Source: Candidatus Micrarchaeota archaeon
GTDB lineage: Archaea; Micrarchaeota; Micrarchaeia; Anstonellales; Bilamarchaeaceae
Direction of reading: 5' to 3'
Assembly: GCA_016212505.1 (NCBI GenBank)
Contig: JACRGB010000028.1
Location: 9,537 to 73,536, forward strand
DNA length: 64,000 nt
Shown: positions 1-64,000 of the stretch, in pieces
How positions within the stretch are numbered: the stretch's first letter is position 1
Layout: the number at the start of each line of letters is the position of its first letter
The notes under the pieces: model-generated
Databases searched by the model: none
Told to the model about the DNA's origin: nothing
Seen by the model: only the letters and a program-made list of their open reading frames with translations
Position numbers and translations under genes: made by a program

Positions 1-91
1 CAACAGAAGAACTTGGAAAACTGATAGAGAAAAATTGTGGCGGACAAATAAGGACAGAAGTACTTGATGGAAATAAAATGGAAATTGAAAT

Positions 92-535
92 CTAGGGCTT
101 TTTAGAAAGTTTTTTCAGGCAACTAACAGCTCCTTCTTTTCTTTCCCATGGAACCAGAATATGATCATGGTAATATGCAGAAAACACGTTGCACGGGATA
201 TTTTCTTTTGCCAAAACTTCGGAAACCTTTGCATTCATGCCAACAGCAAGAAGATCAGAATGAATATTAAGAGTTATTATGGCAAAGGGGCCAAGAACTT
301 CTTTGGAACTCATTTGGCTCATATGATCTACAATTTCTCCAGTAAATAGCAGCGTCAATCCTTCATTTTCACGATAAATTGCTTTGATATAATTAAGATA
401 AGCAACCAACCCGCCTAAATATTCCTGCTCTATTGTAGCAATAAAATATTTTTCTTCTCCTAGTACAGGTGAGAGGTTTTTGAGGAGTTTTTTGAGGTTA
501 TTGATTCCGGCCATAAAAGTAGTATTAGCAGGCAA
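92..535 (-). CDS. ACT-domain (ACT_7-like) ligand-binding protein
   Basis: 147-aa ORF. The C-terminal segment NVFSAYYHDHILVP is typical of stand-alone ACT_7-type proteins. Motif recognition only. Confidence 0.5.
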   Translation of the reverse strand: MPANTTFMAGINNLKKLLKNLSPVLGEEKYFIATIEQEYLGGLVAYLNYIKAIYRENEGLTLLFTGEIVDHMSQMSSKEVLGPFAIITLNIHSDLLAVGMNAKVSEVLAKENIPCNVFSAYYHDHILVPWERKEGAVSCLKKLSKKP

Positions 536-585
536 AATAAATAATTATAGATAGGTTTTTATGCGGTTTTATATAATGGTAAATT

Positions 586-1578
586 ATGAGGAGACTTATT
601 GAACCAACAAAGCAGCAGTTCCAAATACGATTCGACTTTGGAAGACACCTTACTTTAGAAGATGCTGCAAGCCTTAGGGCCAGATTCAATGCATTTAAGC
701 CTCAGATTTATGTCAAGGAACAGGGAGATATGCGAGAAAGCGAAAGGCTTGAAGAAACAATTGCTAGGAATGCTGCGTATAAAGCGGTTAGTAGAAGTCC
801 AAGTAAAAGAAGAAAGTTCTTAGCAGATGTTAGTGAACAACATAAAGGGTCTCCCATAAGGGAATTTGTTGTTGAGGAAGATGCAGTTCTTAGCCAAGGA
901 ATCCAAAAGACAATATATTTTGTCGAAGGGTACTCTCCTGCACAAATAGTTACCCATGGAAGAGCCTTTAGGAAAGCTTTGACGACAGATCCTCAAATAA
1001 TAAAATATTTATTCGAAGGAAAAATAACTGAAGTATTACATTTAAATGAGACCACACTTCGCGATTACACCCAAAGTCTGGTTATTGAGAGAAACAGTCG
1101 AATCATCAACGGCTTTGAAATGATGCTTATGGAGCTTCCAGAACTTGTTCTTAACATACATTTGATAAAAGAAATAAGGGTATTCGTAAGATATGGAGCA
1201 GTTCATGGTGCCATAGTACCAAAGGTAGCGGCTATGGGATTTGACGCAAGACTCTTAGATGATGCTCCCCCATCATTAGAAATAGATGAAAGGTTGATGT
1301 TGCAGATTAGCTTTGATGAAGGAAGAATATTAACTGATGCTGAGAAGATTCAACTTACATTCACCGACTTATATAAGAAATTGCTTCAACCTTCCATGGA
1401 AAGAACGCACACTGAACGTGTAAGAAAGCTTGAACTAGCATATCAAAAAGTTGGTGGCGAAAGCGGATTTTTAGAATTAGTCAGATCGGTTGCTGCACAG
1501 AGTACCGATGAGGCAATGTTCGAAAAACTATTGACAGATTCACTAATACCAATAAAAGAAGCCGTAGAAAAATCATAA
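586..1578 (+). CDS. hypothetical protein (no recognisable domain)
   Basis: 330-aa uninterrupted ORF, divergent from the ACT gene, with an AT-rich TATA-like stretch upstream. No motif recognised. Confidence 0.55.
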   Translation: MRRLIEPTKQQFQIRFDFGRHLTLEDAASLRARFNAFKPQIYVKEQGDMRESERLEETIARNAAYKAVSRSPSKRRKFLADVSEQHKGSPIREFVVEEDAVLSQGIQKTIYFVEGYSPAQIVTHGRAFRKALTTDPQIIKYLFEGKITEVLHLNETTLRDYTQSLVIERNSRIINGFEMMLMELPELVLNIHLIKEIRVFVRYGAVHGAIVPKVAAMGFDARLLDDAPPSLEIDERLMLQISFDEGRILTDAEKIQLTFTDLYKKLLQPSMERTHTERVRKLELAYQKVGGESGFLELVRSVAAQSTDEAMFEKLLTDSLIPIKEAVEKS

Positions 1579-1589
1579 ACAGCGGCAGA

Positions 1590-1652
1590 TTACAGTAATT
1601 CTCCTCTTGCCTGCTCTATTTGTATCCTTCCGACATCTTGCTTTCTTCTGAA
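1590..1652 (-). pseudogene. orphan copy of the last 20 codons plus stop of the translin gene
   Basis: The minus-strand translation FRRKQDVGRIQIEQARGELL-stop is identical to the C-terminus of the translin ORF at 2108..2170. DNA identity is 51/63, with every difference synonymous. No upstream ORF continues it. Confidence 0.8.
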
Positions 1653-1659
1653 AATCAGC

Positions 1660-1878
1660 TTATGCAGGAGACACGAGTCTTTTACTTTTCATTATAACAT
1701 TGAGTATATCTAAGGCGGTTTTACTTGCATCGAGAATTTCTATCTCAATTGGCTTTCCATTTTTGGCATAATGGGTTATGATATTCTCTTTTTGCTCTGC
1801 AAAATCAGGCTTTTCAGTTCCTAATTTTATCAGAAGAATGTCGGATTGTGGATCATATTCATATTTCATAGCGCTCAC
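1660..1878 (-). CDS. DUF2283-family protein (putative antitoxin)
   Basis: 72-aa ORF. YDPQSDILLIKL followed by IEIEILDAS is the DUF2283 pattern. It overlaps the upstream DUF4258 gene by 20 nt. Confidence 0.65.
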   Translation of the reverse strand: MSAMKYEYDPQSDILLIKLGTEKPDFAEQKENIITHYAKNGKPIEIEILDASKTALDILNVIMKSKRLVSPA

Positions 1879-2095
1879 TCTTGGCCTTATATAGGGTTAT
1901 TACAGTTTTTATTCCTTCTTTTTCCTCTACAATAACTCGAAGCACATAACCGTTTATTTTCTTCTGGAAGATTTTACGATCTCCATAACTATCGGAAATC
2001 TTATCTGGATTTTCCAAACAGGATAACAACAAATCTTCTCTTATCAGATAGCGAGTCATGCGCTCAAGAGCGTGATTGATAATGACTAGTTTCAT
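1859..2095 (-). CDS. DUF4258-family protein (putative toxin)
   Basis: 78-aa ORF. The N-terminal INHALERMTRY..I motif and its size are typical of DUF4258. It is paired with DUF2283 as in known two-gene modules. Confidence 0.65.
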   Translation of the reverse strand: MKLVIINHALERMTRYLIREDLLLSCLENPDKISDSYGDRKIFQKKINGYVLRVIVEEKEGIKTVITLYKAKSERYEI

Positions 2096-2107
2096 TTAAT
2101 CACATAT

Positions 2108-2170
2108 CTACAAAAGTTCCCCTCTAGCTTGCTCTATTTGTATCCTGCCAACATCTTGCTTTCTACGGAA
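2108..2170 (-). repeat. functional copy of the 63-nt translin tail, a direct repeat of 1590..1652
   Basis: Aligns base-for-base with 1590..1652 at the same codon phase, with 12 synonymous differences. Confidence 0.8.
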
Positions 2171-2659
2171 ATCAGGCAGCACCGAGTTGGAGAAACGCAG
2201 CGGAAGCAATTCATCATATATTGCTTCCATAAGTTCAAAGTATTTTTCAGCCTCTTTCCGTTTATTTTTCCTGAGTGATTCGTACATTTCCCTTTTCAGT
2301 TCGCCAATAGAGTCAAGGAGTCCAAGAATATATGGGATTGCAGGAACCTTAAGTTCCTTATAGCCAGGAATTTTCTTTTGCTCAATTACACTAAGAACTA
2401 TGCATGCTTCTGAATATTCCTGAAAAACATGATCTAAATGAGCTGGAAAATCTTCCTGGAGCTTTACAAGTTTATCAAGCCCTTCCTTGGCTTCCTTAAG
2501 ACTTTTTTTACCCTCAACCAGGTCGTGGGAATGCATTGCTTTGATCGCATTGGAGCAACAACGGACAATTTTGCGGTTCTCTGCCATTACGGTATCGAGA
2601 TTTTTTTCATCTTCAAACAGTTTTTTTTCAATATCTTTTATTCCGAGGTTAAGTGCCAT
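2108..2659 (-). CDS. translin-family protein
   Basis: 183-aa ORF, helical, with the RRKQDVGR...RGEL C-terminal signature seen in archaeal translin homologues. Confidence 0.6.
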   Translation of the reverse strand: MALNLGIKDIEKKLFEDEKNLDTVMAENRKIVRCCSNAIKAMHSHDLVEGKKSLKEAKEGLDKLVKLQEDFPAHLDHVFQEYSEACIVLSVIEQKKIPGYKELKVPAIPYILGLLDSIGELKREMYESLRKNKRKEAEKYFELMEAIYDELLPLRFSNSVLPDFRRKQDVGRIQIEQARGELL

Positions 2660-2697
2660 GGGTTTTATTCACCTTTCAGCATCATTCACTTTTTAAT

Positions 2698-3411
2698 TCA
2701 CTTTTTAGTAAAACCAAAACTTTCGAAGAATTTCATTATCTGGGTAGGAAGAAGCCAGAGGTGGGTTGGGGAATCCTCAGAAGAAACATTAGTTGCAAGA
2801 GTTTGTAAGGTCCGTAGGTGCAGGGCTCCGGATATTGCAGATAATTTCTTTGCAGCATCTGAGTAGTTCTGGGCAGATTGGAATTCCCCTTCACTTAAAA
2901 TTATTGTTGCGCGTTTTTCCCGCTCTGCTTCTGCCTGCTTGGCCATAGCGCGTTTCATATCTTCAGGAAGTTCAATGTCCTGAAGCTTTATTGCAGAAAC
3001 ATCCACGCCCCAATCCTTAGTCTCTTCATCAACAAGCTTTTCTATTTCAATTGCAATCTTATCCCGATCTGCCAAAACAAAATCAAGCTCATTATTCCCG
3101 ACAACATCCCTTACTGCGGTCTGGGCATACTGGGCAATTGCAAAATTATAATCAAAAATTGCCATAACCACTTTTAATGGGTCAATAATTTTGTAATATA
3201 CAACAGCGGATATTTTCACTGGTACATTGTCCTTGGTTATTGCTTCCTGAGGCTGGATGGGGATGGTCTTGACACGCATATCCAGGGTGCGCAGATCATG
3301 GTAAAATGGTATGTTCCAGGCAAAGCCTGGCCCCACAACTGAATTGTATTTACCCCAAACGAACCGGACGCCTTTTTCATATTGGTTGATTATCGTAAAC
3401 ATAGTGATCAC
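2698..3411 (-). CDS. SPFH/Band-7 (stomatin/prohibitin-like) protein
   Basis: 237-aa ORF. SPFH core (ITKDNVPVKISAVVYYKI, AIAQYAQTAVRDVVG) followed by the AEAEREKRA coiled-coil tail. Confidence 0.85.
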   Translation of the reverse strand: MITMFTIINQYEKGVRFVWGKYNSVVGPGFAWNIPFYHDLRTLDMRVKTIPIQPQEAITKDNVPVKISAVVYYKIIDPLKVVMAIFDYNFAIAQYAQTAVRDVVGNNELDFVLADRDKIAIEIEKLVDEETKDWGVDVSAIKLQDIELPEDMKRAMAKQAEAEREKRATIILSEGEFQSAQNYSDAAKKLSAISGALHLRTLQTLATNVSSEDSPTHLWLLPTQIMKFFESFGFTKK

Positions 3412-4223
3412 TTCTTCTTTTTACTCTCAATTGTTTTATTATCGGTCTTTTTATCCTCGGCCTTTTTATCGTCAGAAACCTGCACGCCATCTATTGGCAG
3501 TATGAAATTCATAATATTAGTCTTATCAGCCGCCACACTTGAAATCATTTGCAACGTCCGTAGGTGTAATGCGCCTGGAGAGGCGCTAAGTATCTGCGCT
3601 GCTGCGGCAAGTTTCTCAGCAGCCATGCTTTCTCCCTCAGAAATTATAATTGATGCCCGCTTTTCCCGCTCAGCCTGAGCCTGCCGTGCCATTGCCTTTT
3701 TCATGGTGCCAGGCAGGCCAATATCCTGTATTTTTATCCCGATTATATCAACGCCCCATTCCTTTGCATGCTTATCTACTATCTCGGAAATAGACTGAGC
3801 GATTGATTTGCTATCGGTCAGCAGTTGATCGAGCGTCCTGCTTCCAACAACATCCCTTATTGCAGTTTGGCCGTGCTGATAGACTGCAGAGCGGTAATCC
3901 TGGACATTGAAAATCGCAATCTCTGGATTGACGATCTTGAAATATACCACCGCGTTTATGAATACGCTAACATTATCCTTGGAAAGAACTTCCTGTTTCG
4001 GTATATCGATTGTTTGTATTCGAAGATCAACAACACTCATTTGCTGGTAGAGTGGAATAATTACTTGAAGCCCACTATTTCGTAATCCTGAATATTTGCC
4101 TAAAGTTAGTACTAGCCCTTTTTGGTAATCATATATAACCCTGATAAAACCAGAAAGCAGGAAGAACACGCCCCCGAAAAAGAAGAGTGGGAGACAGCAG
4201 CTCAGCGTTTCAAAATCAACCAT
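3408..4223 (-). CDS. SPFH/Band-7 protein with N-terminal membrane anchor
   Basis: 271-aa ORF and paralogue of 2698..3411 (LSKDNVSVFINAVVYFKI, AQAEREKRA). Has an N-terminal TM segment and a 4-nt overlap with the downstream paralogue. Confidence 0.85.
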   Translation of the reverse strand: MVDFETLSCCLPLFFFGGVFFLLSGFIRVIYDYQKGLVLTLGKYSGLRNSGLQVIIPLYQQMSVVDLRIQTIDIPKQEVLSKDNVSVFINAVVYFKIVNPEIAIFNVQDYRSAVYQHGQTAIRDVVGSRTLDQLLTDSKSIAQSISEIVDKHAKEWGVDIIGIKIQDIGLPGTMKKAMARQAQAEREKRASIIISEGESMAAEKLAAAAQILSASPGALHLRTLQMISSVAADKTNIMNFILPIDGVQVSDDKKAEDKKTDNKTIESKKKK

Positions 4224-4274
4224 AGCTATCCTTTGAAGGCTTAAAGTTAAAAAGCTGCAAGCAAAACATTTAGC

Positions 4275-4958
4275 ATGAAGATTGTACTTTCAATAGGTGG
4301 AAGCTCGATAAACCCTAAGGGCGAGCCGGATCTTGATTTTCTTAAGAAAATGGCTCACCTGATTAAGGAATCCAAGAATGAATTTGGGTTAGTCAGCGGT
4401 GGGGGCTCTACGGCAAGGGCCTATGCAAATGCCGCCAGGACACTTGGTGCAAGCGAATACGAAGCGGATAATGTCGGCATAGTTTCTACAAGACAAAACG
4501 CACAGCTGCTGGTTGCTGCACTTAAGGGTGCTGGAGTGGACGTTTCCAAGACGGTTTTCACTGATTTTGACCAAGCAAAGCTGGTAACAAATAAGGTAGT
4601 TGTTATGGGCGGAACCATTCCAGGGATAACTACGGATACGGACGCAGTTTTGCTCGCTGAAGCAATTGGAGCAAAAAGATTGGTAAATATCAGTAATGTA
4701 AGCGGTATTTACAATCGCGATCCAAGGAAAAACAAAAATGCAAAAAAATTCGATAAGATGACTTATGATCAATTGATTAGTCTTGCTGCCAAAAACGACG
4801 GAAGGACTGCAGGAACGCATTTTGTGTTTGATATGCTTGCATGCAAATTGATTGCACGGTCAAATATTGAGACTCATTTTGTAGATGGCCGGAATATGCA
4901 TGATATAAAGAACTCGATCGAAGGAAAAAAGCATAGCGGAACGGTTGTTGGGAAATAA
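4275..4958 (+). CDS. pyrH: UMP kinase, archaeal type
   Basis: 227-aa ORF. KIVLSIGGS and GGGSTARAY amino-acid-kinase motifs, with length typical of archaeal PyrH. Confidence 0.85.
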   Translation: MKIVLSIGGSSINPKGEPDLDFLKKMAHLIKESKNEFGLVSGGGSTARAYANAARTLGASEYEADNVGIVSTRQNAQLLVAALKGAGVDVSKTVFTDFDQAKLVTNKVVVMGGTIPGITTDTDAVLLAEAIGAKRLVNISNVSGIYNRDPRKNKNAKKFDKMTYDQLISLAAKNDGRTAGTHFVFDMLACKLIARSNIETHFVDGRNMHDIKNSIEGKKHSGTVVGK

Positions 4959-5534
4959 CTATTCTTTTTCCAGCCTATCAAGCACCTGGCAGATCCGATC
5001 CATTTTTGATAAGATTTTTTCATTTGAAAAGTCAGAGACACCGAAATAAGAACTAGCAAAAACAGCGCTAAATTCTAGTTCTGGTTCATTTGGCGCAATT
5101 TTCTTATCTTTTCTAGGGCTTTCCACAAAAATAAGATAATCTTCCCAATTTTCATAAGGATTAATGGAGCGCAGAACTGAGAAAAGTCCAATGCGAAACT
5201 CCCTTTGCTTATAGAGTCCTTTCCAAACCTTAACTTCAAAGCCTCGTCTTTTAGATATTATTGGAAGAGTAAATTGAGTAGAAGTGAGAATGAAATTATT
5301 TTCATCTGCAAATTTGCTAATAATACTTGACCAGTAATTCAAAGATTCTTTGTTTTTTTGAACAAGAATGGCTAGTGCTACAATGCAAAAAAGTAAAAAG
5401 AGGGCTAAAAAGTAAATATCGTAGAACTGATACTTTGCGGCGGCAACATACAAAATGAAAAGAACAACTGCAATTAAAATTAAGATTGTTTGTAGGCGCT
5501 TGACAGCTGGAATCTGACTAGCCGGCTTTTCCAT
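4959..5534 (-). CDS. hypothetical membrane protein (2 TM)
   Basis: 191-aa ORF with two clear hydrophobic helices, packed directly downstream of psmA. Confidence 0.45.
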   Translation of the reverse strand: MEKPASQIPAVKRLQTILILIAVVLFILYVAAAKYQFYDIYFLALFLLFCIVALAILVQKNKESLNYWSSIISKFADENNFILTSTQFTLPIISKRRGFEVKVWKGLYKQREFRIGLFSVLRSINPYENWEDYLIFVESPRKDKKIAPNEPELEFSAVFASSYFGVSDFSNEKILSKMDRICQVLDRLEKE

Positions 5535-5535
5535 A

Positions 5536-6261
5536 TTATCCCTTCAGATATTTCGAAATCTCCTTATCGTTTAGTGCCACATATTTCTTTGTTTTTGTTG
5601 AAATGTGGGTGATTTCGATATTTTCAGGCTGCAGCTTCTCTTCATGGGTTGCTCGAATAGCATCAAGTGCCAGTTTTATTGCCTCTTCAAGAGTAATGCT
5701 GTCCTTATAGCCTTTTTCCAGAATCTCATCAACTTCTTTTTTGCTTGAACCGATTGAGTCAGCCTTGTATGCAGTCATAGCGCCGCTTGGCTCAGCCTCA
5801 AAGAGCTTTGGCCCTTGCGAGTCAACACCGGCCAAAAGAAGTGAAACACCAAAAGGACGGATACCGCCATATTGTGTATATGCCTGCATAACATCGCAGA
5901 CACTTCTTGAAATAGAATCAACTGTCGGGACTTCATTATAGGTTATACGATGCTTTTGCGCATCTACCCTCGCGGTATCAACAAGCCTTCGGACATCAGC
6001 AATAAGCCCGCTTGCAGTTACACAGATATGGGAATCGATTGGGAATACTTTTTTGAGCGATTCCGGAACGATCAATTTCGAGTGGATTGCCTTAAACGCA
6101 ACTAGTGCAACGCCGTCTTTTGCTACAATGCCAACTGCAGTTGCTCCTCTTTTCACTGCTTCTTTTGCATATTCTACCTGGAACAATCTTCCATCTGGAC
6201 TAAATACTGTTATTGCCCGATCATAAGCCTGGGGGGATACTCCGTACATAATACACCTCAA
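5536..6261 (-). CDS. psmA: proteasome subunit alpha
   Basis: 241-aa ORF with the YDRAITVFSPDGRLFQVEYA alpha-subunit signature. Confidence 0.95.
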   Translation of the reverse strand: MRCIMYGVSPQAYDRAITVFSPDGRLFQVEYAKEAVKRGATAVGIVAKDGVALVAFKAIHSKLIVPESLKKVFPIDSHICVTASGLIADVRRLVDTARVDAQKHRITYNEVPTVDSISRSVCDVMQAYTQYGGIRPFGVSLLLAGVDSQGPKLFEAEPSGAMTAYKADSIGSSKKEVDEILEKGYKDSITLEEAIKLALDAIRATHEEKLQPENIEITHISTKTKKYVALNDKEISKYLKG

Positions 6262-6339
6262 TAGAATTCCGATATTAAATAATCAGATACATAGCTCGCT
6301 GATATTTAAATGCTTTTGCTATGGTCAAATAAATTGCCA

Positions 6340-6555
6340 TCAATGATTAGTTTTATTTATTTTCCTTTCGAATCTTTTGCTGATTTCGTTTTTTATTTTG
6401 TGCCCTATTCGTTCTGCATCTTCTTCAGTTAACTCACTCTTTTCGAGTAACTTATCCATCCATTTAAGTTCTTCATCGCGTTGTGAATCCGAACCATGCT
6501 TTCTGGACATTTCGGAAATCTCTCTTGTGGCCTTCTTGGTTGTGTTTTTTGACAT
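6340..6555 (-). CDS. small highly charged hypothetical protein
   Basis: 71-aa ORF abutting the htpX stop codon (6556) on the same strand. No motif recognised with confidence. Confidence 0.4.
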   Translation of the reverse strand: MSKNTTKKATREISEMSRKHGSDSQRDEELKWMDKLLEKSELTEEDAERIGHKIKNEISKRFERKINKTNH

Positions 6556-7467
6556 TCACATCGCCCTCAGTCTTTTTATCCGCTCATCGATCTGCGGATG
6601 CGTTGCGAAAAGGAACCCGATCTTATCCGGAAACGGGTTGCTAAAATAAAGCGGCGCGGTAGTATCATTTGCTGTTTTTGTCGGAATAGCGGCTTTTTTT
6701 ATTTTTTCAAGGGCGCTCGCAAGCCCAGCAGGATAGCGGGTAATCCTTGCACCATTCGCATCAGCCAGAGATTCACGCTCGCGCGATAGGGCAAAACGGA
6801 TAATTTCTGCAAAAATCGGGGCAAGGATGATAAAAACAAGGCCGATAAGGATCAGGATCCCGCCCCCTCCTTTGCGGTTGCTGCTGCTCCCGCCGCCAAT
6901 TCCAAAACGCATCATACGCCAGACAAACTCGCCCATGAGCGCAATTGCGCCGGCAAATATTATTGCAACCATTGCAAAACGAATATCATAATTGCCGATA
7001 TGAGAAATCTCATGCGCAAGGACCCCTTCGAGTTCCTCGCGGTTCATAATCGCAAGTAAGCCAGTAGTCACTGCAACTGAAGAATGCTGCGGGTCGCGGC
7101 CAGTGGCAAATGCGTTTGGGCTTGGGTCATTTACGATATAAAGCTTGGGCATTGGCATCTGCATTGCGAGTGATAGGCCTTCAACGACATTATAAAGAAA
7201 CGGATAGTCTTCTTTTTTTGCCTCTTTGGCACCGCCAAGGCCGAGTACCAGTTTATCCCCTGTGTAATACATTATCAGGGCATAAATGGCAAAGAAGAAA
7301 CAGCCGATAATGATCATCACCAACGGGTCAAGGTCCAAAATGAAAGAAAACGCGATTAGGCTAAATAAAAAAAGAACCAGCATGGCAAAAACAAAAATAA
7401 TGGAATTGCGCTTGTTGGATTCTATTGCATCGAAAAAGCTTATGTGATTAAACCGCTCGTCCGCCAT
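6556..7467 (-). CDS. htpX: HtpX-like M48 zinc metalloprotease
   Basis: 303-aa ORF. HEISH (HExxH) motif, four TM helices and a Gly-rich loop between TM3 and TM4. Confidence 0.9.
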   Translation of the reverse strand: MADERFNHISFFDAIESNKRNSIIFVFAMLVLFLFSLIAFSFILDLDPLVMIIIGCFFFAIYALIMYYTGDKLVLGLGGAKEAKKEDYPFLYNVVEGLSLAMQMPMPKLYIVNDPSPNAFATGRDPQHSSVAVTTGLLAIMNREELEGVLAHEISHIGNYDIRFAMVAIIFAGAIALMGEFVWRMMRFGIGGGSSSNRKGGGGILILIGLVFIILAPIFAEIIRFALSRERESLADANGARITRYPAGLASALEKIKKAAIPTKTANDTTAPLYFSNPFPDKIGFLFATHPQIDERIKRLRAM

Positions 7468-7480
7468 TTTATCAACAAAA

Positions 7481-8047
7481 CTAATCGAACTTGACCTTCA
7501 CTGGTGCCTTTTCAGCTTCTGCCACTTCGAAGTATTTGTTTCTAGCAAAACCAAACATGTTTGCAAAGATGCTGCTTGGAAACTGGTCGCAAGAGGTATT
7601 ATACTCGAGGACCGAATCATTGTATGCCGTCCGGATGTAGGAAATCTTGTTCTCTGTCCCGATCAGTTCATCCTGAAGGGCCTTGAAATTCTCATTAGCC
7701 GCAAGTTTTGGATAGTTTTCTGAAACTGCAAAAATTGATTTAAGCGCCTGGCTGAGCATATTATTTGCCTTTGCCCGGTCCTCTACCGAACCGCTCACAA
7801 GTTGCGCACGATATTTTGTAACATTTTCAAGAATTGATTTTTCATGCTTCATATAACCTTTAACCGATTCAACAAGGTTCGGGATAAGGTCGTATCTCCT
7901 TTTGAGCTGGACATCTATCTGAGCCCAGGCATTATTTACGCGGTTACGTAGGGTAATAAGGCGATTATAGGTCATAACAACGTAAAGAATTCCACCGATA
8001 ACGACTAATCCGACACAACCAATTATTGCAAGATCAAACACTGCCAT
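7481..8047 (-). CDS. LemA family protein
   Basis: 188-aa ORF with an N-terminal TM helix and the NAWAQIDVQLKRRYDLIPNLVE LemA signature. Adjacent to htpX, as is common. Confidence 0.9.
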   Translation of the reverse strand: MAVFDLAIIGCVGLVVIGGILYVVMTYNRLITLRNRVNNAWAQIDVQLKRRYDLIPNLVESVKGYMKHEKSILENVTKYRAQLVSGSVEDRAKANNMLSQALKSIFAVSENYPKLAANENFKALQDELIGTENKISYIRTAYNDSVLEYNTSCDQFPSSIFANMFGFARNKYFEVAEAEKAPVKVKFD

Positions 8048-8086
8048 ATAAATTTTTCACCATAGAAAAAATACAGGAAACATTTT

Positions 8087-8353
8087 TTAATCTGAGGCAT
8101 TATTTTCAAGAAAACTCCTGACGAATAAGTTCCAGGTATCTTCAGAAAGGTCAAATTCCAGCCTCTTGCGCTTGGATTTATGCCCGGAAACAATCCGGAC
8201 ACCACATTCCAGGCGCTTTTCCAGTTCCTTAACCAGTTCCAAATTCGCCTTATTATTTTCAGCAGCGCTTCTTAGGAAAACCTTGACCTTATTGTCCTTT
8301 AAGGAGATAGAAAATCTGCCGGATTTTGGAACAACAGTGATATCGGCAATCAT
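8087..8353 (-). CDS. DUF167 (YggU-like) protein
   Basis: 88-aa ORF with the VVPKSGR..., ENNKANLELVKELEK and VSGHKSKRKRLE pattern of DUF167. Confidence 0.7.
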   Translation of the reverse strand: MIADITVVPKSGRFSISLKDNKVKVFLRSAAENNKANLELVKELEKRLECGVRIVSGHKSKRKRLEFDLSEDTWNLFVRSFLENNASD

Positions 8354-9030
8354 TTTGAACCCGCGATCAGTTTTTCAAGCTGAGTTTTATCATAGTATCC
8401 AGGATAGAGAGAATCGTTTATTACGATAGATGGGTAGCTGGTTACTCCATACTGATTTTTCAGCGCATCAGCAACCGGGCTTCCAAGATCCCCGTCAAAA
8501 GAGAACAGTTTAACTTTTACTTTTTTGTCTAAAAGCTCATCCCTTGCCTTTAGTATTTCAGCACCCTGGTCATTGCATTTGGCGCAGTTTGAATTGGAAT
8601 AAAAGTTGATTAGCAAGACCGAATTTTCATTGCAAAGGGTTTTGACCTTCTTTGAAAGAAAATAGGACTGCGCTTCGAGAAGGAAATATTGTTTTTTAAG
8701 ATCATTATCATAAAGGTGCTTAACATCTTCAAGGTAGCTAAGGCGGTATCCAACATCTTCAACCTGATGGTCAATTGCACTTAGTTGGGAAAGATAAACC
8801 GGACAAAAGGAGGTTGCCGAAGAGGCATTGTTTTGAGTACTATCAGCAAGAAGAAGAAGCTGAACCGAAGCCATTTGCTGTGAAAGAGCAGAAATGTCCT
8901 TTGAGATATCGGTTTTAGAGGAAGAGTCGACGATCTGACCCACATATATCCCTAAAAGAAACATTACAATAGATAGGGCCAATGCAACTCCATATATTGA
9001 CCAGGACATTTTTCTTTCCAAAGATATCAC
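8350..9030 (-). CDS. membrane-anchored thioredoxin-fold protein (CxxC)
   Basis: 226-aa ORF with an N-terminal TM anchor. CAKC motif followed by the GVTSYPSIVIN cis-Pro-like loop. Confidence 0.5.
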   Translation of the reverse strand: MISLERKMSWSIYGVALALSIVMFLLGIYVGQIVDSSSKTDISKDISALSQQMASVQLLLLADSTQNNASSATSFCPVYLSQLSAIDHQVEDVGYRLSYLEDVKHLYDNDLKKQYFLLEAQSYFLSKKVKTLCNENSVLLINFYSNSNCAKCNDQGAEILKARDELLDKKVKVKLFSFDGDLGSPVADALKNQYGVTSYPSIVINDSLYPGYYDKTQLEKLIAGSK

Positions 9031-9036
9031 CGCAGA

Positions 9037-9091
9037 TCATTTATCAGTCATCTATCAGTCAGTTACCGATCATTTACTAGTATTTACCTGA
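9037..9091. repeat. five imperfect 11-bp tandem repeats (consensus TCATTTAYCAG)
   Basis: Units tcatttatcag, tcatctatcag, tcagttaccga, tcatttactag and tatttacctga, head to tail. They lie immediately upstream of the 8350..9030 gene start. Confidence 0.7.
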
Positions 9092-9094
9092 CGC

Positions 9095-10342
9095 TTACCA
9101 GGAAAAAGCTTCCTGCCTTAGTTCCTTTATGAGCATTAAAATATTATAACCAAACATAAGATACCAGTAGAAAGCTACAAAAGAAAGAATATAAATGGGG
9201 TTGACCTTCTCGCCTTTGAAGCTTTTTACTGCAACTGACACGAAAATTGTGGTGGATAGGACCACAAAAATAACCAGGAAGGTGAATAGGTCAATATTCA
9301 TGCCCAAGGTTTGCACCCAGATATAGCGGACATAATAAGGAGCTATGAAAAATGAGTAAAGCAATAAGCCGATTATCGTAAAGAATGCTGCAAGTGCAAT
9401 AAAGTTCATCGGGATAAAATACATGCCAAAGTCCCCGTATTCTGGTTTTATCATTTTCCGATAATGCCAATAATTACGGACTCCGCCCCTTTGCCACCTC
9501 ACCCTTTGTTTTAGTAATTCACCGATTCCGGCCGGAGGCTCGGTATAAACTTCCGCAGTAAGGGAACTGTGGATTTTGAAATTATGCGACTGGATACGGA
9601 GGGCGATTTCCTGATCTTCGACAAGATTCTTTTCATCAAACCCCCCGACAACACTAAATACGGAACTTCTGAACAAGCTGAATGGGCCGGGAGTCACAGG
9701 AACAGAATCCACAAAACTGAGGATTTTTCTTGAAAAGAGGATCATCAGGTACTCGACCCGTTGTAATTCCTTGAGCCAGGAGCGCGTGGGTGCAATCTTC
9801 ACTGCAGGGGTAACGGCCATGGTGTTCTTATCCTCAAAATAAGGAAGCATCTCTAGCAAAACATTTGGGGAAAGGTAAGAATCGGCATCCATTGTCGCGA
9901 CAAATTCACCGCTTATTTTTGCAATGCCAAAATTAAGCGCGGCCCCTTTGCCCTTATTTTCTTTTGTGAAAACCCGGAAGTTAAAGCCACTCTGTTCCGC
10001 AGACGCAGCGATATTTTTGGCGATCTTGCAGGTATCATCAGTAGAACCATCATCAACCATGATGATTTCGAGTTTTTCCTTAGGATAATCAAGCGATAAG
10101 ACGCTCTGAAGGCACTGCTCCAGGTACATACCTTCATTGTAGGCAGGAATAACGATCGAAACCTTGGGTCGAATGCCACTATCATCAGGACGAGTAAGGT
10201 AGCTGTCCTTGTGCTTAAAATAAAGAAGAATGAAGAAATTCACTGAGAAGAGAGTAATGAACGCGATCACATAATTTATAAGTAAAACAAAATCAATATC
10301 CATAGGATAGACCTCAAAAATAGTCTTTTTAATGTTATTCAA
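9095..10342 (-). CDS. family 2 glycosyltransferase, membrane-integrated processive type
   Basis: 415-aa ORF. GT2 DxD region (MVDDGSTDD, TMDADS), QRVRWQRG (QxxRW) motif and flanking TM helices. Confidence 0.85.
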   Translation of the reverse strand: MNNIKKTIFEVYPMDIDFVLLINYVIAFITLFSVNFFILLYFKHKDSYLTRPDDSGIRPKVSIVIPAYNEGMYLEQCLQSVLSLDYPKEKLEIIMVDDGSTDDTCKIAKNIAASAEQSGFNFRVFTKENKGKGAALNFGIAKISGEFVATMDADSYLSPNVLLEMLPYFEDKNTMAVTPAVKIAPTRSWLKELQRVEYLMILFSRKILSFVDSVPVTPGPFSLFRSSVFSVVGGFDEKNLVEDQEIALRIQSHNFKIHSSLTAEVYTEPPAGIGELLKQRVRWQRGGVRNYWHYRKMIKPEYGDFGMYFIPMNFIALAAFFTIIGLLLYSFFIAPYYVRYIWVQTLGMNIDLFTFLVIFVVLSTTIFVSVAVKSFKGEKVNPIYILSFVAFYWYLMFGYNILMLIKELRQEAFSW

Positions 10343-10369
10343 GCTGCCATCAGGCTTTTTGGGAGGAGT

Positions 10370-11221
10370 TTAGAACAAGAGAAGGCTCCTTGCAAATACA
10401 AGCGAGAGGATCATCCCTATGAGCAAGAACGGAAGAAAAGGCGGCAGGTTGGTGTAGACCGAAACTTTTTCGAGCTTTGTTTTTTGCAGCCGCTCGATCT
10501 CTTTTTGGGTAATGAGCCTCGGGAGCTTGTACCGATCGATCATGTCTTTGTTCATAAGCTCAAGCGCAAGCACATCCTCGGGCTCGAGTTCGGGAATAGT
10601 TCTCTCTTCACAAAGCATTTTGTTTATATCATCCTTGAATATGAGGAAAAAGATCGTGGCAAATAAAAGCACGCTTATTAGTGCAAAATAAACTGCTGAA
10701 AAAAGGAACGAGTTCATATAAACGTAGGCAAAGAGGAGGTAGGGAATAAAGAGGAGAGCGTACATCAGTTTTGGCTTAACCTCTTCCATTTTGTAGAGTT
10801 TCCATCCAAAGGACAGGAGGATAAAAAGTGCAAAGACTACCCCTGAGAAAATAAATGTTGAGAATATAAAAGGAAGGTTGAATGAAAGGCCGACAAAGCT
10901 TGGGTGCAATGGTAAGAGCAGCACGATTGACGAAATGACAAAAATATCCGCGGCCCCAAGCTGGCCTGCCCTATAAAACACAAAACCGATAATACCAAAT
11001 AGTACTGAAAGTGCTATTGAAAACCAGAATATATCAGACTGGAAGAAGATGAGGTTTACTAAGAAGGCAATGGCAAGAAACCCATAAAGGATATTATTCG
11101 GCACATTTTTCTTATTGAACAGGTCATAATATGCAGTAACTGCAACGCCCAAAAAGGCAACGACCACCCGGATAAGTTCGCCAGGCATTGATAGGTTTCC
11201 AAAAAGTACATCTTCCAGCAT
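10370..11221 (-). CDS. A24-family aspartic peptidase (archaeal prepilin/preflagellin peptidase-like)
   Basis: 283-aa polytopic ORF. The first Asp lies in YYDLFNKKNVPN and the second in GAADIFV, matching the two-Asp FlaK/PibD architecture. Confidence 0.55.
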   Translation of the reverse strand: MLEDVLFGNLSMPGELIRVVVAFLGVAVTAYYDLFNKKNVPNNILYGFLAIAFLVNLIFFQSDIFWFSIALSVLFGIIGFVFYRAGQLGAADIFVISSIVLLLPLHPSFVGLSFNLPFIFSTFIFSGVVFALFILLSFGWKLYKMEEVKPKLMYALLFIPYLLFAYVYMNSFLFSAVYFALISVLLFATIFFLIFKDDINKMLCEERTIPELEPEDVLALELMNKDMIDRYKLPRLITQKEIERLQKTKLEKVSVYTNLPPFLPFLLIGMILSLVFARSLLLF

Positions 11222-11273
11222 AATACTCAGAAGAAAGATCTATCAAACGTTTTAAAAAAGGGATTGAGGCCCG

Positions 11274-12911
11274 CTAGGTTGTGCCAAAAGAGAAAATTTT
11301 CTCCGAAAAATCAACTACCCAAAGCGGCATTTTCAACCGAATTAGGCCTTTTTTCAGTATTGAAACGTCTTCTTTTTTGAAGCATTTTAGAAGGATGGCG
11401 AAAAGTACAAACACCAGAGAAGCAAATGCGAAGACAATGCCAATAAGGAGCAGATAAAGTATTTTAGAAGCATAGGAACTAAGTGCAGCATCAGTTAACT
11501 GAGGCAATACAAAGGATGCAGAACCGATTAGTGGCTTTATTAGCATAACCAAAAAGAACATGACAAACCCGGCTAAAATGAGCTTGTATGATTCATAGGG
11601 GAAGGTAAATCCAAAGGTCTTTTTTCCATAGTAGCTAAAGAGCACAACCATTACCAAAAATCCTATTACAGATGCAACTGCAGAGCCAATCATCCCATAG
11701 ATCGGAATTAGAAGAAAATTAAACAGAACATTGACAATAGCAACTACAACCGTTATTTTAAATTCGAGTTTAATCATGCGGATTGCTGCAAAGGCTATAG
11801 AAACTACATACGCCAAGGCACTTATGAGCAGCCCTAATGTGAAAATAGCCATAACTTCACCCCCACCCGCGTAGCTCGGACCATAAAACTGGCCAAGCAT
11901 CTGCGAGGAAAAGCCAATAAACATAACCGCAACGGGGATAGTAATAAGAAGGACCCAGCGATTTGCAGTTTCCATCATTGAACGCATCTTACTGAGGTCA
12001 TTTTTTGCTGCCAGACGTGACATAAGTGGAAGAAAAATGCTTCCAATTGAGGCAGGAAATATAGAAAGGACCCCTGCAAAGGTTGTTGCAATAGAGTATA
12101 CTGCAACAAGTTCTGCGGCTGTTGCAGATGGGGTCAAATAACCAAGAAGCAGCCGATCAGCTGAAGAAATTAGGCTCCAGAGTGAACCTATCACTGAAAG
12201 GGTAATTCCAAAGGGGATTATTTCTCTTATGAATTCGTTATTCGTGAGTTGACTTTTATCCAAAGGCAGTAACGAAAACTTCTTTATGACCGAGGGTACC
12301 GAAGCCAGGATAGCAATTAAAAATGACAGTATGAAGGCGGCAGAAAGAGTGAGAATGGATGCGCCAAAAAGATAAAAGAATGCGGCTGAGAGGATGAGCT
12401 TGAAGACGTTTTGGGTGTTTTGTACCGATTGCATAGAACGGATATCGCCACTGCTTTGGAAAAAGCTGCTATTCATGCTGAGCAGGTTATTGAAAATGAG
12501 AAATACGGAGAGAATTTTTATTGCAAAAGGCAAATGGGAATTTTGGTAAATGGCACCGAAGTTATCTGCTTGCCAAAAGAGAAGGCCGAACAGGAGGAGG
12601 GAGGAAAAAAATATGCAGGTATAACCCATTTTCAGAAGATCCCGTATTTTTCCTTTTTCATTTCTTTCTGCGAAATAAGGGATATATCGGACAAGGGCTC
12701 CAGGAAGTCCAAGATCGTCAATGACACTTGGAATAGTGATTATGCTTATTGCAAGGTAGAATATGCCAACATCGCCTTGTGAAGCTGCACGTGCTATTAA
12801 AATAGCATAAAGAAACGAGACCAATTTAAGACTTATACTTCCAACTAAGCCCCAAACGCTTCCTTTTGCAATTTCTTTTGAGTAGCCTAAAAGTTCCTCT
12901 TCGCCATCCAT
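11274..12911 (-). CDS. MOP-superfamily oligosaccharide flippase (Wzx-like)
   Basis: 545-aa ORF with about 14 TM helices and an N-terminal region typical of polysaccharide-biosynthesis (Wzx) proteins. Confidence 0.8.
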   Translation of the reverse strand: MDGEEELLGYSKEIAKGSVWGLVGSISLKLVSFLYAILIARAASQGDVGIFYLAISIITIPSVIDDLGLPGALVRYIPYFAERNEKGKIRDLLKMGYTCIFFSSLLLFGLLFWQADNFGAIYQNSHLPFAIKILSVFLIFNNLLSMNSSFFQSSGDIRSMQSVQNTQNVFKLILSAAFFYLFGASILTLSAAFILSFLIAILASVPSVIKKFSLLPLDKSQLTNNEFIREIIPFGITLSVIGSLWSLISSADRLLLGYLTPSATAAELVAVYSIATTFAGVLSIFPASIGSIFLPLMSRLAAKNDLSKMRSMMETANRWVLLITIPVAVMFIGFSSQMLGQFYGPSYAGGGEVMAIFTLGLLISALAYVVSIAFAAIRMIKLEFKITVVVAIVNVLFNFLLIPIYGMIGSAVASVIGFLVMVVLFSYYGKKTFGFTFPYESYKLILAGFVMFFLVMLIKPLIGSASFVLPQLTDAALSSYASKILYLLLIGIVFAFASLVFVLFAILLKCFKKEDVSILKKGLIRLKMPLWVVDFSEKIFSFGTT

Positions 12912-12928
12912 AATTTGACCTAGAATAT

Positions 12929-13831
12929 TTATGAATAGTATGATATAAGCTTTTCAATGCCACTCTGAAGATCCACTTTGGCTGCAAAGCCGAGCTTTTT
13001 CTTTGCAAGAGAAGTATCGGCAAGCGTGTGGTCAACGTAATTTTTTATCTTGTTTGTTTCGTAAATGGGCTCTAATTTTGTCCCTAACTGGGAATTTAGC
13101 ATATCGACTACGTCTTTGAGTGAAGCGGATTTGCCAGTGCCAACATTGAAAATTCCTGAGCCATTGTAGTTTAAGGCGCACAGGTTGGCTTCCACAACAT
13201 CATCAACATAAGTAAAATCCCTGCTCTGGCTCCCATCACCAAAAATAAGAGGGCTCCTGCCGGCTAACAGGTCCCAAAGGAATTGGGAAATTAAATTTGC
13301 ATATTTACCTTTTGATTTTTCATGAGGCCCATAAATGCTGAAATAGCGCAATCCCACAACCCTCAGTCCATAAAAATCAGTGTACAGAGTTGCCAGGCGT
13401 TCCATTGAATATCTGGCTTCTGCATAAAAATCATTCACCTTTATTTGCATGTCCTCCTTATGCGGAGGCCTATTGCCGTTATATAGTGAGCTTGAAGAAG
13501 CAAAAACTACTTTGGAGTCATTTTTTCTCGAATAGTCGAGTATGGAAACCCAGTCGGAAATTGCTTTCCAAAAAAGCGATGAATCAGATTTATACATAGG
13601 GGAAGAGGAATAAACCCCTTCGTGGATTATTGCGTCAAATTTTTGGTTCATTTTTCCTAAATCGCCTGAATTTCCCTTAAAAAGATGAACCTTATCCAGT
13701 ATCTTTGCAAGGTTAGATTCATCTCCAGTGTGGAGATTGTCAATTGCATGAACTTCGTGGCCGTCTTTAATTAGGCGCTCGGTGATGTTTGAGCCAATAA
13801 AGCCAAGTGCGCCAGTAACAAGTATTCTCAT
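12929..13831 (-). CDS. NAD-dependent sugar epimerase/dehydratase (SDR)
   Basis: MRILVTGALGFIGSN Rossmann motif and YxxxK (YAEARYSME). The start is placed at internal Met14 of the 313-aa ORF (ATG at 13831). Confidence 0.85.
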   Translation of the reverse strand: MRILVTGALGFIGSNITERLIKDGHEVHAIDNLHTGDESNLAKILDKVHLFKGNSGDLGKMNQKFDAIIHEGVYSSSPMYKSDSSLFWKAISDWVSILDYSRKNDSKVVFASSSSLYNGNRPPHKEDMQIKVNDFYAEARYSMERLATLYTDFYGLRVVGLRYFSIYGPHEKSKGKYANLISQFLWDLLAGRSPLIFGDGSQSRDFTYVDDVVEANLCALNYNGSGIFNVGTGKSASLKDVVDMLNSQLGTKLEPIYETNKIKNYVDHTLADTSLAKKKLGFAAKVDLQSGIEKLISYYS

Positions 13832-13892
13832 ATAAATCAACCAAGTAATTAACGTGATTTGGCACAGCAAGCCAGATCAGGAACCGTGTAAT

Positions 13893-15083
13893 TTATTTTT
13901 TTATCGCGGACGTATTTTTATTACTGTGTGTTTCGATTATTTCTTTGGCTTTCTTATCAAACCGGCTGAGGAAAACATCCCAGGTAAAGTTCTTTTCAAC
14001 TTTTTTCCTCCCGGATTTGCCCATAGCAACTGCACGCTCGGGATCTTTAGCCAGTAATTGCATGCGCTCGGAAAGCTCATCTGGAGAATTAACCAAAAAT
14101 CCATCCACCCCATCTATTATCGTTTCCTTGGGCCCACCCTCATTTCTTGCAATACAAGGTTTGGATGAGGATGAGGCTTCAGCAGGAATCAGGCCATAGT
14201 CTTCATTTACAGGGGTATAAAGCACGGCATAACAGCACGCATAGAGTTCGTGGAGACGCTCTTCGCTCACGTTGGTTTCAATTATTATTGAACCACCTGC
14301 AATTTGCTGGCACATTGCCCTTACTTTATTGAAATAAGCAATATGCTCAGGCCTTTTTGAAAGGCTGCCGCAAATGATGAGTTTCCATCTTCCATCTTTG
14401 CCTTTTGGGTGGGCGGATAAAAATTTCTTAAATGCTTCAATTGCAAATTCCAGATCCTTTTCAGGGACAATCCTTGCAGGGTAAAAGAAAAACTGGTCAA
14501 AAGACTTGCAGGAAAACTTTTCAAATTCCACGCCAGGATAGAGGATCTCCGATTCTAAGTGGAGATATTTTTTTATCCTGGCCTGGCTGTTTTTGCTGTT
14601 TGTGAATACGTACTCAATTTTTGGAACTGTCCGAAATTCAAAATATTTGTAAGCTTTGATCGATGCCCAGAACATCACTTTTGACAAAATATTGCGGCGC
14701 TTCATTCTCCACTCGTAAAGGTCGAAAGCTTCGCGATTGGGCGAGTGATTATACCAAATTACTGGCGAATTTTTGTTCCGTATCCACTCAGAAGGAGTCT
14801 GATGAGCATTGATAATGTCATAATCGGTTGGGTTTAGTTTAAGGTTGTAAAAATAATTGCCTGCATCTATTGCGCCAAAAAGCCGTTTTCCAAAAGGAAG
14901 TTTGCTTTTGCTATTTTGCCGTTTCGAGTTAACTTCCAGGTTCTTGAATCCCTCGAACGTATTCTCAGGGTTATAGTTAAGGCATTCGATCCTGGCATCA
15001 AAATGCTCGGCAATTTTTAGCACTACCCTCTCCATGCCACCGCAGGTTTCAAGAAAAGGAGTTGCGATTATCAGTTTCATCAT
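13893..15083 (-). CDS. GT4-family (GT-B) glycosyltransferase
   Basis: 396-aa ORF with a C-terminal EDYGLIPAEA...G motif (the E-x7-E class). 4-nt overlap with pseG. Confidence 0.8.
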   Translation of the reverse strand: MMKLIIATPFLETCGGMERVVLKIAEHFDARIECLNYNPENTFEGFKNLEVNSKRQNSKSKLPFGKRLFGAIDAGNYFYNLKLNPTDYDIINAHQTPSEWIRNKNSPVIWYNHSPNREAFDLYEWRMKRRNILSKVMFWASIKAYKYFEFRTVPKIEYVFTNSKNSQARIKKYLHLESEILYPGVEFEKFSCKSFDQFFFYPARIVPEKDLEFAIEAFKKFLSAHPKGKDGRWKLIICGSLSKRPEHIAYFNKVRAMCQQIAGGSIIIETNVSEERLHELYACCYAVLYTPVNEDYGLIPAEASSSSKPCIARNEGGPKETIIDGVDGFLVNSPDELSERMQLLAKDPERAVAMGKSGRKKVEKNFTWDVFLSRFDKKAKEIIETHSNKNTSAIKK

Positions 15084-16198
15084 TGTGCCTCCTGAGCAGC
15101 ATCTTCAGGATCACTCAGATGGTCGCCTTTTTCTTCATCTGATTGGGAATTTGCCGGATTATTCTGATTGTTGTATGATTCTAGAAGAGCCTCCGCAAGA
15201 CGATACCGGCCAAGGCCATCGACAAGGTCTTCAAGCCGCCTTGAGAGGTTATCTCGCTCTTCCTTATTTTCAATTAAGCGCTTAATGGTACTGGAAAATT
15301 CGCCCTCGCTTATGGATCCGATTTCACCCACTGAAACTGCAAGGCCATTTTTGCCCGCATAGTCCAATATCAGCTTTTGGTTATCTGCATACCCGATAAG
15401 AATGCAGGGAGTTTTGAGCAGGGCGAGCTCATAAAATATTGAGCTTGGGCTTGCAATTGCAAGGTCGGTTTTCTCTATTTTTTTCGCCATATCCCCAACT
15501 TCAGGAAGAACTATAAAACGCGAATCCAGCCCGACCAATTTAGCTAGGTCTTCGCCCCGCTTGAAATTTGTGCCAGTAACAATGTAGGCTAGAAAATCCT
15601 GCTTAAGTTTTGAAAGCGCTTTTACCACAAAAATCGTTACGCCTTTCACATCGCTGCCGCCGAAAGTCACTAAAATATGTTTGACCTTATCCGGATTTTC
15701 GCGTTTAAACTCCTGATAAGGGTCAAATTCTGGTCGTAGTTGGACAAATTCGGTTCCTAGCAGAAGACGGGTATTTTTATCGCAGGAATAATCAAGAAGA
15801 TGGCCATATAGGTTGAGGTTAACCAGCACATGGCAGGGGTATTGCTTGATGTGCATATGGTCATCGAAAACAACTAGCAGCTTTACCCGCGGCTTAAGGT
15901 TCCTAAGATAATTTACATTGATAGAGTAGTTATCTACAATCAGTATATCGATATTGTTTTTTGAAACTGTTGCTATTGTTTCTTCCAGGTCTTCTTCAAT
16001 GGAAAGCGATGAGCCCAGATCAACAACAGAAAAGCCGCCATCAGAGATGAGTTTCTGGTAGTCGCCAGAACCGGAAGTGAAAAAGAATATGCTAGCATCA
16101 GGTGCGGTTTCTTTGAGTGCAGAAGCCAGAGTAAGGCAGCGCCTTAAATGGCCAGAACCAACAGCATAGTTGGCATTAGTCCTAAAAGCAAAATTCAT
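15080..16198 (-). CDS. pseG: UDP-2,4-diacetamido-2,4,6-trideoxy-beta-L-altropyranose hydrolase
   Basis: 372-aa ORF. The N-terminal FRTNANYAVGSGHLRRCLTLASAL matches the PseG signature (G-x-GH-x-x-RCL-x-LA). Carries an acidic C-terminal tail. Confidence 0.75.
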   Translation of the reverse strand: MNFAFRTNANYAVGSGHLRRCLTLASALKETAPDASIFFFTSGSGDYQKLISDGGFSVVDLGSSLSIEEDLEETIATVSKNNIDILIVDNYSINVNYLRNLKPRVKLLVVFDDHMHIKQYPCHVLVNLNLYGHLLDYSCDKNTRLLLGTEFVQLRPEFDPYQEFKRENPDKVKHILVTFGGSDVKGVTIFVVKALSKLKQDFLAYIVTGTNFKRGEDLAKLVGLDSRFIVLPEVGDMAKKIEKTDLAIASPSSIFYELALLKTPCILIGYADNQKLILDYAGKNGLAVSVGEIGSISEGEFSSTIKRLIENKEERDNLSRRLEDLVDGLGRYRLAEALLESYNNQNNPANSQSDEEKGDHLSDPEDAAQEAQ

Positions 16199-16251
16199 AC
16201 ACCTATTTTAGAGAAAAATGTTTATTAATAGCTGATGAGGCAGGTGGCAGT

Positions 16252-17700
16252 TCATTGTAGGGTTTCTGTAGGGCCTATGGTTGTCGGTTTAGGAGAAACA
16301 GTTGGTTCTGCAAACTGATAGTGTAATGTTGCGGTTATTGCCCCGGTAGTTACCTGTAAAATTATTGGAAGGGCAACTACTGGATAACTGACGGCGAGGG
16401 TCTTAATGAGGCCACCGTCATATAAATAGTCTGCTGTTTGAGCATTGCGCCGAATAGTAAACACATGGGAATTGCCATCAGTTGCACCTCCTTGGACAGA
16501 AAGTTCCATACCCATCCCATTATATTGTTCCATAAATTTAGCCGCTGGGCCAGTGTATCCCCAGATAGAATATGAGCCACCAGGTGCAAAAAAACCAACA
16601 TATGCATCATATTTCATTGATGCGCCTTGGAAGGAGGCTTTTGTGGTTACAGAATAGGTTGGACCAAAACTTCCCAGAGAAACCAGTGCGAATACGTTTG
16701 GTTGGGGATTAGGATTAGTTATTTTCATCGTCCCGTCTGGTTGATTCATGCAGGTTGCATTGCATTTTGATTTGTTAGGGCCGATCGGTTTAGTTCCATC
16801 AATGAAATAAGGAAATACTTCGTACCCGCTTGAAAGCGGAACGGCATTTGGGTCCAAATCATAAATCATAGCTGAAACAGGATTGTTTGGGTCATAAGCA
16901 GATCGTATTGTTGTAATTCCCTTTAAGTCAATTGGAGGAGTAATCCAAAAAAATACGGGTTTCCCTGGATTTTGTTTTTGGCTGGCACAATCTCCAGTAA
17001 CCAATCTGACGCTTTTCATTTTTGGATCAAATTGTTGGAATAAAGCGTAATCAAATTTATCCTGCCCCATCACCCCATTGGCATTGAGAATTGCTGAAAC
17101 TATACCTGATTGCTGCTGAGGGGTCAGGGTATTGCAGTATACTTTCTTGCCGGCCAAATCAGAAGCTTGAACTAAATCGGGAGATTTTTGTGCTAAGTCC
17201 GGTTGAGGAGTCGGGGTTAAGTCTATCTCCTGCAAATCCTTTAAAAGCGCTAACAGATCTGGGAGTAATGCACTGAGGTCTGGCAGCAGGATCAAATCAG
17301 GAGTTGCTGCATCAAATTCCGCATCATCTGGTTGAGCATCTTCTTTTGGCACAGCATCATCAGTTGTTAAGTCCGGCTGCTCTGTGTCCTTATCTACTTG
17401 TGTGAGGTCTGGCTTCTGGAAGTCTCCGCTGTCCAATGGGGGGAGCCCATCAACTGTGAACGTGCAGTTGGCAATAAAAATTGATGCGGCAGCCAAAGCA
17501 CGCCCTAGTCGGAGAGGGTTAAGAAATCCAAAAACATCTGCCATTGAAGAATAAAAAGACCCGAGTGAATCTTCCATAAGGCCAGTCATTCGACCAAATC
17601 TTTTTCTCCAGGATGCTGAGGGTGAGGATTCTTTTGGGTGAATTAGACTCGTATCTCTTTGAATTTGTTGAGTTTGAATAACCATAAGATCACTTACCAT
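16252..17700 (-). CDS. hypothetical secreted or anchored protein with acidic PDL-repeat linker
   Basis: 482-aa ORF. Hydrophobic segment LGRALAAASIFIA, then about 90 aa rich in the repeated P-D-L motif, then a beta-rich C-terminal domain. No family recognised. Confidence 0.6.
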   Translation of the reverse strand: MVSDLMVIQTQQIQRDTSLIHPKESSPSASWRKRFGRMTGLMEDSLGSFYSSMADVFGFLNPLRLGRALAAASIFIANCTFTVDGLPPLDSGDFQKPDLTQVDKDTEQPDLTTDDAVPKEDAQPDDAEFDAATPDLILLPDLSALLPDLLALLKDLQEIDLTPTPQPDLAQKSPDLVQASDLAGKKVYCNTLTPQQQSGIVSAILNANGVMGQDKFDYALFQQFDPKMKSVRLVTGDCASQKQNPGKPVFFWITPPIDLKGITTIRSAYDPNNPVSAMIYDLDPNAVPLSSGYEVFPYFIDGTKPIGPNKSKCNATCMNQPDGTMKITNPNPQPNVFALVSLGSFGPTYSVTTKASFQGASMKYDAYVGFFAPGGSYSIWGYTGPAAKFMEQYNGMGMELSVQGGATDGNSHVFTIRRNAQTADYLYDGGLIKTLAVSYPVVALPIILQVTTGAITATLHYQFAEPTVSPKPTTIGPTETLQ

Positions 17701-17832
17701 ACTTTTCTAATATTTATAATTTAATAGAAAAACCTTTTTAAGTGTATCGCTATGGAAGAGAGTGCTTCAATTAGTAGGTATTTTGTTGTGTTTTGGACTT
17801 ACCCAGAGAGGGCGATCTGGCTAGTAGATGAG

Positions 17833-17996
17833 GAAAAATTTGCAAAATTTTTCAGCATTGGATTGAAAACTGAAAGAAAACTGAAAGTTTTCAAAAATTG
17901 ACAGCGATTCGCTGTCAATGGAATTATACAAATATCAATACAAGGACAAAGTTTCACAAACTTTGTCCGCATTGGAAATTGGATACAATTTCCAAT
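17833..17996. repeat. array of five distinct perfect inverted repeats (hairpins)
   Basis: H1 17833-17853 (9-bp arms), H2 17863-17894 (8 bp), H3 17897-17919 (10 bp), H4 17944-17968 (11 bp), H5 17971-17996 (10 bp). All arms were verified as exact reverse complements. Confidence 0.85.
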
Positions 17997-18083
17997 ATAA
18001 CAAAAAAACATTAAAGTTTATAATTAGGAATATTTACTAGCATATACTCAAGTGTAATCAAATTCTTCGAGATTGGTGAGCTA

Positions 18084-19067
18084 ATGGAAAGGATGTTTGA
18101 AGGTAAGACAATACTTATTACTGGGGGAACGGGGTCATTTGGCCAGAAATTTACGCAGGTACTGCTCAAAGAATACAACCCCAAGGCAATTCGAATTTAT
18201 TCGAGGGGCGAACTGAAACAGGTTGAAATGGAAAGAAGGATAAATAATCCAAAAGTAAGATTTTTCATTGGTGATGTACGGGATAGGGACAGGTTATATA
18301 GGGCCATGAATGGGGTAGATATTGTCGTACACGCAGCGGCCCTCAAACACGTACCGGTGTGCGAATACAACCCGATAGAGGCAGTAAAAACAAACATAGA
18401 CGGTGCAGTTAATATCATTGATGCTGCAATAGACAATAATGTAGAAAAGGTGCTCGCACTTAGTACTGACAAAGCCGCGCAGCCGGTAAATCTTTATGGT
18501 GCAACCAAGCTTGTGGCTGAAAAACTCTTTGTACAGGGAAATGCGTATACCGGAGCCAATAAGACAAAATTCGCCTGCGTTCGCTATGGCAACGTTTTAG
18601 GCAGCAGTGGCAGTGTGGTACCTTTATTTCTTGAGCAAAGAAAGAGAGGTGAAATAACGATAACTGATGAACGAATGACCAGGTTTTGGATAACGCTTGA
18701 GCAGGGAGTGCAGATAGTAATCAATGGAATAAAAAATATGAAAGGCGGGGAGATATTTGTGCCTAAAATACCAAGCATGAAAATCACGGATTTGGCAGAT
18801 GTAATGGCGCCAAATACGATAAGAAAAACAATAGGTATCAGGCCAGGGGAAAAACTTCACGAAGTACTTCTTACTGCTGATGAAGCAGCGCATGCAAGAG
18901 AATATGTGGATCATTTTGTGATAGAACCTGAACACAAATTCTGGGTTTTAGCATTAGAGGAAGGAAAAAAACTAGCACCCGAGTTTACTTATTCGAGTGA
19001 TAATAACAAGGAGTGGCTTGACAAAGGGAAACTGAAAAACATTTTGGAAAAAGACGGGCTGATGTAG
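18084..19067 (+). CDS. pseB: UDP-N-acetylglucosamine 4,6-dehydratase (inverting)
   Basis: 327-aa ORF with KTILITGGTGSFGQKF, YGATKLVAE and the FlaA1/PseB-type short SDR layout. First gene of the pse operon. Confidence 0.9.
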   Translation: MERMFEGKTILITGGTGSFGQKFTQVLLKEYNPKAIRIYSRGELKQVEMERRINNPKVRFFIGDVRDRDRLYRAMNGVDIVVHAAALKHVPVCEYNPIEAVKTNIDGAVNIIDAAIDNNVEKVLALSTDKAAQPVNLYGATKLVAEKLFVQGNAYTGANKTKFACVRYGNVLGSSGSVVPLFLEQRKRGEITITDERMTRFWITLEQGVQIVINGIKNMKGGEIFVPKIPSMKITDLADVMAPNTIRKTIGIRPGEKLHEVLLTADEAAHAREYVDHFVIEPEHKFWVLALEEGKKLAPEFTYSSDNNKEWLDKGKLKNILEKDGLM

Positions 19068-19069
19068 TT

Positions 19070-20203
19070 ATGATACCCTATGGGCGTCAATCGATAGATA
19101 AGGATGACCTCCGGGCAGTAGAAGAGGCTCTAACAAGCGATTATCTTACAACAGGGCCCAAAGTTTCTGATTTTGAAAAAGTACTATGTGAATTTACCGG
19201 TGCAAAATATGCAGTAGCGGTAAATTCAGGCACAAGTGCTTTGGACATTGCAGTTGGCGCTTTGGAATTGCCGAAAGGAAGCGAAATAATTACCACTCCA
19301 TTTTCTTTTGCTGCAAGCACAAACTGCATACTATACAACGGATGCAAACCGGTATTTGCTGATATTGATAAAAAAACATACAATATTGATCCAAAACAGA
19401 TAAGAAAAAAAATCACTAGCAAGACCAACGCAATTATTTATGTTGATTACTCGGGCCAGCCGTGCGATATTGATGAAATAAAGGAAATTGCCAAGGAAAA
19501 GAACTTGAAAATAATTGAAGATGCAGCACATGCACTTGGTGCAAAATATAAAGGAAAGCTGGTCGGTGGATTTGCAGATTTAACTGAATTTTCCTTTCAT
19601 CCCGTCAAGCACATAACAACAGGTGAAGGCGGAGCAATAACAACAAACAGTGAGGAACTTTACAAAAAAATGAGGCTTCTGCGAAATCATGGGATAGATA
19701 AAACTCCTGCAGAGCGGACAAGCTATAAGTATGATATGGTACTACTTGGCCGGAACTACAGAATAACTGACATCCAGTGCGCACTTGGGATATCGCAGAT
19801 GAAAAAAATAGATAAATTCCTAAAAAGAAGAAAAGACATCGTAAATCAATACAATAAAAAGATCAGCTCGCTCGGCACAGGTGGGCTCGAAATTCCGTTT
19901 GTGGCAAGCGATCGGGAAAACGCTTGGCATCTTTATACAGTACTCGTACCCAAAGAAGCAAGCAGGGACAAAGTATTCGATGAAATGCGCAAGCGCGGGA
20001 TAGGAGTGAACGTGCACTACATTCCAACATACAAATTCAGTTACTATAGGAAGAATTTTGGGTTCAAAGACAGCGATTATCCGGTAACTGAAGAAGTATC
20101 TTCAAGAATACTTAGCCTGCCGGTCTATTATGGCTTAACTGATGAGCAGATTGATACAGTTGTTAAGGCATTAAAAGAAAGCATAGATGAGGCAAAAACA
20201 TGA
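19070..20203 (+). CDS. pseC: UDP-4-amino-4,6-dideoxy-N-acetyl-beta-L-altrosamine transaminase
   Basis: 377-aa DegT/DnrJ/EryC1-type PLP aminotransferase (SFHPVKHITTGEGG carries the lysine motif). Lies directly after pseB. Confidence 0.9.
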   Translation: MIPYGRQSIDKDDLRAVEEALTSDYLTTGPKVSDFEKVLCEFTGAKYAVAVNSGTSALDIAVGALELPKGSEIITTPFSFAASTNCILYNGCKPVFADIDKKTYNIDPKQIRKKITSKTNAIIYVDYSGQPCDIDEIKEIAKEKNLKIIEDAAHALGAKYKGKLVGGFADLTEFSFHPVKHITTGEGGAITTNSEELYKKMRLLRNHGIDKTPAERTSYKYDMVLLGRNYRITDIQCALGISQMKKIDKFLKRRKDIVNQYNKKISSLGTGGLEIPFVASDRENAWHLYTVLVPKEASRDKVFDEMRKRGIGVNVHYIPTYKFSYYRKNFGFKDSDYPVTEEVSSRILSLPVYYGLTDEQIDTVVKALKESIDEAKT

Positions 20204-21294
20204 AAGAGAGTGGGAACGGAATTGCCAAGGAAATTACCATTGGCACGAGAAAAATCGGAAGCGACCATCCCTGTTTTATTATTGCTGAAGTTTCGTGCAA
20301 TCACCAGCAGAAATTTGACCAGGCAGTAGAAATAATAAAGGCCGCAGTGGAAGCGGGTGCCGATGCAGTTAAGCTTCAGACATATACACCTGACACCATG
20401 ACAATTGACTCGGATAAAAAATGGTTTTTTGTTGCTGGAGAAGGTGACAATCCGGATTCTTGGAAAGGAAAAAACCTTTACAATCTGTACAAAGAAGCAT
20501 ACACACCCTGGGACTGGCAACCAAAACTGAAAAAAATTGCAGAGGAGCTCGGAGTAATGTTTCTGTCTACTCCGTTTGATCTTACTGCGGTCGATTTTTT
20601 GGAAAAGCTGGACGTTCCAGCCTACAAGATTTCGGCATATGAATCTACATTCCTGCCTTTGTTAGAGCGGGTCTCCAAAACCAAAAAACCAATCATCATG
20701 TCAGTCGGTTTTGCAACGGTGGAGGAGATAGAGCTCTCAGTAAAAACCTTAAGGGAAAACGGAGCAAGGGAAATCGTATTATTGCATTGCACCACTTCAT
20801 ACAAAGAACAGGCAGATAAGGAATCCAGTAACTTAAGGACCATGCTGGACCTGAAAGAAAGATTCAATGTTGCATCAGGCTTTTCAGATAATATGGGCGG
20901 GATAGATGCACCAATTCTTGCAGCGGCAATGGGCGCGTGTATCATAGAAAAACACATAGTGCTGAAACACGATGAAGAAATCTTAGATGACCGCTTTTCT
21001 TTGGATAAAGAAGAATTTGCGGTGATGGTCCAAAAAATTAGACGGAATGAGGAGCTGATGGGCAAGACCAAATATGGAACAAGAACTGATGCCGAAGCGC
21101 ACAATAAGAACCTTAGGCGATCCATTTTTGCAATTAAGGATATAAAGTGCGGGGAAAAAATTACCAGCGAAAATATTGGCTGTATAAGACCGGCTTATGG
21201 ATTGGAAACTAAATATTGGAAGCAGATCTTAGGCAAGAAAGCCGCTACAGATATTGAAATGGGCACTCCTTTGGATTGGAATCTGGTGAAATGA
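20200..21294 (+). CDS. pseI: pseudaminic acid synthase (NeuB family)
   Basis: 364-aa ORF with PCFIIAEVSCNHQQ, KLQTY and a C-terminal SAF domain. 4-nt overlap with pseC. Confidence 0.9.
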   Translation: MKESGNGIAKEITIGTRKIGSDHPCFIIAEVSCNHQQKFDQAVEIIKAAVEAGADAVKLQTYTPDTMTIDSDKKWFFVAGEGDNPDSWKGKNLYNLYKEAYTPWDWQPKLKKIAEELGVMFLSTPFDLTAVDFLEKLDVPAYKISAYESTFLPLLERVSKTKKPIIMSVGFATVEEIELSVKTLRENGAREIVLLHCTTSYKEQADKESSNLRTMLDLKERFNVASGFSDNMGGIDAPILAAAMGACIIEKHIVLKHDEEILDDRFSLDKEEFAVMVQKIRRNEELMGKTKYGTRTDAEAHNKNLRRSIFAIKDIKCGEKITSENIGCIRPAYGLETKYWKQILGKKAATDIEMGTPLDWNLVK

Positions 21295-21725
21295 TGGTCC
21301 TTCTACGGCAAGTTAGAGAAGAAGATTTCGAAAAGATATTGAATTGGCGGAACGAGCCGCAAGTTAGGAAAAACAGCTTCAATCAAAAAGAAATAAGCCG
21401 TAATGAGCATCTAGATTACTGGCACAAGAGAATAAAGTCTGCGGAGTATGATTTTATCATTAGCCATAATGGAATTGATGTTGGTCTTTTAAGATTGGAT
21501 AAAAGGGAAGAGAAAGCATATGAAGTGAACATAATGATAGATCCCAAACACCAGGGTTTAGGAATTGGAAGTGATGCAATAAAGGAAATCAAAAAAATTG
21601 CAAAGGCCAGGGGCATAAAAAAATTAATTGGACGAGTGAAACATGGGAATGTTGGATCCAATAAGATTTTTGAGAAAAACGAGTTCCAATTGAGATATGT
21701 CGTCTATGAATTGGATATAGAGTGA
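21276..21725 (+). CDS. pseH: GNAT N-acetyltransferase, PseH-like
   Basis: 149-aa ORF. LRQVREEDFEKILNWRNEPQVR and QGLGIG GNAT motifs match the PseH pattern. Overlaps the end of pseI. Confidence 0.7.
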   Translation: MESGEMMVLLRQVREEDFEKILNWRNEPQVRKNSFNQKEISRNEHLDYWHKRIKSAEYDFIISHNGIDVGLLRLDKREEKAYEVNIMIDPKHQGLGIGSDAIKEIKKIAKARGIKKLIGRVKHGNVGSNKIFEKNEFQLRYVVYELDIE

Positions 21726-21729
21726 TAGT

Positions 21730-22710
21730 ATGAAAATACTGGTTGTTGGTTGCGGATCGATTGGTCGTAGGCATATAACCAATCTCATCTCTCTAGGTTA
21801 TGAGACGATAGGAGTCGAAACAAATCCGGAATACCGAAAATGGGTGGAGGAGAATCTTAAGATCAAAACATATCCACAGTTTTCGGATGCAATAACTTTA
21901 GAAAAGGCTTCTGCGTGTTGGGTCTGCACGCCTCCGAATTCACACATCCAAATAGCAAAAGAGGCAATCGGGGCAGGATTACACACGTTCATAGAAAAAC
22001 CGGTCTCTTCATCATTAGAAGGAATAAATGGCCTTATTGCAATGGCCAAGAAGAAAAAATTAGTTCTAGCCGTTGGATACAATCTGCGCTTTAGTAAGGG
22101 TGTGGTTAAAGTAAAGGAACTCGTAGAGTCAGGAATCATTGGGAGGGTACTTCATGCCAGGGTCAGTGTCGGGCAGTATCTTCCTGATTGGAGGCCTTGG
22201 CAAGACTATAGAAAATCATATACTGCAAGTAAGAGCCTTGGCGGGGGAATAATACTTGATGCCTCGCATGAGATTGATTATATACGATGGATCATGGGCG
22301 AGGCAAAAGGAGTCACATGCATAGCCCGAAAAGTAAGTTCGCTGGAGGTAGAAACGGAAGATAGTGCAGATATCATATGTGAATTCAAAAGTGGTGCGGT
22401 AGCAAATATTCATCTTGATTTTATCCGTAGGGATCCGAAACGCGATTGCGAAATTGTTGGTGAAAAGGGCACGATAGAACTGGTTTTTGGCCAAAAGGTG
22501 TCACTTTACACTGCAGAATCTAAGCAAAAACAGGAATTTGATGTAACTGATGACCACAACAATACTTACATACGCGAAACCGAGGATTTTTTTCGCGCGG
22601 TAAAAGAAAAGAAAGGGCCTTTGGTTAGCGCTGAGGAAGGCATGGAATCTCTCAACCTGGCTATTGCAGCAAAACAAGCGTCTGAAAAAGGAAAAACCAT
22701 TTCTCTCTAG
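21730..22710 (+). CDS. Gfo/Idh/MocA-family NAD(P)-dependent oxidoreductase
   Basis: 326-aa ORF with MKILVVGCGSIGRRH Rossmann, EKP motif and a C-terminal alpha/beta domain. Confidence 0.85.
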   Translation: MKILVVGCGSIGRRHITNLISLGYETIGVETNPEYRKWVEENLKIKTYPQFSDAITLEKASACWVCTPPNSHIQIAKEAIGAGLHTFIEKPVSSSLEGINGLIAMAKKKKLVLAVGYNLRFSKGVVKVKELVESGIIGRVLHARVSVGQYLPDWRPWQDYRKSYTASKSLGGGIILDASHEIDYIRWIMGEAKGVTCIARKVSSLEVETEDSADIICEFKSGAVANIHLDFIRRDPKRDCEIVGEKGTIELVFGQKVSLYTAESKQKQEFDVTDDHNNTYIRETEDFFRAVKEKKGPLVSAEEGMESLNLAIAAKQASEKGKTISL

Positions 22711-23502
22711 TTATTTTACTTTCTTATCTTCCTTAAGAGATTTGGTATACCCTTCGTTGATAATTGCACCTTTATTGATTTCCGAAAGTTTTGGATGGGC
22801 AATTAACAGGGCTTTTACATCCTGATAAGTGAAATTATGATCCCGGTTGTTTTGAAACATAAATGCATATATTTGCCTAATTAGTTCAAGATCATTTGGC
22901 CGATCGACGCTCATTTGCTTATCAGCAAACCAGGGATCAGTATCAGTGTAGAAGGATTTCTCTTGTGCGTCAGCCATTTTTCTTATATACGGGGTCACAT
23001 GTTCTCTTTCAGATGCCAAAGTGGCGTTTTTCCAAGCAATTTCAAGTGCATGAAAACTAAACACTTCTACATCAAAACCGTCCATCCAGGGTTGTTTTCC
23101 GTTACTTACATAGTCTAGTTCGGATTTTTTGAAAAGACGTACCATTTCATCTATAAGTTGTGGATCTACGAGCGGGCAGTCTCCAGTTATACGCACCACG
23201 ATATTAGCGTCGTTGGCTTTGGCTGTTTGGTAGTACCTATCTAAAACGTCATCAAGGAGCCCCCTAAAGCAGTTGAAGCCATTTTTTAGTGCAAACTGAT
23301 AAAGCGGGTCATCACTTGACTCAGTAGTAGTTGCAAGGACAACCTCGTTAGATTCAATTGACTTAAGTGCACGCTGTAGCACATGCCAAATTAGAGGTTT
23401 GCCGCAGATATCCATCAGCGATTTGCCTGGAAGACGGGTTGAACTCATCCTTGCCTGGATTATGATTATCGTTTTTGATTTTTTATCCTGCAGAATTATC
23501 AC
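22711..23502 (-). CDS. SpsF-type cytidylyltransferase (candidate CMP-nonulosonate synthetase)
   Basis: 263-aa ORF with IIIQARMSSTRLPGKSL and ITGDCPLVDP, the CTP_transf_3/SpsF family motifs. Confidence 0.75.
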   Translation of the reverse strand: MIILQDKKSKTIIIIQARMSSTRLPGKSLMDICGKPLIWHVLQRALKSIESNEVVLATTTESSDDPLYQFALKNGFNCFRGLLDDVLDRYYQTAKANDANIVVRITGDCPLVDPQLIDEMVRLFKKSELDYVSNGKQPWMDGFDVEVFSFHALEIAWKNATLASEREHVTPYIRKMADAQEKSFYTDTDPWFADKQMSVDRPNDLELIRQIYAFMFQNNRDHNFTYQDVKALLIAHPKLSEINKGAIINEGYTKSLKEDKKVK

Positions 23503-24831
23503 CTAGTCAGTTAGTCTCTGGAAGCCGCTATGTTTAACCGGGCCGTTCAAAAGTTTTTCCACCCGGCCTTCTTTTGCTGCACTTGCAATTAACTTGAAAA
23601 CTTCATTGCAAGATTCTCCATATCTATGTAGGTCATCTTTACTATGTGCATAAGAAACATAGAAACCTCCAGTGGCAAGGAAACCTCGTTTAAGCATTTC
23701 CTGAGTAAAAAGAGTCATAACTGCAAGATTTTTTTCACCATATTCAAAATCAAAATGCATTATAGGTGGAAAACCATAGTCCACGTGCATAGCAACATTA
23801 TTTTCTTTGCCAAGTTTTTCCCAAAGTGCGCCCATTGCATTGCCAGTTTCAACAATATGTTTTGGGACATTTTTTTCCTCCATTTTTTTTATTGTTGCAA
23901 GGGCCGCAGTTGGACCAACACCTTCTGTCCAGTAAGTACTGCTTATGAAGCTTTCTTGGGCAGCATCCATAACTTCATCTTTTCCAACCACTGCCCCCAT
24001 GGGATAGCCATTGCTCATTGCCTTAGCAAAAACAACCAGATCAGGCTTAACCCCAAATTTTGGGTATTCACCACCGACCGAACTCCTAAAACCCGATGAA
24101 ATTTCATCAAAGATAAGTACTGCATTTGTTTCATCTGCAATTTTTCTGACCTTGTTAAGAAAATTATTTTCGGGTTTTTTGCTCCTGATGGCCTCCACAA
24201 CGATAACACCAAGATCATTGTGTTTTTCTACGAGACTTTCCAGCTCGGATATTTGATTATAGTGGAAGGGCAAGGCAGTTCCACTCAGTTCGCGTGGAAC
24301 TCCACCAGGATCTAAACCTTTTAGTAGGTGATCATTAAGCCCGTTTGGATCTTTTAGATTGGTTGAAAGATACCAATCATGCCAGCCATGGTAACCGCAA
24401 AAAGCAAGTTTTTCTCTTTTAGCATAAGCTCGCGCAATTCTCACTGCAATAGCCATGCTTTCGCCACCGGTCCTTGCATAGCGAACTTTACCTGCCCAGG
24501 GGTTGAGTGAAATAAGCTTTTCGGCAAGTTCAACTTCCTCAGGGCAGTTAAATGTGGCCATATTGGCATTGTCTATCCTAGTTTTTACAGCACGATCAAC
24601 ATCAGGATCTGCATAGCCAAGGATGCAACTCCCTATCCCCATTATGCACATATCAGTATACTCAATCCCGTCCAAATCCCAGATTTTTGTCCCTTTTGCC
24701 TTGGAATAATAAGATGGCCATTGATCTGGAAGGAACATTTCAGATCTTTTTGATAGGAGTTGAGAACCTCCAGGTATGAGTTTTTTTGCTTTTTTCCATA
24801 AGTCTTGTCCTTTGGCCATTGATATCACCAC
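23503..24831 (-). CDS. class-III PLP aminotransferase (glutamate-1-semialdehyde aminomutase-like)
   Basis: 442-aa ORF with LIFDEISSGFR and the FAKAMSNGYP lysine motif. Abuts the cytidylyltransferase gene. Confidence 0.85.
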   Translation of the reverse strand: MVISMAKGQDLWKKAKKLIPGGSQLLSKRSEMFLPDQWPSYYSKAKGTKIWDLDGIEYTDMCIMGIGSCILGYADPDVDRAVKTRIDNANMATFNCPEEVELAEKLISLNPWAGKVRYARTGGESMAIAVRIARAYAKREKLAFCGYHGWHDWYLSTNLKDPNGLNDHLLKGLDPGGVPRELSGTALPFHYNQISELESLVEKHNDLGVIVVEAIRSKKPENNFLNKVRKIADETNAVLIFDEISSGFRSSVGGEYPKFGVKPDLVVFAKAMSNGYPMGAVVGKDEVMDAAQESFISSTYWTEGVGPTAALATIKKMEEKNVPKHIVETGNAMGALWEKLGKENNVAMHVDYGFPPIMHFDFEYGEKNLAVMTLFTQEMLKRGFLATGGFYVSYAHSKDDLHRYGESCNEVFKLIASAAKEGRVEKLLNGPVKHSGFQRLTD

Positions 24832-25220
24832 ACTTTTTAGTTAACATATAGCGCATATAGTAATCATCAAGTAAACACCAAGTACCTTACAGATGCCTAG
24901 GAGATTGATTTCCCAATTTCAATGAAGATATTTGCTGGGAACTTTTATAACTAGTAGGGATATCTTCTTGGCGGCTTGTCCATTTTAAACTGCCCGGGCA
25001 CACCACCCGTCAGATAGACTGGCAACACGATTTAGCTCCTGAGAAATTCTTTTGCCCACGAACTAGATCGTGTTGGTGGAATCCTGAGGAGTTGGACGCA
25101 TATCAGAAAGAATAGTTATCTCGTTTTCGGTAGATTTTTAAGTGCTTAGTAGAAACGTATGTTAGAAATAAGTGGACCGATTTTCTCGCATTGATTCAAA
25201 AACCCGGGGATTGATTTGGG

Positions 25221-25772
25221 ATGCTAAATAAAACAGATAAAGAACTCAGAATAAATGGCAAATTCTTATATCTGAGGCCCATTAATACAGAGGATATCAA
25301 AGGCCACTACCCTAGTTGGATGAATGATCCTCAAGTCACTAAATTTCTCGAAAGTAGATTCTTAGATAATAGTATTGAAAACATCAGGACATTTGTAGAA
25401 AATATTTCGAAGAACCCAGACATCCTGTTTCTTGCCATCGTAGTGAAGGAAGGTAATCAGCACATAGGCAATATCAAGCTTGGGCCAGTAAATAGACATC
25501 ATAGAAGCGCAGAATTAGGAATCCTTATAGGAGAGAAAAATCAGTGGGGAAAAGGATATGCAACCGAAGCAATTGGCATTTTAGTAAGGTATGCATTCGA
25601 AGAATTAAAGCTGCACAAGATAACTGCTGGATGCTATGCAAATAACTTAGGTTCTATGGCCGCATTCAAAAAAGTTGGTTTCAAAGAGGAGGGAAGACGC
25701 CAAAGCCAATTCAGATTTAATGGGGAATATGTCGATTCGGTACTCTTGGGCATTATCAATCCGATCAGTTAG
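25221..25772 (+). CDS. GNAT-family N-acetyltransferase (RimJ/RimL-like)
   Basis: 183-aa ORF with WGKGYATEA (Q/RxxGxG/A) and a conserved beta-bulge region. Confidence 0.85.
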   Translation: MLNKTDKELRINGKFLYLRPINTEDIKGHYPSWMNDPQVTKFLESRFLDNSIENIRTFVENISKNPDILFLAIVVKEGNQHIGNIKLGPVNRHHRSAELGILIGEKNQWGKGYATEAIGILVRYAFEELKLHKITAGCYANNLGSMAAFKKVGFKEEGRRQSQFRFNGEYVDSVLLGIINPIS

Positions 25773-27069
25773 ATGAAGAAACCTTGAGAAGACCGGATTT
25801 GTACAGATCATCAGCGGCATCTTTTATCGAAGGAAAATCAATGTTTGACCTTACTGATATGTCCAGAAGGCTATTAGACCCATCAGAAAAGTTGAGTACC
25901 CACAACATGGCAGTTTGACTTATTTTGCTTCTCTTGCTCCCCCCTATTAGATTGTACAGACCTCGCTTCCCTAGTTGAGGCTCGCATTTTGGATTACGAT
26001 TAACATATTTGAGATTATTTTCAAGAATATAAACAGTTTGCAGGTACTTTGATAATGAGTCCATTAGTGCGTCAGGTTTTACAAAGTTAAGATCATCTGC
26101 TGAGGTGTGATATTCGGGAAAATTACCATACGGAGTTCTCATAAGGGATCCAATTGGCAAATTAAATCCAGGGGAACAAAATTGCCGTTCATCGCTTCCA
26201 GATGGGAAAAAATCTAAAATTTTGTATGGTTTGCCGGAATCGATAAGTACTTTTACTACTGCTTGATCTATGATTGCGTTTGCTTGGCGAGTTTTTTTAT
26301 AAGTAGAGCATCCAGGGTCCCCAACACACGTTGCAACAAGACCATGTTTGATTTTGCCCACATTCTTTTCATTAATGCTAAGCCAGGCAATCGCACCTAT
26401 TGTTTCTGGTATGAAGATAAAACGATAAGAGTATTTCAAATTTTTCTTTTTTAGTAGGCTCTTTGCCAGAAATACGAGTAGCACCACACCGCTTAGATTA
26501 TCATTGCAAAGCGAGGGGTGGCAGACGTAACAGCTAAAGAGTACTTCTTCTGCAGTTTTGCCTTTTATATAGAGTTCACCGTAAGTCATTGAACCGGAAC
26601 TAAGTTTAGAATCAATAAAAACTTCATACGTATCTTCTTTCAATTCCAGATATTTCCTGTGTGTTATACAAAAGCCCCAATCCTCCTTGTAGTATGAGGT
26701 TAAATAAGGTATAACGTCTGGTTGATCAGGTAATGAATGAAGGTGCGTTCTAAGTTCTGCCAGGGACACCTTCTTTTTTACTGGAATACTATAATTGAGA
26801 AGGTGGAGATTAGAATTTTTGAAATCAACTATTTTTTCTCCTTTTGAATTTTTTATATATGCGGAAGAAACATCCCACTCTTTAGGAATGGTCCAATCAA
26901 AAACTTTTGTACCGGAAGAAACTTCGCTAATTTCAATGGGAATATGACTTTTGATTATTTTTAATGTCTGGCGAACTCCATTCCCAGTAATACTCCTACA
27001 AATAGGATAAAGCTCGTGCATAAAATCGTACATCTCTTTTCCTAGATCTTTTTCAGGCATACACATCAC
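25765..27069 (-). CDS. DUF4910 / aminopeptidase-like (M28-fold) protein
   Basis: 434-aa ORF. The N-terminal MYDFMHELYPICRSITGNGVRQTL is the typical DUF4910 opening. Usually paired with AAC(3)-like genes in glycan loci. Confidence 0.6.
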   Translation of the reverse strand: MMCMPEKDLGKEMYDFMHELYPICRSITGNGVRQTLKIIKSHIPIEISEVSSGTKVFDWTIPKEWDVSSAYIKNSKGEKIVDFKNSNLHLLNYSIPVKKKVSLAELRTHLHSLPDQPDVIPYLTSYYKEDWGFCITHRKYLELKEDTYEVFIDSKLSSGSMTYGELYIKGKTAEEVLFSCYVCHPSLCNDNLSGVVLLVFLAKSLLKKKNLKYSYRFIFIPETIGAIAWLSINEKNVGKIKHGLVATCVGDPGCSTYKKTRQANAIIDQAVVKVLIDSGKPYKILDFFPSGSDERQFCSPGFNLPIGSLMRTPYGNFPEYHTSADDLNFVKPDALMDSLSKYLQTVYILENNLKYVNRNPKCEPQLGKRGLYNLIGGSKRSKISQTAMLWVLNFSDGSNSLLDISVRSNIDFPSIKDAADDLYKSGLLKVSSSN

Positions 27070-27848
27070 TCAATTTTTGTTCCTTTTATCAAAAGAGCAG
27101 GATCCTTTGCTAATTCTGCTTTTACAAGATCAAAACAATCCTGAGCAGATATTGAAAGTATTGTTCCTTTTCCAAGTTTGGCAATTCTTGCAATAGAACG
27201 GTCTTTAGTTATCCTATCGAACTTTGTGAAATTTGGACCATTATTGGGTTTATCTAAGTCGTAGACAAAATGGTAGAACTGGCAGTTTATTTTATTTCCG
27301 TTAATTAGCATCGTACCTGGAAAGGCCTTATCATAGCGATATGGGACTTTCAGGGTTTTTTCTACATAATGTATAAATGTTGAGCCGGAATCGAAATTAA
27401 AATTACATATTTTTCCTTGGACTTTGAGGAATTTATCCCAAAATGACCCTGGCCCGAACGAATGCTCTGGTGGATCTTCGGCAAAATAAGAGGCCTTTTT
27501 TCCGATTGCAGCTATAGAAAAATTGGCATCATTTGATCTTTGTGCTTCTGGATCCATACGAACCATTTCTGAGAAAAAACCACAGACACTTTTTGTGTTT
27601 TTAGGATCAAAAAATTCGCCCTTACAAAAAGAATAGGAAAAGGTTGGCACAATCAGCGTACCGTCTTTTCCGATGACGGAAAATATCGCTTTTTTAAAAA
27701 TATTATAATGATCCAGGGGCGAGGCCACTTCCTCCAGTTTACCAAAAAACCCGATATTGCTATGAATAAATATATCATTGCCAGCTGAAATACCAACTGC
27801 CCTAAGTGCATCTACAATCTCGCCATAAGAATAGTCAGGTTCAGCCAT
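27066..27848 (-). CDS. AAC(3)-family N-acetyl/acyl-transferase
   Basis: 260-aa ORF with ALRAVGISAGNDIFIHSNIGFFG, GTLIVPTFSY, RSNDANFS and FIHYVE, matching the AAC(3) fold motifs. Confidence 0.7.
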   Translation of the reverse strand: MAEPDYSYGEIVDALRAVGISAGNDIFIHSNIGFFGKLEEVASPLDHYNIFKKAIFSVIGKDGTLIVPTFSYSFCKGEFFDPKNTKSVCGFFSEMVRMDPEAQRSNDANFSIAAIGKKASYFAEDPPEHSFGPGSFWDKFLKVQGKICNFNFDSGSTFIHYVEKTLKVPYRYDKAFPGTMLINGNKINCQFYHFVYDLDKPNNGPNFTKFDRITKDRSIARIAKLGKGTILSISAQDCFDLVKAELAKDPALLIKGTKIE

Positions 27849-28089
27849 TTGTACGCCTTTTTATGATTAATGCAAGACCCTCTATTGAAGAAAAACTACG
27901 GTCTTGGAAATCATCATTCAGAAAATTAATATTAAATATTGTCTCTATATCACTTACTAGGCTTATAAACTTAAAAGAATCGATCCAACCCTTATCAAAA
28001 TAATTATCCGAAGTTTTTGTTTCTATTTGATTTCTTGTCAGGGAGGTATTCTTCAAAAACCATTCAATAAGCCAATTACGGATATCCAT
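27841..28089 (-). CDS. acyl carrier protein
   Basis: Start taken at the internal ATG (28089), giving 82 aa. GWIDSFKFISLVSDIE contains the D-S phosphopantetheine attachment motif in helix II context. Confidence 0.65.
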   Translation of the reverse strand: MDIRNWLIEWFLKNTSLTRNQIETKTSDNYFDKGWIDSFKFISLVSDIETIFNINFLNDDFQDRSFSSIEGLALIIKRRTNG

Positions 28090-28094
28090 TTTTT

Positions 28095-28748
28095 CTACCT
28101 GTAAAGACAAATGCGTGCGGGTGAACCGTCTGCGCCTTTTATTCTCAGGGGAAGGGCCACAATATTCCATCCGTAGTAGTCAACAACTTTCTCTAAATTT
28201 GCAACATATTCTACTAAAATAACATCATTGGCAAGGAAAATCTTGTGTATTGGTGAATCATCTTCACCACCTGAGAGCTTGCTTCGGCTATCATCAGGAG
28301 AAGGAGTATCAAAACCGACAAGCTCGATTTTTTTTGAAACAAGATATTCTGCTGCCTCCTTGCTAAAATACGGCCAGTTTTGGTAGAACTTCTTCGAATA
28401 CCAGTGTTTGCCCCAACCAAACTTGAATAGGAGTTTCTTTTCGAATTTAATATTGACCAGATGATCCTTAGTTACAACCCCATTTTCGCCTAGATCAGAT
28501 AAATCTACAATAACAACTGGTCCGACAAGTTTAACTGGGTCGATCTGGTCTATTGATTTACCATTTTTTATAAAATGCAGAGGTGCATCGATTTGAGTCC
28601 CAGTGTGGGTCCCAAAAGTAACCTCTCTTGTTTCACGGCCTTCAAATGCTATACGCCCAATCTGTTTAATTGAAACGTGTGGATGCCAGGGGGCTCCAAA
28701 AGTGGGCATACCTTCTTCGATAGTATATGTAAGATCAATAACCTCCAT
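28095..28748 (-). CDS. cyclase-family (kynurenine-formamidase-like) hydrolase
   Basis: Start at the internal ATG 28748 (MEVIDLTYT). GTHTGTQIDAPLHF and a metal-binding His/Asp pattern, as in the putative cyclase family. Confidence 0.7.
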   Translation of the reverse strand: MEVIDLTYTIEEGMPTFGAPWHPHVSIKQIGRIAFEGRETREVTFGTHTGTQIDAPLHFIKNGKSIDQIDPVKLVGPVVIVDLSDLGENGVVTKDHLVNIKFEKKLLFKFGWGKHWYSKKFYQNWPYFSKEAAEYLVSKKIELVGFDTPSPDDSRSKLSGGEDDSPIHKIFLANDVILVEYVANLEKVVDYYGWNIVALPLRIKGADGSPARICLYR

Positions 28749-28753
28749 AAGGT

Positions 28754-29440
28754 TCACCTTTTTTTGCACACGACCAAATGCCAGTGATAATTTAGGCCAA
28801 AACAATTATCATGAATTGAGCCAAAAACAAAATCACCAAAATAAGGACTAAATGCTTTTTCAATGTCCTTTTCGTCTTCAAAGATCTTCAGTATCTCTCC
28901 ATTTCTAACTTTGAAAAAATCATTTTTAATAAGTTTATACCCGGATTTAATATCTTCACTGTCAGAATATATGAAACTTGTTTTTTTGGGTATTGAAAGT
29001 ATCAGATATCCGCCTTTTTTAAGAACTCGTTGCAATTCACGGACGTGCTTCTCGAATTCAAATGAGTTTCCCATGTAGTAGCAAACATTCCAGGAGATAG
29101 CGTAGTCAAAGAAAGCATCATCAAATGGCAAATGGTCATTTTTACCTACACGGACATCTGCAGCTATGCCTTTTGAATTGAGATTAGCAGTGCTTTTAGT
29201 TACTATTTCATGGGTTAGCTCAGTACCATAAAGCTCAAAACCAAGTTGGTTGAATAGGACAAGATTCCTACCATCACCGCACCCAACATCACATAATTTT
29301 TTTGACTTGTACGATATTTTGTCAAGATCAAGATGAGGGTAGGTTCCTTTGAAAATTCTGACTAAATACTCTGAGGGGAAAGCCATCTGTTGCCTTTGGT
29401 CATACTCTCGATTCCATTCTGCATTGGAATTATAGCTCAT
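28754..29440 (-). CDS. class I SAM-dependent methyltransferase
   Basis: 228-aa ORF with DVGCGDGRN motif I and an acidic motif II (YGTEL). Confidence 0.8.
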   Translation of the reverse strand: MSYNSNAEWNREYDQRQQMAFPSEYLVRIFKGTYPHLDLDKISYKSKKLCDVGCGDGRNLVLFNQLGFELYGTELTHEIVTKSTANLNSKGIAADVRVGKNDHLPFDDAFFDYAISWNVCYYMGNSFEFEKHVRELQRVLKKGGYLILSIPKKTSFIYSDSEDIKSGYKLIKNDFFKVRNGEILKIFEDEKDIEKAFSPYFGDFVFGSIHDNCFGLNYHWHLVVCKKR

Positions 29441-30204
29441 TTAGATACGCCTCCTAAGGAAAGGACCTCAACGATCTCTCCGCCTGGCCCGATAGCGAAA
29501 AATATGTCTAATACTTTCCCGTTGACAGAAACCGATTCAATTTCCGTAACTTTTACCTTACTGGCCGAGAGTTTTTGGTGTTCGTTCGATGCCGAATTAG
29601 ATATCAACGCAATACAATTAAAACCATTATCATCAAGAGAAAAATGCCCGGAGCCTGACTTTGGTTCCGATTTCCTTAGATATATTACAAATTTTTGTTT
29701 TTTTAATATGGAAAGAAATTCCATGGCTACTAGCCCGGTATCATCAGGTATTTGATTAAAACCAAAAAACTTCCAGAAGGTCATACTCAGAGAAACATCT
29801 GAAGTGTTTATTATGGCCTTATTAAGGGCAAGGCCAGTTGCATCTTCCGTGACACATATTGGTATGTCCAAGGTTCCTGGAGCCAAAGTCGTATTTTTGA
29901 ATTTGCCAGCAGAGGACTCATTAATACCTTCATAAGTACGAAGGCCGTCAAATATTGGAAGCACATAGCCAGGTAATTTCCCGGCGTAGCCGTAATCGAT
30001 AAACTCTATACTTATACTATTGGGATGATCCATCAGAACTAAATCATGAGTAGGAGTAAAGTGGCTAACAAGTTTTCTCTTGATTGCTGGATTTGGAACA
30101 TTATTAGAGGAAAAGCGTTTCGAATATCCTAGGGTTTCGAATAGTTTTACTGCTTCATCATTTTTGGCAGAAGAAAAAGCGATATGATCAATTTGAAGGA
30201 ACAT
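29437..30204 (-). CDS. VOC/glyoxalase-like protein (tentative)
   Basis: 255-aa ORF. The N-terminal IDHIAFSS....EAVKLFETLGY resembles the first beta-alpha-beta3 module of VOC proteins. Weak call. Confidence 0.35.
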   Translation of the reverse strand: MFLQIDHIAFSSAKNDEAVKLFETLGYSKRFSSNNVPNPAIKRKLVSHFTPTHDLVLMDHPNSISIEFIDYGYAGKLPGYVLPIFDGLRTYEGINESSAGKFKNTTLAPGTLDIPICVTEDATGLALNKAIINTSDVSLSMTFWKFFGFNQIPDDTGLVAMEFLSILKKQKFVIYLRKSEPKSGSGHFSLDDNGFNCIALISNSASNEHQKLSASKVKVTEIESVSVNGKVLDIFFAIGPGGEIVEVLSLGGVSK

Positions 30205-31699
30205 TCAATCTCTCCGCACAAAGTTTTCTAATTTTTGGTTTGTCAGTTTTCCCATTTGTATTTTTAGGTATTTCTTTCAGCATAAGAAATTGGTTTATTT
30301 GGTAGTCGCTGCCAAGTTTTTGAACCAGTTCACTATTAAGAACCTTAAGAAGGCGTTCATTGTGCTCACCTTTTGGTGAAAATACACAAACAACTTTTTC
30401 CCCTAGGATCGGGTCGGGAAGACCTACGATTACGACTTCATCAAAAATATCAAGCTTATAGATAAAGTCTTCAATCCGTTTAGGGCTTATATTGAACCCT
30501 CCTCGGATTATGAGGTCTTTTTTCCTGCCAGTAATCTTAACGAAACCGTCATTTTCAAACACCCCTAGGTCACCAGAGAGGTATTTTTCATCATGAAAAA
30601 ATTTTTCTGTACTCATATTAGTATATCCTAAGAACATCCATGGGACTGTGATAAGGATCTCTTGATCGGTAAGAAAGTCCAATTTTACGCCTTGGAGAAG
30701 AGGCCCTACGGCATCGGGTCGATCATGGCCGGGATAATTACTACTAACAAACAAGGTTTCTGAAAGGCCATAGCTTTCATATAAGGGTATCTTATATTTA
30801 GCCTCAAATGAGATTTTTAGGTGGCTCGGTAATGGCGCAGTGCCTACACATGCAATGATGTTTCGATTTTTTGCATAATCAATTCCTTCAGTACTTCGGT
30901 CTAGCTTAAGTAAAAGTGCTATAATGGTTGGACTGAGCCAGAACGTATTTGCAGAATATTTAATTGGGATTTTCCAAAAATGCATAACGGCAGCCACATT
31001 GAATCGTTCACCCAGCACCACCGAACTTCCTGAAATAAATGGGAGGAAAAAAAGATTGAGTATTCCTGCCATATAGCTCATTGAGAAATTATGGTAGAAA
31101 ATATTATTTTTTCCGAAATTAAATCTGCTCTTAAAAGCAAGCGAGGTGTGGAAAAGATTATTGAATGAATGCATAACTCCTTTCGGAACACCTGTTGAAC
31201 CTGAAGTAAATGTAATCAAAAATAGCTTGTCATAATCTAGTCCATCAAAAATAGAAAGCTCGCTTAAATTCACAGCGCTCTTTTTCTGGAGAGATTTCCG
31301 CACAGGATCAAAGTTAATTACTTGGTCTGAAGCAAACAAAATTGGCAAATCGGAAAGTTCGGAGATTATTTTCTCATACTTAACTTGGCCCAAGGTGTCG
31401 GTTATTTCTTCTTTCCCTTTTGTTGGGTCTATAGGTGCAGCCACTGATCCTAAAATTAGGGACGCAAGATAAAATGCGCTAAGTTCCACAGAGTTATGAA
31501 CCAAAGTGCACACAATATCATCCTTAGTTATACCGTTTTTTTTCAACTGATCCCTAAAACTTATTGCAAGTCCAAAAAATTCCTCATAGGTAAGTGAAGA
31601 ATCGTTAAGCCCATCAAACATGAATTTTTCTTTCCAGTTTTCTTTGAAAAGATTTTTTATGTATTCGGCAGTATCAGATCTTGCGCTCATCTTGCTCAC
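30188..31699 (-). CDS. adenylate-forming acyl-AMP/ACP (CoA) ligase
   Basis: 503-aa ORF with the FTSGSTGVPKGV AMP-binding motif, YGLSET, GDLG and a terminal GK. Confidence 0.85.
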   Translation of the reverse strand: MSKMSARSDTAEYIKNLFKENWKEKFMFDGLNDSSLTYEEFFGLAISFRDQLKKNGITKDDIVCTLVHNSVELSAFYLASLILGSVAAPIDPTKGKEEITDTLGQVKYEKIISELSDLPILFASDQVINFDPVRKSLQKKSAVNLSELSIFDGLDYDKLFLITFTSGSTGVPKGVMHSFNNLFHTSLAFKSRFNFGKNNIFYHNFSMSYMAGILNLFFLPFISGSSVVLGERFNVAAVMHFWKIPIKYSANTFWLSPTIIALLLKLDRSTEGIDYAKNRNIIACVGTAPLPSHLKISFEAKYKIPLYESYGLSETLFVSSNYPGHDRPDAVGPLLQGVKLDFLTDQEILITVPWMFLGYTNMSTEKFFHDEKYLSGDLGVFENDGFVKITGRKKDLIIRGGFNISPKRIEDFIYKLDIFDEVVIVGLPDPILGEKVVCVFSPKGEHNERLLKVLNSELVQKLGSDYQINQFLMLKEIPKNTNGKTDKPKIRKLCAERLNVPSN

Positions 31700-32738
31700 C
31701 GCCTACATAGCGCTCAAAGCCATATTTTGTGAGATAAATTTTCTCTTCTTTTTTTATTTGCTGTGCAACGTCTTCAAGTAATTTCTGATCCAGGTTGACC
31801 TTATCTATCTTAGTCCACTCTAAAATTAGCAAAATCGGATCTATTCTGTATTTGGCCGAACATTTCTGTATAGCAGGCATATAGCTGGAATGAAAATCGG
31901 AGTAGCCTGATATGATATCAAGAGGCATCTTTCCGTTGCTGCTTAGCAAAGGTTGTACAAAATTCTGACCGAGTTCAAAGAGCCGCCTGAGATCTACATT
32001 GATTTCATGCCCCCTCTTTTTCAGAGCCGCCACAAGTACCTCACTACATGCATTTCCAGAGCTTCTACCCAGTCCTTGCATGGAAGAATCAACAAATAAC
32101 GCTCCAAGCTCAAATGCTTCGACACTATTGGATATGGACATACCTAAATTATCATGGCCATGAAAACCTATATCGATATTTGATGCTTTTCTTATAGATT
32201 CGAAATAACGTCGCACATCACTAGGAAACATTCCTCCAGCAGAATCAACAATATAAACCATATCTGCCCCGTATTTCTCCGAAAGCAGCACATTTTGAGC
32301 GAATTGTTCTGGTGAAGAAACATATGATTTCATATAGTTGGCGGCTACAAACATCCCGTAATCTTTTGCCCTTTTAATGAACTCTTCGGATTTTTGTACT
32401 TCAGTAACGTTCGTTCCAATTCGTATAAATCCCATATTATGTTTTGCTGCCAGATCAATATCTTCAAGTCTTGCTATGCCGGGTATGCAGAACATCCCAT
32501 ATTTCGCTTTCCTTAAGGCGCCTTCTGCAGCGACCATATGTTCCTCATCAGTTGCTGCTGCCTGTCCATAACCTTTATTAGTAGCATTTAACCCGACACC
32601 ATGGCCAATTTCAATATATTCAAACCCTATTTCTTCCAGTTCCTTGCAAACAAATGCAGTATCAGCAGAGGTGAATGAAAAGTTTATAACATAACTACCA
32701 TCCCTAAGGGTTATCTCCATTATATTGTGCTTTTTCAT
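31674..32738 (-). CDS. HMGL-like aldolase (4-hydroxy-2-oxovalerate aldolase / pyruvate carboxyltransferase family)
   Basis: 354-aa ORF with ITLRDGSY, IEIGHG and DSAGGMFP; GFHGHDNLGM supplies the TIM-barrel metal ligands. Confidence 0.8.
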   Translation of the reverse strand: MKKHNIMEITLRDGSYVINFSFTSADTAFVCKELEEIGFEYIEIGHGVGLNATNKGYGQAAATDEEHMVAAEGALRKAKYGMFCIPGIARLEDIDLAAKHNMGFIRIGTNVTEVQKSEEFIKRAKDYGMFVAANYMKSYVSSPEQFAQNVLLSEKYGADMVYIVDSAGGMFPSDVRRYFESIRKASNIDIGFHGHDNLGMSISNSVEAFELGALFVDSSMQGLGRSSGNACSEVLVAALKKRGHEINVDLRRLFELGQNFVQPLLSSNGKMPLDIISGYSDFHSSYMPAIQKCSAKYRIDPILLILEWTKIDKVNLDQKLLEDVAQQIKKEEKIYLTKYGFERYVGGEQDERKI

Positions 32739-32761
32739 ATGATCAACTTGCTAGAACCGTT

Positions 32762-33160
32762 CTAAGGGCGTTCTATGACTGCAAATGCGATCGCATTAGA
32801 ATCAGAATGCGATAAGCTAATATGCACCTGCATCTTTTTGAACTGCTCTTTTTTTATTTTTTTTATATAAATTGAAGGAAATCCACCAAAGTTTATCAGC
32901 ACTTCTATATCTTTAAGGGTTATTCGAGGATTTGACTTAAGGGCCGTATAAAGGGCTTTGAAAACCGCCTCCTTGGCAGCATAACGTACAGCCAGATGAT
33001 GTTCAGGAGTTATCTTTTTTAGGCAGTATTTGAGTTCATTGCGGGTAAAGATTTTTTTTAAAAAAACCTTATCACCAAGTTTTTTTGCAAATCTTTCAAC
33101 AAGTTCTATATCCACACCAATGGCAAGGATCGTGGCGCTCATCATAAAATCTGAAACCAT
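32762..33160 (-). CDS. acpS: holo-ACP synthase (4'-phosphopantetheinyl transferase)
   Basis: 132-aa ORF with GVDIELVERF, AAKEAVFKAL and ISLSHSDSNAIAFAVIE, the AcpS motifs. Confidence 0.8.
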   Translation of the reverse strand: MVSDFMMSATILAIGVDIELVERFAKKLGDKVFLKKIFTRNELKYCLKKITPEHHLAVRYAAKEAVFKALYTALKSNPRITLKDIEVLINFGGFPSIYIKKIKKEQFKKMQVHISLSHSDSNAIAFAVIERP

Positions 33161-33187
33161 TATTAATATAAACGGAACAGAAAAATA

Positions 33188-34399
33188 ATGCCAAAAATAC
33201 TTTTTATTCCAAGTTCACTTAACCAATTCAAAAAGTTCCTTCAGATAATGAACAAACTCCCTGATGGTTTCACCCACACCACAATAAATATCGATAAATT
33301 TAGGCAAACTTTCACAATGGAGTCAATAAAAAGCTCCAAGGTTGACTTCATAGCCATTGAAAGCATAACTAACCAAAGCGTTAGAAATATGATAAAAGAA
33401 CAGAATCCGAGCCTCATCATATTAGGCAATGACACAGACATAACACCTTACATATTTGCTGTTGAATCAAAAAAAATTGGGATACCAGTACTCCTCATAC
33501 AGGATGGCACTCTTTCATTTAAGACAGTAAAAAAGCCGCTTGATATTGGATATGCCATGGATCTTTTCAAAACATATACACCAAAATTTCTTTTGGGTCG
33601 GATTCTAGCTAAACTGAAAAGAAGTAAAGGCCCAAAATTGTCGGATTATGGCTGCTATTCGGATTACATTGCAGTTTGGGGAGAATATGCAAGAAATCAG
33701 CTCATAGAGAGGGGCAGCCCACCAGAAAAGATCATAGTTACCGGATCACCTTCCATTGATTTTGTGTTAAAACAGCAGATAGATAAAAATAGGATATTTC
33801 AGTCGCTTAAGGCAGATCCTGAGAAAAAGACAATATTTTTTGCAGCATCAGATATGATAGGTGCAAGGTTGTGGACTAGAGATGAATTTGAGAACACCAT
33901 CAAACAAGTATGCAATGCAGTAAATAATATGGATGAAGTCCAGTTAATTATAAAAATACATCCCTTTCACCAGGGAAGAGAGCCTAAATTCATGGAAAAA
34001 TTTGTGGACGGAAAAAAGATTTTCGATGGGGGCATCGTGGATACTACAGACCTGCTTCAATTATGCGATATCCTGATAACTGATGTTTCAACATCAGCAC
34101 TAGAGGCCATGGCAATTGGTAAAAATGTTGCAATAATTAACTTAACGTCTAGGTCAGTTAGTGAACCATATCCAGATATTTATATAACAGATGGGGTTGC
34201 GTTTCTCATTAATAATGAGGAGCAGGTGGAAACCTGCCTAAATCGAATCCTTTATGACAATGAGCTTAGGGATAGCTTGGCAAAAAAAAGGAATGAGTTT
34301 GTGAAGGAACAACTTTTTAGACTTGATGGAAAATCTTCGGAAAGAGTAGTTGATCTTATAATAAAAATAATTGAAAACAGGTTTAGAATTGCTAATTAA
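33188..34399 (+). CDS. GT-B-fold transferase (TagF/KpsS/2-epimerase-like), candidate nonulosonate or glycerophosphate transferase
   Basis: 403-aa ORF. IKIHPFH followed by CDILITDVSTSALEAMAIGKNV resembles the C-terminal nucleotide-sugar binding half of GT-B enzymes. The family is not resolved. Confidence 0.4.
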   Translation: MPKILFIPSSLNQFKKFLQIMNKLPDGFTHTTINIDKFRQTFTMESIKSSKVDFIAIESITNQSVRNMIKEQNPSLIILGNDTDITPYIFAVESKKIGIPVLLIQDGTLSFKTVKKPLDIGYAMDLFKTYTPKFLLGRILAKLKRSKGPKLSDYGCYSDYIAVWGEYARNQLIERGSPPEKIIVTGSPSIDFVLKQQIDKNRIFQSLKADPEKKTIFFAASDMIGARLWTRDEFENTIKQVCNAVNNMDEVQLIIKIHPFHQGREPKFMEKFVDGKKIFDGGIVDTTDLLQLCDILITDVSTSALEAMAIGKNVAIINLTSRSVSEPYPDIYITDGVAFLINNEEQVETCLNRILYDNELRDSLAKKRNEFVKEQLFRLDGKSSERVVDLIIKIIENRFRIAN

Positions 34400-35064
34400 A
34401 CAATAGAAGAGTCATCCTTTTTACGGCCGCATAGCACTATTGGATCCCCAAGGCCAATCCGAATAAATAAGTTTTTGCCAAAAAGGTTCTGGGACTTCGG
34501 TAATCTAAGAACACTAAAAACCTCGACATCACTAAAGCCTGATTCTAAAAGTAAATCTTTCCATTCTTGCTCGGTTCTTGCATTGTTATAAGAATCTGAG
34601 CGACGCTTTCGCACATCCATGAAAAAAGGTCTATTGGCATTTGGAGCAGTTGCGAAAAATATCCCATTTGGAGAAAGTGCGGATAAGATATTATCTATCA
34701 ATTTTTTGTGTTTATCTTTTGTTATTAAACCAAATGTGCCGAAAGATATCATGAGGTTAAATTTTTCCTCAAAACGTATAGTTTCACTAAAGTCACACAC
34801 TTTGCAGTTCAACATAGGAAATCGTTGCCTGCAGGTCCTTATTGCCAATTCTGAAATATCTGCGCCATAACAATCGGCACCCATATCGTACAGGGACTTG
34901 AGCATCAAACCAAAACCACAGCCAATATCGAGAACTTTGGCACCATTAGTAGGAATTTTAGATAATCCGCATAGGCCAAGTAAGTCGTGATTATAACGGA
35001 CATTAGTTGCCTCTTGCTTATCGTATTCTTCAATTCCTTCTTTTGTTTTGAAGTATTTGTCCAT
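34396..35064 (-). CDS. class I SAM-dependent methyltransferase
   Basis: 222-aa ORF with VLDIGCGFG motif I and GADIS motif II. Confidence 0.8.
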   Translation of the reverse strand: MDKYFKTKEGIEEYDKQEATNVRYNHDLLGLCGLSKIPTNGAKVLDIGCGFGLMLKSLYDMGADCYGADISELAIRTCRQRFPMLNCKVCDFSETIRFEEKFNLMISFGTFGLITKDKHKKLIDNILSALSPNGIFFATAPNANRPFFMDVRKRRSDSYNNARTEQEWKDLLLESGFSDVEVFSVLRLPKSQNLFGKNLFIRIGLGDPIVLCGRKKDDSSIV

Positions 35065-35107
35065 ACCAAACCTCAGATGTCACTATAGGCTAACTATCAA
35101 AGCCACC

Positions 35108-36073
35108 TTAATTGCGTAAATTTTTTGCAAAATTTTTCATTGTCATAAAATTCATGCGAAATGATTTTTTTAACTCGGATAAAGCACCTTCTATTTTGCT
35201 AAAATTATTGGCTGATGAATAGGTAAACTCATTTCCCAAATCCTCACTACACTCAAAAAACTCCCAGGGGTGGCTAAGAAAAACAATGAACGGTTTTTGG
35301 CCATTTAGGATTTGTAATTTTGCAACTCTCGTTGCAGCAGCAACAATATCGGTTTTGAGATCTCTCAATACAACGTTGTAAGTGTTGAAAACATTATAGT
35401 GCGCAATAGCGAATTTGCTAAAAAACGGCATAGGATCGGTAGTAACTGGTATCTGAATAAGATTTTGCCATTTAGTCACTAATGAGGCAGTTCCAGTATA
35501 AGAAGGAGGGGAAGAATCAGTACTAAAACCATACTCTTGGAGTAACGAGAGGGTTTGGTTATCTGCTACCATATTTGGCGCGCGGAAAGATTTTGGAGGT
35601 TCAATTTTTGCCCGCTCAAAAGCGTCAAGAGACTTATTTAAAAGTTCGCGGCGCTGAGCAGAGTTTGGAACTGGGCCTTGGGTAAACCAGGCACGGCCCC
35701 AATTTTCATGAGCATAGCCATGAAGCCCAACTTCGAGATCAATTCCATCACTTTCTAAGCGCTTTAGCGAAGGTGCCAAGGATGCTATGAGGTCCCCTTG
35801 AACAAATAACGTAGGGCTGATTTTGTTTTTTGCAAAAAAATCCCTTGCTTTATCTAAATAAGGTGCAGAGTAAAGTGTTTGACCGGATCCTGCTGAACCA
35901 TAATCGTATTCGACATCAACAGTGAATAGGAAGTCAATTTCCTGATGCTCATCTATTTCAACTGAATCAAGTTTTTTTGAAAGGGCGTTCCAGCGCAGCA
36001 CATTCATAGGGGAATAAATTGGGGATCTAGGATCAAATAGGCCGCCAAAAACGATATTTTTATCTCTAAGCAT
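35108..36073 (-). CDS. polysaccharide deacetylase (CE4-like)
   Basis: 321-aa ORF with FTVDVEYDYG and HGYAHE metal-binding-like motifs. Moderate call. Confidence 0.6.
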   Translation of the reverse strand: MLRDKNIVFGGLFDPRSPIYSPMNVLRWNALSKKLDSVEIDEHQEIDFLFTVDVEYDYGSAGSGQTLYSAPYLDKARDFFAKNKISPTLFVQGDLIASLAPSLKRLESDGIDLEVGLHGYAHENWGRAWFTQGPVPNSAQRRELLNKSLDAFERAKIEPPKSFRAPNMVADNQTLSLLQEYGFSTDSSPPSYTGTASLVTKWQNLIQIPVTTDPMPFFSKFAIAHYNVFNTYNVVLRDLKTDIVAAATRVAKLQILNGQKPFIVFLSHPWEFFECSEDLGNEFTYSSANNFSKIEGALSELKKSFRMNFMTMKNFAKNLRN

Positions 36074-36125
36074 GAGCTAGATGATGAAGAAAGTGAATTA
36101 AAAGGTTCACAAACAGATAAAGGAC

Positions 36126-37142
36126 ATGGATTGGAAATCAAAAAAGGTCTTAGTTACTGGTGCTGGCGGATTTATAGGAAGCCATCTTTGTGAAGAATTA
36201 GTATCATTAGGTGCAGATGTCCGGGCAATGATCCATTATAATTCAAGCAATTACTGGGGAAACCTCGAACTAGTGGACAAGAAAACAGTAGATAAAATGG
36301 AAGTAATTGCAGGAGATGTGCGGGATCCATTCTTTATGAGAAAAGCAGTTAAGGAATGCGACTATGTATTCCACTTGGCTGCACTCATTGCCATTCCTTA
36401 TTCTTATATTGCGCCAAAAGATTTTGTTGACACCAATGTTAATGGAACCTTAAATGTCATGCAGGCCTCTTTGGAAGAAGGGGTAAAGAAGATAGTACAT
36501 ACCTCAACTAGCGAAGTCTATGGGACTGCACAATATGTACCAATTGATGAATCTCATCCATTGCAGGGCCAATCACCTTATTCAGCTAGCAAGATCGGCG
36601 CTGATAAGATTGCTGAAAGTTATTATTTGTCATTTGGGCTCCCGATTGCAACTCTGAGACCATTTAACACATTTGGACCAAGGCAATCGGCAAGGGCAGT
36701 AATTCCTACAATCATATCACAGCTGTTTTCAGAAAGAGGAGGAAAAGCCGGAGGAGCAGAAGGAAAACTAAATCTTGGTTCATTAATTCCGGTAAGGGAC
36801 TTTACCTATGTTAAAGATACTGCCAAAGCATTTGTTGCAGTGGCAGAGTCAAGCAAAACAGTCGGTATAGTGGTAAATTCCGGTACTGGAGAGGGCCATA
36901 CCATAGGTGATATTGCGAATAGCTTGATAAGCATCACCAAAAGCAAGGCAGAAATCGTTAAAGACAATAAGAGGATCCGACCGGAAAAAAGCGAGGTTAT
37001 GAAGCTCATATGTTCAAATAAAAAAATCAAGGAACTTACTGGATGGAAGCCGCAGGTCTCTTTTGAGCAAGGGCTAGGCGAAACAGTTGACTATATAAAA
37101 AACAATATCGGAAGGTATAAAACGGACATATATAACCTCTGA
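36126..37142 (+). CDS. NAD-dependent nucleotide-sugar dehydratase/epimerase (SDR)
   Basis: 338-aa ORF with VLVTGAGGFIGSHL, STSEVYG and YSASKIGAD. Confidence 0.85.
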   Translation: MDWKSKKVLVTGAGGFIGSHLCEELVSLGADVRAMIHYNSSNYWGNLELVDKKTVDKMEVIAGDVRDPFFMRKAVKECDYVFHLAALIAIPYSYIAPKDFVDTNVNGTLNVMQASLEEGVKKIVHTSTSEVYGTAQYVPIDESHPLQGQSPYSASKIGADKIAESYYLSFGLPIATLRPFNTFGPRQSARAVIPTIISQLFSERGGKAGGAEGKLNLGSLIPVRDFTYVKDTAKAFVAVAESSKTVGIVVNSGTGEGHTIGDIANSLISITKSKAEIVKDNKRIRPEKSEVMKLICSNKKIKELTGWKPQVSFEQGLGETVDYIKNNIGRYKTDIYNL

Positions 37143-37160
37143 AGTAGGGGGGCAGCAAGC

Positions 37161-37868
37161 ATGCAGGCAATAATTTTAGCTGGGGGAAAAGGAACACGGT
37201 TACGGCCATATACTGCATCATTTCCAAAACCGCTAGTGCCAGTTGGTCAAAAGCCAATAATGGAAATAGTGATAAGGCAACTTCGGAATGCTGGCTTTGG
37301 GAAGATAGTGATATCAACAGGGCATCTTGCAGAACTTATAGAGGCTTATTTTGGTAATGGTAAAAAATTGGGTGTTGAAGTTAGTTATGTAAGGGAAGAA
37401 AAACCACTGAATACCGCTGGCGCACTATCAATTATTGATGGTTTGGAAGAGGATTTCCTTGTTATGAACGGTGACATACTAACTACTCTTGACTATGCGA
37501 AAATGTTCAGATATCATCTTGAGAACAAGGCAAGTGCAACAATAGGAGTTCACCAAAGGATCCATAAGGTCGATTATGGAGTAATAAAAATAGGCAAGAA
37601 TTCTTCTTTGGAGGACTATGTTGAGAAACCGCAGATGGATTTCCTGGTGAGTATGGGAATAAACATCCTAAACAAACATGCAGTTTCATATATCAAAAAA
37701 GGCGAACCTTTGGGAATGCCGGACCTTATGCTCAGGCTAAAAGGCAAGGGTGAAAAGGTCATTTGCTTTAAGGAAAAATGCGAATGGCTTGACATAGGTA
37801 GACCGGACGATTATGAATTGGCCCAAAATTTAGTTGAAAAGAATCCAGAGAGATATTTCCATGACTAA
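37161..37868 (+). CDS. sugar-1-phosphate nucleotidyltransferase
   Basis: 235-aa ORF with the MQAIILAGGKGTRLRPYT signature. Confidence 0.85.
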   Translation: MQAIILAGGKGTRLRPYTASFPKPLVPVGQKPIMEIVIRQLRNAGFGKIVISTGHLAELIEAYFGNGKKLGVEVSYVREEKPLNTAGALSIIDGLEEDFLVMNGDILTTLDYAKMFRYHLENKASATIGVHQRIHKVDYGVIKIGKNSSLEDYVEKPQMDFLVSMGINILNKHAVSYIKKGEPLGMPDLMLRLKGKGEKVICFKEKCEWLDIGRPDDYELAQNLVEKNPERYFHD

Positions 37869-38772
37869 ATATCTTATCACTGGTGCAAGCGGCTTTATTG
37901 GAAGTACATTCATAGAATTTTTGCTAAGGGAGCGCAAGGAAGCGGAAATCATCGGAGTGGGCCAGAGCGGTGCTAGAAAAGATATTGATTATAAAAAAAT
38001 TGATTTAACTGATTTTAGCAAGACCAAAGAATTTATAGAAAAAGCAAAACCGAATTATATATTTCATTTTGCAGGAGCGCCAGGTGCTGATGAATGGGAA
38101 AAACTAATTGACGGAAATATAAAAACAACCCTATCAATTTTGGAAGGTGCTGCTGCAACGCAAGGTCGTGCACAAGAAATGAAAATTTTTGTTATTGGTT
38201 CAGCTTCAGAATATGGAAACCCCACCCAGCTGCCGATCAAAGAAGATGCATCAGTTTTTCCAGCTTCAAGGTATGGAATTTCTATGGTATGCAGAACTGA
38301 AATTGCCAGGGGGTTTGCAAGCAGGGGATTGCAGATTTTCATAGGAAGATTGTTCAACCCAATAGGGCCTGGCCTCGATGAAAAATATGCAGCAGGATCT
38401 TTTGCCAAGCAGATAAAGACCATAAAGGAGGGCAAGCAAAAGAATCAAAGTGAAATATTCATAGGTGATCCGCAGGTAAAGCGGGATTTTGTTGATATGG
38501 ATGATGCTTGCAAAGCATTTCTTGCAATAGTTGAAAAAGGAAAAAGCGGGGAAATTTACAATATTTGCTCTGGCAAATCATATAAGATGGAAGAGCTGCT
38601 TAATTTCATGTTAAAAGAAGCTAAAATAAATCCGAAAATAAATGTTGATTCATCAAAAATGCGAAACAATCAGATAAGGGAAATAAAAGGCAGTACAGAA
38701 AAAATAAGCAAAGATACAGGCTGGGTTGCTAAAATTAGCCTGGAAGAAAGCGCAAAACGAATGTTAGTGTGA
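37861..38772 (+). CDS. NAD-dependent nucleotide-sugar reductase/epimerase (SDR)
   Basis: Start at the internal ATG 37861 (MTKYLITGASGFIGS), an 8-nt overlap with the preceding gene. YGISMVC supplies the YxxxK-like region. Confidence 0.8.
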   Translation: MTKYLITGASGFIGSTFIEFLLRERKEAEIIGVGQSGARKDIDYKKIDLTDFSKTKEFIEKAKPNYIFHFAGAPGADEWEKLIDGNIKTTLSILEGAAATQGRAQEMKIFVIGSASEYGNPTQLPIKEDASVFPASRYGISMVCRTEIARGFASRGLQIFIGRLFNPIGPGLDEKYAAGSFAKQIKTIKEGKQKNQSEIFIGDPQVKRDFVDMDDACKAFLAIVEKGKSGEIYNICSGKSYKMEELLNFMLKEAKINPKINVDSSKMRNNQIREIKGSTEKISKDTGWVAKISLEESAKRMLV

Positions 38773-38790
38773 ATAGAAAATTTGACCAGA

Positions 38791-39930
38791 TCAGGAGCCA
38801 AGCTTTTCGAGTTCCTTTTTGAATTTTACAAGCATTTCTTTCTCGTTAAATGGTGCTGATGCCAAACGGAATGCATCGGATAATTGCTTTCTTTGTGATG
38901 GAGTTTTTTCAAAATAGTAGAGTATTGATTCTGCAAGTGAGGCTGAAAGTGAATCGGTAGGTGAGTTTGGATCTAAATTTACAACCATCTTTTGGTCTAT
39001 TTTTTGAACTATTTCTTTTGCACCGTTTTCATTCGAAACCACTGTTGGGAGTCCACATGATATGGCTTCTAGGCAGCCAACCGGAAACATATCTCCGCGG
39101 CTGGGCTGAATATATAATGAAGAGGATGAAAGGGCATCGGCTATATCAGGAACATTTTGCATTATTGAAACTAAATTCCCATCATAATCAGGAACTTTTT
39201 CTATTTCTTCTTTTCCCATTCTGGTTACCAGATTAAGATGAACATCGGACTCACTTTCTCGGACTAGTTTTAGAGCTTTGAAAAGCAGATCAAGGCCTTT
39301 GTTAAACGGATCCGAAGTTGCAATAATGATTATAGATTTTGAATCAAGATTTGGTTTTATTTTTGCAAATTTTACTCTTGCTGAATCTTTTATGAACGGA
39401 TATATTATGCCAATTGGCTTATCAGCAATCTTAGCCTTAGTAGCTGAAGAAAGTGAAGGCTGCAAAAGCCGCTCAACAAGTTCCTTCCCGTATTCTCCAT
39501 AAACAAGATGACCATCGCACTCCTTTAGCAGTTCAGTAAGGACTTTTTTCTCAGATCCCTTAATGCGGCCAGAAAGCAAATGATAAATCAGGGGGCCGGA
39601 GTTCATGTTGATAATTCTGGTTTTGCCAAGAAGGCCCATCCTGCGTTTGATTGCAGGGTAATAGTAGCAGGATTCACAAATTATCCGATCAAAGTCTGAT
39701 GGGATGTTGAATGAGTTGTTAAATAAGCGGAAAATCTTCAGCGGAAGGAACTGGTTTTTTGATAGGTTTTCACTGATCCTGTAATTTGTAGCGCCTATGC
39801 AATCGCCAAAAGCCACATGGATCGGATGGCCACCAGTCAGGAGCATAAGATCTTTGGTCATTTTATCAAATCCATTTTCAATTTTTATAGGATATTTTAT
39901 TCTTAATTTAAAAGAGCAGCTTTTGCTCAA
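38791..39930 (-). CDS. GT4-family glycosyltransferase
   Basis: 379-aa ORF (an alternative start is ATG 39861, MTKDLMLLTGG). C-terminal FPVGCLEAISCGLPTV acceptor/donor loop motif. Confidence 0.75.
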   Translation of the reverse strand: MSKSCSFKLRIKYPIKIENGFDKMTKDLMLLTGGHPIHVAFGDCIGATNYRISENLSKNQFLPLKIFRLFNNSFNIPSDFDRIICESCYYYPAIKRRMGLLGKTRIINMNSGPLIYHLLSGRIKGSEKKVLTELLKECDGHLVYGEYGKELVERLLQPSLSSATKAKIADKPIGIIYPFIKDSARVKFAKIKPNLDSKSIIIIATSDPFNKGLDLLFKALKLVRESESDVHLNLVTRMGKEEIEKVPDYDGNLVSIMQNVPDIADALSSSSLYIQPSRGDMFPVGCLEAISCGLPTVVSNENGAKEIVQKIDQKMVVNLDPNSPTDSLSASLAESILYYFEKTPSQRKQLSDAFRLASAPFNEKEMLVKFKKELEKLGS

Positions 39931-40006
39931 ACAAACCGAAAAAGGTGGTTGTTAGATATTATAGGTAGTACAATAAAAAATTTTCTATGCAATAGAATAA
40001 TAGTGA

Positions 40007-40474
40007 ATGAATATGCGTTTCAGATTAACTCAAGTTAATTGGAGTAAATTAGTGGACCGTATCATATGGCAGGTAATACCTGCTTTAGTTGCACTTTTAT
40101 GTTTCCGGGGGTTCTCAAATTTTATTTTACTTTATCAGTCACCAGGTAAGGCAACACAGGAAGCCGTAAATTTCATATGGAATACCATTCTATTTACCTT
40201 TGTTGTTGGAGCACTAATTTTAGGTATGAAGTTAAATAGAAAAAAATCTAATCATAAATTAATTGAACGAACTGGATTTTTAATTATTTTATCAGGGCTG
40301 TTAATGATCATTGGATTGGCATTTCAGGGATTTTACATTTCAAACCAAGACATCAGATTATTGAGCCAGATTGGTGAGGCAGTGGCAACGATAGGGGAGT
40401 TGGCATTATTCATTGGAATAGTTTTTTTTACATTTGGATTAGCTAAAGACATGATATCACAAACTCAAAAATAA
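40007..40474 (+). CDS. hypothetical membrane protein (4 TM)
   Basis: 155-aa ORF with four hydrophobic helices. No motif recognised. Confidence 0.45.
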   Translation: MNMRFRLTQVNWSKLVDRIIWQVIPALVALLCFRGFSNFILLYQSPGKATQEAVNFIWNTILFTFVVGALILGMKLNRKKSNHKLIERTGFLIILSGLLMIIGLAFQGFYISNQDIRLLSQIGEAVATIGELALFIGIVFFTFGLAKDMISQTQK

Positions 40475-40487
40475 AGTTTAAAACCTA

Positions 40488-41483
40488 TTAGAATTCCCCT
40501 TTGGTTAACTTATCAAAGTCCAGAGTATTTTTATGAAGATAGTCCAATAATACAGGAATGGAAAATAAATCAACAAACAACATTGAAAAGCGCGTAAGCA
40601 ATGCAAAGGTGGCACTAACTGCAAATGGCACATTGAACAAAACCAGTATGGCTACAAAACCTGCCTCGCTCGCACCGGCCCCTGCAACAGTGGGTATAGG
40701 AAGGAATTGTATTATTGTGATCGCTGCCTGGAAAACCATCATAAATGCAAAATCAAGAACCACATCATTATTTGAAAAGCTTAGGCCTATTGCTCTGGAA
40801 AGGAAAAACCATTCGGTTGCCTTTAGTAGCCATGAAATTAGCGTTATGAGCAGGATTTTTCCCTTTATTTTAAGGACAGCCTCGGAGTGAAGCTGCATTT
40901 TAGAAAGAAAATCAAAAATCCTTGGCATAAATGGAATAATTCTTAGGAATGAAACCATTTTCATAAAAGGAGGGTAAAAAACCAAAAGTGCTGCAGCAAT
41001 TACTCCGATCAAAAATCCAACGAGAAGTATTATGGTGTAGAATATGTTGGTAAAGCCTGTTTTTTGGGTTATAATTAAGAAAAGGACAAACGCAGAAAAT
41101 ACTTTTATCAAAAAATCAAATATCTGGGGGCCAAAAACTGAAAGCATGGTTTTTTCAAGAGGGATATTGGCTTTTGATGAAATAGAAAATGCAGTAAAGA
41201 AATAACCTGAACGTGCAGGAGTAACATCTGATGCAAGCAGTCCTGCTAAACTAGATGGAAAAATCGTTTGCAACTTCAATTTGTGGCCAAGCTCATCAAG
41301 TACCAGCTTTATACGATAAGACATTGAGACGTTAACAAGTACGTAGGACAGGAGAGCTGTGATGATAAACTCAGGTTTAGCTTTGGCCAATACTGAAACT
41401 ATTTGGTCGATACCGATGAAATATAACAATGCTATGAAAATCAATACTGATAAGGATAATTTGACAATATAGGACCGATCCAA
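40488..41483 (-). CDS. UPF0104 / LPG-synthase-TM-like flippase-like membrane protein
   Basis: 331-aa polytopic ORF. The N-terminal layout (short basic head, TM, then SVLAKAKPEF..) is typical of the UPF0104 family. Confidence 0.6.
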   Translation of the reverse strand: MDRSYIVKLSLSVLIFIALLYFIGIDQIVSVLAKAKPEFIITALLSYVLVNVSMSYRIKLVLDELGHKLKLQTIFPSSLAGLLASDVTPARSGYFFTAFSISSKANIPLEKTMLSVFGPQIFDFLIKVFSAFVLFLIITQKTGFTNIFYTIILLVGFLIGVIAAALLVFYPPFMKMVSFLRIIPFMPRIFDFLSKMQLHSEAVLKIKGKILLITLISWLLKATEWFFLSRAIGLSFSNNDVVLDFAFMMVFQAAITIIQFLPIPTVAGAGASEAGFVAILVLFNVPFAVSATFALLTRFSMLFVDLFSIPVLLDYLHKNTLDFDKLTKGEF

Positions 41484-41545
41484 TTAGAACACCGCTATTT
41501 TAGTCGAAGGATACAATTAAATAAACTAATAATAGTAAACGAGTT

Positions 41546-43447
41546 ATGATTTTTGCACTAATCTATCTAATTTTTGTACTCTTTAGCCTTGGTTTCACGG
41601 TATGGAGCATATTGAAAGTCAAAGAAGAAGATAATGGTGCTTCTCTAATAATGTATATTGCTACTGGGCTTATTGTCTTTGTCCATGCAACTGCAATACT
41701 TGGATTTTTACATCTTTCAACCTGGTATGTTTATGTTATTTTGGCCTTGGCAATGCTCGCAATAGCCTCGAGAAAAGGCGGCCTTGCCAAATTGGAAATG
41801 CCAAAATTATCCAAAGAATGGATTATAGTCCTCATAATTTTCATCGCACATTTTGGAATTTATGCAAGTGGCGCATCGGGATACCCTTATCTTGAAGATG
41901 ATGATCCATGGGAGCATGCTGCTGCAGTAAGGTTTGTTTCGGTCTTCAGCACATATTTGCAGCCTGATCATACCCCAATCCATTATCTGGCACCGTACTC
42001 CTACTTTTATGACATTTTAATGGGAACAATGTTCCAGATTGACAGCGTTTCGATAAGCGAAATATTGAAAATTTTTAATGCGCTGCTCGTAAGTCTATCA
42101 ATACCGTTCTTCTATTGCTGGATAAAGGAAAGACTGCCACAAAGGGAAGCGTTGTGGGCTACTTTCATAATAGCAATATTGCCCTCATTTATGAGCCACT
42201 TTATCTGGTCACAGAGCCTCAGCTTCATCTTGATATTTCCTTCATTGTATTTCTTTGAGCGCTACAGAAAGGCCGAAGATGGTGGAGGATCGGGCGGAGT
42301 AAATGAAAAAAGAAACTTCATGATCCTGGCCGTTCTTTCAATCGCAACAACATTGATAACCCAGGGTTCAACTGCTGCAATGTTTTCCGGGTTAATGGTA
42401 GCATATATAGCGGCAATAGCAATAAGTGACCGGTTAAATCCTGCAGATAATTCCACAAATAATTCTGCAACTGCCTCGCCCAACAATAAAAAACTCATAT
42501 CAATGATCGCCATAATGGTTTTGGCAGTTGTTTTGGCACTAGCTGAATTCTGGATTCCAATGATTATGATTTATTCATTGGATAAAGTGCTTGAAGCATT
42601 CACATTAACTGGCGGAAACATATTAGTCGGACAATTTTCCGATACTGGTGGCGGGATAATTTATTCCCCAAATGACTTTATTACTGCGCCATTTTCATCG
42701 AAGATGGACCAGGCAACTGGTTTTGGGATAGTTGCTGCGATTTTGCTTTTGATTGGAATAATTGTTTGCATAAACGAATTGCGCAAAAAAAATAATTACG
42801 AACTTTCGCTCGCGGCACTCTTCATGTTCATCTATACCTTGGTTGGAACAATGGGTTATGCCCTTCCAGTGCACCTTGTTCCCCACCGGTTCTGGGTAGT
42901 TCTTTCCATACCAGTAGCAATACTTGGGGCAATCGGCAGCGTGTATTTGTTAAATTACATTGAAAAAAACCAGAAAGGGCTGCTGCAGCTATTTAGCGCA
43001 ATAGTTGTTTTGGGCCTATTATGGAGCTCTGCATATCCCAAGGCAGTGGTCCAGACCTCGCAATGGCCACCAGGAGTTAGCTGGCTTTCGCAGGAACAAT
43101 TGAAAGGTTACATAGGACTGAAAGCGCTGCCGCCTAATACCAAGGTGTTTAGTTTCTGTAATCCTGAAAAGTTTGCTGATGGTTTTGATAAGTTTGGCTA
43201 CTCATGGGTAAAGGAAGTAAGCGATTACAAAAAAACATCTATAACAGACAGCAGCGATGGGAATTATGTTTTCCTAAAAAAATACGGGTACGAATATGCA
43301 ACCATAGATGCAGGTTGTCTGGGCCCTGCCGAAGGATTTACCAACGAGCAGATAATAGCAAAAATTAACTCGCTAACAAAAGATAACCGGTTTAGTTTGG
43401 TTAAGGAACTTTCGAACCAGGGATTCGTAACGATGAAGATAAATTAA
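41546..43447 (+). CDS. large polytopic GT-C-like glycosyltransferase (family unresolved)
   Basis: 633-aa ORF with more than 10 TM helices, an acidic first-loop motif YPYLEDDDPWEH and a soluble C-terminal domain. No WWDYG motif. Confidence 0.45.
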   Translation: MIFALIYLIFVLFSLGFTVWSILKVKEEDNGASLIMYIATGLIVFVHATAILGFLHLSTWYVYVILALAMLAIASRKGGLAKLEMPKLSKEWIIVLIIFIAHFGIYASGASGYPYLEDDDPWEHAAAVRFVSVFSTYLQPDHTPIHYLAPYSYFYDILMGTMFQIDSVSISEILKIFNALLVSLSIPFFYCWIKERLPQREALWATFIIAILPSFMSHFIWSQSLSFILIFPSLYFFERYRKAEDGGGSGGVNEKRNFMILAVLSIATTLITQGSTAAMFSGLMVAYIAAIAISDRLNPADNSTNNSATASPNNKKLISMIAIMVLAVVLALAEFWIPMIMIYSLDKVLEAFTLTGGNILVGQFSDTGGGIIYSPNDFITAPFSSKMDQATGFGIVAAILLLIGIIVCINELRKKNNYELSLAALFMFIYTLVGTMGYALPVHLVPHRFWVVLSIPVAILGAIGSVYLLNYIEKNQKGLLQLFSAIVVLGLLWSSAYPKAVVQTSQWPPGVSWLSQEQLKGYIGLKALPPNTKVFSFCNPEKFADGFDKFGYSWVKEVSDYKKTSITDSSDGNYVFLKKYGYEYATIDAGCLGPAEGFTNEQIIAKINSLTKDNRFSLVKELSNQGFVTMKIN

Positions 43448-43453
43448 TCGCAC

Positions 43454-44425
43454 TTATGCTACGCCATTATCTATAAGATATCTGATGGTTTTTCTTATCC
43501 CATCTTCAATTTTTGTTTTTGGTGACCAACCCAACGCTTCGATTTTCTTTGTTGAAAGATGGACAATAGGCTGATCGCCTACCCAACCAACTGAGCCACC
43601 GGTATAGTGGTACTTGACATTGGTCAGGTTCATTTCCTCTACAATCATATCCGCAACTTTTGTAATTTCTATTGTGTAGTTTTGGCCTAAATTGAAAACT
43701 TGGCTGCTCTGGCCGGCGGGTTTAGCTGCACTAGCTCCGAACATCATGCCGGCAACGCAGTCTTTGATGTACATGAATGACTTTTTCTGTTTGCCATCAC
43801 CAAGTATCTCAAGATTTTTAGGGTCTTTCCTTAGCTTCCGGTAGAAATCTATTACAACCCCATGTGGATAGCGCTCGCCCACAACAGAAACAAACCTGTA
43901 GATTGATGATTGGGTGCCATAGTATTCAGAATATGCCTCTATCAAAGATTCTGCTGCAAGTTTTGATGCTCCATAAAGAGAGGTCTGGACTTTTGGGGCA
44001 TCTTCAGGAGTGGGAAAAGTTTTTTGAGTGCCATAAACTGCTGCCGAAGATGAGAAAACAAGCCCTTTTATGTCGTTTATCCTCATCGCTTCAAGTACAT
44101 TATGGGTAGCGATTACGTTTTGTTCAAGGTCTATTTGGGTGTCCTTTATTCCGCCACGTATGTCTGCATTTGCTGCAAGGTGAAAAATAAAATCCGCACC
44201 CTTGCATAAGGAAATGATTTTGTCCCTATGAAGAAGATCTTCCTTGACGAATTTGTAGTTCTTGTGTTTTTTATGTTCTTGGACAATTTTAGGCTGCCCT
44301 GTGCGCATATTATCTATTGCAATAATCTGGCTGCCTTTAGAAAGAAGCTCGTCAACAACATGAGAGGCAATAAAGCCCGCCGCTCCAGTCACCACAACTG
44401 CTTTGTTTTCGAACATCAAATTCAC
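43454..44425 (-). CDS. NAD-dependent nucleotide-sugar epimerase/dehydratase (SDR)
   Basis: 323-aa ORF with VVVTGAAGFIASH, SSAAVYG and YGASKLAAE. Confidence 0.85.
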   Translation of the reverse strand: MNLMFENKAVVVTGAAGFIASHVVDELLSKGSQIIAIDNMRTGQPKIVQEHKKHKNYKFVKEDLLHRDKIISLCKGADFIFHLAANADIRGGIKDTQIDLEQNVIATHNVLEAMRINDIKGLVFSSSAAVYGTQKTFPTPEDAPKVQTSLYGASKLAAESLIEAYSEYYGTQSSIYRFVSVVGERYPHGVVIDFYRKLRKDPKNLEILGDGKQKKSFMYIKDCVAGMMFGASAAKPAGQSSQVFNLGQNYTIEITKVADMIVEEMNLTNVKYHYTGGSVGWVGDQPIVHLSTKKIEALGWSPKTKIEDGIRKTIRYLIDNGVA

Positions 44426-44466
44426 CTGGACCTATACTTCTGCAACAGCGATTAGTTTATGTTACC

Positions 44467-45441
44467 TTATTTATCCTTGAAGACTATTCTTGAGCCTTCC
44501 ATCGGGAAATCAAACTTAACTTCCCGCATGGGAGAGAGTGCTTTTCTCACTTGTTCCTGCTTATCTTCATCAACATAGAACATGAAAAACCCGCCGCCGC
44601 CAGCACCAAGGATCTTTCCGCCGCTGGCACCAGCTTCCATTGCAGCACGATAATAGCCATCAATAAGGTCAGTTGATACACCCGATGCAAAAGTCCGTTT
44701 CATCTGCCAGGACTCATCGAGCATATGGCCAAGTGAGTCGATATCGCCATGCTCGAGTTTTGTTTTTGCATCTTCTGCCATTTTACGCAGGCTACCAAGA
44801 TAGTCGAGTTTCTGGTCAATCTTATCTTTTTGTTCCTTAAGTACACGGCCAGAACTGCGGCTTATCCCAGTATGGAAAAATAGTAATTTTTTCTTTAGCC
44901 TGGAAGAAGTTTCGGATGAGACCTTAATCGGGATGACTTCCACTGAATCGTCCTTTTTGAATTTGATTAAGTTAAATCCGCCATAAGCGGCAATATACTG
45001 GTCCTGCTTTCCTATTGGCTCTCCTAGTATATCAATTTCGATTTTGCATGCATTTTTTGCAAGGGTTTCATTATCAGGACTTTCTCCCTTAAAGCTGTAG
45101 AGCGCGTTGAGTACGCCAACAAGAAAACTGCTTGAAGAACCCAGGCCAGTCCCATGGGAAGGAAAATCTGCCTGCGCGCTAAGTTCAATTCCACCATCAA
45201 CAGCGGTAAACCGCATTGCTTCCCGTATAGTTGGATGAAGTATCTGGTCTACCGATTCAACAATTTCGGTTAGCCTATAGTTTAGCTGGATGTGACCGTC
45301 GAATTTTTGGTTTATCATGATATAGACATATTTGTCGATTGCAGTACTGAGTACACAGCCATAATCAAGTTCATAGTATTTTTTGAGGTCTGTACCGCCT
45401 CCGAAAAAGGAAACACGAAGAGGGGTCCTTGAGGCAAGCAT
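44467..45441 (-). CDS. hddA: D-glycero-alpha-D-manno-heptose-7-phosphate kinase (GHMP family)
   Basis: 324-aa ORF with RTPLRVSFFGGGTDL and the GTGLGSSSS GHMP motif. Operon context with gmhA/gmhB/hddC. Confidence 0.75.
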   Translation of the reverse strand: MLASRTPLRVSFFGGGTDLKKYYELDYGCVLSTAIDKYVYIMINQKFDGHIQLNYRLTEIVESVDQILHPTIREAMRFTAVDGGIELSAQADFPSHGTGLGSSSSFLVGVLNALYSFKGESPDNETLAKNACKIEIDILGEPIGKQDQYIAAYGGFNLIKFKKDDSVEVIPIKVSSETSSRLKKKLLFFHTGISRSSGRVLKEQKDKIDQKLDYLGSLRKMAEDAKTKLEHGDIDSLGHMLDESWQMKRTFASGVSTDLIDGYYRAAMEAGASGGKILGAGGGGFFMFYVDEDKQEQVRKALSPMREVKFDFPMEGSRIVFKDK

Positions 45442-46037
45442 CAGATTTCACCGTTGAATTTTCTTATTAAATGGATTTTGAGAAGGTGGCCAATTACCCA
45501 GTGAACGTCTTCTGCAATTTCCACATTGTTTGTGTTTGCTACTATGTTGTGTTTGGCAAGAGCCATAAGTTTGCCCCCACCCATCGCAGAAAGTGCCACA
45601 GTTGTAACGCCCATGCTCTTGGCATATTCGATCGCCCTTAAGACATTTGGTGAGTTACCGCTCGTACTTATTCCAATCACCAAATCATTTTTGTTAAGTA
45701 AGTTCTCGAGCTGTTCCTTGAAGATCGCATCATATGAGGCATCATTTGCCCAGGCAGTCATAAGGGGAATATTTTCATTGAGTGAGTGCATGCGGATCCG
45801 CTTTTGTTTTGGTTTTCCATCACTGCCGATTACAATTGTACCTTTTGAGAGGTCTGCGACAAAATGCTCGGCATTATTTGCTGAATCACCATTGCAAAAA
45901 ACATAAACGACCCCGCCCGCATCACGTGTGTGGATTATTAGCTCTGCCAGAAGGGCGATGTCCTCTTTTTTTATCGATTGCATAGCCTCATGCATCTGTT
46001 TTAGGTAATTGTCAAAATCAGGTGCTTTTGTAGTCAT
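45441..46037 (-). CDS. gmhA: phosphoheptose (sedoheptulose-7-phosphate) isomerase, SIS domain
   Basis: 198-aa ORF with GNGDSA-like (CNGDSANNAEHF) and ISTSGNSPNV SIS motifs. Confidence 0.8.
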   Translation of the reverse strand: MTTKAPDFDNYLKQMHEAMQSIKKEDIALLAELIIHTRDAGGVVYVFCNGDSANNAEHFVADLSKGTIVIGSDGKPKQKRIRMHSLNENIPLMTAWANDASYDAIFKEQLENLLNKNDLVIGISTSGNSPNVLRAIEYAKSMGVTTVALSAMGGGKLMALAKHNIVANTNNVEIAEDVHWVIGHLLKIHLIRKFNGEI

Positions 46038-46061
46038 AGAATCAATCTCATTTTGATAAAT

Positions 46062-47354
46062 TTATTTGCGAACTTTTTCCAAACGATCCATTGTCCCCAT
46101 ATCATGAATGTGCTCATTAGTCTTATATGCGAAAAGTTTTCCCCCACGGACAATAACCGATGGGAGCACTTCCTTATCTAACATAGATACACCGTCGGGA
46201 AAATATTTTAAAATGCTCGGCTCGAAGCAATAGACCCCTGCATTGGAAATATTCTCAAAAACATCACCTTTTTTGGGCTTTCCAAGGAATTTTATGATCC
46301 GGCCATCCGGAGCAAGTTCGAGGATATCCGAGTCATAAGGGTGGCTGCTTTTGTGGACTGTCAGGGTCCCTAAGCCGCATTTTTCCTTGTGATATTTTAT
46401 TAGCTTCTCAAGGTCCATTTCAAGGAGAAGATCCCCATAAACCATGGCGAACGTTTCGTTAGGATCAAGGAATTTTTCGGCTTGCTTGATCGCACCACCA
46501 GTTCCAAGAAGTTCTTTTTCAAAGCAATAGAAGATCTTTACACCAAATTTAGCCCCATCGCCAAAATAAGCCTGGATTTTTTCCCCAAGATACCCTACGC
46601 ACAGGATTATTTCGGTTATCCCATATTTTTTTAGGTGGATTATGATGTGCTCAAGGACAGGTTTTCCCCTGACGAGTATCATTGGTTTTGGGACATTTCG
46701 GGTGTGATGACCAAGCCGGGTTCCAAGCCCGCCTGCAACAATAACCGCTTTCACATTCTTCATATCGCTCATAGGTAGGCTCACCATTAATTTTGCAGCT
46801 TCAAGCAGGTTTTTGCTAACATGATCGGGTTTTGTATTAAGCTTGGATTCACTGTCGATTTGACCGGTTTTTACAAAAATCGTAGTGCAACCAAAGTTTT
46901 TACCCCCTTCAATATCGCGATCATGGTCGCCCACCATAAAGCAATTTTCTTTTGCTATACCAAAGTCTTTTGATGCAGTAATAAGCATGCCTGGTTTTGG
47001 TTTTCGGCAATCACAGATTTTCCGGTATTTTGGATCATTTGCCCCGCTATGCCCTTGCTCCGGATGATGGGGACAATAGTAAACTGCATCAACTTTTGCA
47101 CCTTCTTTTTCCAGAAGTTCAAGAAGAAGGACATTGACTTTCTTCACATCATCCTCGCTGCATAATCCACGGGCTACGACTGGCTGGTTGGTAACAATTG
47201 CCACTTTAAAGCCGTTTTGGTTAAGGAGTCTTATGCCTTCTGCAGCACCTTCAAGAAGCTGAAGCTGCCGTATATCATGAAGAAGGTTAACTTCCTTGTT
47301 TATTGTACCGTCACGGTCAAGTAACGCAAGTCGTGAGCCGGATTCATTTTTCAT
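46062..47354 (-). CDS. bifunctional D,D-heptose-1,7-bisphosphate phosphatase / heptose-1-phosphate nucleotidyl(guanylyl)transferase fusion
   Basis: 430-aa ORF. The N-terminal half has the HAD motifs LDRDGTIN, VTNQ, CPHHP...CDCRKP and VGDHDRD (GmhB). The C-terminal half has VIVAGGLGTRLG plus the nucleotidyltransferase core (HddC-like). Confidence 0.75.
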   Translation of the reverse strand: MKNESGSRLALLDRDGTINKEVNLLHDIRQLQLLEGAAEGIRLLNQNGFKVAIVTNQPVVARGLCSEDDVKKVNVLLLELLEKEGAKVDAVYYCPHHPEQGHSGANDPKYRKICDCRKPKPGMLITASKDFGIAKENCFMVGDHDRDIEGGKNFGCTTIFVKTGQIDSESKLNTKPDHVSKNLLEAAKLMVSLPMSDMKNVKAVIVAGGLGTRLGHHTRNVPKPMILVRGKPVLEHIIIHLKKYGITEIILCVGYLGEKIQAYFGDGAKFGVKIFYCFEKELLGTGGAIKQAEKFLDPNETFAMVYGDLLLEMDLEKLIKYHKEKCGLGTLTVHKSSHPYDSDILELAPDGRIIKFLGKPKKGDVFENISNAGVYCFEPSILKYFPDGVSMLDKEVLPSVIVRGGKLFAYKTNEHIHDMGTMDRLEKVRK

Positions 47355-47396
47355 TATCCATTAATAAGGAAGAAACGGATTAAAAATGGATGAAAA

Positions 47397-48065
47397 TCAC
47401 GGACTAAAACGTTCTTTAAGCAGCAAAATGCAGTCCTTAACCCCATCAATAAGCTGGACTTTGGATGTTCCGCCTCTTTTTGAGTAATTTATAGGAAATT
47501 CGGCAACCTTGAAGCCTTTTTTCACAGATTGGGCAAACATATTGCATTCCAATTCAAAAGTCTGCGAAGTTATTTCTATATTCTTATAAGCTCTTTTCCT
47601 AAAGCCCCACATGCCAGTACAGACATCGCTCACCCATTTTAGGAAAAGCGTGCTTGCACAAAGGGAAATTATCCGGTTTCCAAAGTTATTTGTAAATGAC
47701 ATTGCCCCTTCTTCCATTTTGCCCCGGAACCTAGAACCCATTACAACATCATACTCATTCAAGAGGATAATAATTTTTGGAAAATCCTCAACCGGGTAGG
47801 TAAGATCAACATCTATCATAAGGGCATAATCAGTGTCGATTTCCTTGAATGCTTTTTTTATCGCAACGGCCTTGCCTTTCTGAGTTTCCAGGATTATTTT
47901 GGCGCCCATTTTCTTGGCGATCTCTATGGTTTTGTCCTTGCTAAGGCCGTCAATAACTACGATTTCTGCATCAGGAAGCACCTTTCGAACCTGGTTGATG
48001 GTACTTTCAATTGATTCTTCTTCATTTAGGGTTGGTAAAAGTACTGAAACAGAAGCCATAACCAA
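47397..48065 (-). CDS. GT2 glycosyltransferase, dolichyl/polyprenyl-phosphate sugar synthase-like
   Basis: 222-aa soluble GT2 with VSVLLPTLNEEESI and IDVDL (DxD), and DPM1-like size. Confidence 0.8.
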   Translation of the reverse strand: MVMASVSVLLPTLNEEESIESTINQVRKVLPDAEIVVIDGLSKDKTIEIAKKMGAKIILETQKGKAVAIKKAFKEIDTDYALMIDVDLTYPVEDFPKIIILLNEYDVVMGSRFRGKMEEGAMSFTNNFGNRIISLCASTLFLKWVSDVCTGMWGFRKRAYKNIEITSQTFELECNMFAQSVKKGFKVAEFPINYSKRGGTSKVQLIDGVKDCILLLKERFSP

Positions 48066-48111
48066 TTGATTAACGGGAATCTATAATAAACCATCTTATA
48101 AGATCAGTAGT

Positions 48112-48978
48112 ATGCTTTGGTTTTGGTTAGCAGTAATAGCATCTTTCCTCTGGGCTTGCTCTAACTTAATTGGTAAATACACCTTATTTGACCTTAATAA
48201 AAAGACCATGTACCTTAGCATACTATTTGGTGCAGGGTTTGCGATTCTTGCCACATTATTTTTTCGGATTTCTTTTTCGATCATACCTGTGATTGATGGG
48301 ATATTTTGGGCTGCGGCATTTTATTTTTATACAGAAGGCCTTTTTGAAAGCGAAGTTTCCAAGGCCATAGCACTTCTTTTGACCTTGCCGATATTTGTTG
48401 CGGTAATTTCGCACCTGCTTTTGGGCGAACTTCTAGGAACAATACAGTATGCAGGAATCGTTATTGCAGTAATAGGGGCAATGCTGATTTCAGTTGACTG
48501 GCCAATTTCATTGAAAGGGATAAAATTCAAAAAAGGAGCTATGTTCATGCTGCTTTCAAGCCTCTTATTTTCCACCAGCGATGTTTTGGCTAAATTATCA
48601 CTAAGTTATGTTGATCCGGTTAGCTCAATATTTTTATCCCAGATGACTGCATTTTTCATTGGCTTAATTTTGTTATTCTTATGGAAAAAGGAAATAAAAT
48701 TAGGTTCGGGTTCAGGGAAATTGCTGGGATACGCATTACTTTGTGGCGTACTCTCTTGCGTGGCTGCGTTTCTTTATATTTTTGCATATGATGAGACTCT
48801 AGCATCCCTTGCCGCACCCATTGAAACGACGCAGCCGCTGTTTGTTTTTGTCTTGGCTACGCTAATTAGCATAGTAAAACCAGAATGGTTAAAGGAAAAC
48901 CTTAGTAAAGAGAACCTTGCTTTGAAAATAGTTGCGATGCTACTCCTTATTGCGGGTGTTTGGCTGGTTGTTGGATAA
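48112..48978 (+). CDS. EamA/DMT-family transporter
   Basis: 288-aa ORF with 10 TM helices in two EamA-like halves. Confidence 0.8.
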   Translation: MLWFWLAVIASFLWACSNLIGKYTLFDLNKKTMYLSILFGAGFAILATLFFRISFSIIPVIDGIFWAAAFYFYTEGLFESEVSKAIALLLTLPIFVAVISHLLLGELLGTIQYAGIVIAVIGAMLISVDWPISLKGIKFKKGAMFMLLSSLLFSTSDVLAKLSLSYVDPVSSIFLSQMTAFFIGLILLFLWKKEIKLGSGSGKLLGYALLCGVLSCVAAFLYIFAYDETLASLAAPIETTQPLFVFVLATLISIVKPEWLKENLSKENLALKIVAMLLLIAGVWLVVG

Positions 48979-48992
48979 TTCTTCCATGCTAA

Positions 48993-50240
48993 CTAAGTGC
49001 CTTCCTTCCAGTCGGATAGGTATTTCTTTTGCTCGCCCGTTAATGAATCGATCTTTATTTGCATTGATTCGAGCTGCAATCTTGCAATTTCATTATCAAT
49101 ATTTTCTGGTAAGGTAATTACACTGGAACTTAACTTGCCCTTATTTTTTACAATATATTCACATGCCAAAGCTTGTCCTGCAAAAGAAGTCGCCATAACT
49201 TCGGAAGGATGGCCTTCGGCTGCGCCCAAATTAACAAGCCTACCCTCTGCGCATAAGTAAAGTTTTTTGCCTTCAAGATCATATTCGTCAAGGAATGGCC
49301 GAATTTTCTTTTTCTTTGAATGTTTCTCAAGATATGCGACATCTATTTCAATATCAAAATGACCCGCGTTTGCTAATATCGCGCCATTCTTCATCAACTT
49401 GAAGTGCTCTCCTGCAAGCACATGCTTATCACCAGTGACGCTAAGAAAAATATCCCCGATTTTTGCTGCGTCTTTCATTGGCATAACCAAATAACCATCA
49501 AGAACCGCCTGGAGGGCCCTAAATGGATCTACTTCGGTAACTACCACGCTCGCGCCCATTCCTTTGGCCCTTAGCGCGACACCTTTTCCGCAATCGCCAT
49601 AACCACAAACAACAAATGTTTTTCCTGCAATCAGGGTGTTTGTCGCCCTGAGTATGCCATCAATTGAAGATTGGCCAGTACCATAATAATTATCCAAAAG
49701 ATGTTTTGTTTTATTTTCGTTAACTGCAATTATCGGACATTTTAATTGTTTGTCAGCTTCCATTGCCTTAAGCCTTATGACTCCGGTAGTGGTTTCTTCG
49801 CAACCACCAAGCAGTTTTGTTAGAAGGTCAGTATGTTTGGTATGGATTAGCGTAACCAAATCGCAGCCATCATCAATTGTAATATCGGGTTTTCGCTCGA
49901 GCACCTGCTCCAAAAACTCATAATATTGTTCTTTTGTCTCTCCTTTTATTGCAAAAACAGCAATTCCTTCTTTTGCAAGAGCTGCCGCAACATCATCCTG
50001 GGTAGATAATGGATTGCAGCTTGCAACTGCAACTTTCGCCCCGCCTGCAGCCAGTGTGCGAACCAAAACTGCAGTTTCTTTAGTAACATGAAGCGCCAGT
50101 CCGATAGTAAGCCCCTTGAAAGGTTGTTCTTTCTTAAAGCGCTCCCCTATCGCCATCAATATAGGCATTTTTGCTTCTGCATAGTAAATATTCAGCATTC
50201 CTTGCTCTGACTGAGCCATATCTTTCACTGAGTAGTCCAT
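48993..50240 (-). CDS. ahcY: adenosylhomocysteinase
   Basis: 415-aa ORF with VVCGYGDCGKGVA NAD motif and the EVMATSFAGQ, GRLVNLGAAEGHP signature. Confidence 0.95.
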   Translation of the reverse strand: MDYSVKDMAQSEQGMLNIYYAEAKMPILMAIGERFKKEQPFKGLTIGLALHVTKETAVLVRTLAAGGAKVAVASCNPLSTQDDVAAALAKEGIAVFAIKGETKEQYYEFLEQVLERKPDITIDDGCDLVTLIHTKHTDLLTKLLGGCEETTTGVIRLKAMEADKQLKCPIIAVNENKTKHLLDNYYGTGQSSIDGILRATNTLIAGKTFVVCGYGDCGKGVALRAKGMGASVVVTEVDPFRALQAVLDGYLVMPMKDAAKIGDIFLSVTGDKHVLAGEHFKLMKNGAILANAGHFDIEIDVAYLEKHSKKKKIRPFLDEYDLEGKKLYLCAEGRLVNLGAAEGHPSEVMATSFAGQALACEYIVKNKGKLSSSVITLPENIDNEIARLQLESMQIKIDSLTGEQKKYLSDWKEGT

Positions 50241-50364
50241 AGAATAGGAATTGGAGGGATAGGTTAAAAGTAATTTCGAATTGGTTTTGCTAAATAAATA
50301 AAATTCCTATTGGAATATTTCTTTCAAAAATATATAAATATAGGAATAAACACAAAAAATAACT

Positions 50365-51351
50365 ATGACAGAAACTTTGCGATCAGGACACACGCTTTCA
50401 GCATCTTCAAAGGCCAGAGTAGTGGCAGTTTCTTTGGCAAACATATTGAGGTCAAGAACACCCCAGATATCTCTCATTACAGATTTTGGAAGAGGGGATG
50501 AATCAGTCTACGCAGTAAAATCAGCTGCCCTTGCGGTCAATCCAAAAGTTCAGATAGTAGATATTTGCCATGATGTTCCCTTAGGGAACATACTTGTTGG
50601 CGCTGCAAGATTAGCCAGAAACGTGGCACTTTCCACTGAAGATGGAAAATCAATAGTTTACGTTGCTGTTGTGGATCCGGGAGTTGGAACTGAAAGAAAA
50701 AATATCATAGTTAGGACTCAGAGGGGAAGATATCTGGTAGGACCAGACAATGGAGTACTGTCTCTTGCATTCATAGAGGGAATTGATAAGGTCGTGGAGA
50801 TTACAAACCGCAATTTGACTCTACTCGAACGTGCCGAATCGAATACTTTCCACGGGAAAGACATATTCGCACCAGTTGCAGCCCACATATTAAGAGGAGT
50901 TCCAATTGAAGAATTTGGATCGAAATTGGCTCCGCAGACGTTAGTGAAAATAAGATTAAGTTCACAAAGCAGTACTGTTTCCCGATCTGGTTTCATAGTC
51001 AATGTGGATGGGGTTGGGAGTATCAGAACCAATCTCCCCAACCACGTACCCCCCGAATTCATAGGCAAGGAACTGGGATTTAGGATTAGAGGAAAAGTAA
51101 GAACTTGCGGATCCCGCGGGCAAGAAGAAGAAAAAGGATTTAGCACAGAAGGACGGGCTCGTCTGGTTAGGACTTTTGGAGAAGTGGAATCTGGAGAACC
51201 GGTCCTTATTTTAGGCTCAACTGGGAACATAGACCTTGCAGTGAGAGACACCAGCGCGGCAAGAAGATTCGGTATTGATGCGGAAAGCCTCACATTAGAT
51301 GAAGGATTGCGTCCCGCACTGAAGATAGAGATTACGTTTCCATCTAATTAG
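50365..51351 (+). CDS. SAM hydroxide adenosyltransferase (DUF62, SAM hydrolase family)
   Basis: ISLITDFG, VVDPGVGTER, VGPDNG and FHGKDIFAP motifs. The ATG at 50365 gives a roughly 35-aa extension. An in-frame TTG at 50446 would give a canonical N-terminus. Confidence 0.85.
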   Translation: MTETLRSGHTLSASSKARVVAVSLANILRSRTPQISLITDFGRGDESVYAVKSAALAVNPKVQIVDICHDVPLGNILVGAARLARNVALSTEDGKSIVYVAVVDPGVGTERKNIIVRTQRGRYLVGPDNGVLSLAFIEGIDKVVEITNRNLTLLERAESNTFHGKDIFAPVAAHILRGVPIEEFGSKLAPQTLVKIRLSSQSSTVSRSGFIVNVDGVGSIRTNLPNHVPPEFIGKELGFRIRGKVRTCGSRGQEEEKGFSTEGRARLVRTFGEVESGEPVLILGSTGNIDLAVRDTSAARRFGIDAESLTLDEGLRPALKIEITFPSN

Positions 51352-51392
51352 CAAACTTAATAATTTCTTTTGATTAATCGTTAATCGATATT

Positions 51393-52301
51393 ATGCCCTC
51401 TATTACTTGTTCAGGCTCAATCGCATTGGATACTACCAGAACCCCATTCAAAACCGCAGAGATGGTTCTTGGGGGTGCTGCAAGCTATTTTTCACTATCA
51501 TCTTCATTTTTTGCACCAACCAGCATAGTGAGTGTTGTTGGCGGAGATTTTCCTGATAAATATTGGCAGATTTTAGCAAAGAAAGCAAATATTGAAAGTG
51601 TACAACGCAAAGAAGAAGGGAAAACATTTCATTTTGATTCCACGTTTTCATTTGATCTTTATCATCGCCAGGCCAATAAGACCGAGCTCAATGTTTTGGG
51701 CGAATTCGAGCCAAAACTTGGTAGCGAAGCGGCCAAAAGCGAATTTCTTTATCTTGCCACAATGCCTCCCCAGAAACAGATGGAAGTCATGGTCCAGGCC
51801 AAAAACAAGAAACTGGTCTTTATGGATACCATCGAATTTTACATAAAAACCGAACTCCCGAAAGTCCAGCAGGTAATAACTATGGTTGATGGGGTCGTAC
51901 TCAATGATGCTGAAGCACGGATGCTCACTAATGAATCGAATTTGGTTAAATGCGGTAAGAAAATAGAGGCACTCGGGCCAAAGATCGTGATTATAAAAAA
52001 AGGCGAGCACGGAAGCTTGTTGTTTTTCAAGGGAAAAGTTATCCCGTTTCCTGCATTTCCTTTGGAAGTTGTTGTTGACCCGACAGGTGCAGGCGATGCA
52101 TTTGCTGGTGGTTTAGTGGGTTCATTAGCAAAACAAAATGCAACTAATCCAAGTTTAGAGCAACTAAAAGTTGCGATGGGTTATGCCAATGTCTGCGGAT
52201 CCTTAGCGGTGGAAGATTTTTCAGTGGATAAATTGGTCAGCACAAACAATGCGGAAATAGAAAAAAGGTTTAGGGATTATTGCGAATTGCTCAGAATTTA
52301 G
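51393..52301 (+). CDS. PfkB-family ribokinase-like kinase (possible adenosine/nucleoside kinase)
   Basis: 302-aa ORF with the DPTGAGDAFAGG PfkB signature 2 and an N-terminal GG dipeptide region. Confidence 0.8.
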   Translation: MPSITCSGSIALDTTRTPFKTAEMVLGGAASYFSLSSSFFAPTSIVSVVGGDFPDKYWQILAKKANIESVQRKEEGKTFHFDSTFSFDLYHRQANKTELNVLGEFEPKLGSEAAKSEFLYLATMPPQKQMEVMVQAKNKKLVFMDTIEFYIKTELPKVQQVITMVDGVVLNDAEARMLTNESNLVKCGKKIEALGPKIVIIKKGEHGSLLFFKGKVIPFPAFPLEVVVDPTGAGDAFAGGLVGSLAKQNATNPSLEQLKVAMGYANVCGSLAVEDFSVDKLVSTNNAEIEKRFRDYCELLRI

Positions 52302-52315
52302 TTATATAGAAAATG

Positions 52316-53818
52316 TCAGCTAGCAGGGTGACGGATATATTGTTCGCATAGTTCTATGCATTCCCGAACATGACTTCGTACTTCTTCCAGTTTGTGCTCC
52401 ATACGCATAATGGCAAGCGCGACAGCTTGCTGAAATGAAGCAGGGCCAATCTCATCAAGTTTCAGAAGACAACCTTGCAAAACATCTTTAGCAGAGGAAA
52501 TGTCGCCTCCGGATTTTGCAAACTCGAGAATAGCCTTTACTGATCTTGCTATATTGAATAGGTCTTCACTGCTTTGGATAGTAGCTATCACCAAAGGAAG
52601 AGCTACCATGCGGACGTGCTTATCTTCACTGAATAATAATGAATGCGCAGCTGCTATTCGAATACCTTCATACCTGCTGGATAAGCATCTGAGCAAAATT
52701 GGCGTGCAAATGGCCTTATCCTCTATAGTTCCTGCTTCCACCAAAAGCATGGCCATAGAAGTTGGAACAGCTTCATCTAAAGAATATGCTAAACCCTTGC
52801 GCAGTATCGGCAATTGAGAAGATATGTTTTCATTGTTGGAAAGTGCAGCGTCCAGTGCACCTAGTGCGTGTCTTATTGCATTAACATTGAAATAAACATT
52901 TTTGCGATTTGTATCAGCTAGCGCCTTATCTATCGCTCCTCCCAGTGCTTCAAATGAAGATGAAATTGAAATTCCTGCTCGGGCAGTGTGTTCAAGGGTT
53001 AACGCGATGCAGCTAACAGTCCAGCTATAATCATCATATAACGCATTAGTCAAACTCTCTAAATGAGAAGCAGAAACACCATCTTCGATTTGCGAAAGGC
53101 CTGTCGCAGCAGCGGACCGTGTTTCAGACTTTTCATGAGAAAGATATTTGACTAATTCTTTTATTCCTTGTTCATTAAAGAATTGATTTGAGCAGGCATC
53201 TCTTCCAAGTGCTATAGACGCTGCACTCCTCACAACATGGCCCATATCAAACCTAGGATCATCATAAATTAATACAGCTCCGAGTTCTTCGATTGCCTGA
53301 ACATAAAGCGGATCAGCTTTCTTTGCAAATTTTAATATGAAACCAAGGGATCTTGCTGCATAAACCTTGGTAAATTCTCCGTCATCGGAATCAAAGGCTG
53401 ATCTTAAAAGACGGACAAGCGGCAGAACTGCTTCTTTTAGGTCATGACCTGCTTCGGCAAGCTCAGCCAACGAATCAATGGCGTTTTCTCTAACACTTTG
53501 GATGTGTTCATTAGACAAAGCAGGATGTGCACGAATTGTTTCTTCATTCCAGGATAATGAATTGATAATTAACTGGAGGTTTTCTGGTTTTGAATCTAAT
53601 AGAGGAATAACGCGATAGCCAGTTGAAAGGTAAAACTCACGGATGCCCCTGTGCCTATGCAACATTCCTTCTCCTGATGGAGGAACAGAACCAAAACCAT
53701 GGCCTCCACCAGTCGCAGGATCACTCTTGCCACCTTTGTCTATTTTACCCATTGTAAGCATTAAAATCAGTAATAAGGTACTCATTTGAAGCTTATAAAT
53801 CTTTCCATTTATGGCCAC
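52316..53818 (-). CDS. HEAT/ARM-repeat protein, function unknown
   Basis: About 500-aa helical-repeat ORF with recurring A-x-x-L/ALG hairpin repeats and a hydrophobic N-terminus. Lies 24 nt downstream of metK on the same strand. Confidence 0.5.
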   Translation of the reverse strand: MAINGKIYKLQMSTLLLILMLTMGKIDKGGKSDPATGGGHGFGSVPPSGEGMLHRHRGIREFYLSTGYRVIPLLDSKPENLQLIINSLSWNEETIRAHPALSNEHIQSVRENAIDSLAELAEAGHDLKEAVLPLVRLLRSAFDSDDGEFTKVYAARSLGFILKFAKKADPLYVQAIEELGAVLIYDDPRFDMGHVVRSAASIALGRDACSNQFFNEQGIKELVKYLSHEKSETRSAAATGLSQIEDGVSASHLESLTNALYDDYSWTVSCIALTLEHTARAGISISSSFEALGGAIDKALADTNRKNVYFNVNAIRHALGALDAALSNNENISSQLPILRKGLAYSLDEAVPTSMAMLLVEAGTIEDKAICTPILLRCLSSRYEGIRIAAAHSLLFSEDKHVRMVALPLVIATIQSSEDLFNIARSVKAILEFAKSGGDISSAKDVLQGCLLKLDEIGPASFQQAVALAIMRMEHKLEEVRSHVRECIELCEQYIRHPAS

Positions 53819-53842
53819 AATATGGTTTTGAATGAAAAAGCT

Positions 53843-55034
53843 TCAAAGTCCTGCTTCCTTTCGAAGTTTGTCAGCCATATCTGTCTTTTCCCAGGTAAAA
53901 TCAGGGTCTTCCCTTCCGAAATGGCCATAAGCTGCGGTTTTACGGTAGATTGGCCGCAATAGGTCAAGTTTCTTTATCATATCTGCGGGTTTGAACGAGA
54001 AGTTTTCTGCAATGAGTTTTTCAATTTTTTCTGTTGGGATTTTCTCGGTTCCACGCGTATCGACAAAAACAGAAAGCGGCTTTGCAACACCAATTACAAA
54101 GGAAATCTGAACTTCGCATTCATCAGCAATTCCTGCTGCAACAATGTTTTTGGCAACATATCTTGCCATATAAGCTCCCGAACGATCAACTTTCGACGGG
54201 TCCTTGCCAGAAAATGCTCCGCCTCCATGATGGCCTCGCCCTCCATAAGTATCAATAATTATTTTTCGTCCTGTAACGCCAGTATCAGCTGCAGGCCCAC
54301 CCAAAACAAATTTGCCAGTTCCGTTTATGTGGACTATTGTTTTGCCATCGAACCATTGCCCGCAAACAGGCTTAATGACATGTTCGAGAATGTCGGATTT
54401 GATTTTTTCGTTAGGGACATCAGGATCGTGCTGCGCTGCAATAACAACAGTATGCACACGCACCGGTTTATGATCCACATACTCGATCGTCACCTGGGTT
54501 TTGCCATCCGGCCTTAAGTATGCAATGGTGCTGTTTTTCCGGACTTCCGCAAGCCTTTGGGCTAATTTATGCGCAAGCATTATTGGAAGGGGCATAAGTT
54601 CTGGAGTTTCGCGGCACGCATAACCAAACATAATTCCCTGATCACCTGCGCCCTGCTCGTGCTCAGCGCTGGTGTTCACCCCTTGCGCGATGTCCGGCGA
54701 CTGCTCAGTAATAGAAGCTATAACCCCTGATCCACGATAATCAAATAAGTATTCTGGCTTGTTATAACCGATCTCTTTTATGACGTTGCGGATAACTTTC
54801 TGGAATTCCACATAGCCTTTGGTAGTTATTTCACCCATAACCGCAACTAAGCCAACAGTGACTGCAGTTTCAACTGCAACACGGGAATGCTTATCCTGCT
54901 TGAGCAACTCATCAAGAATTGCATCAGAAATCTGATCGCACACTATGGATACCAAAAGATAGTTATCTTATGGTTTTATCCGGGTGCCCTTCAGTAACTG
55001 ATTCGGAACTAAAGAGGTAGTTTTTAGACGACAT
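53843..55034 (-). CDS. metK: S-adenosylmethionine synthetase, bacterial/eukaryal MetK type, interrupted by a 31-nt insert
   Basis: Segment 1 (55034-54976) encodes [20 protein letters not shown]. Segment 2 (54944-53843) encodes [11 protein letters not shown]...GAGDQG...[19 protein letters not shown] and the full MetK. Removing 54945-54975 restores a 386-aa ORF. Confidence 0.85.
54945..54975 (-). other. 31-nt intervening sequence with bulge-helix-bulge-like fold (candidate archaeal mRNA intron)
   Basis: Contains an in-frame TAA. Two 3-nt bulges (AAA, AUA) are separated by the 4-bp helix GGAU/AUCC. The inner stem is 10 bp with an AACU loop. Symmetric cuts after bulge nucleotide 2 excise exactly 31 nt. 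Confidence 0.5.
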
Positions 55035-55146
55035 AATAATCAGGATAGGATCTGCGGCATAAAATATAAACATTGGTGAAAAAAATATTCCGATTAGAAT
55101 AAAAAAGGCATATAAACACACCCAGACAAAAGGCAAATAGAAAAAC

Positions 55147-56511
55147 ATGTTAGGCTGGCGAATCCTTAAAGAGGGGGACTATACTGTCGATCTTCCACAG
55201 ATAAGTAGCGACGAGGAAGAACTAATTGAAAGGGCTCAGGAATCATTTAAGGAGGCAGCGCGATTTAGGAGCGTCAATAGCCGGGATGAAAGTGCCAGCC
55301 TCATACGTGAAATCGTAATAAAAATTTCGGAAAAGGAGCAGGTCGCACTTGACCATGACCAGCTAGAATATCTAAGCAAGGTAGCACTTTTGCATATTTA
55401 CGGGTTTGCTTTTATCGACAAGCTCCTTGAAGATGAGGAAATCGAGGAAATCAGCATCATCGGCCCCCAACGGCCAGCCTATGTTTATCTGAGGAACAAG
55501 GGATGGAAAAAGGTCAACGCCGCTTTTGTTGATGAAAAATGCATAGCAGATGTAATAAATAAAATGGCCCGAAACCTAGGAAGGCATATAACAGTGCAGA
55601 ACCCGCGGCTCGATGCCATGCTTCCTAATGGATCACGGCTCCATGCCTCGCTCCCTCCGATATCGGTAGGCGAAATTACCATAAGAAAATTTCGGAGCAA
55701 CCCTTTTTCGCCAGCTGAGCTTGCCCAAAGCGGCATAGTAAGCAGCGATGCCTTGGCAATGCTCTCGCTTCTTATGCAGTCAGACAGCTCGGTAATAATT
55801 GGGGGGAATACTGCAAGCGGGAAGACGACCACCCTCAATGCCCTGTTTTCTTTCATACCATATAATGAACGAATCCTGATCAGCGAAGAAACCCCGGAAA
55901 TCAACATACCACACGACCATCAGCTTCGTTTAGTTGCAAATAAGGACCTTGGTATCAGCCTCAAGGATCTGGTTTATGATTCATTACGGATGAGGCCGGA
56001 CCGGATGATTGTCGGCGAAGTCCGCAATAAGCAGGAAGTGGAAGCGCTCTTTGATGTCTTGATGGCAGGACAGGCAAGAGGATCCTATGCAACGTTCCAC
56101 GCACAAAGCGTGAACGAGGCATTAGGAAGAATCGAAAGCTTTGGAATAAGCAAAAGCGACCGCGCGAGCATGGACTGCATTGTAATACAAAGAAGGATGC
56201 TGGTTTATGAGCCTGCAAAGAAGAAAAATATTGAAGTGCGAAGAATAATCGAAATTGCGGAAATTAGCGAGAACGGAACGCCAAAAATAATCTATAAGGA
56301 TGGCACGCTGGCAAAAAACGCTTTTGTGGAAAAACTTTCGCAAAAGCTTGGGATAAAGGAAAAGCAACTGCAGCAGGAAATGCAGAAACGTAAGAAGACC
56401 ATTCTTTCTGGTAATTTTGGCAAATCAGCGGCATTAGCTGGAAAGGGCGACTACGATAGTTTCTACAGGATGGTCCAGAAAGAATTTTACGGTGCAGATT
56501 TTAATGATTGA
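55147..56511 (+). CDS. type II/IV secretion-family ATPase (archaeal FlaI/ArlI / pilus assembly ATPase-like)
   Basis: 454-aa ORF with Walker A GGNTASGKTTTLNAL, Walker B/Asp box RPDRMIVGEVR and the His box ATFHA. Confidence 0.85.
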   Translation: MLGWRILKEGDYTVDLPQISSDEEELIERAQESFKEAARFRSVNSRDESASLIREIVIKISEKEQVALDHDQLEYLSKVALLHIYGFAFIDKLLEDEEIEEISIIGPQRPAYVYLRNKGWKKVNAAFVDEKCIADVINKMARNLGRHITVQNPRLDAMLPNGSRLHASLPPISVGEITIRKFRSNPFSPAELAQSGIVSSDALAMLSLLMQSDSSVIIGGNTASGKTTTLNALFSFIPYNERILISEETPEINIPHDHQLRLVANKDLGISLKDLVYDSLRMRPDRMIVGEVRNKQEVEALFDVLMAGQARGSYATFHAQSVNEALGRIESFGISKSDRASMDCIVIQRRMLVYEPAKKKNIEVRRIIEIAEISENGTPKIIYKDGTLAKNAFVEKLSQKLGIKEKQLQQEMQKRKKTILSGNFGKSAALAGKGDYDSFYRMVQKEFYGADFND

Positions 56512-58090
56512 AAAACTGGAAAAAATCATTGGTATGTTTCCGGAAACGAGCATGAAGTTTGGCTCGGCTAATTCTATCAAAAATCTTGGCCTTGAAATAA
56601 ATCCTGGCAAGTACCTATCATTCTCGATAATGGTTTCGATAGTCATAGCAGCGATTTTCCTCCTTGCACTTATTGTAATGGAAAATTATTCGCTCCTGAT
56701 GGGCGTGCCGGTAGCCTTCCTACTCATGTTCGCATTCTTTCTCTATCTTCCAAAAATCGAATACAAAAAAGTCGAGCAGGAAATCGAGATCGATCTCCCC
56801 TTTTTCCTTAGGACAACAGGAATCTTCATGGAGATGGGTATAAGCTTTGAAAGAGCACTTGAAATAGCAGCCTATGGAAATAGTGCGCTTTCAAAAACAA
56901 TAACCCGGCTTCTCGGGCAGGTGAAAATGGGAGTGGGTGTCCATACGGCGTTTTCCTCATTTTCATCTTCATTTAACTCATTAATCATAAAACGCGCGGT
57001 CGCCCAACTGCTTCTTGTCTATGAAACCGGCGGAAGCGGGCAGCAGATAAAGAAACTTGCCGATGATATGCTTGCAGCACAGCAGCATAGGCTAAAGGAC
57101 TACTCTGCAAAAAGCTCGATGTTCGGGCTGATATTCATAATGTCGAGTGCCATAATCCCGACCTTTTTCCTAATCTACATAACAATAGGCAAGGGGGTTT
57201 TTGGCAGCAATATAACAAAGGTCGAAGTTGCAATAGCGTTCCTTTTGGTTTTCCCGCTCATCAGTTTCTTCATAACCCTCCTGGCAAGGTCATTTATGCC
57301 ATCCAACCCTTTTACAAATCAGAAAAAATCAAATCCGATAATTTTCATATTGATTTTGGTCCTGGTAATGGGAGCGCTCTTATTGCCGGAATACCAGTTG
57401 ATCATCACCGCCATAGGTATCGCCATTGCGATGCTACTGGCCTACCGCAGTTACATCGCGGAAAAACGGACCGAAGAAATCGAGGATGCCCTTCCGGATG
57501 GTGTTTTTGCAATTGCCGGGATGCCAAAGGCGACCAGGTTAGACAAAATATTTGACATAATGGAAAAATCAGGCCATGGCGCGCTTTCAAAAGAAGCTGA
57601 AAAGTCCAAAAAGCAGATAGTGATGAATGTCAACCCGGAGGAAGTGCTTGATGACCTTTGGGCCAGGAACCACTCGCAGATGCTTAAGCGCTTTTCAATA
57701 ATGATGAAGCAGATGATAAAGACCAATTCGCTCGATAAGATGAATTTTGTTGCCGAGGATATGGTACAGGCCACAGGGGTAAAGCGCGAGCGGCAGAACA
57801 TAATGGCGATGCAGAAGTATACGCTCATCGTCGGTGCTGCGATAATACCTGGTATCCTCAAGATCGCACTAAGTTTGCTGCAGAACCTATCTGGACTCAT
57901 GGGGCAGGGGCCAGCGGCAGGCGAATCGATAGCATTTTCATTTACCCTAATACCAGCCTACCTAGTCATCTATTCGGCAATATCCTCAGTCTCAATAGCA
58001 GATGGGAGCGGGAAAAAATCCGATGAGTTTGTCTATTTTGCCATAATGAGCGTGCTGGGACTGGTTGTTTTTAATTTAGTTTCTTTTTGA
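56492..58090 (+). CDS. FlaJ/TadC-like (T2SS-F family) polytopic platform protein
   Basis: 532-aa ORF with two repeated cytoplasmic helical domains, each followed by TM helices. Overlaps the ATPase gene by 20 nt. Confidence 0.7.
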   Translation: MQILMIEKLEKIIGMFPETSMKFGSANSIKNLGLEINPGKYLSFSIMVSIVIAAIFLLALIVMENYSLLMGVPVAFLLMFAFFLYLPKIEYKKVEQEIEIDLPFFLRTTGIFMEMGISFERALEIAAYGNSALSKTITRLLGQVKMGVGVHTAFSSFSSSFNSLIIKRAVAQLLLVYETGGSGQQIKKLADDMLAAQQHRLKDYSAKSSMFGLIFIMSSAIIPTFFLIYITIGKGVFGSNITKVEVAIAFLLVFPLISFFITLLARSFMPSNPFTNQKKSNPIIFILILVLVMGALLLPEYQLIITAIGIAIAMLLAYRSYIAEKRTEEIEDALPDGVFAIAGMPKATRLDKIFDIMEKSGHGALSKEAEKSKKQIVMNVNPEEVLDDLWARNHSQMLKRFSIMMKQMIKTNSLDKMNFVAEDMVQATGVKRERQNIMAMQKYTLIVGAAIIPGILKIALSLLQNLSGLMGQGPAAGESIAFSFTLIPAYLVIYSAISSVSIADGSGKKSDEFVYFAIMSVLGLVVFNLVSF

Positions 58091-58588
58091 ATGTTTATTA
58101 TGGACGCGATAACACTCCTTATCCAGTCGGTAAGCTTGCCCTATTTAAACCAGATAAATATGCTCCTGGACCTTGATTACATTTATGTACTGCTGGTACT
58201 GGGCCTGATCGCTCTAGGGGAACGAAGAAATGATAAACGTGCCAAGATCCTAACCTCTATAGTCCTTGCCATCATAGTGGGATTTGCCATAAAGCACATA
58301 ATTGCCGAGCCGCGGCCCTGCATTGGAAAGGAGTTTTGCCCAAAGGACTATTCGTTTCCGAGCCTTCATGCCACCATTGCATTTGCCCTTATGACGGGAT
58401 TTTTGAATAAGAAAAATTATGCCTGGTATTTGTTATTTGCCATATTTGTGGGCTTTAGCAGGATAAATTTCGGGGTCCATACGTTTATTGATGTTGCAGG
58501 GGCACTTCCGATTGCACTGATCTCCTACTACGTAGTGGATATTTTATGGTCGAAATTCATAAAAGAGGGGAAAGGGGACCGAAGGTAA
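58091..58588 (+). CDS. PAP2-family (polyprenyl-)phosphate phosphatase
   Basis: 165-aa ORF with KHIIAEPRP, SFPSLHA and SRINFGVHTFIDV, the three PAP2 motifs. Confidence 0.8.
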   Translation: MFIMDAITLLIQSVSLPYLNQINMLLDLDYIYVLLVLGLIALGERRNDKRAKILTSIVLAIIVGFAIKHIIAEPRPCIGKEFCPKDYSFPSLHATIAFALMTGFLNKKNYAWYLLFAIFVGFSRINFGVHTFIDVAGALPIALISYYVVDILWSKFIKEGKGDRR

Positions 58589-58597
58589 AAGAGACAG

Positions 58598-59170
58598 ATG
58601 GTAAAGGAGATAGGCATGGAAAAAGAAACTGAAAGGCAGTTATTTCACATTGGAGTTGGGCTCTTAGCGCTGCTGCTACTCCTTAGCCATGGGAGGACTT
58701 TTATGATAGCTGCGGTCTTTTTCATAATAATTTTTGGCACAATTTTCATTAACCTAAAATTACTTGGAAAAAAAGTGCCCATAATCGACTGGTTCGAGGA
58801 AAAGTTCGAACGGGAACATATCAGGCTGCCGGGATGGGGCTCAGCCTGCTACGCGATGGGCGTCCTTATCCCGTTGGTTTTCCTTAATGACATAAGTAAA
58901 ATCAGTGCGGTGATAATGATCCTGGCCGTTGGAGATGGATTATCCACTCTTGTGGGTAAGAGGGGCAAGATGAAAATCCCTTACAACCAGAATAAAACAA
59001 TCGAAGGCTCGCTCGCCATGTTCGCCTGTTCCTTAGTATCATATTATTTCGTAGGATGGCTCGCAATACCGCTTAGCATACTTGCAGCAATTGTCGAAAG
59101 TATGCCGCTTGTTGATGATAATTTATCAATACCGATTGCATGCACCATTGCATTAATGCTGATTAGGTGA
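58598..59170 (+). CDS. CTP-dependent polyprenol (dolichol) kinase-like membrane protein
   Basis: 190-aa polytopic ORF with VGDGLSTLVGKRGK, KTIEGS and DDNLSIP motifs of the dolichol/phytol kinase-CdsA superfamily. Confidence 0.55.
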   Translation: MVKEIGMEKETERQLFHIGVGLLALLLLLSHGRTFMIAAVFFIIIFGTIFINLKLLGKKVPIIDWFEEKFEREHIRLPGWGSACYAMGVLIPLVFLNDISKISAVIMILAVGDGLSTLVGKRGKMKIPYNQNKTIEGSLAMFACSLVSYYFVGWLAIPLSILAAIVESMPLVDDNLSIPIACTIALMLIR

Positions 59171-59174
59171 TCGC

Positions 59175-59969
59175 ATGATAATTTTGTTCGTTCCAAAAAA
59201 TATCGCCAGTGCCAATATTGCAAAAAATTTGATTGAAAAGTTTGGTTTTGTTAAGCAGGCAGGAAATGAGTGGCAAAAAGGCGAATCGCACCTTATCCAG
59301 ATTGAGAGTGAAAGCGTGCTCGATGTTCCCTGTGATTTTGATGATACGATAATCGTGTTAAGCACCCATAAAAGCAAAATACCTGGAAAAATGCTCACCT
59401 GCCATTATCCTGGAAACTGGGGCAATGCAGAAATGAAAGGCGAACCCAAAACACTAAATACCGCACCCGCAACTTTGTTGAAAATAATAGCGCGGAATAT
59501 GAAAAAGGAGAGCGAGAAAATCGGTTGGCCATTCTCACTTGAGGCAGACCATCACGGGCCAACTGGAAAAAGCCCGATAATTTATGTAGAAATTGGGGCC
59601 GAAGAAGCTGAATGGTCTGATGAATTGGCCGGGAAAGCAGTTGCAAATGCAGTGGTGGAGAGCATCAGTGAGTACGATAGAAAAAGCAAAACGCTAAGCT
59701 CAACACTGGAAACAGTTTTTTGTGTTGGTGGGGGGCATTATCCTGCAGCATTCACAAAACTCATCCTGGAAAGCGACCTTGCCATTGGCCATATTGCACC
59801 AAAATACGTGATTGATGAGATGGATGAAGAAATGTTCAGGCAGGGAATAGGAAAAAATGTTGAAAAAGTTTCGAAAGTGTTGATAGATAAAGAAGGGACA
59901 AATAGCAAACAAAAGAAGAAGATCGAGGAATTTGCAAATAAATTTGGTGTTGTTTTTGAATATGTTTGA
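59175..59969 (+). CDS. dtdA: D-aminoacyl-tRNA deacylase, archaeal DTD2 type
   Basis: 264-aa ORF with HYPGNWG, EADHHGPT, YVEIGAEEAEW, GGGHY and AIGHIAPKY, collinear with archaeal DtdA. Confidence 0.85.
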   Translation: MIILFVPKNIASANIAKNLIEKFGFVKQAGNEWQKGESHLIQIESESVLDVPCDFDDTIIVLSTHKSKIPGKMLTCHYPGNWGNAEMKGEPKTLNTAPATLLKIIARNMKKESEKIGWPFSLEADHHGPTGKSPIIYVEIGAEEAEWSDELAGKAVANAVVESISEYDRKSKTLSSTLETVFCVGGGHYPAAFTKLILESDLAIGHIAPKYVIDEMDEEMFRQGIGKNVEKVSKVLIDKEGTNSKQKKKIEEFANKFGVVFEYV

Positions 59970-59995
59970 TTTTTTCTTTATGCTGATTCTAGATA

Positions 59996-61852
59996 CTAAA
60001 AATCTGCCCGTTTATAGGAATCACTAGGAAGTTCATCCAAAAATCTTGACGGGAACTGCTCTTCCATGCCATAAAACCTTCCGCTTTGCCGACAAAAGCT
60101 CATGAATAATTCCTCTTTGGCACGCGAGATAGCAACATAAAAGAGCCTCCGCTCCTCTTCCACATCCTGCGAGCGGCTAGATGGAAGTGCACCTTCGGAT
60201 AAGCCAATTACAAAAACAACATCCCATTCCAATCCTTTTGCCTGGTGGATCGTAGATAGGATAACATCGCAGTTCTTGTGCTTTGGATGCTCAGTCGAAA
60301 GGGCAAATGAAGAGAGGAATTCAGTTGTTGATTCGAATCTTGTTGCGGCACTTATAAGGGCATCAACATCAGGTTTTCGATCGGTCGAATCATCGAATGT
60401 CTCTTCCAAATAAGTGCTATAGAAGCCGGAGTAAAAATCATCGATCATCCTTGCGGCATTGGCCGGGGTAGCTTCTTGGCTGGCAAAAAGTTTTTCGACC
60501 AAACCGGATGCAAGGCCTTTTTTATCAAGCTTCCTTATTGCGCTTATTATATCGGCTCTTGATGAAATTGAGTCGATCATATCCATTACCCGCTTCTCGC
60601 CAATTCCGGGAAATAGGGTAAATAACCTAAGCAAGGCGCTGCTGTCCCGGGGATTTTCATAGGCACGAACCAGTGAAAGCAGGTCCTTTATATGGGCCTG
60701 CTCAAAAAATTTCACCCCGCCGCGCAGATCATAATCAATTCCCCGTTTTGATAATTCGACTTCGAGTTCAGAGCAGAGGTAAACTGAGCGGAAAAGGATC
60801 CCTATTTTCTTGCCCGTTTTGAGCCGCGTCTCGACTAGTTCTAGGATGCGCATAGTTTCCTCATGGGGGTCATTGCTTTCCAAAATGACCGGATGAAGGC
60901 CAGGCGCCTTAGTAGCCAGCAGTTTCTTATCAATTTTTTGCTGGCTGTTTTTTATACAGTAGTTTATCACATCCACAATCAGGGAATGGCTCCGGTAGTT
61001 ATTGGAAAGGAAGAAAACCTTGGCCCGGTATTTATCCTTAAAATTAAGCATGTTGGAAATTTCAGCACCGCGAAAGGAATATATGCTCTGGGCATCATCC
61101 CCAACAACCATAAGGTTATCACCCTTGCCATGGAGAAGGGAGATCGTATCCTCCTGGACCCGGTCGCTATCCTGAAATTCATCTACAAGTAGGTGGCGAT
61201 AATAATTCTGGTAGTGTTCCCTCACCAGCTTGTTGTCCCGCAGGATGATGTGGCAAAAATAAAGCAGATCATCAAAATCCACTGCACCATTTTCCCGTTT
61301 TATTTTCCCATACAGGCTGCTAATTTCCTCGATCTGCACAAGATGGCGCTCCAGATAGGAAAGTTCGCGGTCTGAACGTATGACATCCGAAAGGGAGCAC
61401 ATTTTTATTTTTGATAATGAAATTATCCTTGATATTGGTGATGCTTGGGATTTTTTTGCCTTCTCATCAAATTTCCTTAAAATACGCAGTAGCAAGGACA
61501 AGGAATCCTGCTCATCCAAGATCGTAAAATTATTTTCTATCCCAACAGTTCTTCCGTGCCTTCTTAGGATCATGTTTGCAAAATGATGAAACGTGCCTGC
61601 AGTAATTTTTCTTGCATCCGGGCCAATAAGGTGCTCTGCGCGGTTTATCATTTCCTTTGCAGCCTTATTTGTAAACGTAAGGAGCAGGATGTTCTCGGGC
61701 TTTTGCCCGCTTTCCATAATATGGCACAGGCGATAGATGAGAACCCTGGTTTTTCCAGAACCTGGCCCGGCTACAACTAGGCTAACCCCATCCCCGTTCT
61801 GGACAACGGCTCTCTGCTCGCTATTGAGCTCTTTTTCATAGTCTACGGCCAT
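59996..61852 (-). CDS. UvrD/PcrA/Rep-family ATP-dependent DNA helicase
   Basis: 618-aa ORF with VVAGPGSGKTRVL (motif I), LLVDEFQDS (II), SFRGA, NYRS and VAISRAKE (VI). Confidence 0.9.
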   Translation of the reverse strand: MAVDYEKELNSEQRAVVQNGDGVSLVVAGPGSGKTRVLIYRLCHIMESGQKPENILLLTFTNKAAKEMINRAEHLIGPDARKITAGTFHHFANMILRRHGRTVGIENNFTILDEQDSLSLLLRILRKFDEKAKKSQASPISRIISLSKIKMCSLSDVIRSDRELSYLERHLVQIEEISSLYGKIKRENGAVDFDDLLYFCHIILRDNKLVREHYQNYYRHLLVDEFQDSDRVQEDTISLLHGKGDNLMVVGDDAQSIYSFRGAEISNMLNFKDKYRAKVFFLSNNYRSHSLIVDVINYCIKNSQQKIDKKLLATKAPGLHPVILESNDPHEETMRILELVETRLKTGKKIGILFRSVYLCSELEVELSKRGIDYDLRGGVKFFEQAHIKDLLSLVRAYENPRDSSALLRLFTLFPGIGEKRVMDMIDSISSRADIISAIRKLDKKGLASGLVEKLFASQEATPANAARMIDDFYSGFYSTYLEETFDDSTDRKPDVDALISAATRFESTTEFLSSFALSTEHPKHKNCDVILSTIHQAKGLEWDVVFVIGLSEGALPSSRSQDVEEERRLFYVAISRAKEELFMSFCRQSGRFYGMEEQFPSRFLDELPSDSYKRADF

Positions 61853-61876
61853 TAGCTCATCTTCTAGTTCATTGGC

Positions 61877-62698
61877 TTATTTCTTACTCATTTCTTGAGC
61901 GGATTTTACAAGCCTGGAACTTCGTTCCAGATTGATGGAATTTCTAATTCCATCAATTAGGTCAACCAGATTATCCCGAATTTTAAATAGCACTGGGTTT
62001 TTTAGAAAAGCGATTTCTGCATTTTCATTTATTTGCGCGGTTTCCTTGGATAAAGGGATTGAGCCAAGATAAGGGATGTCGAATGAATTGGCAATATTTT
62101 CTGCATTGCTACCGAAAATTTCACCAGACATATTTTCCAACAAACCCAAAATCAGCACATTGAGTTTTTTCGCCATATTTAACGCGCGGGTTGTGTCCAA
62201 AATCGCTTCTTTAGTTGGGGTTGTGACTAAGAGCAATGTGTCCAGGGCAGCTAGTTGCATTGCTGAAAGCGGGACATCAGCAGTTCCCGGAGGAAGGTCG
62301 ATAACCAGGTAGTCCAGATCGCCCCAATTAACAGATTGCAAAAAATCAAGAAGCATCCGGTGCTTTATCGGGCCCCGGATAATTATGGGGTCTTCCTTTC
62401 CTGGGTTAAATAGTGCGGTTGAAACGATTTTTACTCCGTTATGGACTACTGGTTCTAGCTTTGCACTTCCACCCTGCTCACGAACCAACATTGAATTTAC
62501 CGACAAGAATTTAGGAACATTTGGGCAATCGATATCAGCATCTACCAGTCCAACTTTGTAGCCTTTTGCAGCCAATGAATATGCAACATTGACAGCGACA
62601 AAAGTTTTCCCCACCCCGCCCTTGCCACTATGCACTCCGATCTTGAACATTTTTAGTTTGCTAAGTGAATTTTTTTGATCTAGAAAAGGATTTTCCAT
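61877..62698 (-). CDS. Mrp/NBP35-family P-loop ATPase (Fe-S cluster carrier-like)
   Basis: 273-aa ORF with the deviant Walker A SGKGGVGKT, DADIDCPN and DLPPGT. Confidence 0.85.
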   Translation of the reverse strand: MENPFLDQKNSLSKLKMFKIGVHSGKGGVGKTFVAVNVAYSLAAKGYKVGLVDADIDCPNVPKFLSVNSMLVREQGGSAKLEPVVHNGVKIVSTALFNPGKEDPIIIRGPIKHRMLLDFLQSVNWGDLDYLVIDLPPGTADVPLSAMQLAALDTLLLVTTPTKEAILDTTRALNMAKKLNVLILGLLENMSGEIFGSNAENIANSFDIPYLGSIPLSKETAQINENAEIAFLKNPVLFKIRDNLVDLIDGIRNSINLERSSRLVKSAQEMSKK

Positions 62699-62728
62699 GG
62701 ATAATATTTTGGTAGTTTAGGTTTTAAA

Positions 62729-63508
62729 TTACCTGATAAGACGGTTAAGTAAATAAGAAAACCCAAAAGCAAGGGCAAAGGAAACTATTGTCCCAAGATA
62801 TATGCCTAGTGGAGGATAAAAGAAATTAACTGCCAGGGCGTAAAACACGATTACCAAGGAAAATGGCAGCATCTTTGTGGCAACTGAAAGCACAAATTCT
62901 TTTTTGTAGCTATTTGCAAAAATCCCGTAGGATGAGATGGTTGTTGCCGGGAACATCGTAAATAATCCTCCTAGTTCCGGGCCGGAAATTTTTGAGAGAA
63001 AAACTGCGGTGCTTATCACCAGGCCCCCAAAGAGGGAGCGGACCAGAAAAATCTGGATGCCGGTAACTGGTTTTTCTATTTTACTATCATATTTTTTCCC
63101 ATTTAGGAAAAAGTTCGCAATGGCATAAATCGTGAGGAAGCTCACGGTGGCAAGCACGAGATCAGGTGCAGGGAGTTTTAGCACTGTAAATGCCAGGGCA
63201 AACCAGAAGGGTATTACTAAGGCCAGTGCGATTTTTCCTAATCGCTCTGCTGCAAGGATGAAAAATGATAAGAAAACCAGGTAGATGCTCATGCCGACTA
63301 TGGAGAAGGGGGTAACTCCGGTAACAAAATCTGGCGAATTGCTAAGGCCTATAAAGAAAAGCGCGACTAAGCTGGTTGTTGGCAGGGATAAAATGACCGC
63401 GCCAAGTTTTGGCCCAAATTTTTCGGCCATAAAAATCGCGAGCGAAACTGCAGTCCCACCCACGATAAAAGATAGTGCTAACTGTAATAGGAAAATATCA
63501 GAAACCAC
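62729..63508 (-). CDS. hypothetical polytopic membrane protein
   Basis: 259-aa ORF with about 8 TM helices. No motif recognised. Confidence 0.5.
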   Translation of the reverse strand: MVSDIFLLQLALSFIVGGTAVSLAIFMAEKFGPKLGAVILSLPTTSLVALFFIGLSNSPDFVTGVTPFSIVGMSIYLVFLSFFILAAERLGKIALALVIPFWFALAFTVLKLPAPDLVLATVSFLTIYAIANFFLNGKKYDSKIEKPVTGIQIFLVRSLFGGLVISTAVFLSKISGPELGGLFTMFPATTISSYGIFANSYKKEFVLSVATKMLPFSLVIVFYALAVNFFYPPLGIYLGTIVSFALAFGFSYLLNRLIR

Positions 63509-63672
63509 ATTTGAAGTTAAGTTCGCGCTGGATTTTTAATTCCGTATGCTAAAAAGGTATCTATGGAAAAAGCCAATGAATACGACCTGCCTTTTATGGG
63601 CATAACTACGGAGATCGAAGGCATCATAGTTGCACGCGGCACCCTAAATGCTGAATCCGAGGACTGAGAATC

Positions 63673-63864
63673 GTGGAAAGACCAAAACCTGTTTCTGTTG
63701 GCCAAATCCTCCAGCTGGAAATCGAAAACCAGAACGGACATGGCGAAGGCATCGCCCATTATGAGGATCTTGTTATTTTTGTTAATGGCACAAAAAAAGG
63801 GGAAAAGTGCAAGGTAAAAATTAGCGAGATAAAAAGGACGTACGCGGTTGCGGAGAAAGTTTAA
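63673..63864 (+). CDS. small TRAM-domain protein
   Basis: 63-aa ORF with a GTG start. GQILQLEIENQNGHGEGIAHYEDLVIFVNGTKKGEKCKVKI matches stand-alone archaeal TRAM proteins. Confidence 0.75.
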   Translation: MERPKPVSVGQILQLEIENQNGHGEGIAHYEDLVIFVNGTKKGEKCKVKISEIKRTYAVAEKV

Positions 63865-64000
63865 GTTTTTCAAATATTTTTCGGCTATTTTGAAGCAAAG
63901 AAACTTATTTAAGCACATAATAACACTAATTATAAGATGGCAGCACGAAGAATTCGAATCCCGGCAACGGAAGACCATTACAGTTCCAAAGAAAATCGAA

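Follow-up and report, generated by a model that had tools for sequence, protein, structure and literature searches.

The last 20 codons of the translin-family gene occur twice in this region of the Candidatus Micrarchaeota genome, once at the end of the intact gene and once as an orphan copy, and a 455-bp cassette with a putative toxin–antitoxin gene pair is enclosed between them. Comparison at the sequence level supports the view that the two tails were under selection in two different translin lineages until recently and were then brought together. The window, i.e., the whole stretch of DNA that was analysed, is 64,000 nucleotides long, and the locus is composed of the following features:

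2108..2659, minus strand: translin-family gene, the target of the insertion, 183 aa, the sole full copy in the genome
2108..2170, minus strand: live tail A, the last 20 translin codons plus TAG; the left-hand direct repeat, reaching to about 2175 with CTGATTT
2096..2107, minus strand: spacer of 12 nt from the translin stop to the toxin ATG, with a Shine-Dalgarno-like GTGAT motif
1859..2095, minus strand: DUF4258 putative toxin gene, 78 aa (PF14076, 36.7 bits against a cut-off of 25, E 5.1e-9)
1660..1878, minus strand: DUF2283 putative antitoxin gene (PF10049, 52.8 bits against a cut-off of 23, E 4.5e-14)
1590..1652, minus strand: orphan tail B, the second copy, 20 codons plus TAA; the right-hand direct repeat, with homology to about 1658
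586..1578, plus strand: g330, a 330-aa gene of a fast-evolving family, convergent on orphan tail B
92..535, minus strand: ACT-domain gene (Pfam ACT_7 and ACT_3), the ancestral downstream neighbour of translin

Tails A and B align base for base in the identical codon phase, and both are translated to FRRKQDVGRIQIEQARGELL followed by a stop. The preliminary description had reported this alignment, the shared peptide and exclusively synonymous differences, all of which stand, but its count of 12 differing nucleotides is corrected to 11 of 63. A formal count, as it had proposed, assigns 10 of these to eight sense codons (10 synonymous and 0 non-synonymous) and one to the stop codon (TAG in the live tail, TAA in the orphan). 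The Nei–Gojobori pS between the tails is 0.63, and the non-synonymous counts returned by the same method come solely from averaged two-step paths (CGT/AGA and CTT/TTA), for which fully synonymous routes exist. When 10 random substitutions are placed on the tail, the peptide remains unchanged in 0 of 200,000 trials. The homology goes on for 6–7 nt upstream of the tails (CTGATTT), where the orphan carries a 1-nt T insertion, and BLASTN accordingly returns 68 nt at 83.8% identity with one gap (1591–1658 against 2109–2175). Measured against the direct repeat of more than 30 bp used by Furuta et al. 2010, the pair extends over 63 nt ungapped at about 84% identity, and its longest exact runs are 14 and 17 nt. 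The reading frame of the orphan is open for 32 codons and contains no ATG, GTG or TTG start. Throughout the genome, one translin gene and this one orphan tail are found.

The translin gene scores 29.5 bits against Pfam PF01997 (cut-off 25.9) and has orthologues in 57 of 61 relatives. Orthologue identities to four genomes of the genus range from 63 to 80%, and translin, at 64–70%, has a typical value. The closest foreign translin tail, from locus L041, differs from B at 6 of 63 positions and from A at 15, compared with 11 between A and B; at the 11 sites that vary between A and B, L041 agrees with B at nine and with A at none. With L041 as the outgroup, about nine lineage-specific silent changes fall on the live tail A and at most two on the orphan. 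A drifting orphan would show the reverse pattern, and decay of B in place is therefore disfavoured. Furthermore, the silent divergence of tail A from L041 (10 of 19 codons) equals that of the translin body (72 of 155), so tail A belongs with the resident gene. Tail B lies nearer to L041 than the translin body does (nominal p 0.02), a weak signal, with two of nine body windows equally near. Along the body, a crossover scan in 20-codon windows against L041 gives silent-difference fractions of 0.21–0.60 with no step. The neighbouring Band_7 gene of L041 is not the same paralogue as that of the window. Taken together, the restriction of the differences to silent ones, the replacement of one stop codon by another and the comparison of A, B and L041 point to two separate translin lineages, in agreement with the preliminary description, which had placed the tails in two translin genes under selection; an orphan tail that was selected until recently implies that the two copies derive from different lineages.

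The interval between the tails (1653–2107) measures 455 bp and contains only the overlapping DUF4258 and DUF2283 genes, a content that was described before and with which the Pfam and ORF checks agree. The two co-oriented genes overlap by 11–20 nt, the likely start of DUF2283 being the ATG at 1869, inside the end of the toxin gene. At the majority of about 100 related loci, DUF4258 immediately precedes DUF2283. DUF4258 is a member of the BECR-fold RelE/ParE superfamily, within which PF_DUF4258 is without any characterised member (PMC11980606). The cassette is thus a predicted type II toxin–antitoxin module, in which DUF2283, from its gene context, would be the antitoxin. The 12-nt spacer leaves no space for a separate promoter, and the cassette is probably transcribed together with translin. 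A scan of the cassette for promoters and terminators yielded nothing exceeding chance and no terminator-like hairpin. The G+C content of the cassette is 35%, compared with 41% for the genome, which is a weak sign of foreign origin, and the exact DUF2283 protein had no record elsewhere in a protein database search. On the far side, 0–7 nt separate the DUF2283 stop from orphan tail B.

The module is found in only nine of 176 genomes of the order and, more broadly, occupies numerous distinct targets across six archaeal phyla and in a single bacterial MAG. Flanking repeats of the target are present at 9 of 88 loci with related cassettes, compared with 1 of 132 control intervals, and their length varies per event from 17 to 148 nt. 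These observations bear out the earlier proposal that the two-gene module is the mobile unit. The targets of cassettes that are 50–75% identical to the translin cassette include an aminotransferase, a SecY-like gene, HMG-CoA reductase, the interior of a winged-helix-like gene and intergenic sites. At L033, the duplicated aminotransferase tail shows five silent and four conservative codon changes and a TGA/TAA stop difference; at L165, 50 nt of a SecY-like tail are duplicated with three differences, all silent. L085 has a 37-nt flanking repeat, L146, L148 and L157 have repeats of 40–148 nt (40 nt with one indel in L157), and in L152 a repeat of 19 nt accompanies a cassette located at the 3' end of a tRNA. 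In L075, the insertion lies inside the winged-helix-like gene on the opposite strand and is flanked by a perfect 59-nt repeat. The six gene-tail duplications, when pooled, contain 22 silent and 8 replacement codon differences (73% silent), compared with about 40% silent by our own estimate for a drifting orphan, and three of the orphans have an altered stop codon that is still a stop. A candidate orphan HMG-CoA reductase tail in L034, L088, L089 and L155 was rejected, as only a 17-nt match within the next gene was present, which is either chance or too decayed.

The translin tail itself had also been proposed as an integration hotspot, for which the indications are weak: no second orphan translin tail occurs in the 176 genomes of the order, and none of 80 metagenome cassettes adjoins translin. 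A lone DUF2283 gene behind translin is present in a single other genome (G136). Second translin matches in G010 and G151 were discarded as orphans, being weak and on other contigs.

Similar scars exist around other cargo in the same genome. In its 1.5 Mb, at least five further scars are found, with repeats of 33 to 130 nt and a cargo that includes a PIN_2 toxin pair, two AAA_14/DUF4143 ATPases and others. On contig C37, an orphan tail has turned into the C-terminus of the inserted ATPase. A small gene pair on contig C26 was considered as RelE-like and set aside, since Pfam gave no confirmation. The same scar around unrelated cargo points to a process at the level of the host and not to an enzyme encoded by the cassette.

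The ends of the cassette do not correspond to those of the common mobile elements. No integrase or recombinase is encoded in or beside the 455-bp insert, and no terminal inverted repeats above chance are present at the cassette ends. An integron gene cassette, defined by an attC site (an imperfect inverted repeat of about 57–140 nt at the cassette 3' end) near an integron integrase and attI, is rejected on the absence of an inverted repeat at the cassette ends and of an attC-type site, for which the 0–7 nt behind DUF2283 leave no space. A transposon, insertion sequence or MITE is rejected on the lack of terminal inverted repeats and on duplications that are long and variable in length. The scar is that of an insertion with long target duplication, in which the last 63–72 bp of the target stand on both sides with no recombinase: there is no mobility gene, the insert is far below 20 kb, and the length of the duplication varies both among the related cassettes and among the other scars of the genome.

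Integrative elements that bring a surrogate 3' end for their target gene are well known, in tRNA genes and, as e14, in icd, and the preliminary description had named site-specific elements directed at the 3' ends of genes as one of two sources for such a pattern. On this reading, a site-specific recombinase acting in trans would move the cassette as a miniature integrative element, with the tails as attL and attR and the replacement end belonging to the element. The genome encodes two tyrosine recombinases, and the tRNA 3' end occupied in L152 resembles the sites of such elements. The two recombinase genes, however, lie on other contigs (C14 and C38), none is linked to the cassette, and no attachment site is reused; the related cassettes sit at unrelated targets, once within a gene on the opposite strand, their repeats differ in length, and no conserved core sequence is common to the repeats of different loci. 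Since unrelated cargo in the same genome bears the same scar as well, this explanation is unlikely. Of the two mechanisms suggested earlier, the other, recombination with a diverged relative, is the better fit.

The DNA downstream of translin differs across the loci of the genus. In about 18 of 29 genus loci with readable downstream sequence, the ACT-domain gene directly follows translin on the same strand, and not the 586–1578 gene on which translin had been expected to converge at an empty site. As these loci run from translin to the ACT-domain gene uninterrupted, g330, judged from gene order, is a second, separate insertion between the two. It has no Pfam or NCBIfam match, a search of 5.8 billion proteins returned no close homologue, and no flanking repeat was detected around it. 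Its AlphaFold model is of high confidence, with a pLDDT of 91.6, and the best PDB fold match reaches E 0.7 with a TM below 0.25. With no profile match, no PDB fold match and three paralogues located among housekeeping genes of the same genome, g330 was rejected as a recombinase. At the level of the genus, all relatives have a single translin tail, these relatives having at most 70% protein identity, except for one 87% fragment. This fragment is the best translin match elsewhere among the 5.8 billion proteins, and its 1,859-bp contig stops at the stop codon. A donor locus or a true empty site was not present among the relatives.

The explanation that we favour, and regard as reasonably probable, is that the tails come from two diverged translin lineages and were joined around the cassette by host homologous recombination, the joining mechanism being deduced from the arrangement of the repeats. 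The donor DNA would derive from a relative in which the cassette was already present at the end of translin. One of the crossovers would have occurred in or upstream of translin and the other at the short tail repeat, or at the CTGATTT microhomology at the repeat edge; as the lineages have different DNA downstream of translin, no homology other than the tail would exist on the far side. The product would carry the tail of one lineage fused to the gene and the tail of the other as an intact-looking orphan. Alternatively, a circular intermediate of tail plus cassette might integrate by a single crossover, with the same product. Two observations count against homologous recombination between lineages: exact runs of just 14 and 17 nt make a poor substrate for it, and the perfect 59-nt repeat of L075 indicates that new duplications arise too.

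Among the remaining explanations, the orphan tail might be kept because it is used, either through translation after a frameshift at the DUF2283 3' end or, as nucleotide sequence, by providing the operon with its original 3' UTR and terminator context. The orphan is in frame with DUF2283 save for one extra T and one stop (TAA GCT GAT TT(T) C...), the orphan of L033 is in frame behind two stop codons, the ATPase of contig C37 has incorporated such a tail, and a five-T run follows the orphan stop codon. Nevertheless, no start codon is available, the stop and the frameshift separate DUF2283 from the orphan, the run of T is accompanied by no terminator-like hairpin, and a function at the nucleotide level leaves the match to the coding tail of another lineage unexplained; use of the orphan is thus quite improbable as the cause.

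Duplication of the target in place at insertion, after which the copies diverged within one lineage with no outside DNA, agrees with the new duplications that occur in the family (the repeats of L075 and L157) and is the published reading of long target duplications for restriction–modification units (PMC2853133). At translin, it is very improbable. All 10 sense differences are silent, which no random set reproduces, and the altered stop codon of the orphan is still a stop. Moreover, L041 places most changes on the live copy and few on an orphan that would be unconstrained, whereas a neutral orphan is expected to change faster than live silent sites and has changed several times more slowly. 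The best reading of the sequences is that the repeat copies at this locus were not made in place. Finally, an assembly chimera of two co-occurring strains, one with translin and the cassette and the other with translin and the 330-aa gene, is extremely improbable even for a metagenome-assembled genome of 46 contigs and with the nearest foreign translin contig ending precisely at the stop codon, as the exact runs are too short for a k-mer join, a chimera would not put a lone tail precisely 1–7 nt behind the DUF2283 stop, and the architecture is found again in independent assemblies of other studies and at five further places in this genome.

Insertion with long target duplication is known for restriction–modification units in bacteria (Nobusato et al. 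2000, Gene 259:99; Furuta, Abe & Kobayashi 2010, NAR 38:2428, PMC2853133), where the mechanism is unexplained and no archaeal case passed the screen (PMC2853133). The translin cassette resembles these units as an addiction-type unit with direct repeats above 30 bp and of variable length, which are represented once at the empty site and are accompanied by no transposase or integrase; in addition, the repeats of these units frequently span the stop codon of a gene, as at translin. There are two differences. The cargo is a restriction–modification unit in bacteria, compared with a 455-bp putative type II toxin–antitoxin pair in a DPANN archaeon, and the published repeats are near-identical (e.g., 44/46 and 47/47), whereas the translin copies differ by 17%, exclusively at silent sites. 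Such silent-only divergence of 17% argues for exchange between lineages and not merely for duplication.

In the case of e14 and phage 21 in the icd gene of E. coli, and of tRNA and tmRNA islands, the replacement end is likewise incoming and the displaced end is orphaned. These elements have their own integrase and one fixed attachment site, whereas the translin cassette has neither and its relatives have varied targets. The rhs and cdiA displacement arrays also acquire a new gene end together with a small toxin–immunity-type module by recombination near the 3' end, and displaced ends with orphan toxin–immunity modules accumulate downstream. In rhs and cdiA, however, the exchanged end of the large polymorphic toxin is its toxin domain, whereas translin is a housekeeping gene whose tail protein is unchanged. 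Homology-facilitated illegitimate recombination, reportedly described in naturally transformable bacteria by de Vries & Wackernagel and by Prudhomme et al. in 2002, combines a one-sided homology anchor with a microhomology join, comparable to CTGATTT at the orphan edge. This process is bacterial and usually leads to a deletion in the recipient, compared with the duplication at translin.

The spread of toxin–antitoxin modules between chromosomes without a mobility gene is poorly understood, and the locus is a trace of such spread. In bacterial restriction–modification units, insertion with long target duplication has been known for 25 years and has lacked an explanation; the new elements here are an archaeal putative toxin–antitoxin example, at least eight sister cases within the six archaeal phyla, and the five further scars in the same genome. 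In addition, a conserved coding tail serves as a natural clock, in which the pattern of silent and replacement changes tells a drifted orphan from a selected one. For annotation, short orphan gene ends beside small cassettes are to be regarded as recombination scars and not as second-copy pseudogenes.

Host homologous recombination with the short tail repeat as one arm offers a simple model. As a tentative extension, which we consider possible rather than probable, small cassettes of the defence type, toxin–antitoxin pairs among them, may travel without a recombinase of their own through a cycle of tails, in DPANN archaea and probably also in further ultra-small prokaryotes. A first insertion would duplicate 20–150 bp of the gene end, the repeats would then let the cassette exit as a circle with one copy of the gene end, and, in other lineages, host homologous recombination would insert this circle at the corresponding gene end. 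With each transfer, a foreign working tail would be swapped in and the tail of the recipient would stay behind as an intact-looking orphan. If this cycle holds true, conserved gene tails would act as portable attachment sites.

The translin locus belongs to a genome of 1.48 Mb in 46 contigs, in which the window covers positions 9537-73536 of contig C15; the names of homologous proteins assign the genome to Candidatus Micrarchaeota, within DPANN. The elements of the locus are arranged in the following array.

2659-2108, minus strand: translin gene, at the upstream end of the array, ending in live tail A (2170-2108)
2095-1859, minus strand: DUF4258 gene (putative toxin), 12 nt after translin
1878-1660, minus strand: DUF2283 gene (putative antitoxin), overlapping the DUF4258 gene
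1652-1590, minus strand: orphan tail B, a second copy of the final 20 translin codons and their stop, lacking a start codon

No translin sequence exists in this genome besides the gene and the orphan tail. The two tails align base for base, each encoding the peptide FRRKQDVGRIQIEQARGELL, and the presence of two tail copies is confirmed. They differ at 11 of 63 nt: ten differences, all silent, are located in eight sense codons, and the eleventh converts the stop codon TAG to TAA. The preliminary description had counted 12 synonymous differences; the silent-only pattern holds and the count does not. The homology extends 6-7 nt upstream (CTGATTT), where the orphan possesses one extra T, and BLASTN aligns 68 nt with 83.8% identity. 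Furthermore, pS between the tails is 0.63, and when 10 substitutions were placed at random in 200,000 simulated trials, the peptide was never retained. An assembly chimera is an unlikely source of the structure, since exact runs common to the two tails extend over no more than 14 and 17 nt, and independent assemblies contain the architecture again.

The closest translin outside this genome, with 87% protein identity, is situated at 1307-1859 of a 1,859-bp contig (locus L041), which stops one base past the translin stop codon; such a break would be anticipated in a population whose junction is likewise variable or repeated. Over 63 sites, the L041 tail shows 6 differences to orphan B and 15 to live tail A. 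At the 11 sites that vary between A and B, L041 agrees with B at nine and with A at none, which assigns approximately nine silent changes to the branch of the live copy and at most two to that of the orphan. An unconstrained orphan should evolve faster than the silent sites of the live gene, with about three quarters of its changes altering the protein; judged from these substitutions, the orphan in the window did not arise by duplication and subsequent decay. The silent divergence from L041 is similar in tail A (10 of 19 codons) and in the gene body (72 of 155 codons), so tail A is placed with the resident gene. Orphan B groups as the sister of the L041 tail. The signal that B is nearer to L041 than the gene body is, which would bear on the choice of the native tail, is weak (nominal p of 0.02, with two of nine body windows just as close); neighbouring genes gave no preference, and either tail may be the native one. 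On this comparison, the tails have separate histories and were joined recently; together with the silent-only differences, this bears out the earlier proposal of two separately selected translin tails.

The preliminary description anticipated recombination with a diverged relative. In the best-supported reading, and in keeping with the different histories of the tails, the homologous recombination machinery of the host acted on DNA of a relative in which the cassette was already present at the translin end. Because lineages differ in the DNA beyond translin, the tail repeat or the CTGATTT microhomology would be the sole homology available there; a 1-nt indel is located in CTGATTT at the repeat edge. 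Recombination at the repeat would leave the tail of one lineage on the gene and that of the other as the orphan. Alternatively, a circular molecule containing the tail and the cassette could generate the identical product by a single crossover.

Translin is found in 57 of 61 relatives, and protein identity reaches only 70% in the best genus genome. Downstream sequence is readable at 29 genus loci; in about 18 of these, the ACT-domain gene comes 5-75 nt after translin on the same strand, and not the convergent gene at 586-1578 that had been expected for an empty site. Since this direct junction prevails, the approximately 1.57 kb separating translin from the ACT-domain gene (92-535) in the window is extra DNA, consisting of the toxin-antitoxin pair, the orphan tail and a 330-aa gene (586-1578, plus strand). 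In other genomes, translin is followed by a 73-aa and 168-aa pair, a HEPN gene, a methyltransferase or convergent housekeeping genes; in the genus relative G030 (L023), a HEPN-domain gene is convergent on the translin stop. The DNA at the downstream junction thus varies between genomes. However, the junction is not a recurrent target of this cassette, and its designation as an integration hotspot is not upheld: the 176 genomes of the order contain no second orphan translin tail, and translin adjoins none of 80 metagenome cassette loci. In G136, which belongs to another genus, and in no other genome, a lone DUF2283 gene comes directly after translin (L035:924-1740), 34 nt past it, with neither DUF4258 nor an orphan tail.

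The 330-aa gene belongs to an unassigned, fast-evolving family found in 16 of the order's 176 genomes; the window's genome contains three paralogues. Its confident AlphaFold model (pLDDT 91.6) matches no fold in the PDB (best E 0.7). The invariant residues G19, H21, E114, R169, G204, H207 and G218 and the N-terminal FGRH motif suggest an unrecognised enzyme. On the other side of translin, before a UMP-kinase-like gene, two overlapping SPFH/Band_7 genes (2698-4223, minus strand) are oriented opposite to the same pair in G021 (L141) and are 88% and 79% alike to those copies, against 63-79% for neighbouring genes; this orientation and unusual similarity suggest that the pair was inverted in place or exchanged.

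The DUF4258 family has the BECR fold, falls within the RelE/ParE superfamily and includes no characterised member (PMC11980606); DUF2283 is its conserved partner. The toxin ATG is preceded by only 12 nt and a GTGAT motif, and a promoter scan found no promoter-like site ahead of the gene; hence, the cassette is probably transcribed from the translin promoter. The G+C content of the cassette is 35%, versus 41% for the genome.

The claim that the two-gene cassette is the mobile unit is supported by its distribution and its flanks. Of the 176 genomes of the order, only 9 encode DUF2283 relatives, and related pairs exist in Micrarchaeota, Aenigmatarchaeota, Marsarchaeota, Thermoplasmatota, Hadarchaeota, Thaumarchaeota and one Dehalococcoidia genome. 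At every locus with enough flank, the sequence preceding the toxin gene was compared with that past the antitoxin stop. Significant direct repeats flank 9 of 88 cassettes, versus 1 of 132 control intervals matched in geometry. Individual loci are as follows.

L033/L145: aminotransferase tail duplicated, LNEAMDRINKFFKK plus stop versus LEETMDRIDKFFRK plus stop
L165: SecY-like tail, 50 nt, three differences, all silent
L085: gene tail, 37 nt
L075: perfect 59-nt repeat (2664-2722 and 3211-3269), inside an opposite-strand gene
L146: 63-nt repeat
L148: 148-nt repeat
L157: 40-nt repeat
L082: 37-nt repeat around a 1-kb insert, DUF2283 without DUF4258

In gene-tail cases with a clear junction (window, L033, L075, L085 and L165), the right-hand repeat begins 0-12 nt past the DUF2283 stop; the left spacer is 8-88 nt (window, L033, L085 and L075). 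Pooling six gene-tail duplications gives 22 silent versus 8 replacement codon differences, where our estimate for duplication with orphan drift is about 40% silent, and in three orphans the stop codon is altered and still a stop. From this silent excess and these stop-to-stop changes, exchange between lineages seems common for such scars.

The inserts of L082 (2222-3300) and L157 (2416-3034), from two organisms, lie at one orthologous position ahead of a ThiI-like gene, and homologous repeats of 37-40 nt flank both. Their DUF2283 proteins are closely alike by eye and the partners differ: DUF4258 in L157, and 88-aa and 121-aa genes in L082. L075 (2143-3485) is nested, the cassette breaking the 3' part of the opposite-strand gene, and a second, distant DUF4258/DUF2283 pair is located directly after the displaced end. 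In the Marsarchaeota locus L152, the cassette directly follows an apparent tRNA 3' end (GGTTCGAATCCCGG...), with a 19-nt flanking repeat (2430-2448 and 3009-3027). The motif TCAGAAGTAATTTA is conserved ahead of the toxin gene in three cassettes that occupy different targets (L151:~340-360, L152:~2465-2480 and L165:~2450-2465). It may represent a cassette-borne promoter and is absent from the cassette of the window.

The closest described phenomenon is the insertion with long target duplication of restriction-modification units, in which the repeats exceed 30 bp, vary in length and frequently cross a stop codon, and a mobility gene is lacking; it has so far been reported only in bacteria (PMC2853133). 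A literature search returned no paper that extends it to type II toxin-antitoxin cassettes or to archaea. The proposed recombination would account for the joining of the two tails and not for the very first duplication, as the perfect L075 repeat illustrates; the published restriction-modification cases have the same gap.

The suggestion of a site-specific element is not supported. Neither an integrase nor terminal inverted repeats are present in the cassette, an attC-type site would not fit, and the two tyrosine recombinase genes of the genome are on other contigs. In addition, self-comparison of the genome reveals at least five further short direct repeats bracketing single inserts; in the five below, repeats of 33-130 nt each duplicate a neighbouring gene end.

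Contig C4, 22340-23400: PIN_2 toxin pair, 130-nt repeats
Contig C26, 3555-4173: small, unassigned two-gene unit behind a duplicated SRREKKDQQKL-stop tail
Contig C18, 7157-8460: 395-aa gene behind AKKKESAGKKK-stop
Contig C37, 2868-4229: AAA_14/DUF4143 ATPase, the orphan tail now the C-terminus of the inserted gene
Contig C32, 5422-6761: AAA_14/DUF4143 ATPase

The scar is therefore not cassette-specific, and its presence around other cargo in the same genome suggests a process at the level of the host and not an enzyme encoded by the cassette.

Follow-up and report, generated by a model that had tools for sequence, protein, structure and literature searches.

A nine-gene operon beside the pseudaminic acid (Pse) genes of a Candidatus Micrarchaeota archaeon (GCA_016212505.1) is most likely a cassette that would build a small unusual acid, load it onto its own carrier protein, and attach it to the amino group of a sugar. 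Based on sequence comparison, the operon is probably a self-contained, mobile tailoring cassette that would replace or add an N-acyl group on Pse or its nucleotide-sugar precursor, drawing on an acyl carrier protein (ACP)-bound donor instead of acetyl-CoA. The same uncharacterised, portable cassette turns up sporadically across bacteria and archaea, in most cases beside genes for this sialic-acid-like surface sugar.

Organization of the operon

Within the window, the whole 64,000-nucleotide stretch of DNA that was analysed (JACRGB010000028.1:9537-73536), nine intact minus-strand genes occupy positions 25765-33160, overlapping by up to 52 nt or separated by at most 23 nt, beside pseB/C/I/H/F. 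Gene identities were established with Pfam and NCBIfam profile searches, except for two genes (VOC and ACP) that had no Pfam match and were assigned by other means.

18084-24831: pseudaminic-acid core genes: pseB, pseC, pseI, pseH-type GNAT, GFO/MocA oxidoreductase, CMP-transferase (CTP_transf_3), class-III aminotransferase
25221-25772, plus strand: GNAT (Acetyltransf_3) gene (PF13302, 98.8 bits)
25765-27069, minus strand: DUF4910/DUF2172/HTH_47 protein (PF16254, 378 bits)
27066-27848, minus strand: AAC(3)-fold (Antibiotic_NAT) N-acyltransferase (PF02522, 105 bits)
27841-28089 (frame within ORF 27841-28170), minus strand: 82-aa acyl carrier protein, predicted (homologue profile, fold model)
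28095-28805, minus strand: cyclase-family (kynurenine-formamidase-like) metal hydrolase (PF04199, 114.5 bits)
28754-29440, minus strand: class I SAM-dependent methyltransferase (PF08241, Methyltransf_11, 61 bits)
29437-30204, minus strand: two-domain VOC (glyoxalase-I-like) protein, 255 aa, predicted (fold model, Foldseek, PF00903 in relatives)
30188-31699, minus strand: adenylate-forming (ANL) ligase (PF00501, AMP-binding, and PF13193, AMP-binding_C)
31674-32738, minus strand: stand-alone DmpG/BphI-type class II pyruvate aldolase (HMGL-like; PF00682, NF006049)
32762-33160, minus strand: AcpS-type 4'-phosphopantetheinyl transferase (PF01648, TIGR00556, TIGR00516)
36126-38772, 3 kb from the cassette: NDP-sugar genes (NDP-hexose dehydratase, nucleotidyltransferase, epimerase)

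A preliminary description of this DNA had recognized nine tightly packed minus-strand ORFs, all of which are present and intact where it placed them, and profile searches and fold models agree with each of its nine gene calls, among them the tentative VOC-like assignment and the DS serine of the carrier. Its placement of pse genes and a class-III aminotransferase next to the operon is likewise borne out, with pseB, pseC, pseI, and a pseH-type GNAT in the flank. The plus-strand GNAT gene converges on the DUF4910 gene with an 8-nt overlap and, with a homologue adjoining a DUF4910 paralogue in locus L011, may be a second acyltransferase belonging to the module. The host is archaeal, as had been proposed: the genome encodes L15e and RpoN, and a housekeeping gene on the cassette's contig has matches of 71-77% identity in 24 of 25 same-genus genomes.

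Recurrence and mobility of the cassette

Eight of the nine genes form a conserved cassette (45-67% identity) with the same order, aldolase, ligase, VOC, methyltransferase, cyclase, ACP, transferase, and DUF4910, that was found in 10 other genomes of bacteria and archaea (two Micrarchaeota, Methanobacterium ferruginis, Aerophobus, Omnitrophota, Bacteroidales, Ignavibacteriales, Lentisphaera, Victivallis, and one uncultured bacterium). Comparison across the ten cassette loci supports the connection drawn earlier from this single neighbourhood: eight have pseB/C/I/H or a CMP-transferase beside the cassette, and the remaining two are short pieces of contig, 2.6 and 4.9 kb long. The ACP gene is directly upstream of the transferase gene in six loci, is separated from it by a radical-SAM gene in L007, and falls off the contig in L005 and L009.

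The cassette marker is present in only three of 401 genomes of the phylum and DUF4910 was absent from all 24 same-genus genomes, indicating that the cassette is accessory and horizontally mobile. Additionally, a clade uniting all of the archaeal sequences was rejected (p-AU 0.027), and horizontal transfer of the cassette is supported by these results. Of the bacterial-derived transfer suggested in the preliminary description, the transfer is supported, while the donor may or may not have been bacterial.

The conserved neighbourhood bears on the identity of the acceptor. The Pse core genes (18084-24831) would supply it; the canonical pseH-type GNAT is also present and may leave either nitrogen as the site of re-acylation. 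A different amino sugar from this glycan island, either the product of the 36126-38772 genes or an amine generated by the GFO/MocA oxidoreductase and class-III aminotransferase, is an unlikely acceptor in place of Pse. It would fit the proximity of the NDP-hexose dehydratase, nucleotidyltransferase, and epimerase, the trio of oxidoreductase, CMP-transferase, and class-III aminotransferase that accompanies the cassette in L004, L005, and L011, and the existing pseH-type GNAT for N7. However, pse genes are the neighbours that recur at all loci other than the fragments, the genes at 36126-38772 are non-conserved neighbours, and the only genetic result available for the family, from Cj1295, concerns an N-acyl group of Pse (PMC3068675).

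A dedicated carrier protein and its transferase

The AcpS is a single-domain protein of the family's length (~120-130 aa) that exceeds the curated cut-offs (PF01648, 57.8 bits against 25; TIGR00516, 67.1 against 59.8; TIGR00556, 86.1, above cut-off), and an alternative start six codons downstream would yield 126 aa, the length of the database copy P0279. The 82-aa protein scored 14.6 bits against the Pfam PP-binding profile, under the 20.8 cut-off. A profile of nine homologues matches ACP and DltC chains of solved structure at E 2.7e-6, the DS being in register, and the predicted model (pLDDT 95) has a four-helix carrier fold in which helix II begins at Ser38, with TM scores of 0.70-0.84 to DltC and ACPs (best structural match DltC, TM 0.8). 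Asp37-Ser38 is invariant in nine sequences, and Ser38, the predicted attachment serine, corresponds to codon 27976-27978 in the motif GWIDSF. Judged by homologue profile, predicted fold, and the invariant Asp37-Ser38, the 82-aa protein is a carrier protein, and the earlier reading of it as an ACP with a DS attachment site holds on the same three lines of evidence.

The cassette AcpS is the only phosphopantetheinyl transferase (PPTase) found in its own genome (profile search, single match) and the cassette ACP is the only ACP-like match, consistent with the dedicated carrier system that had been proposed. In all three cassette-bearing Micrarchaeota the AcpS sits inside the cassette as the sole PPTase, while bacterial hosts with an AcpS-less cassette have a PPTase elsewhere in the genome (five of five tested). 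Among the sampled Micrarchaeota, ~7% encode an AcpS that belongs to a different operon. Due to its family membership, and as the genome's only PPTase alongside its only ACP, AcpS would prime Ser38 of the ACP as the first step of the proposed pathway.

Construction and loading of the acid

The aldolase (PF00682, 127 bits; NF006049, 288 bits against a cut-off of 229) aligns along its full length with 1nvm and 8ih7 (E 1e-47 to 1e-49), and the Arg, Asp, and HxH ligands of metal and pyruvate are conserved. A catabolic role as the DmpG/BphI 4-hydroxy-2-oxovalerate aldolase was rejected: the score for the equivalog TIGR03217 (257 bits) is under its cut-off of 286, a profile search of the genome did not find the partner dehydrogenase DmpF (PF09290), and in the family alignment DmpG His21 is replaced by Tyr and Tyr291 by His in all of the cassette homologues. 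By these sequence features the protein is a relative of DmpG/BphI with the same metal and pyruvate site and not the catabolic enzyme. With the ligands conserved and DmpF missing, it would join pyruvate and an aldehyde into a 4-hydroxy-2-oxo acid.

The ligase gene overlaps the aldolase gene here and in other loci, a position conserved in the aldolase-holding loci, and the closest solved chain to its product is malonyl-CoA synthetase 4fuq (E 1.5e-32). The ligase is presumed to load the acid onto holo-ACP, adenylating the 4-hydroxy-2-oxo acid or a derivative. The VOC, methyltransferase, and cyclase-family proteins would modify the unit, either ahead of loading or while it is on the carrier; the most likely part is methylation, at O or C, of a 2-oxo or 2-hydroxy acid, and the VOC and cyclase roles are guesses. 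Fitting a unit of this type, a D-2-hydroxyacid dehydrogenase replaces the aldolase in the variant locus L007.

The 255-aa protein is under the Pfam cut-off itself, while 31 of 60 relatives match PF00903; its model (pLDDT 93) has two βαβββ modules, with GLOD4 and maize glyoxalase I as top Foldseek matches (TM ~0.7, E 1e-11). The residues H7, K42, E67, and E246 are invariant, with H7, E67, and E246 as the predicted His/Glu metal ligands of the superfamily, and the modelled protein can be placed in the VOC (glyoxalase/dioxygenase) superfamily. Homologues of the methyltransferase occur in seven loci (52-57% identity), with a split copy in L010 and none in L008. The cyclase-family hydrolase, with solved relatives 8hmo, 1r61, and 4cz1, has the motif HTGTQIDAPLH, in which Gln aligns in place of the second His of most relatives. 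Pfam and NCBIfam profiles detected no HAD or FkbH domain among the nine genes.

It may be that the unit is an amino acid, given an aminotransferase (class I/II) inside the Methanobacterium cassette and a class-III one near the cassette here. The aldolase and a transaminase would make a 2-amino-4-hydroxy acid, possibly N-methylated or lactam-cyclised, and the sugar would be aminoacylated in the manner of N-methylglutamyl and alanyl nonulosonates. The class-III aminotransferase is also close in L005 and L011, the ACP is as similar to D-alanyl carrier proteins as to ACPs, and amide and lactam bonds are the targets of cyclase-family enzymes. Still, this reading has a low probability, as the ligase resembles fatty-acyl/malonyl-CoA synthetases more than amino-acid adenylation domains and no aminotransferase lies within 10 kb of several of the bacterial cassettes.

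Transfer to the sugar

The transferase scores 105 bits against the PF02522 cut-off of 25, and the Antibiotic_NAT catalytic motif TxΦHΦAE (Thr/His/Glu; PMC8956665) appears as TFIHYVE or a close variant in all eight cassette sequences. It is not an aminoglycoside-resistance gene, with a best NCBIfam AAC(3) score of 62.3 bits against a cut-off of 270. The DUF4910 protein (378, 137, and 94 bits for its DUF4910, DUF2172, and HTH_47 architecture) has relatives of 65-71% identity across phyla, matches 3k9t (CA_C2195) over residues 7-430 (E 1.4e-173), and is by sequence an orthologue of CA_C2195, belonging with the Cj1295 family as assigned in PMC3068675. In P0034, P0086, and P0110 the transferase forms the N-terminal part of a fusion with DUF4910, the ACP is fused to the transferase in L011, and P0066 is a DUF4910-GNAT fusion; the first two arrangements tie together the carrier, the transferase, and DUF4910.

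The transferase is predicted to take acyl-ACP and not acetyl-CoA, and the gene fusions support a final step in which it would hand the ACP-bound acyl group to a free amine in the Pse pathway. DUF4910 would either free that amine by removing an acetyl group or act as a non-catalytic partner; the deacetylase role is doubtful because Das et al. (2014, PMC4000134) report that catalytic residues expected of its peptidase-like domain are missing. The literature searched yielded no description of an Antibiotic_NAT member that uses acyl-ACP. All characterised Antibiotic_NAT enzymes use acetyl-CoA (PMC8956665), and in other Micrarchaeota AcpS and ACP occur in a non-glycan operon, both in line with two unrelated halves, in which the transferase and DUF4910 would use acetyl-CoA and a separate small metabolite or lipid would be the product of AcpS, ACP, ligase, and aldolase. 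Such a division is nevertheless very improbable given the ACP-transferase fusion, the gene order kept across two domains, the overlaps throughout the operon, and the lack of a condensing enzyme or thioesterase in the cassette (Pfam and NCBIfam profiles).

The product of the joined pathway would be a surface-displayed Pse whose acyl group is small (C4-C5), of hydroxy/oxo (or amino) type, and probably methylated. The route outlined in the preliminary description, an acid built, carried on a dedicated ACP, methylated, and moved to a sugar amine, is backed by the pse-linked conservation, the fusions, and the sole AcpS and ACP.

Comparison with known systems

The closest studied system is that of Campylobacter jejuni Cj1295 and Cj1296/7; the preliminary description recognized neither this relative nor the recurrence of the cassette. 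In strain NCTC 11168 these flagellin-glycosylation genes, encoding a DUF2172/DUF4910 'aminopeptidase-like' protein and an N-acetyltransferase, adjoin pseB/pseC and are needed for Pse5(2,3-di-O-methylglyceroyl)7Ac, which the Cj1295 mutant loses (Hitchen et al. 2010, PMC3068675). The cassette likewise has DUF4910, N-acyltransferase, and ACP genes clustered with pse genes, the Campylobacter family assignment being taken from PMC3068675. Both systems place DUF4910 next to an N-acyltransferase in a Pse locus, with a methylated small hydroxy acid as the N-acyl group, a known product in C. jejuni and a proposed one here. The C. jejuni locus presumably also has ACP and methyltransferase genes. Compared by description, the acid-building half differs, consisting here of a DmpG-type aldolase, ANL ligase, VOC protein, and cyclase-family hydrolase where C. 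jejuni presumably has an FkbH/HAD-type loader, and the cassette also brings its own AcpS and resides in an archaeon.

CA_C2195 (PDB 3k9t) belongs to the Clostridium acetobutylicum cluster CA_C2186-CA_C2199, and neighbours of its family include NeuB, a cytidylyltransferase, a 'glyoxylase', aminosugar N-acetyltransferases, and ACP (Das et al. 2014, PMC4000134), with Nitrosopumilus maritimus Nmar_0140 (HMGL-like) and Nmar_0135 listed as orthologue neighbours in the supplement. That cluster shares a DUF4910 orthologue with ACP, N-acetyltransferase, NeuB, and 'glyoxylase' nearby, whereas the study, which proposed only 'modified carbohydrate biosynthesis' for CA_C2195 (PMC4000134), includes neither the aldolase-ligase-cyclase module nor AcpS or a mechanism.

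The cassette aldolase resembles DmpG/BphI (1nvm, 8ih7) in its full-length match and conserved Arg/Asp and HxH ligands and differs in having no DmpF/BphJ, in its swapped channel and catalytic His/Tyr, and in its biosynthetic instead of catabolic context. The Dlt system (DltA ligase, DltC carrier) similarly decorates a surface polymer by means of a small dedicated carrier that an adenylating ligase loads; however, the cassette ligase is of the acyl-CoA-synthetase type, and a soluble AAC(3)-fold enzyme is proposed to act on a sugar amine in place of the MBOAT DltB. Set beside these systems, the aldolase-fed, acid-building half is undescribed so far, and the cassette has a partly studied relative in Campylobacter.

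Composition of the cassette and its surroundings

Nine minus-strand open reading frames, all intact, were found where the preliminary description had placed them (window 25765–33160), and neighbouring genes overlap by as much as 52 nt or are at most 23 nt apart. Searches against Pfam and NCBIfam directly named seven of the nine proteins.

Genes of the cassette, from AcpS to DUF4910, and of its flanks

Minus strand: AcpS (PF01648; TIGR00516 above the cut-off)
Minus strand: HMGL-like aldolase, DmpG subfamily (NF006049, 288 bits against a cut-off of 229)
Minus strand: adenylate-forming (ANL) ligase (Pfam/NCBIfam)
Minus strand: VOC protein, 255 aa
Minus strand: class I SAM methyltransferase (Pfam/NCBIfam)
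Minus strand: cyclase-family protein (PF04199)
27841–28089, minus strand: ACP, 82 aa, starting 5 nt past the cyclase stop codon
Minus strand: Antibiotic_NAT (AAC(3)-fold) protein (Pfam/NCBIfam)
Minus strand: DUF2172/DUF4910/HTH_47 protein (Pfam/NCBIfam)
Flanks: pseB, pseC, pseI, a pseH-type GNAT, a GFO/MocA oxidoreductase, a CMP-transferase and a class-III aminotransferase
25221–25772, plus strand: second GNAT in the flank, converging on the DUF4910 gene

The VOC protein has no Pfam match of its own, and among its 562 representative relatives PF00903 was matched by 31 of 60 sampled. Modelling (pLDDT 93) gives it a VOC fold with two domains, nearest to GLOD4 and plant glyoxalase I, and residues H7, K42, E67 and E246 are invariant. 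The ACP falls short of the Pfam PP-binding cut-off; a profile built from nine homologues aligns its Asp-Ser with that of ACP and DltC chains of solved structure (E 2.7e-6), and the structural model of the ACP (pLDDT 95) fits DltC and ACPs with TM 0.70–0.84, helix II beginning at Ser38.

The AcpS gene and the gene at 33188–34399, which encodes a GT-B-like protein with Epimerase_2 and Glyphos_transf similarity just past the cassette, have divergent starts separated by 27 bp (window 33161–33187). Most of this spacer is a near-palindrome, TATTAATATAAA, which may be a TATA element used by both genes to make leaderless transcripts. Scans for promoters and terminators of the bacterial type did no better than chance, and such models are not applicable to an archaeal host. 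Also just past the cassette is a NodB-type polysaccharide deacetylase (35108–36073), which would offer an alternative route to a free sugar amine and is not kept in the other loci.

The host genome (1.48 Mb, 90% complete) encodes L15e and RpoN, both of which, among 14 control genomes, match only in the four archaea. SAHH, a housekeeping gene on the same contig (48993–50240), has 71–77% identity to copies in 24 of 25 same-genus genomes, and the contig is therefore archaeal, as had been assumed. Neither ribosomal protein S8e (PF01201) nor the archaeal-type SAM synthetase (MAT; PF01941) was found in this 90%-complete genome.

Recurrence and horizontal transfer

Scanning species-representative genomes with the VOC protein (a 10-sequence alignment) returned 10 loci, against which all window proteins were compared by tblastn. 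The block of aldolase, ligase, VOC protein, methyltransferase, cyclase, ACP, transferase and DUF4910 recurs with 45–67% identity for most genes and 33–39% for the VOC protein. The loci belong to two Micrarchaeota of the same family, Methanobacterium ferruginis, Candidatus Aerophobus, an Omnitrophota MAG (without the aldolase), a Bacteroidales (without the methyltransferase), an Ignavibacteriales, Lentisphaera and Victivallis (both contig fragments) and an uncultured bacterium. The pse genes adjoin the cassette in 8 of the 10 loci, the remaining two being fragments too short to tell. A close VOC relative is also present in a Thermoproteota MAG, and the DUF4910 orthologue of Nitrosopumilus maritimus has the HMGL-like Nmar_0140 and the cytidylyltransferase Nmar_0135 as neighbours (Das et al. 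2014 supplement, PMC4000134). Three genes, for a GFO/MocA oxidoreductase, a CTP_transf_3 cytidylyltransferase and a class-III aminotransferase (window 21730–24831), also occur with the cassette in three loci of other genomes (L004, L005 and L011) and could introduce another amino group on the sugar or help to supply the acyl unit.

None of 24 genomes from the same genus or 16 from the same order yielded a DUF4910 match, and the VOC marker is present in 3 of 401 genomes of the phylum, all of one family. Nonulosonate synthase homologues occur in 28 of 81 genomes of the family, so the sugar pathway is fairly common and the cassette a rare addition to it. Quick trees of the concatenated cassette cluster the three from Micrarchaeota weakly (SH-aLRT 89 or 50, depending on the model) and that of Methanobacterium with Aerophobus and Omnitrophota, and a clade of all archaea is rejected (p-AU 0.027). 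GC over the cassette falls to 36–39%, compared with 40–42% nearby. Together, the patchy distribution of DUF4910 and the VOC marker, the tree topology and the GC dip support horizontal movement of the cassette across domains, in one direction or the other.

A dedicated carrier system

The cassette AcpS is the sole PF01648 match in the genome and the cassette ACP the sole PP-binding-like match, a weak one; the cassette AcpS is likewise the only PPTase of the two other cassette-bearing Micrarchaeota. Each of five bacterial carriers examined that lack an in-cassette AcpS has a PPTase on another contig. There are two exceptions to this pattern: Aerophobus has an in-cassette AcpS plus another PPTase, and M. 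ferruginis has no in-cassette AcpS, its sole PPTase match being a frameshifted Sfp-type gene (L021, the M. ferruginis region, 1444–2078; chromosome ~2.2548 Mb). The frameshift lies near the W/KES motif in a complete genome; if it is not a sequencing error, the cassette there cannot be primed. Judging from gene content, the carrier system is dedicated to the cassette.

The generalization that archaea lack AcpS held for 93% of the sampled phylum, 29 of 401 genomes having an AcpS match. In the other AcpS-bearing genomes sampled from the same family, the gene lies in a different operon, Pta-AckA-AcpS, and an AcpS tree places the Pta-AckA-linked copies of these other Micrarchaeota in a clade of their own, away from those of the cassette. 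This operon, with a single AcpS, was seen in five loci of the family (L024 5813–8494, L032 5817–10420, and L029, L033 and L035). Beside the AcpS of L032 are a divergent ACP (PF00550), a DUF35/ChsH2-like protein and a thiolase/KS-like protein, a layout that L029, L033 and L035 resemble as judged by ORF size alone, and the operon may represent a separate DPANN carrier-protein pathway.

Linkage of carrier, transferase and DUF4910

In six loci the transferase gene directly follows that of the ACP; in the Omnitrophota locus (L007) the two are separated by a B12-radical-SAM gene, and two loci (L005 and L009) end before the ACP gene. In the Ignavibacteriales MAG, ACP and AAC(3)-fold transferase form a single 343-aa frame (L011, 12036–13067). 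Fusions also involve DUF4910, with three database proteins of ~700 aa joining an AAC(3)-fold domain to the DUF4910 N-terminus and one being a DUF4910-GNAT fusion. The same Ignavibacteriales locus holds a second, distant DUF4910 paralogue beside a GNAT that resembles the one at window 25221–25772.

The transferase keeps the catalytic Thr/His/Glu motif of the Antibiotic_NAT family (PMC8956665), as TFIHYVE. A role in aminoglycoside resistance was rejected on scores far under every resistance equivalog cut-off. Given the adjacency and fusion of ACP and transferase, the DUF4910 fusions, the kept motif and the non-resistance scores, acyl-ACP-dependent N-acyl transfer is the best reading of the transferase's predicted role, and DUF4910 would be its obligate partner.

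Proposed chemistry of the acyl unit

Over its full length the aldolase can be aligned with DmpG, and it keeps the Arg, Asp and HxH ligands; in all cassette members, DmpG His21 is replaced by Tyr and Tyr291 by His. A role in catabolic meta-cleavage was rejected because no DmpF partner was found in the genome and because the gene lies in a sugar locus. The nearest relative of the ligase is malonyl-CoA synthetase, and those of the cyclase-family protein are metal hydrolases and kynurenine formamidases, with Gln here in place of the second motif His.

Two variant loci bear on the unit being built. The aldolase of the Omnitrophota locus is replaced by a D-2-hydroxyacid dehydrogenase, a HAD hydrolase and a B12-radical-SAM enzyme, and the Methanobacterium cassette contains a class I/II aminotransferase; these point to a putative acyl unit that is a 2-oxo, 2-hydroxy or 2-amino acid. 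For the VOC protein, an HPPD-like reaction that depends on oxygen seems unlikely, since strictly anaerobic organisms such as Methanobacterium carry the cassette. In the Ignavibacteriales locus an unassigned ORF adjoins HisH- and HisF-like genes for an amidotransferase; such genes accompany pseA in C. jejuni, and the analogy would suggest that one nitrogen bears an acetamidino group. The present locus carries the pseH-type GNAT.

Comparison with known systems

The cassette is a real feature, and its reading as a route that builds an acyl unit on a carrier, methylates it and transfers it to a sugar amine is supported, from sequence, at the level of pathway logic. Non-acetyl groups on nonulosonic acids affect phage recognition, immunity and surface properties; their addition to pseudaminic and legionaminic acids is largely unexplained, and the cassette offers a complete, compact candidate pathway. 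Its nine genes cover the donor, the carrier, the priming enzyme and the transferase and lend themselves to reconstitution in vitro; the occurrence in a DPANN archaeon without another carrier-protein system implies a self-sufficient, domain-crossing module. Cultured carriers, M. ferruginis and, according to the supplement of Das et al., N. maritimus, make the product measurable.

We propose tentatively, and at rather less than even odds, that the product would be an N-acyl group new to nonulosonic acids, namely a methylated acid for which a stand-alone DmpG-type aldolase makes the C5 precursor, 4-hydroxy-2-oxo (or 2-amino) in type, that the enzyme delivering it would be the first with the AAC(3) fold to depend on acyl-ACP, and that the module would move between bacteria and archaea, bringing its own AcpS where the recipient is without carrier-protein biochemistry.

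Enzymes that modify nonulosonic acids are scarcely known, as noted in a Tannerella study (PMC5378307). In C. jejuni NCTC 11168, Cj1295, of the same family as the cassette DUF4910 protein, is required for Pse5(2,3-di-O-methylglyceroyl)7Ac and adjoins an N-acetyltransferase, Cj1296/7; its authors suggested that it removes the N5 acetyl group (PMC3068675). The closest solved relative of the cassette protein is CA_C2195 (3k9t; E 1.4e-173), a structure determined by Das et al., who found in it no peptidase catalytic residues and noted its linkage to NeuB, N-acetyltransferase and ACP genes (PMC4000134). No description of an aldolase-fed cassette or of its archaeal copies was found in the literature, and relative to this known, biochemically unsolved kind of system the cassette is new in being fed by an aldolase, in carrying its own AcpS and in its DPANN host.

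Follow-up and report, generated by a model that had tools for sequence, protein, structure and literature searches.

A candidate bulge-helix-bulge intron in the coding sequence of a bacterial-type metK gene of a micrarchaeon

The metK gene described here is interrupted by a 31-nt insert (54975-54945, minus strand), which is probably an archaeal bulge-helix-bulge (BHB) intron. It lies within the coding sequence (CDS) of a bacterial-type gene of a member of the Micrarchaeota (DPANN). Judged from the sequence, the probability that the insert is such an intron, recently gained and spliced by the tRNA-splicing endonuclease EndA and an RtcB-type ligase, is about 0.7. The gain appears to be recent because no relative carries the insert. 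All coordinates refer to the window, that is, the whole 64-kb stretch of DNA that was analyzed.

The metK locus and its insert

On the minus strand, the metK open reading frame (ORF) starts at ATG 55034 and runs, by way of GGG CAC CCG GAT AAA ACC ATA AGA, into an in-frame TAA. The motif VCDQISDA resumes in a different frame at GTG 54943, and that frame stays open for 366 further codons, to position 53843. Joining 55034-54976 to 54944-53843 produces a 1161-nt CDS for a MetK protein of 386 aa. The earlier note on this DNA had proposed that a 31-nt insert splits metK and that its removal yields a 386-aa protein; the reading frames and a DNA alignment with four intronless relatives bear this out. 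The alignment shows one clean insertion, of 31 nt, lying between GAY AAR and NTN TGC. Deletion of either 54975-54945 or 54974-54944 leads to the identical spliced product, and other placements fail; the BHB cut sites select the former. The gene is made up of the following parts.

55063-55070, minus strand: TATA-like box, TTTATATT, which precedes ATG 55034 by about 29-36 nt, as read from the sequence itself
54976-55034, minus strand: metK exon 1, ATG...GGG CAC CCG GAT AA, 19 codons plus 2 nt, ending with the first two bases of a Lys codon
54945-54975, minus strand: candidate BHB intron of 31 nt, AACCAUAAGAUAACUAUCUUUUGGUAUCCAU, with no counterpart in any aligned relative; its removal restores the 386-aa frame
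53843-54944, minus strand: metK exon 2, A GTG TGC GAT CAG...stop, containing the third base of the K20 codon and then V21 to L386

The TATA-like box might be placed for a leaderless or short-leader transcript beginning at exon 1. The promoter scan, which covers bacterial sigma-70 sites only, is uninformative, as are the scan for bacterial terminators and an inverted-repeat scan with a seed of 8. The existing gene call (P0001, 366 aa) starts at GTG 54943 and is the sole truncated entry among the MetK relatives. Precomputed Pfam matches on this shortened protein include the N, M, and C domains of S-AdoMet_synt.

The protein encoded by the joined exons

The spliced MetK has 119 relatives with 78-85% identity, all of them full-length and uninterrupted; they range from 384 to 395 aa, and nearly all are 386 aa long. 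The spliced protein is colinear with all 119, and the N terminus encoded by exon 1 is identical or near-identical to theirs. It keeps every one of the columns that are invariant in this set (128 of 128), and no decay is seen elsewhere in the gene, so that the earlier argument from the conserved flanks against a decaying gene holds. At columns conserved in at least 95% of the relatives, it differs at 2 of 66 (L292I and Y302F), both times conservatively. Four residues are unique to this lineage, which is no excess, as 24% of the relatives have as many or more. Relative to the nearest available DNA, dS is saturated, so that dN/dS is uninformative on recent events. A collection of 5.8 billion protein clusters contains no identical 386-aa protein, whether from an intronless or a spliced version of the gene.

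Residues 5-386 of the spliced protein align with the solved structures of E. coli MetK, and the enzyme is of the bacterial/eukaryotic type. The His and Asp residues of the GHPDK motif are part of the MetK active site, as established for the E. coli enzyme. With the insert left in, the protein would lack the GHPDK motif or be cut inside it.

The predicted fold of the insert and its flanks

The RNA of the insert and its flanks is predicted to contain an outer helix (h), a central helix (H), two bulges (B), and an inner helix (h'), listed here in the order of the transcript.

54982-54987, minus strand: outer helix h, 5' strand, GCACCC, in exon 1; partner 54943-54938
54978-54981, minus strand: central 4-bp helix H, 5' strand, GGAU, in exon 1
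54975-54977, minus strand: 5' bulge, AAA, with the predicted cut between 54976 and 54975
54951-54974, minus strand: inner helix h', ACCAUAAGAU / AUCUUUUGGU, 10 positions with 9 pairs and one U×U mismatch
54964-54961, minus strand: loop of the inner helix, AACU
54947-54950, minus strand: central helix H, 3' strand, AUCC, within the intron
54944-54946, minus strand: 3' bulge, AUA, with the predicted cut between 54945 and 54944
54938-54943, minus strand: outer helix h, 3' strand, GUGUGC, in exon 2, codons Val-Cys

RNAfold assigns to the 76 nt from 54925 to 55000 a minimum free energy (MFE) of -22.5 kcal/mol (z = -3.68), and none of 200 shuffled sequences does as well. The MFE structure itself contains the GGAU/AUCC helix, the unpaired AAA and AUA, and the inner stem with its AACU loop. 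This agrees with the BHB fold that had been drawn previously, with an inner stem of 10 positions, a U-U mismatch, and an AACU loop; the helix and bulge coordinates given there are all correct, save that 54943-54940 reads GUGU and not GUGC. The pair probabilities in the central helix are 0.97-0.999. In the 5' bulge, the two bases that flank the predicted cut (54976 and 54975) have pairing probabilities of 0.002-0.003, and the first base, 54977, has one of 0.33; at all three bases of the 3' bulge, the value is 0.0.

The outer helix can be drawn in two registers. In the gap-free register, G54987-C54938, C54986-G54939, A54985-U54940, C54984-G54941, and C54982-G54943 are five Watson-Crick pairs, accompanied by a C54983×U54942 mismatch. 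In the MFE register, GCAC pairs with GUGU (one G·U pair) and CC stays unpaired, which turns the 3' site into a 2×3 internal loop instead of a pure 3-nt bulge. The gap-free register is locally the slightly more stable of the two (-15.4 versus -14.4 kcal/mol) and is 2.4 kcal/mol worse in the full 76-nt context. The earlier description of an outer GCAC helix offset by two unpaired C residues matches the MFE drawing, and the gap-free register beside it makes the outer helix better than described there. Among 116 relatives, 17 have Val after GHPDK, and the GUG codon can therefore not be counted as an adaptation to the outer helix.

Taken together, the elements run h-H-B-h'...h'-H-B-h, as in tRNA introns: two 3-nt bulges lie on opposite strands with a 4-bp helix between them, and inner and outer helices flank the whole, which is the composition of an hBHBh' motif. 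As modeled, the motif of the metK insert can present as the strict 3-4-3 hBHBh' form, which is the one needed even by EndA types of narrow specificity (PMC3239211). Introns of cbf5 are predicted to be cut between bulge residues two and three (PMC2738675). The same rule applied at both bulges of the metK insert removes exactly 54975-54945 and gives the exon junction of the 386-aa frame, just as had been foreseen for cuts after the second bulge base.

Proposed splicing of the metK pre-mRNA

In the proposed mechanism, GGAU of exon 1 would pair with AUCC of the intron in the pre-mRNA, forming the 4-bp central helix and leaving AAA and AUA as bulges. The inner helix would be the stem that the intron forms by itself (9 pairs in 10 positions), and the outer one would consist of GCACCC of exon 1 and GUGUGC of exon 2. 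In each bulge, the tRNA-splicing endonuclease EndA would cleave behind the second base. The ends ...GGAUAA and AGUGUGC... would next be joined by an RtcB-type ligase, rebuilding the Lys codon AAA, which would restore the invariant motif and hence a normal 386-aa SAM synthetase. The junction of the spliced exons is expected to read ...CCGGAUAA|AGUGUGCGAU..., that of a circularized intron ...GGUAUCCAU|AACCAUAAG..., and an intronless allele GGATAAAGTGTGC. Cleavage and ligation are what we infer here from the insert and its predicted fold, and the function of the element is therefore inferred with them. A further idea, in which the efficiency of splicing controls how much SAM synthetase is made and thereby links methyl metabolism to the tRNA-splicing machinery, is improbable when taken on its own.

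Chance occurrence of the motif

Loose BHB patterns are common in the window: a permissive pattern has about 500 matches, compared with about 430 in Markov shuffles, so that BHB geometry alone is not evidence of an intron. Combined with an ORF-fusion filter, the permissive pattern gives 125 matches, nearly all of them at ordinary gene borders or with out-of-frame ORFs. Such scanners, with or without the filter, yield counts at or below the level of the shuffles and were set aside as too permissive to nominate further introns.

The informative measure is how often the cut sites of a full hBHBh' motif fall exactly on the insert boundaries that are fixed by homology, and this was obtained by simulation. 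For random 31-mers at random metK sites, the chance is 2.5e-5. It rises to 1.75e-4 when the 24-nt hairpin is kept while its 7 flanking bases and its site are both randomized, and to 4.4e-3 when the hairpin stays at its true site and randomization is confined to the 7 flanking bases. Exact agreement between a full hBHBh' motif and homology-fixed boundaries is rare.

The insert in other assemblies and the search for further copies

The identical 31 nt are found in the Logan assembly of run SRR12113407, on a contig that lies within window positions 17971-61937. The 18,095 nt compared (43843-61937) differ by one SNP, at 45896, which marks the Logan contig as a separate assembly. A literature search for this run found nothing. 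The insert is known in one genome, and the comparison of relatives that the earlier note had called for shows it to be absent from all those aligned. A scan of GTDB genomes for interrupted metK genes returned only uninterrupted ones among the matches listed, which do not include the genome of the window.

No second copy of the intron is present in the window, where a search allowing 3 mismatches matched only the locus itself. The hairpin core has 44 matches in JGI metagenome contigs; the flanks are unrelated in every one, and the number is close to what 18 specified bases would give by chance.

The search for other BHB-interrupted genes, also proposed in the earlier note, came back empty for the roughly 80 kb of this genome that consist of the window and its extensions in Logan contigs. 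These extensions (L129 and L130, 16 kb) contain no split gene, and neither they nor the window, including the metK locus, contain tRNA genes or matches to Rfam families. Two overlapping ORF pairs, 28095-28805/28754-29440 and 37161-37868/37834-38772, are separate complete genes by Pfam. A pair of ORFs of 339 aa and 247 aa in the Logan extensions is a stand-alone B3/4-domain gene beside an unknown ORF.

The host and the neighborhood of metK

The named relatives of the spliced MetK are Candidatus Micrarchaeota, Bilamarchaeaceae, or Bilamarchaeum (order Anstonellales, DPANN archaea). Other products of the window include a proteasome alpha subunit, recognized by its N-terminal signature, a T2SSE/T2SSF pilus pair with an archaeal-type pilus ATPase, and an archaeal-type D-aminoacyl-tRNA deacylase. 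The relatives and these archaeal genes together indicate that the host is an archaeon. On its downstream side, metK is followed by a HEAT-repeat gene, a PfkB kinase gene, a gene of the SAM_HAT family, and the gene for S-adenosylhomocysteine hydrolase (AhcY), which together with metK form a methyl-cycle neighborhood. About 60 other ORFs of the window either match Pfam families over their full length or show no disruption, so the genome is not decaying in general.

EndA is, to our knowledge, universal in archaea. Neither the 64-kb window nor its Logan extensions (16 kb) contain a gene for EndA or RtcB. The epsilon2 type of EndA is widespread in Micrarchaeia, with 1416 matches, and the best 120 of these 1416 are 368-406 aa long. 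The three-unit epsilon2 EndA of ARMAN-2 cuts both strict and relaxed BHBs (PMC3239211), and its structure has been determined (PDB 4FZ2; PMC12397907).

Alternative explanations

Of the other readings, a recent pseudogene is the main one, and we regard it as unlikely. A hairpin-forming 31-nt sequence would have inactivated metK, its BHB-like geometry being a coincidence or that of a stray intron-like element without productive splicing, and a possibly host-dependent organism would obtain SAM elsewhere. DPANN archaea often lose biosynthetic genes, the insert occurs in one genome only, and the saturation of dS relative to the relatives is compatible with a recent relaxation of selection. Several observations count against the intron: its restriction to one genome, the lack of further copies in the window and in JGI metagenomes, the lack of other BHB-interrupted genes and of EndA and RtcB genes in the roughly 80 kb covered, the frequency of loose BHB patterns by chance, and the 2×3 loop at the 3' site of the MFE structure. 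A recent disabling insertion would also spare the rest of the gene. However, an inactivating insertion would have had to place its boundaries at the BHB cut sites by chance (2.5e-5 to 4.4e-3, depending on the simulation). There is no further lesion in 366 codons and no loss among the 128 invariant residues, the methyl-cycle neighbors and all other genes checked are intact, and so is metK in 119 of 119 relatives.

Translational recoding is far less probable. A +1 shift at AGA UAA C (54968-54962), after AGA and before the in-frame UAA, would join the two frames, and a hairpin insert in a CDS resembles the bypass elements across which ribosomes hop in T4 gene 60 and in the mitochondrial "byp" cases. 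A prfB-like programmed frameshift was rejected, because its product would not be colinear with the homologues: it would gain 10 residues (TIRNYLLVSI), found in no relative, inside the invariant GHPDK|VCDQ motif of the active site. Nor would AGA re-pair with GAU in the P site. Programmed bypassing was rejected as well, as it needs matching take-off and landing triplets, here AAA and AUA, and the stop codon is three codons past the take-off codon instead of adjacent to it.

A split gene is about as improbable. A 23-aa peptide and a 366-aa protein would be made separately and then assemble; GTG 54943 is a possible start codon, at which gene callers began P0001, and split genes occur in DPANN. This arrangement would put the break inside the GHPDK active-site motif and not at a domain boundary, with no Shine-Dalgarno-like sequence ahead of the GTG or TTG, and it leaves both the exact restoration by removal of 31 nt and the BHB geometry unexplained.

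An artefact of sequencing or assembly, in which the real genome lacks the 31 nt, is the least probable of these readings: the source is a metagenome assembly, but the identical insert recurs in the separately built Logan contig (one SNP in 18,095 nt), and it is a structured sequence, neither a duplication nor an inversion of its flanks, which is atypical of assembly errors. Among other classes of element, a self-splicing group I or II intron was rejected, given that the ribozyme core takes hundreds of nucleotides against the 31 nt of the insert, which has no Rfam match, and a MITE or IS element was rejected because the insert is single-copy, lacks a target-site duplication, and has 1 ambiguous nucleotide at its junction.

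Significance of a candidate BHB intron in metK

The odds somewhat favor the fuller statement that an essential metabolic gene has here recently gained a true intron spliced by EndA, which would be the first BHB intron in a CDS outside crenarchaeal cbf5 and direct evidence of an ongoing invasion of protein-coding genes, here one of bacterial ancestry, by introns of the tRNA type. If spliced, metK would be the second protein-coding gene family with an in-frame BHB intron, cbf5 of Crenarchaeota having been the sole precedent since 2002. A second, unrelated case in another phylum, and one whose motif is strictly 3-4-3, would mean that archaea can use the tRNA-splicing machinery as a general mRNA-splicing system and that coding genes continue to gain introns. 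With the intron missing from more than 100 close relatives, the insertion would be young, a rare natural snapshot of the birth of an intron, in which the exon flanks can be compared before and after the event.

There is also a consequence for annotation: gene callers have shortened this metK to 366 aa, and a filter for pseudogenes would remove it. Systematic searches of DPANN genomes for frame-restoring BHBs might reveal further cases.

Comparison with known systems

The removal of introns from HAC1 and XBP1 mRNAs in eukaryotes, which depends on Ire1, is likewise independent of the spliceosome, with cuts at paired structural motifs and joining by RtcB or a tRNA ligase. In XBP1, removal of 26 nt shifts the reading frame, as removal of the metK insert would. 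That system differs in its nuclease, in the use of twin stem-loops instead of a BHB, and in the domain of life. Bypass elements (T4 gene 60 and the mitochondrial "byps" of Magnusiomyces) are hairpin inserts of 27-55 nt in a CDS, which contain stop codons and are absent from homologues. They act at the ribosome by means of matching take-off and landing codons, whereas the triplets of the metK insert do not match and its geometry fits that of an endonuclease substrate.

According to a 2020 survey, the archaeal mRNA BHB introns are those of cbf5, the sole case in a CDS, and one in a 5' untranslated region (UTR) in Haloferax (PMC7714728). This supports the earlier note, which had named cbf5 as the precedent and knew of none in metK, and a literature search for BHB introns in a CDS likewise found none beyond cbf5. 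The Haloferax case, HVO_1309 of Haloferax volcanii, is an mRNA substrate of EndA verified in vivo and in vitro (PMC7714728), whereas cleavage of the metK insert is predicted. Being in the 5' UTR and not in the coding frame, the HVO_1309 intron need not be removed for the ORF to be read, in contrast to that of metK.

Archaeal tRNA introns, including those at noncanonical positions in ARMAN-2 / Ca. Micrarchaeum (PMC3239211), share the hBHBh' geometry, in which the exon contributes the 5' strand of the central helix, and that lineage has an epsilon2 EndA of broad specificity. Their lengths span 11-175 nt, a range into which the 31 nt of the metK insert falls. Since the host RNA of the metK insert is an mRNA, there is no tRNA body to aid its recognition.

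The closest counterpart of the metK insert is the BHB intron in the cbf5 pre-mRNA of Crenarchaeota, which was reportedly described by Watanabe in 2002. Its known carriers are the Desulfurococcales and Sulfolobales (Yokobori 2009, PMC2738675). Like the metK insert, the cbf5 intron is short (33-39 bp in several species), lies in the coding frame within a catalytic motif (in cbf5, at the codon of the catalytic Asp), and is bounded by a BHB with cuts predicted between the second and third bases of the bulges. The tRNA-splicing endonuclease excises it, and its occurrence follows a pattern of gain and loss, whereas splicing of metK is a prediction. The two differ in gene and in phylum (TACK versus Micrarchaeota/DPANN), and the metK insert was therefore rejected as a member of the cbf5 intron lineage: it would be the same kind of intron, not a homologue. 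The cbf5 intron occurs in whole orders, and the metK insert in a single genome; the introns of cbf5 mostly have a relaxed motif, whereas the metK insert can, as modeled, adopt the strict 3-4-3 form.

RNA structure around the metK insert

In the minimum-free-energy structure of 54925-55000 (minus strand), the two metK exons pair further outside the bulge-helix-bulge (BHB) of the 31-nt candidate intron, with CUGA at 54994-54991 facing UCAG at 54935-54932, and CAG and CUG pair at the ends of the fold. The Thr codon at this site is ACU, which favors the CUGA/UCAG pairing in this single intron-bearing sequence, whereas the four aligned metK relatives have ACA, ACG, or ACC. The insert also contains the heptamer AGA UAA C (54962-54968, minus strand), located exactly at the point where a +1 shift would link the frames of exon 1 and exon 2. 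Since the product of such a shift would carry 10 additional residues inside the invariant motif, this placement was judged to be coincidental.

A possible second split gene, at positions 7763-9510 of L129, a Logan contig that extends beyond the window, was rejected. This segment encodes a 339-aa ORF that lacks any Pfam match and, overlapping it by 16 nt, a 247-aa protein with a stand-alone B3/4 domain, related to the editing domain of PheRS-beta. The two appear to be distinct genes, and position 8807 offers a plausible ATG.

Assembly differences and hairpins

The window and the Logan contig that covers metK (from a separate assembly of run SRR12113407, with the same insert) differ at a single position in 18,095 nt, 45896, where the window has T and Logan has G on the compared strand. 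It lies within the SIS-domain gene 45441-46037, and the difference hints at strain microheterogeneity. Two hairpins are found:

17971-17996, perfect 11-bp hairpin, ATTGGAAATTG GATA CAATTTCCAAT, in the 384-nt divergent region between 16252-17700 (minus) and 18084-19067 (plus)
41510-41572, long imperfect AT-rich hairpin with ~16 pairs if G·U is counted and a minus-strand folding energy of -15.9 kcal/mol, bridging the gap between 40488-41483 (minus) and 41546-43447 (plus) and extending into the beginning of the latter gene

The end of the metK-bearing Logan contig coincides exactly with the first of these, a palindrome that therefore probably broke that assembly.

Gene neighborhoods

metK is part of a methyl-cycle neighborhood, spanning 48993-55034 on both strands, together with:

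52316-53818, HEAT/Arm-repeat protein, 500 aa
51393-52301, PfkB-family kinase
50365-51351, SAM_HAT-family protein (PF01887/PF20257)
48993-50240, S-adenosylhomocysteine hydrolase

A large surface-glycan region occupies 18084-23502 and, in its wider extent, ~9000-47400. Among its genes is a set of the nonulosonic-acid type: a Polysacc_synt_2 dehydratase, a DegT aminotransferase, NeuB, a GFO/IDH oxidoreductase, and a CTP_transf_3 cytidylyltransferase. The region also encodes a flippase, an AMP-binding enzyme, and numerous glycosyltransferases and epimerases.

Two further sites contain the following genes:

~1660-2095 (L129 11075-11510), small DUF2283/DUF4258 gene pair
2108-2659, Translin-like protein, adjoining the pair
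2698-4223, two tandem SPFH/Band-7 paralogues, near the pair
55147-58090, plus strand, T2SSE ATPase (454 aa) and T2SSF membrane protein (532 aa)

The DUF2283/DUF4258 genes resemble a toxin-antitoxin pair. The T2SSE/T2SSF genes are transcribed divergently from metK, and a weak match to the prepilin peptidase family Peptidase_A24 is found at 10370-11221. The T2SSE/T2SSF pair is similar to those of the archaeal type IV pilus or archaellum.
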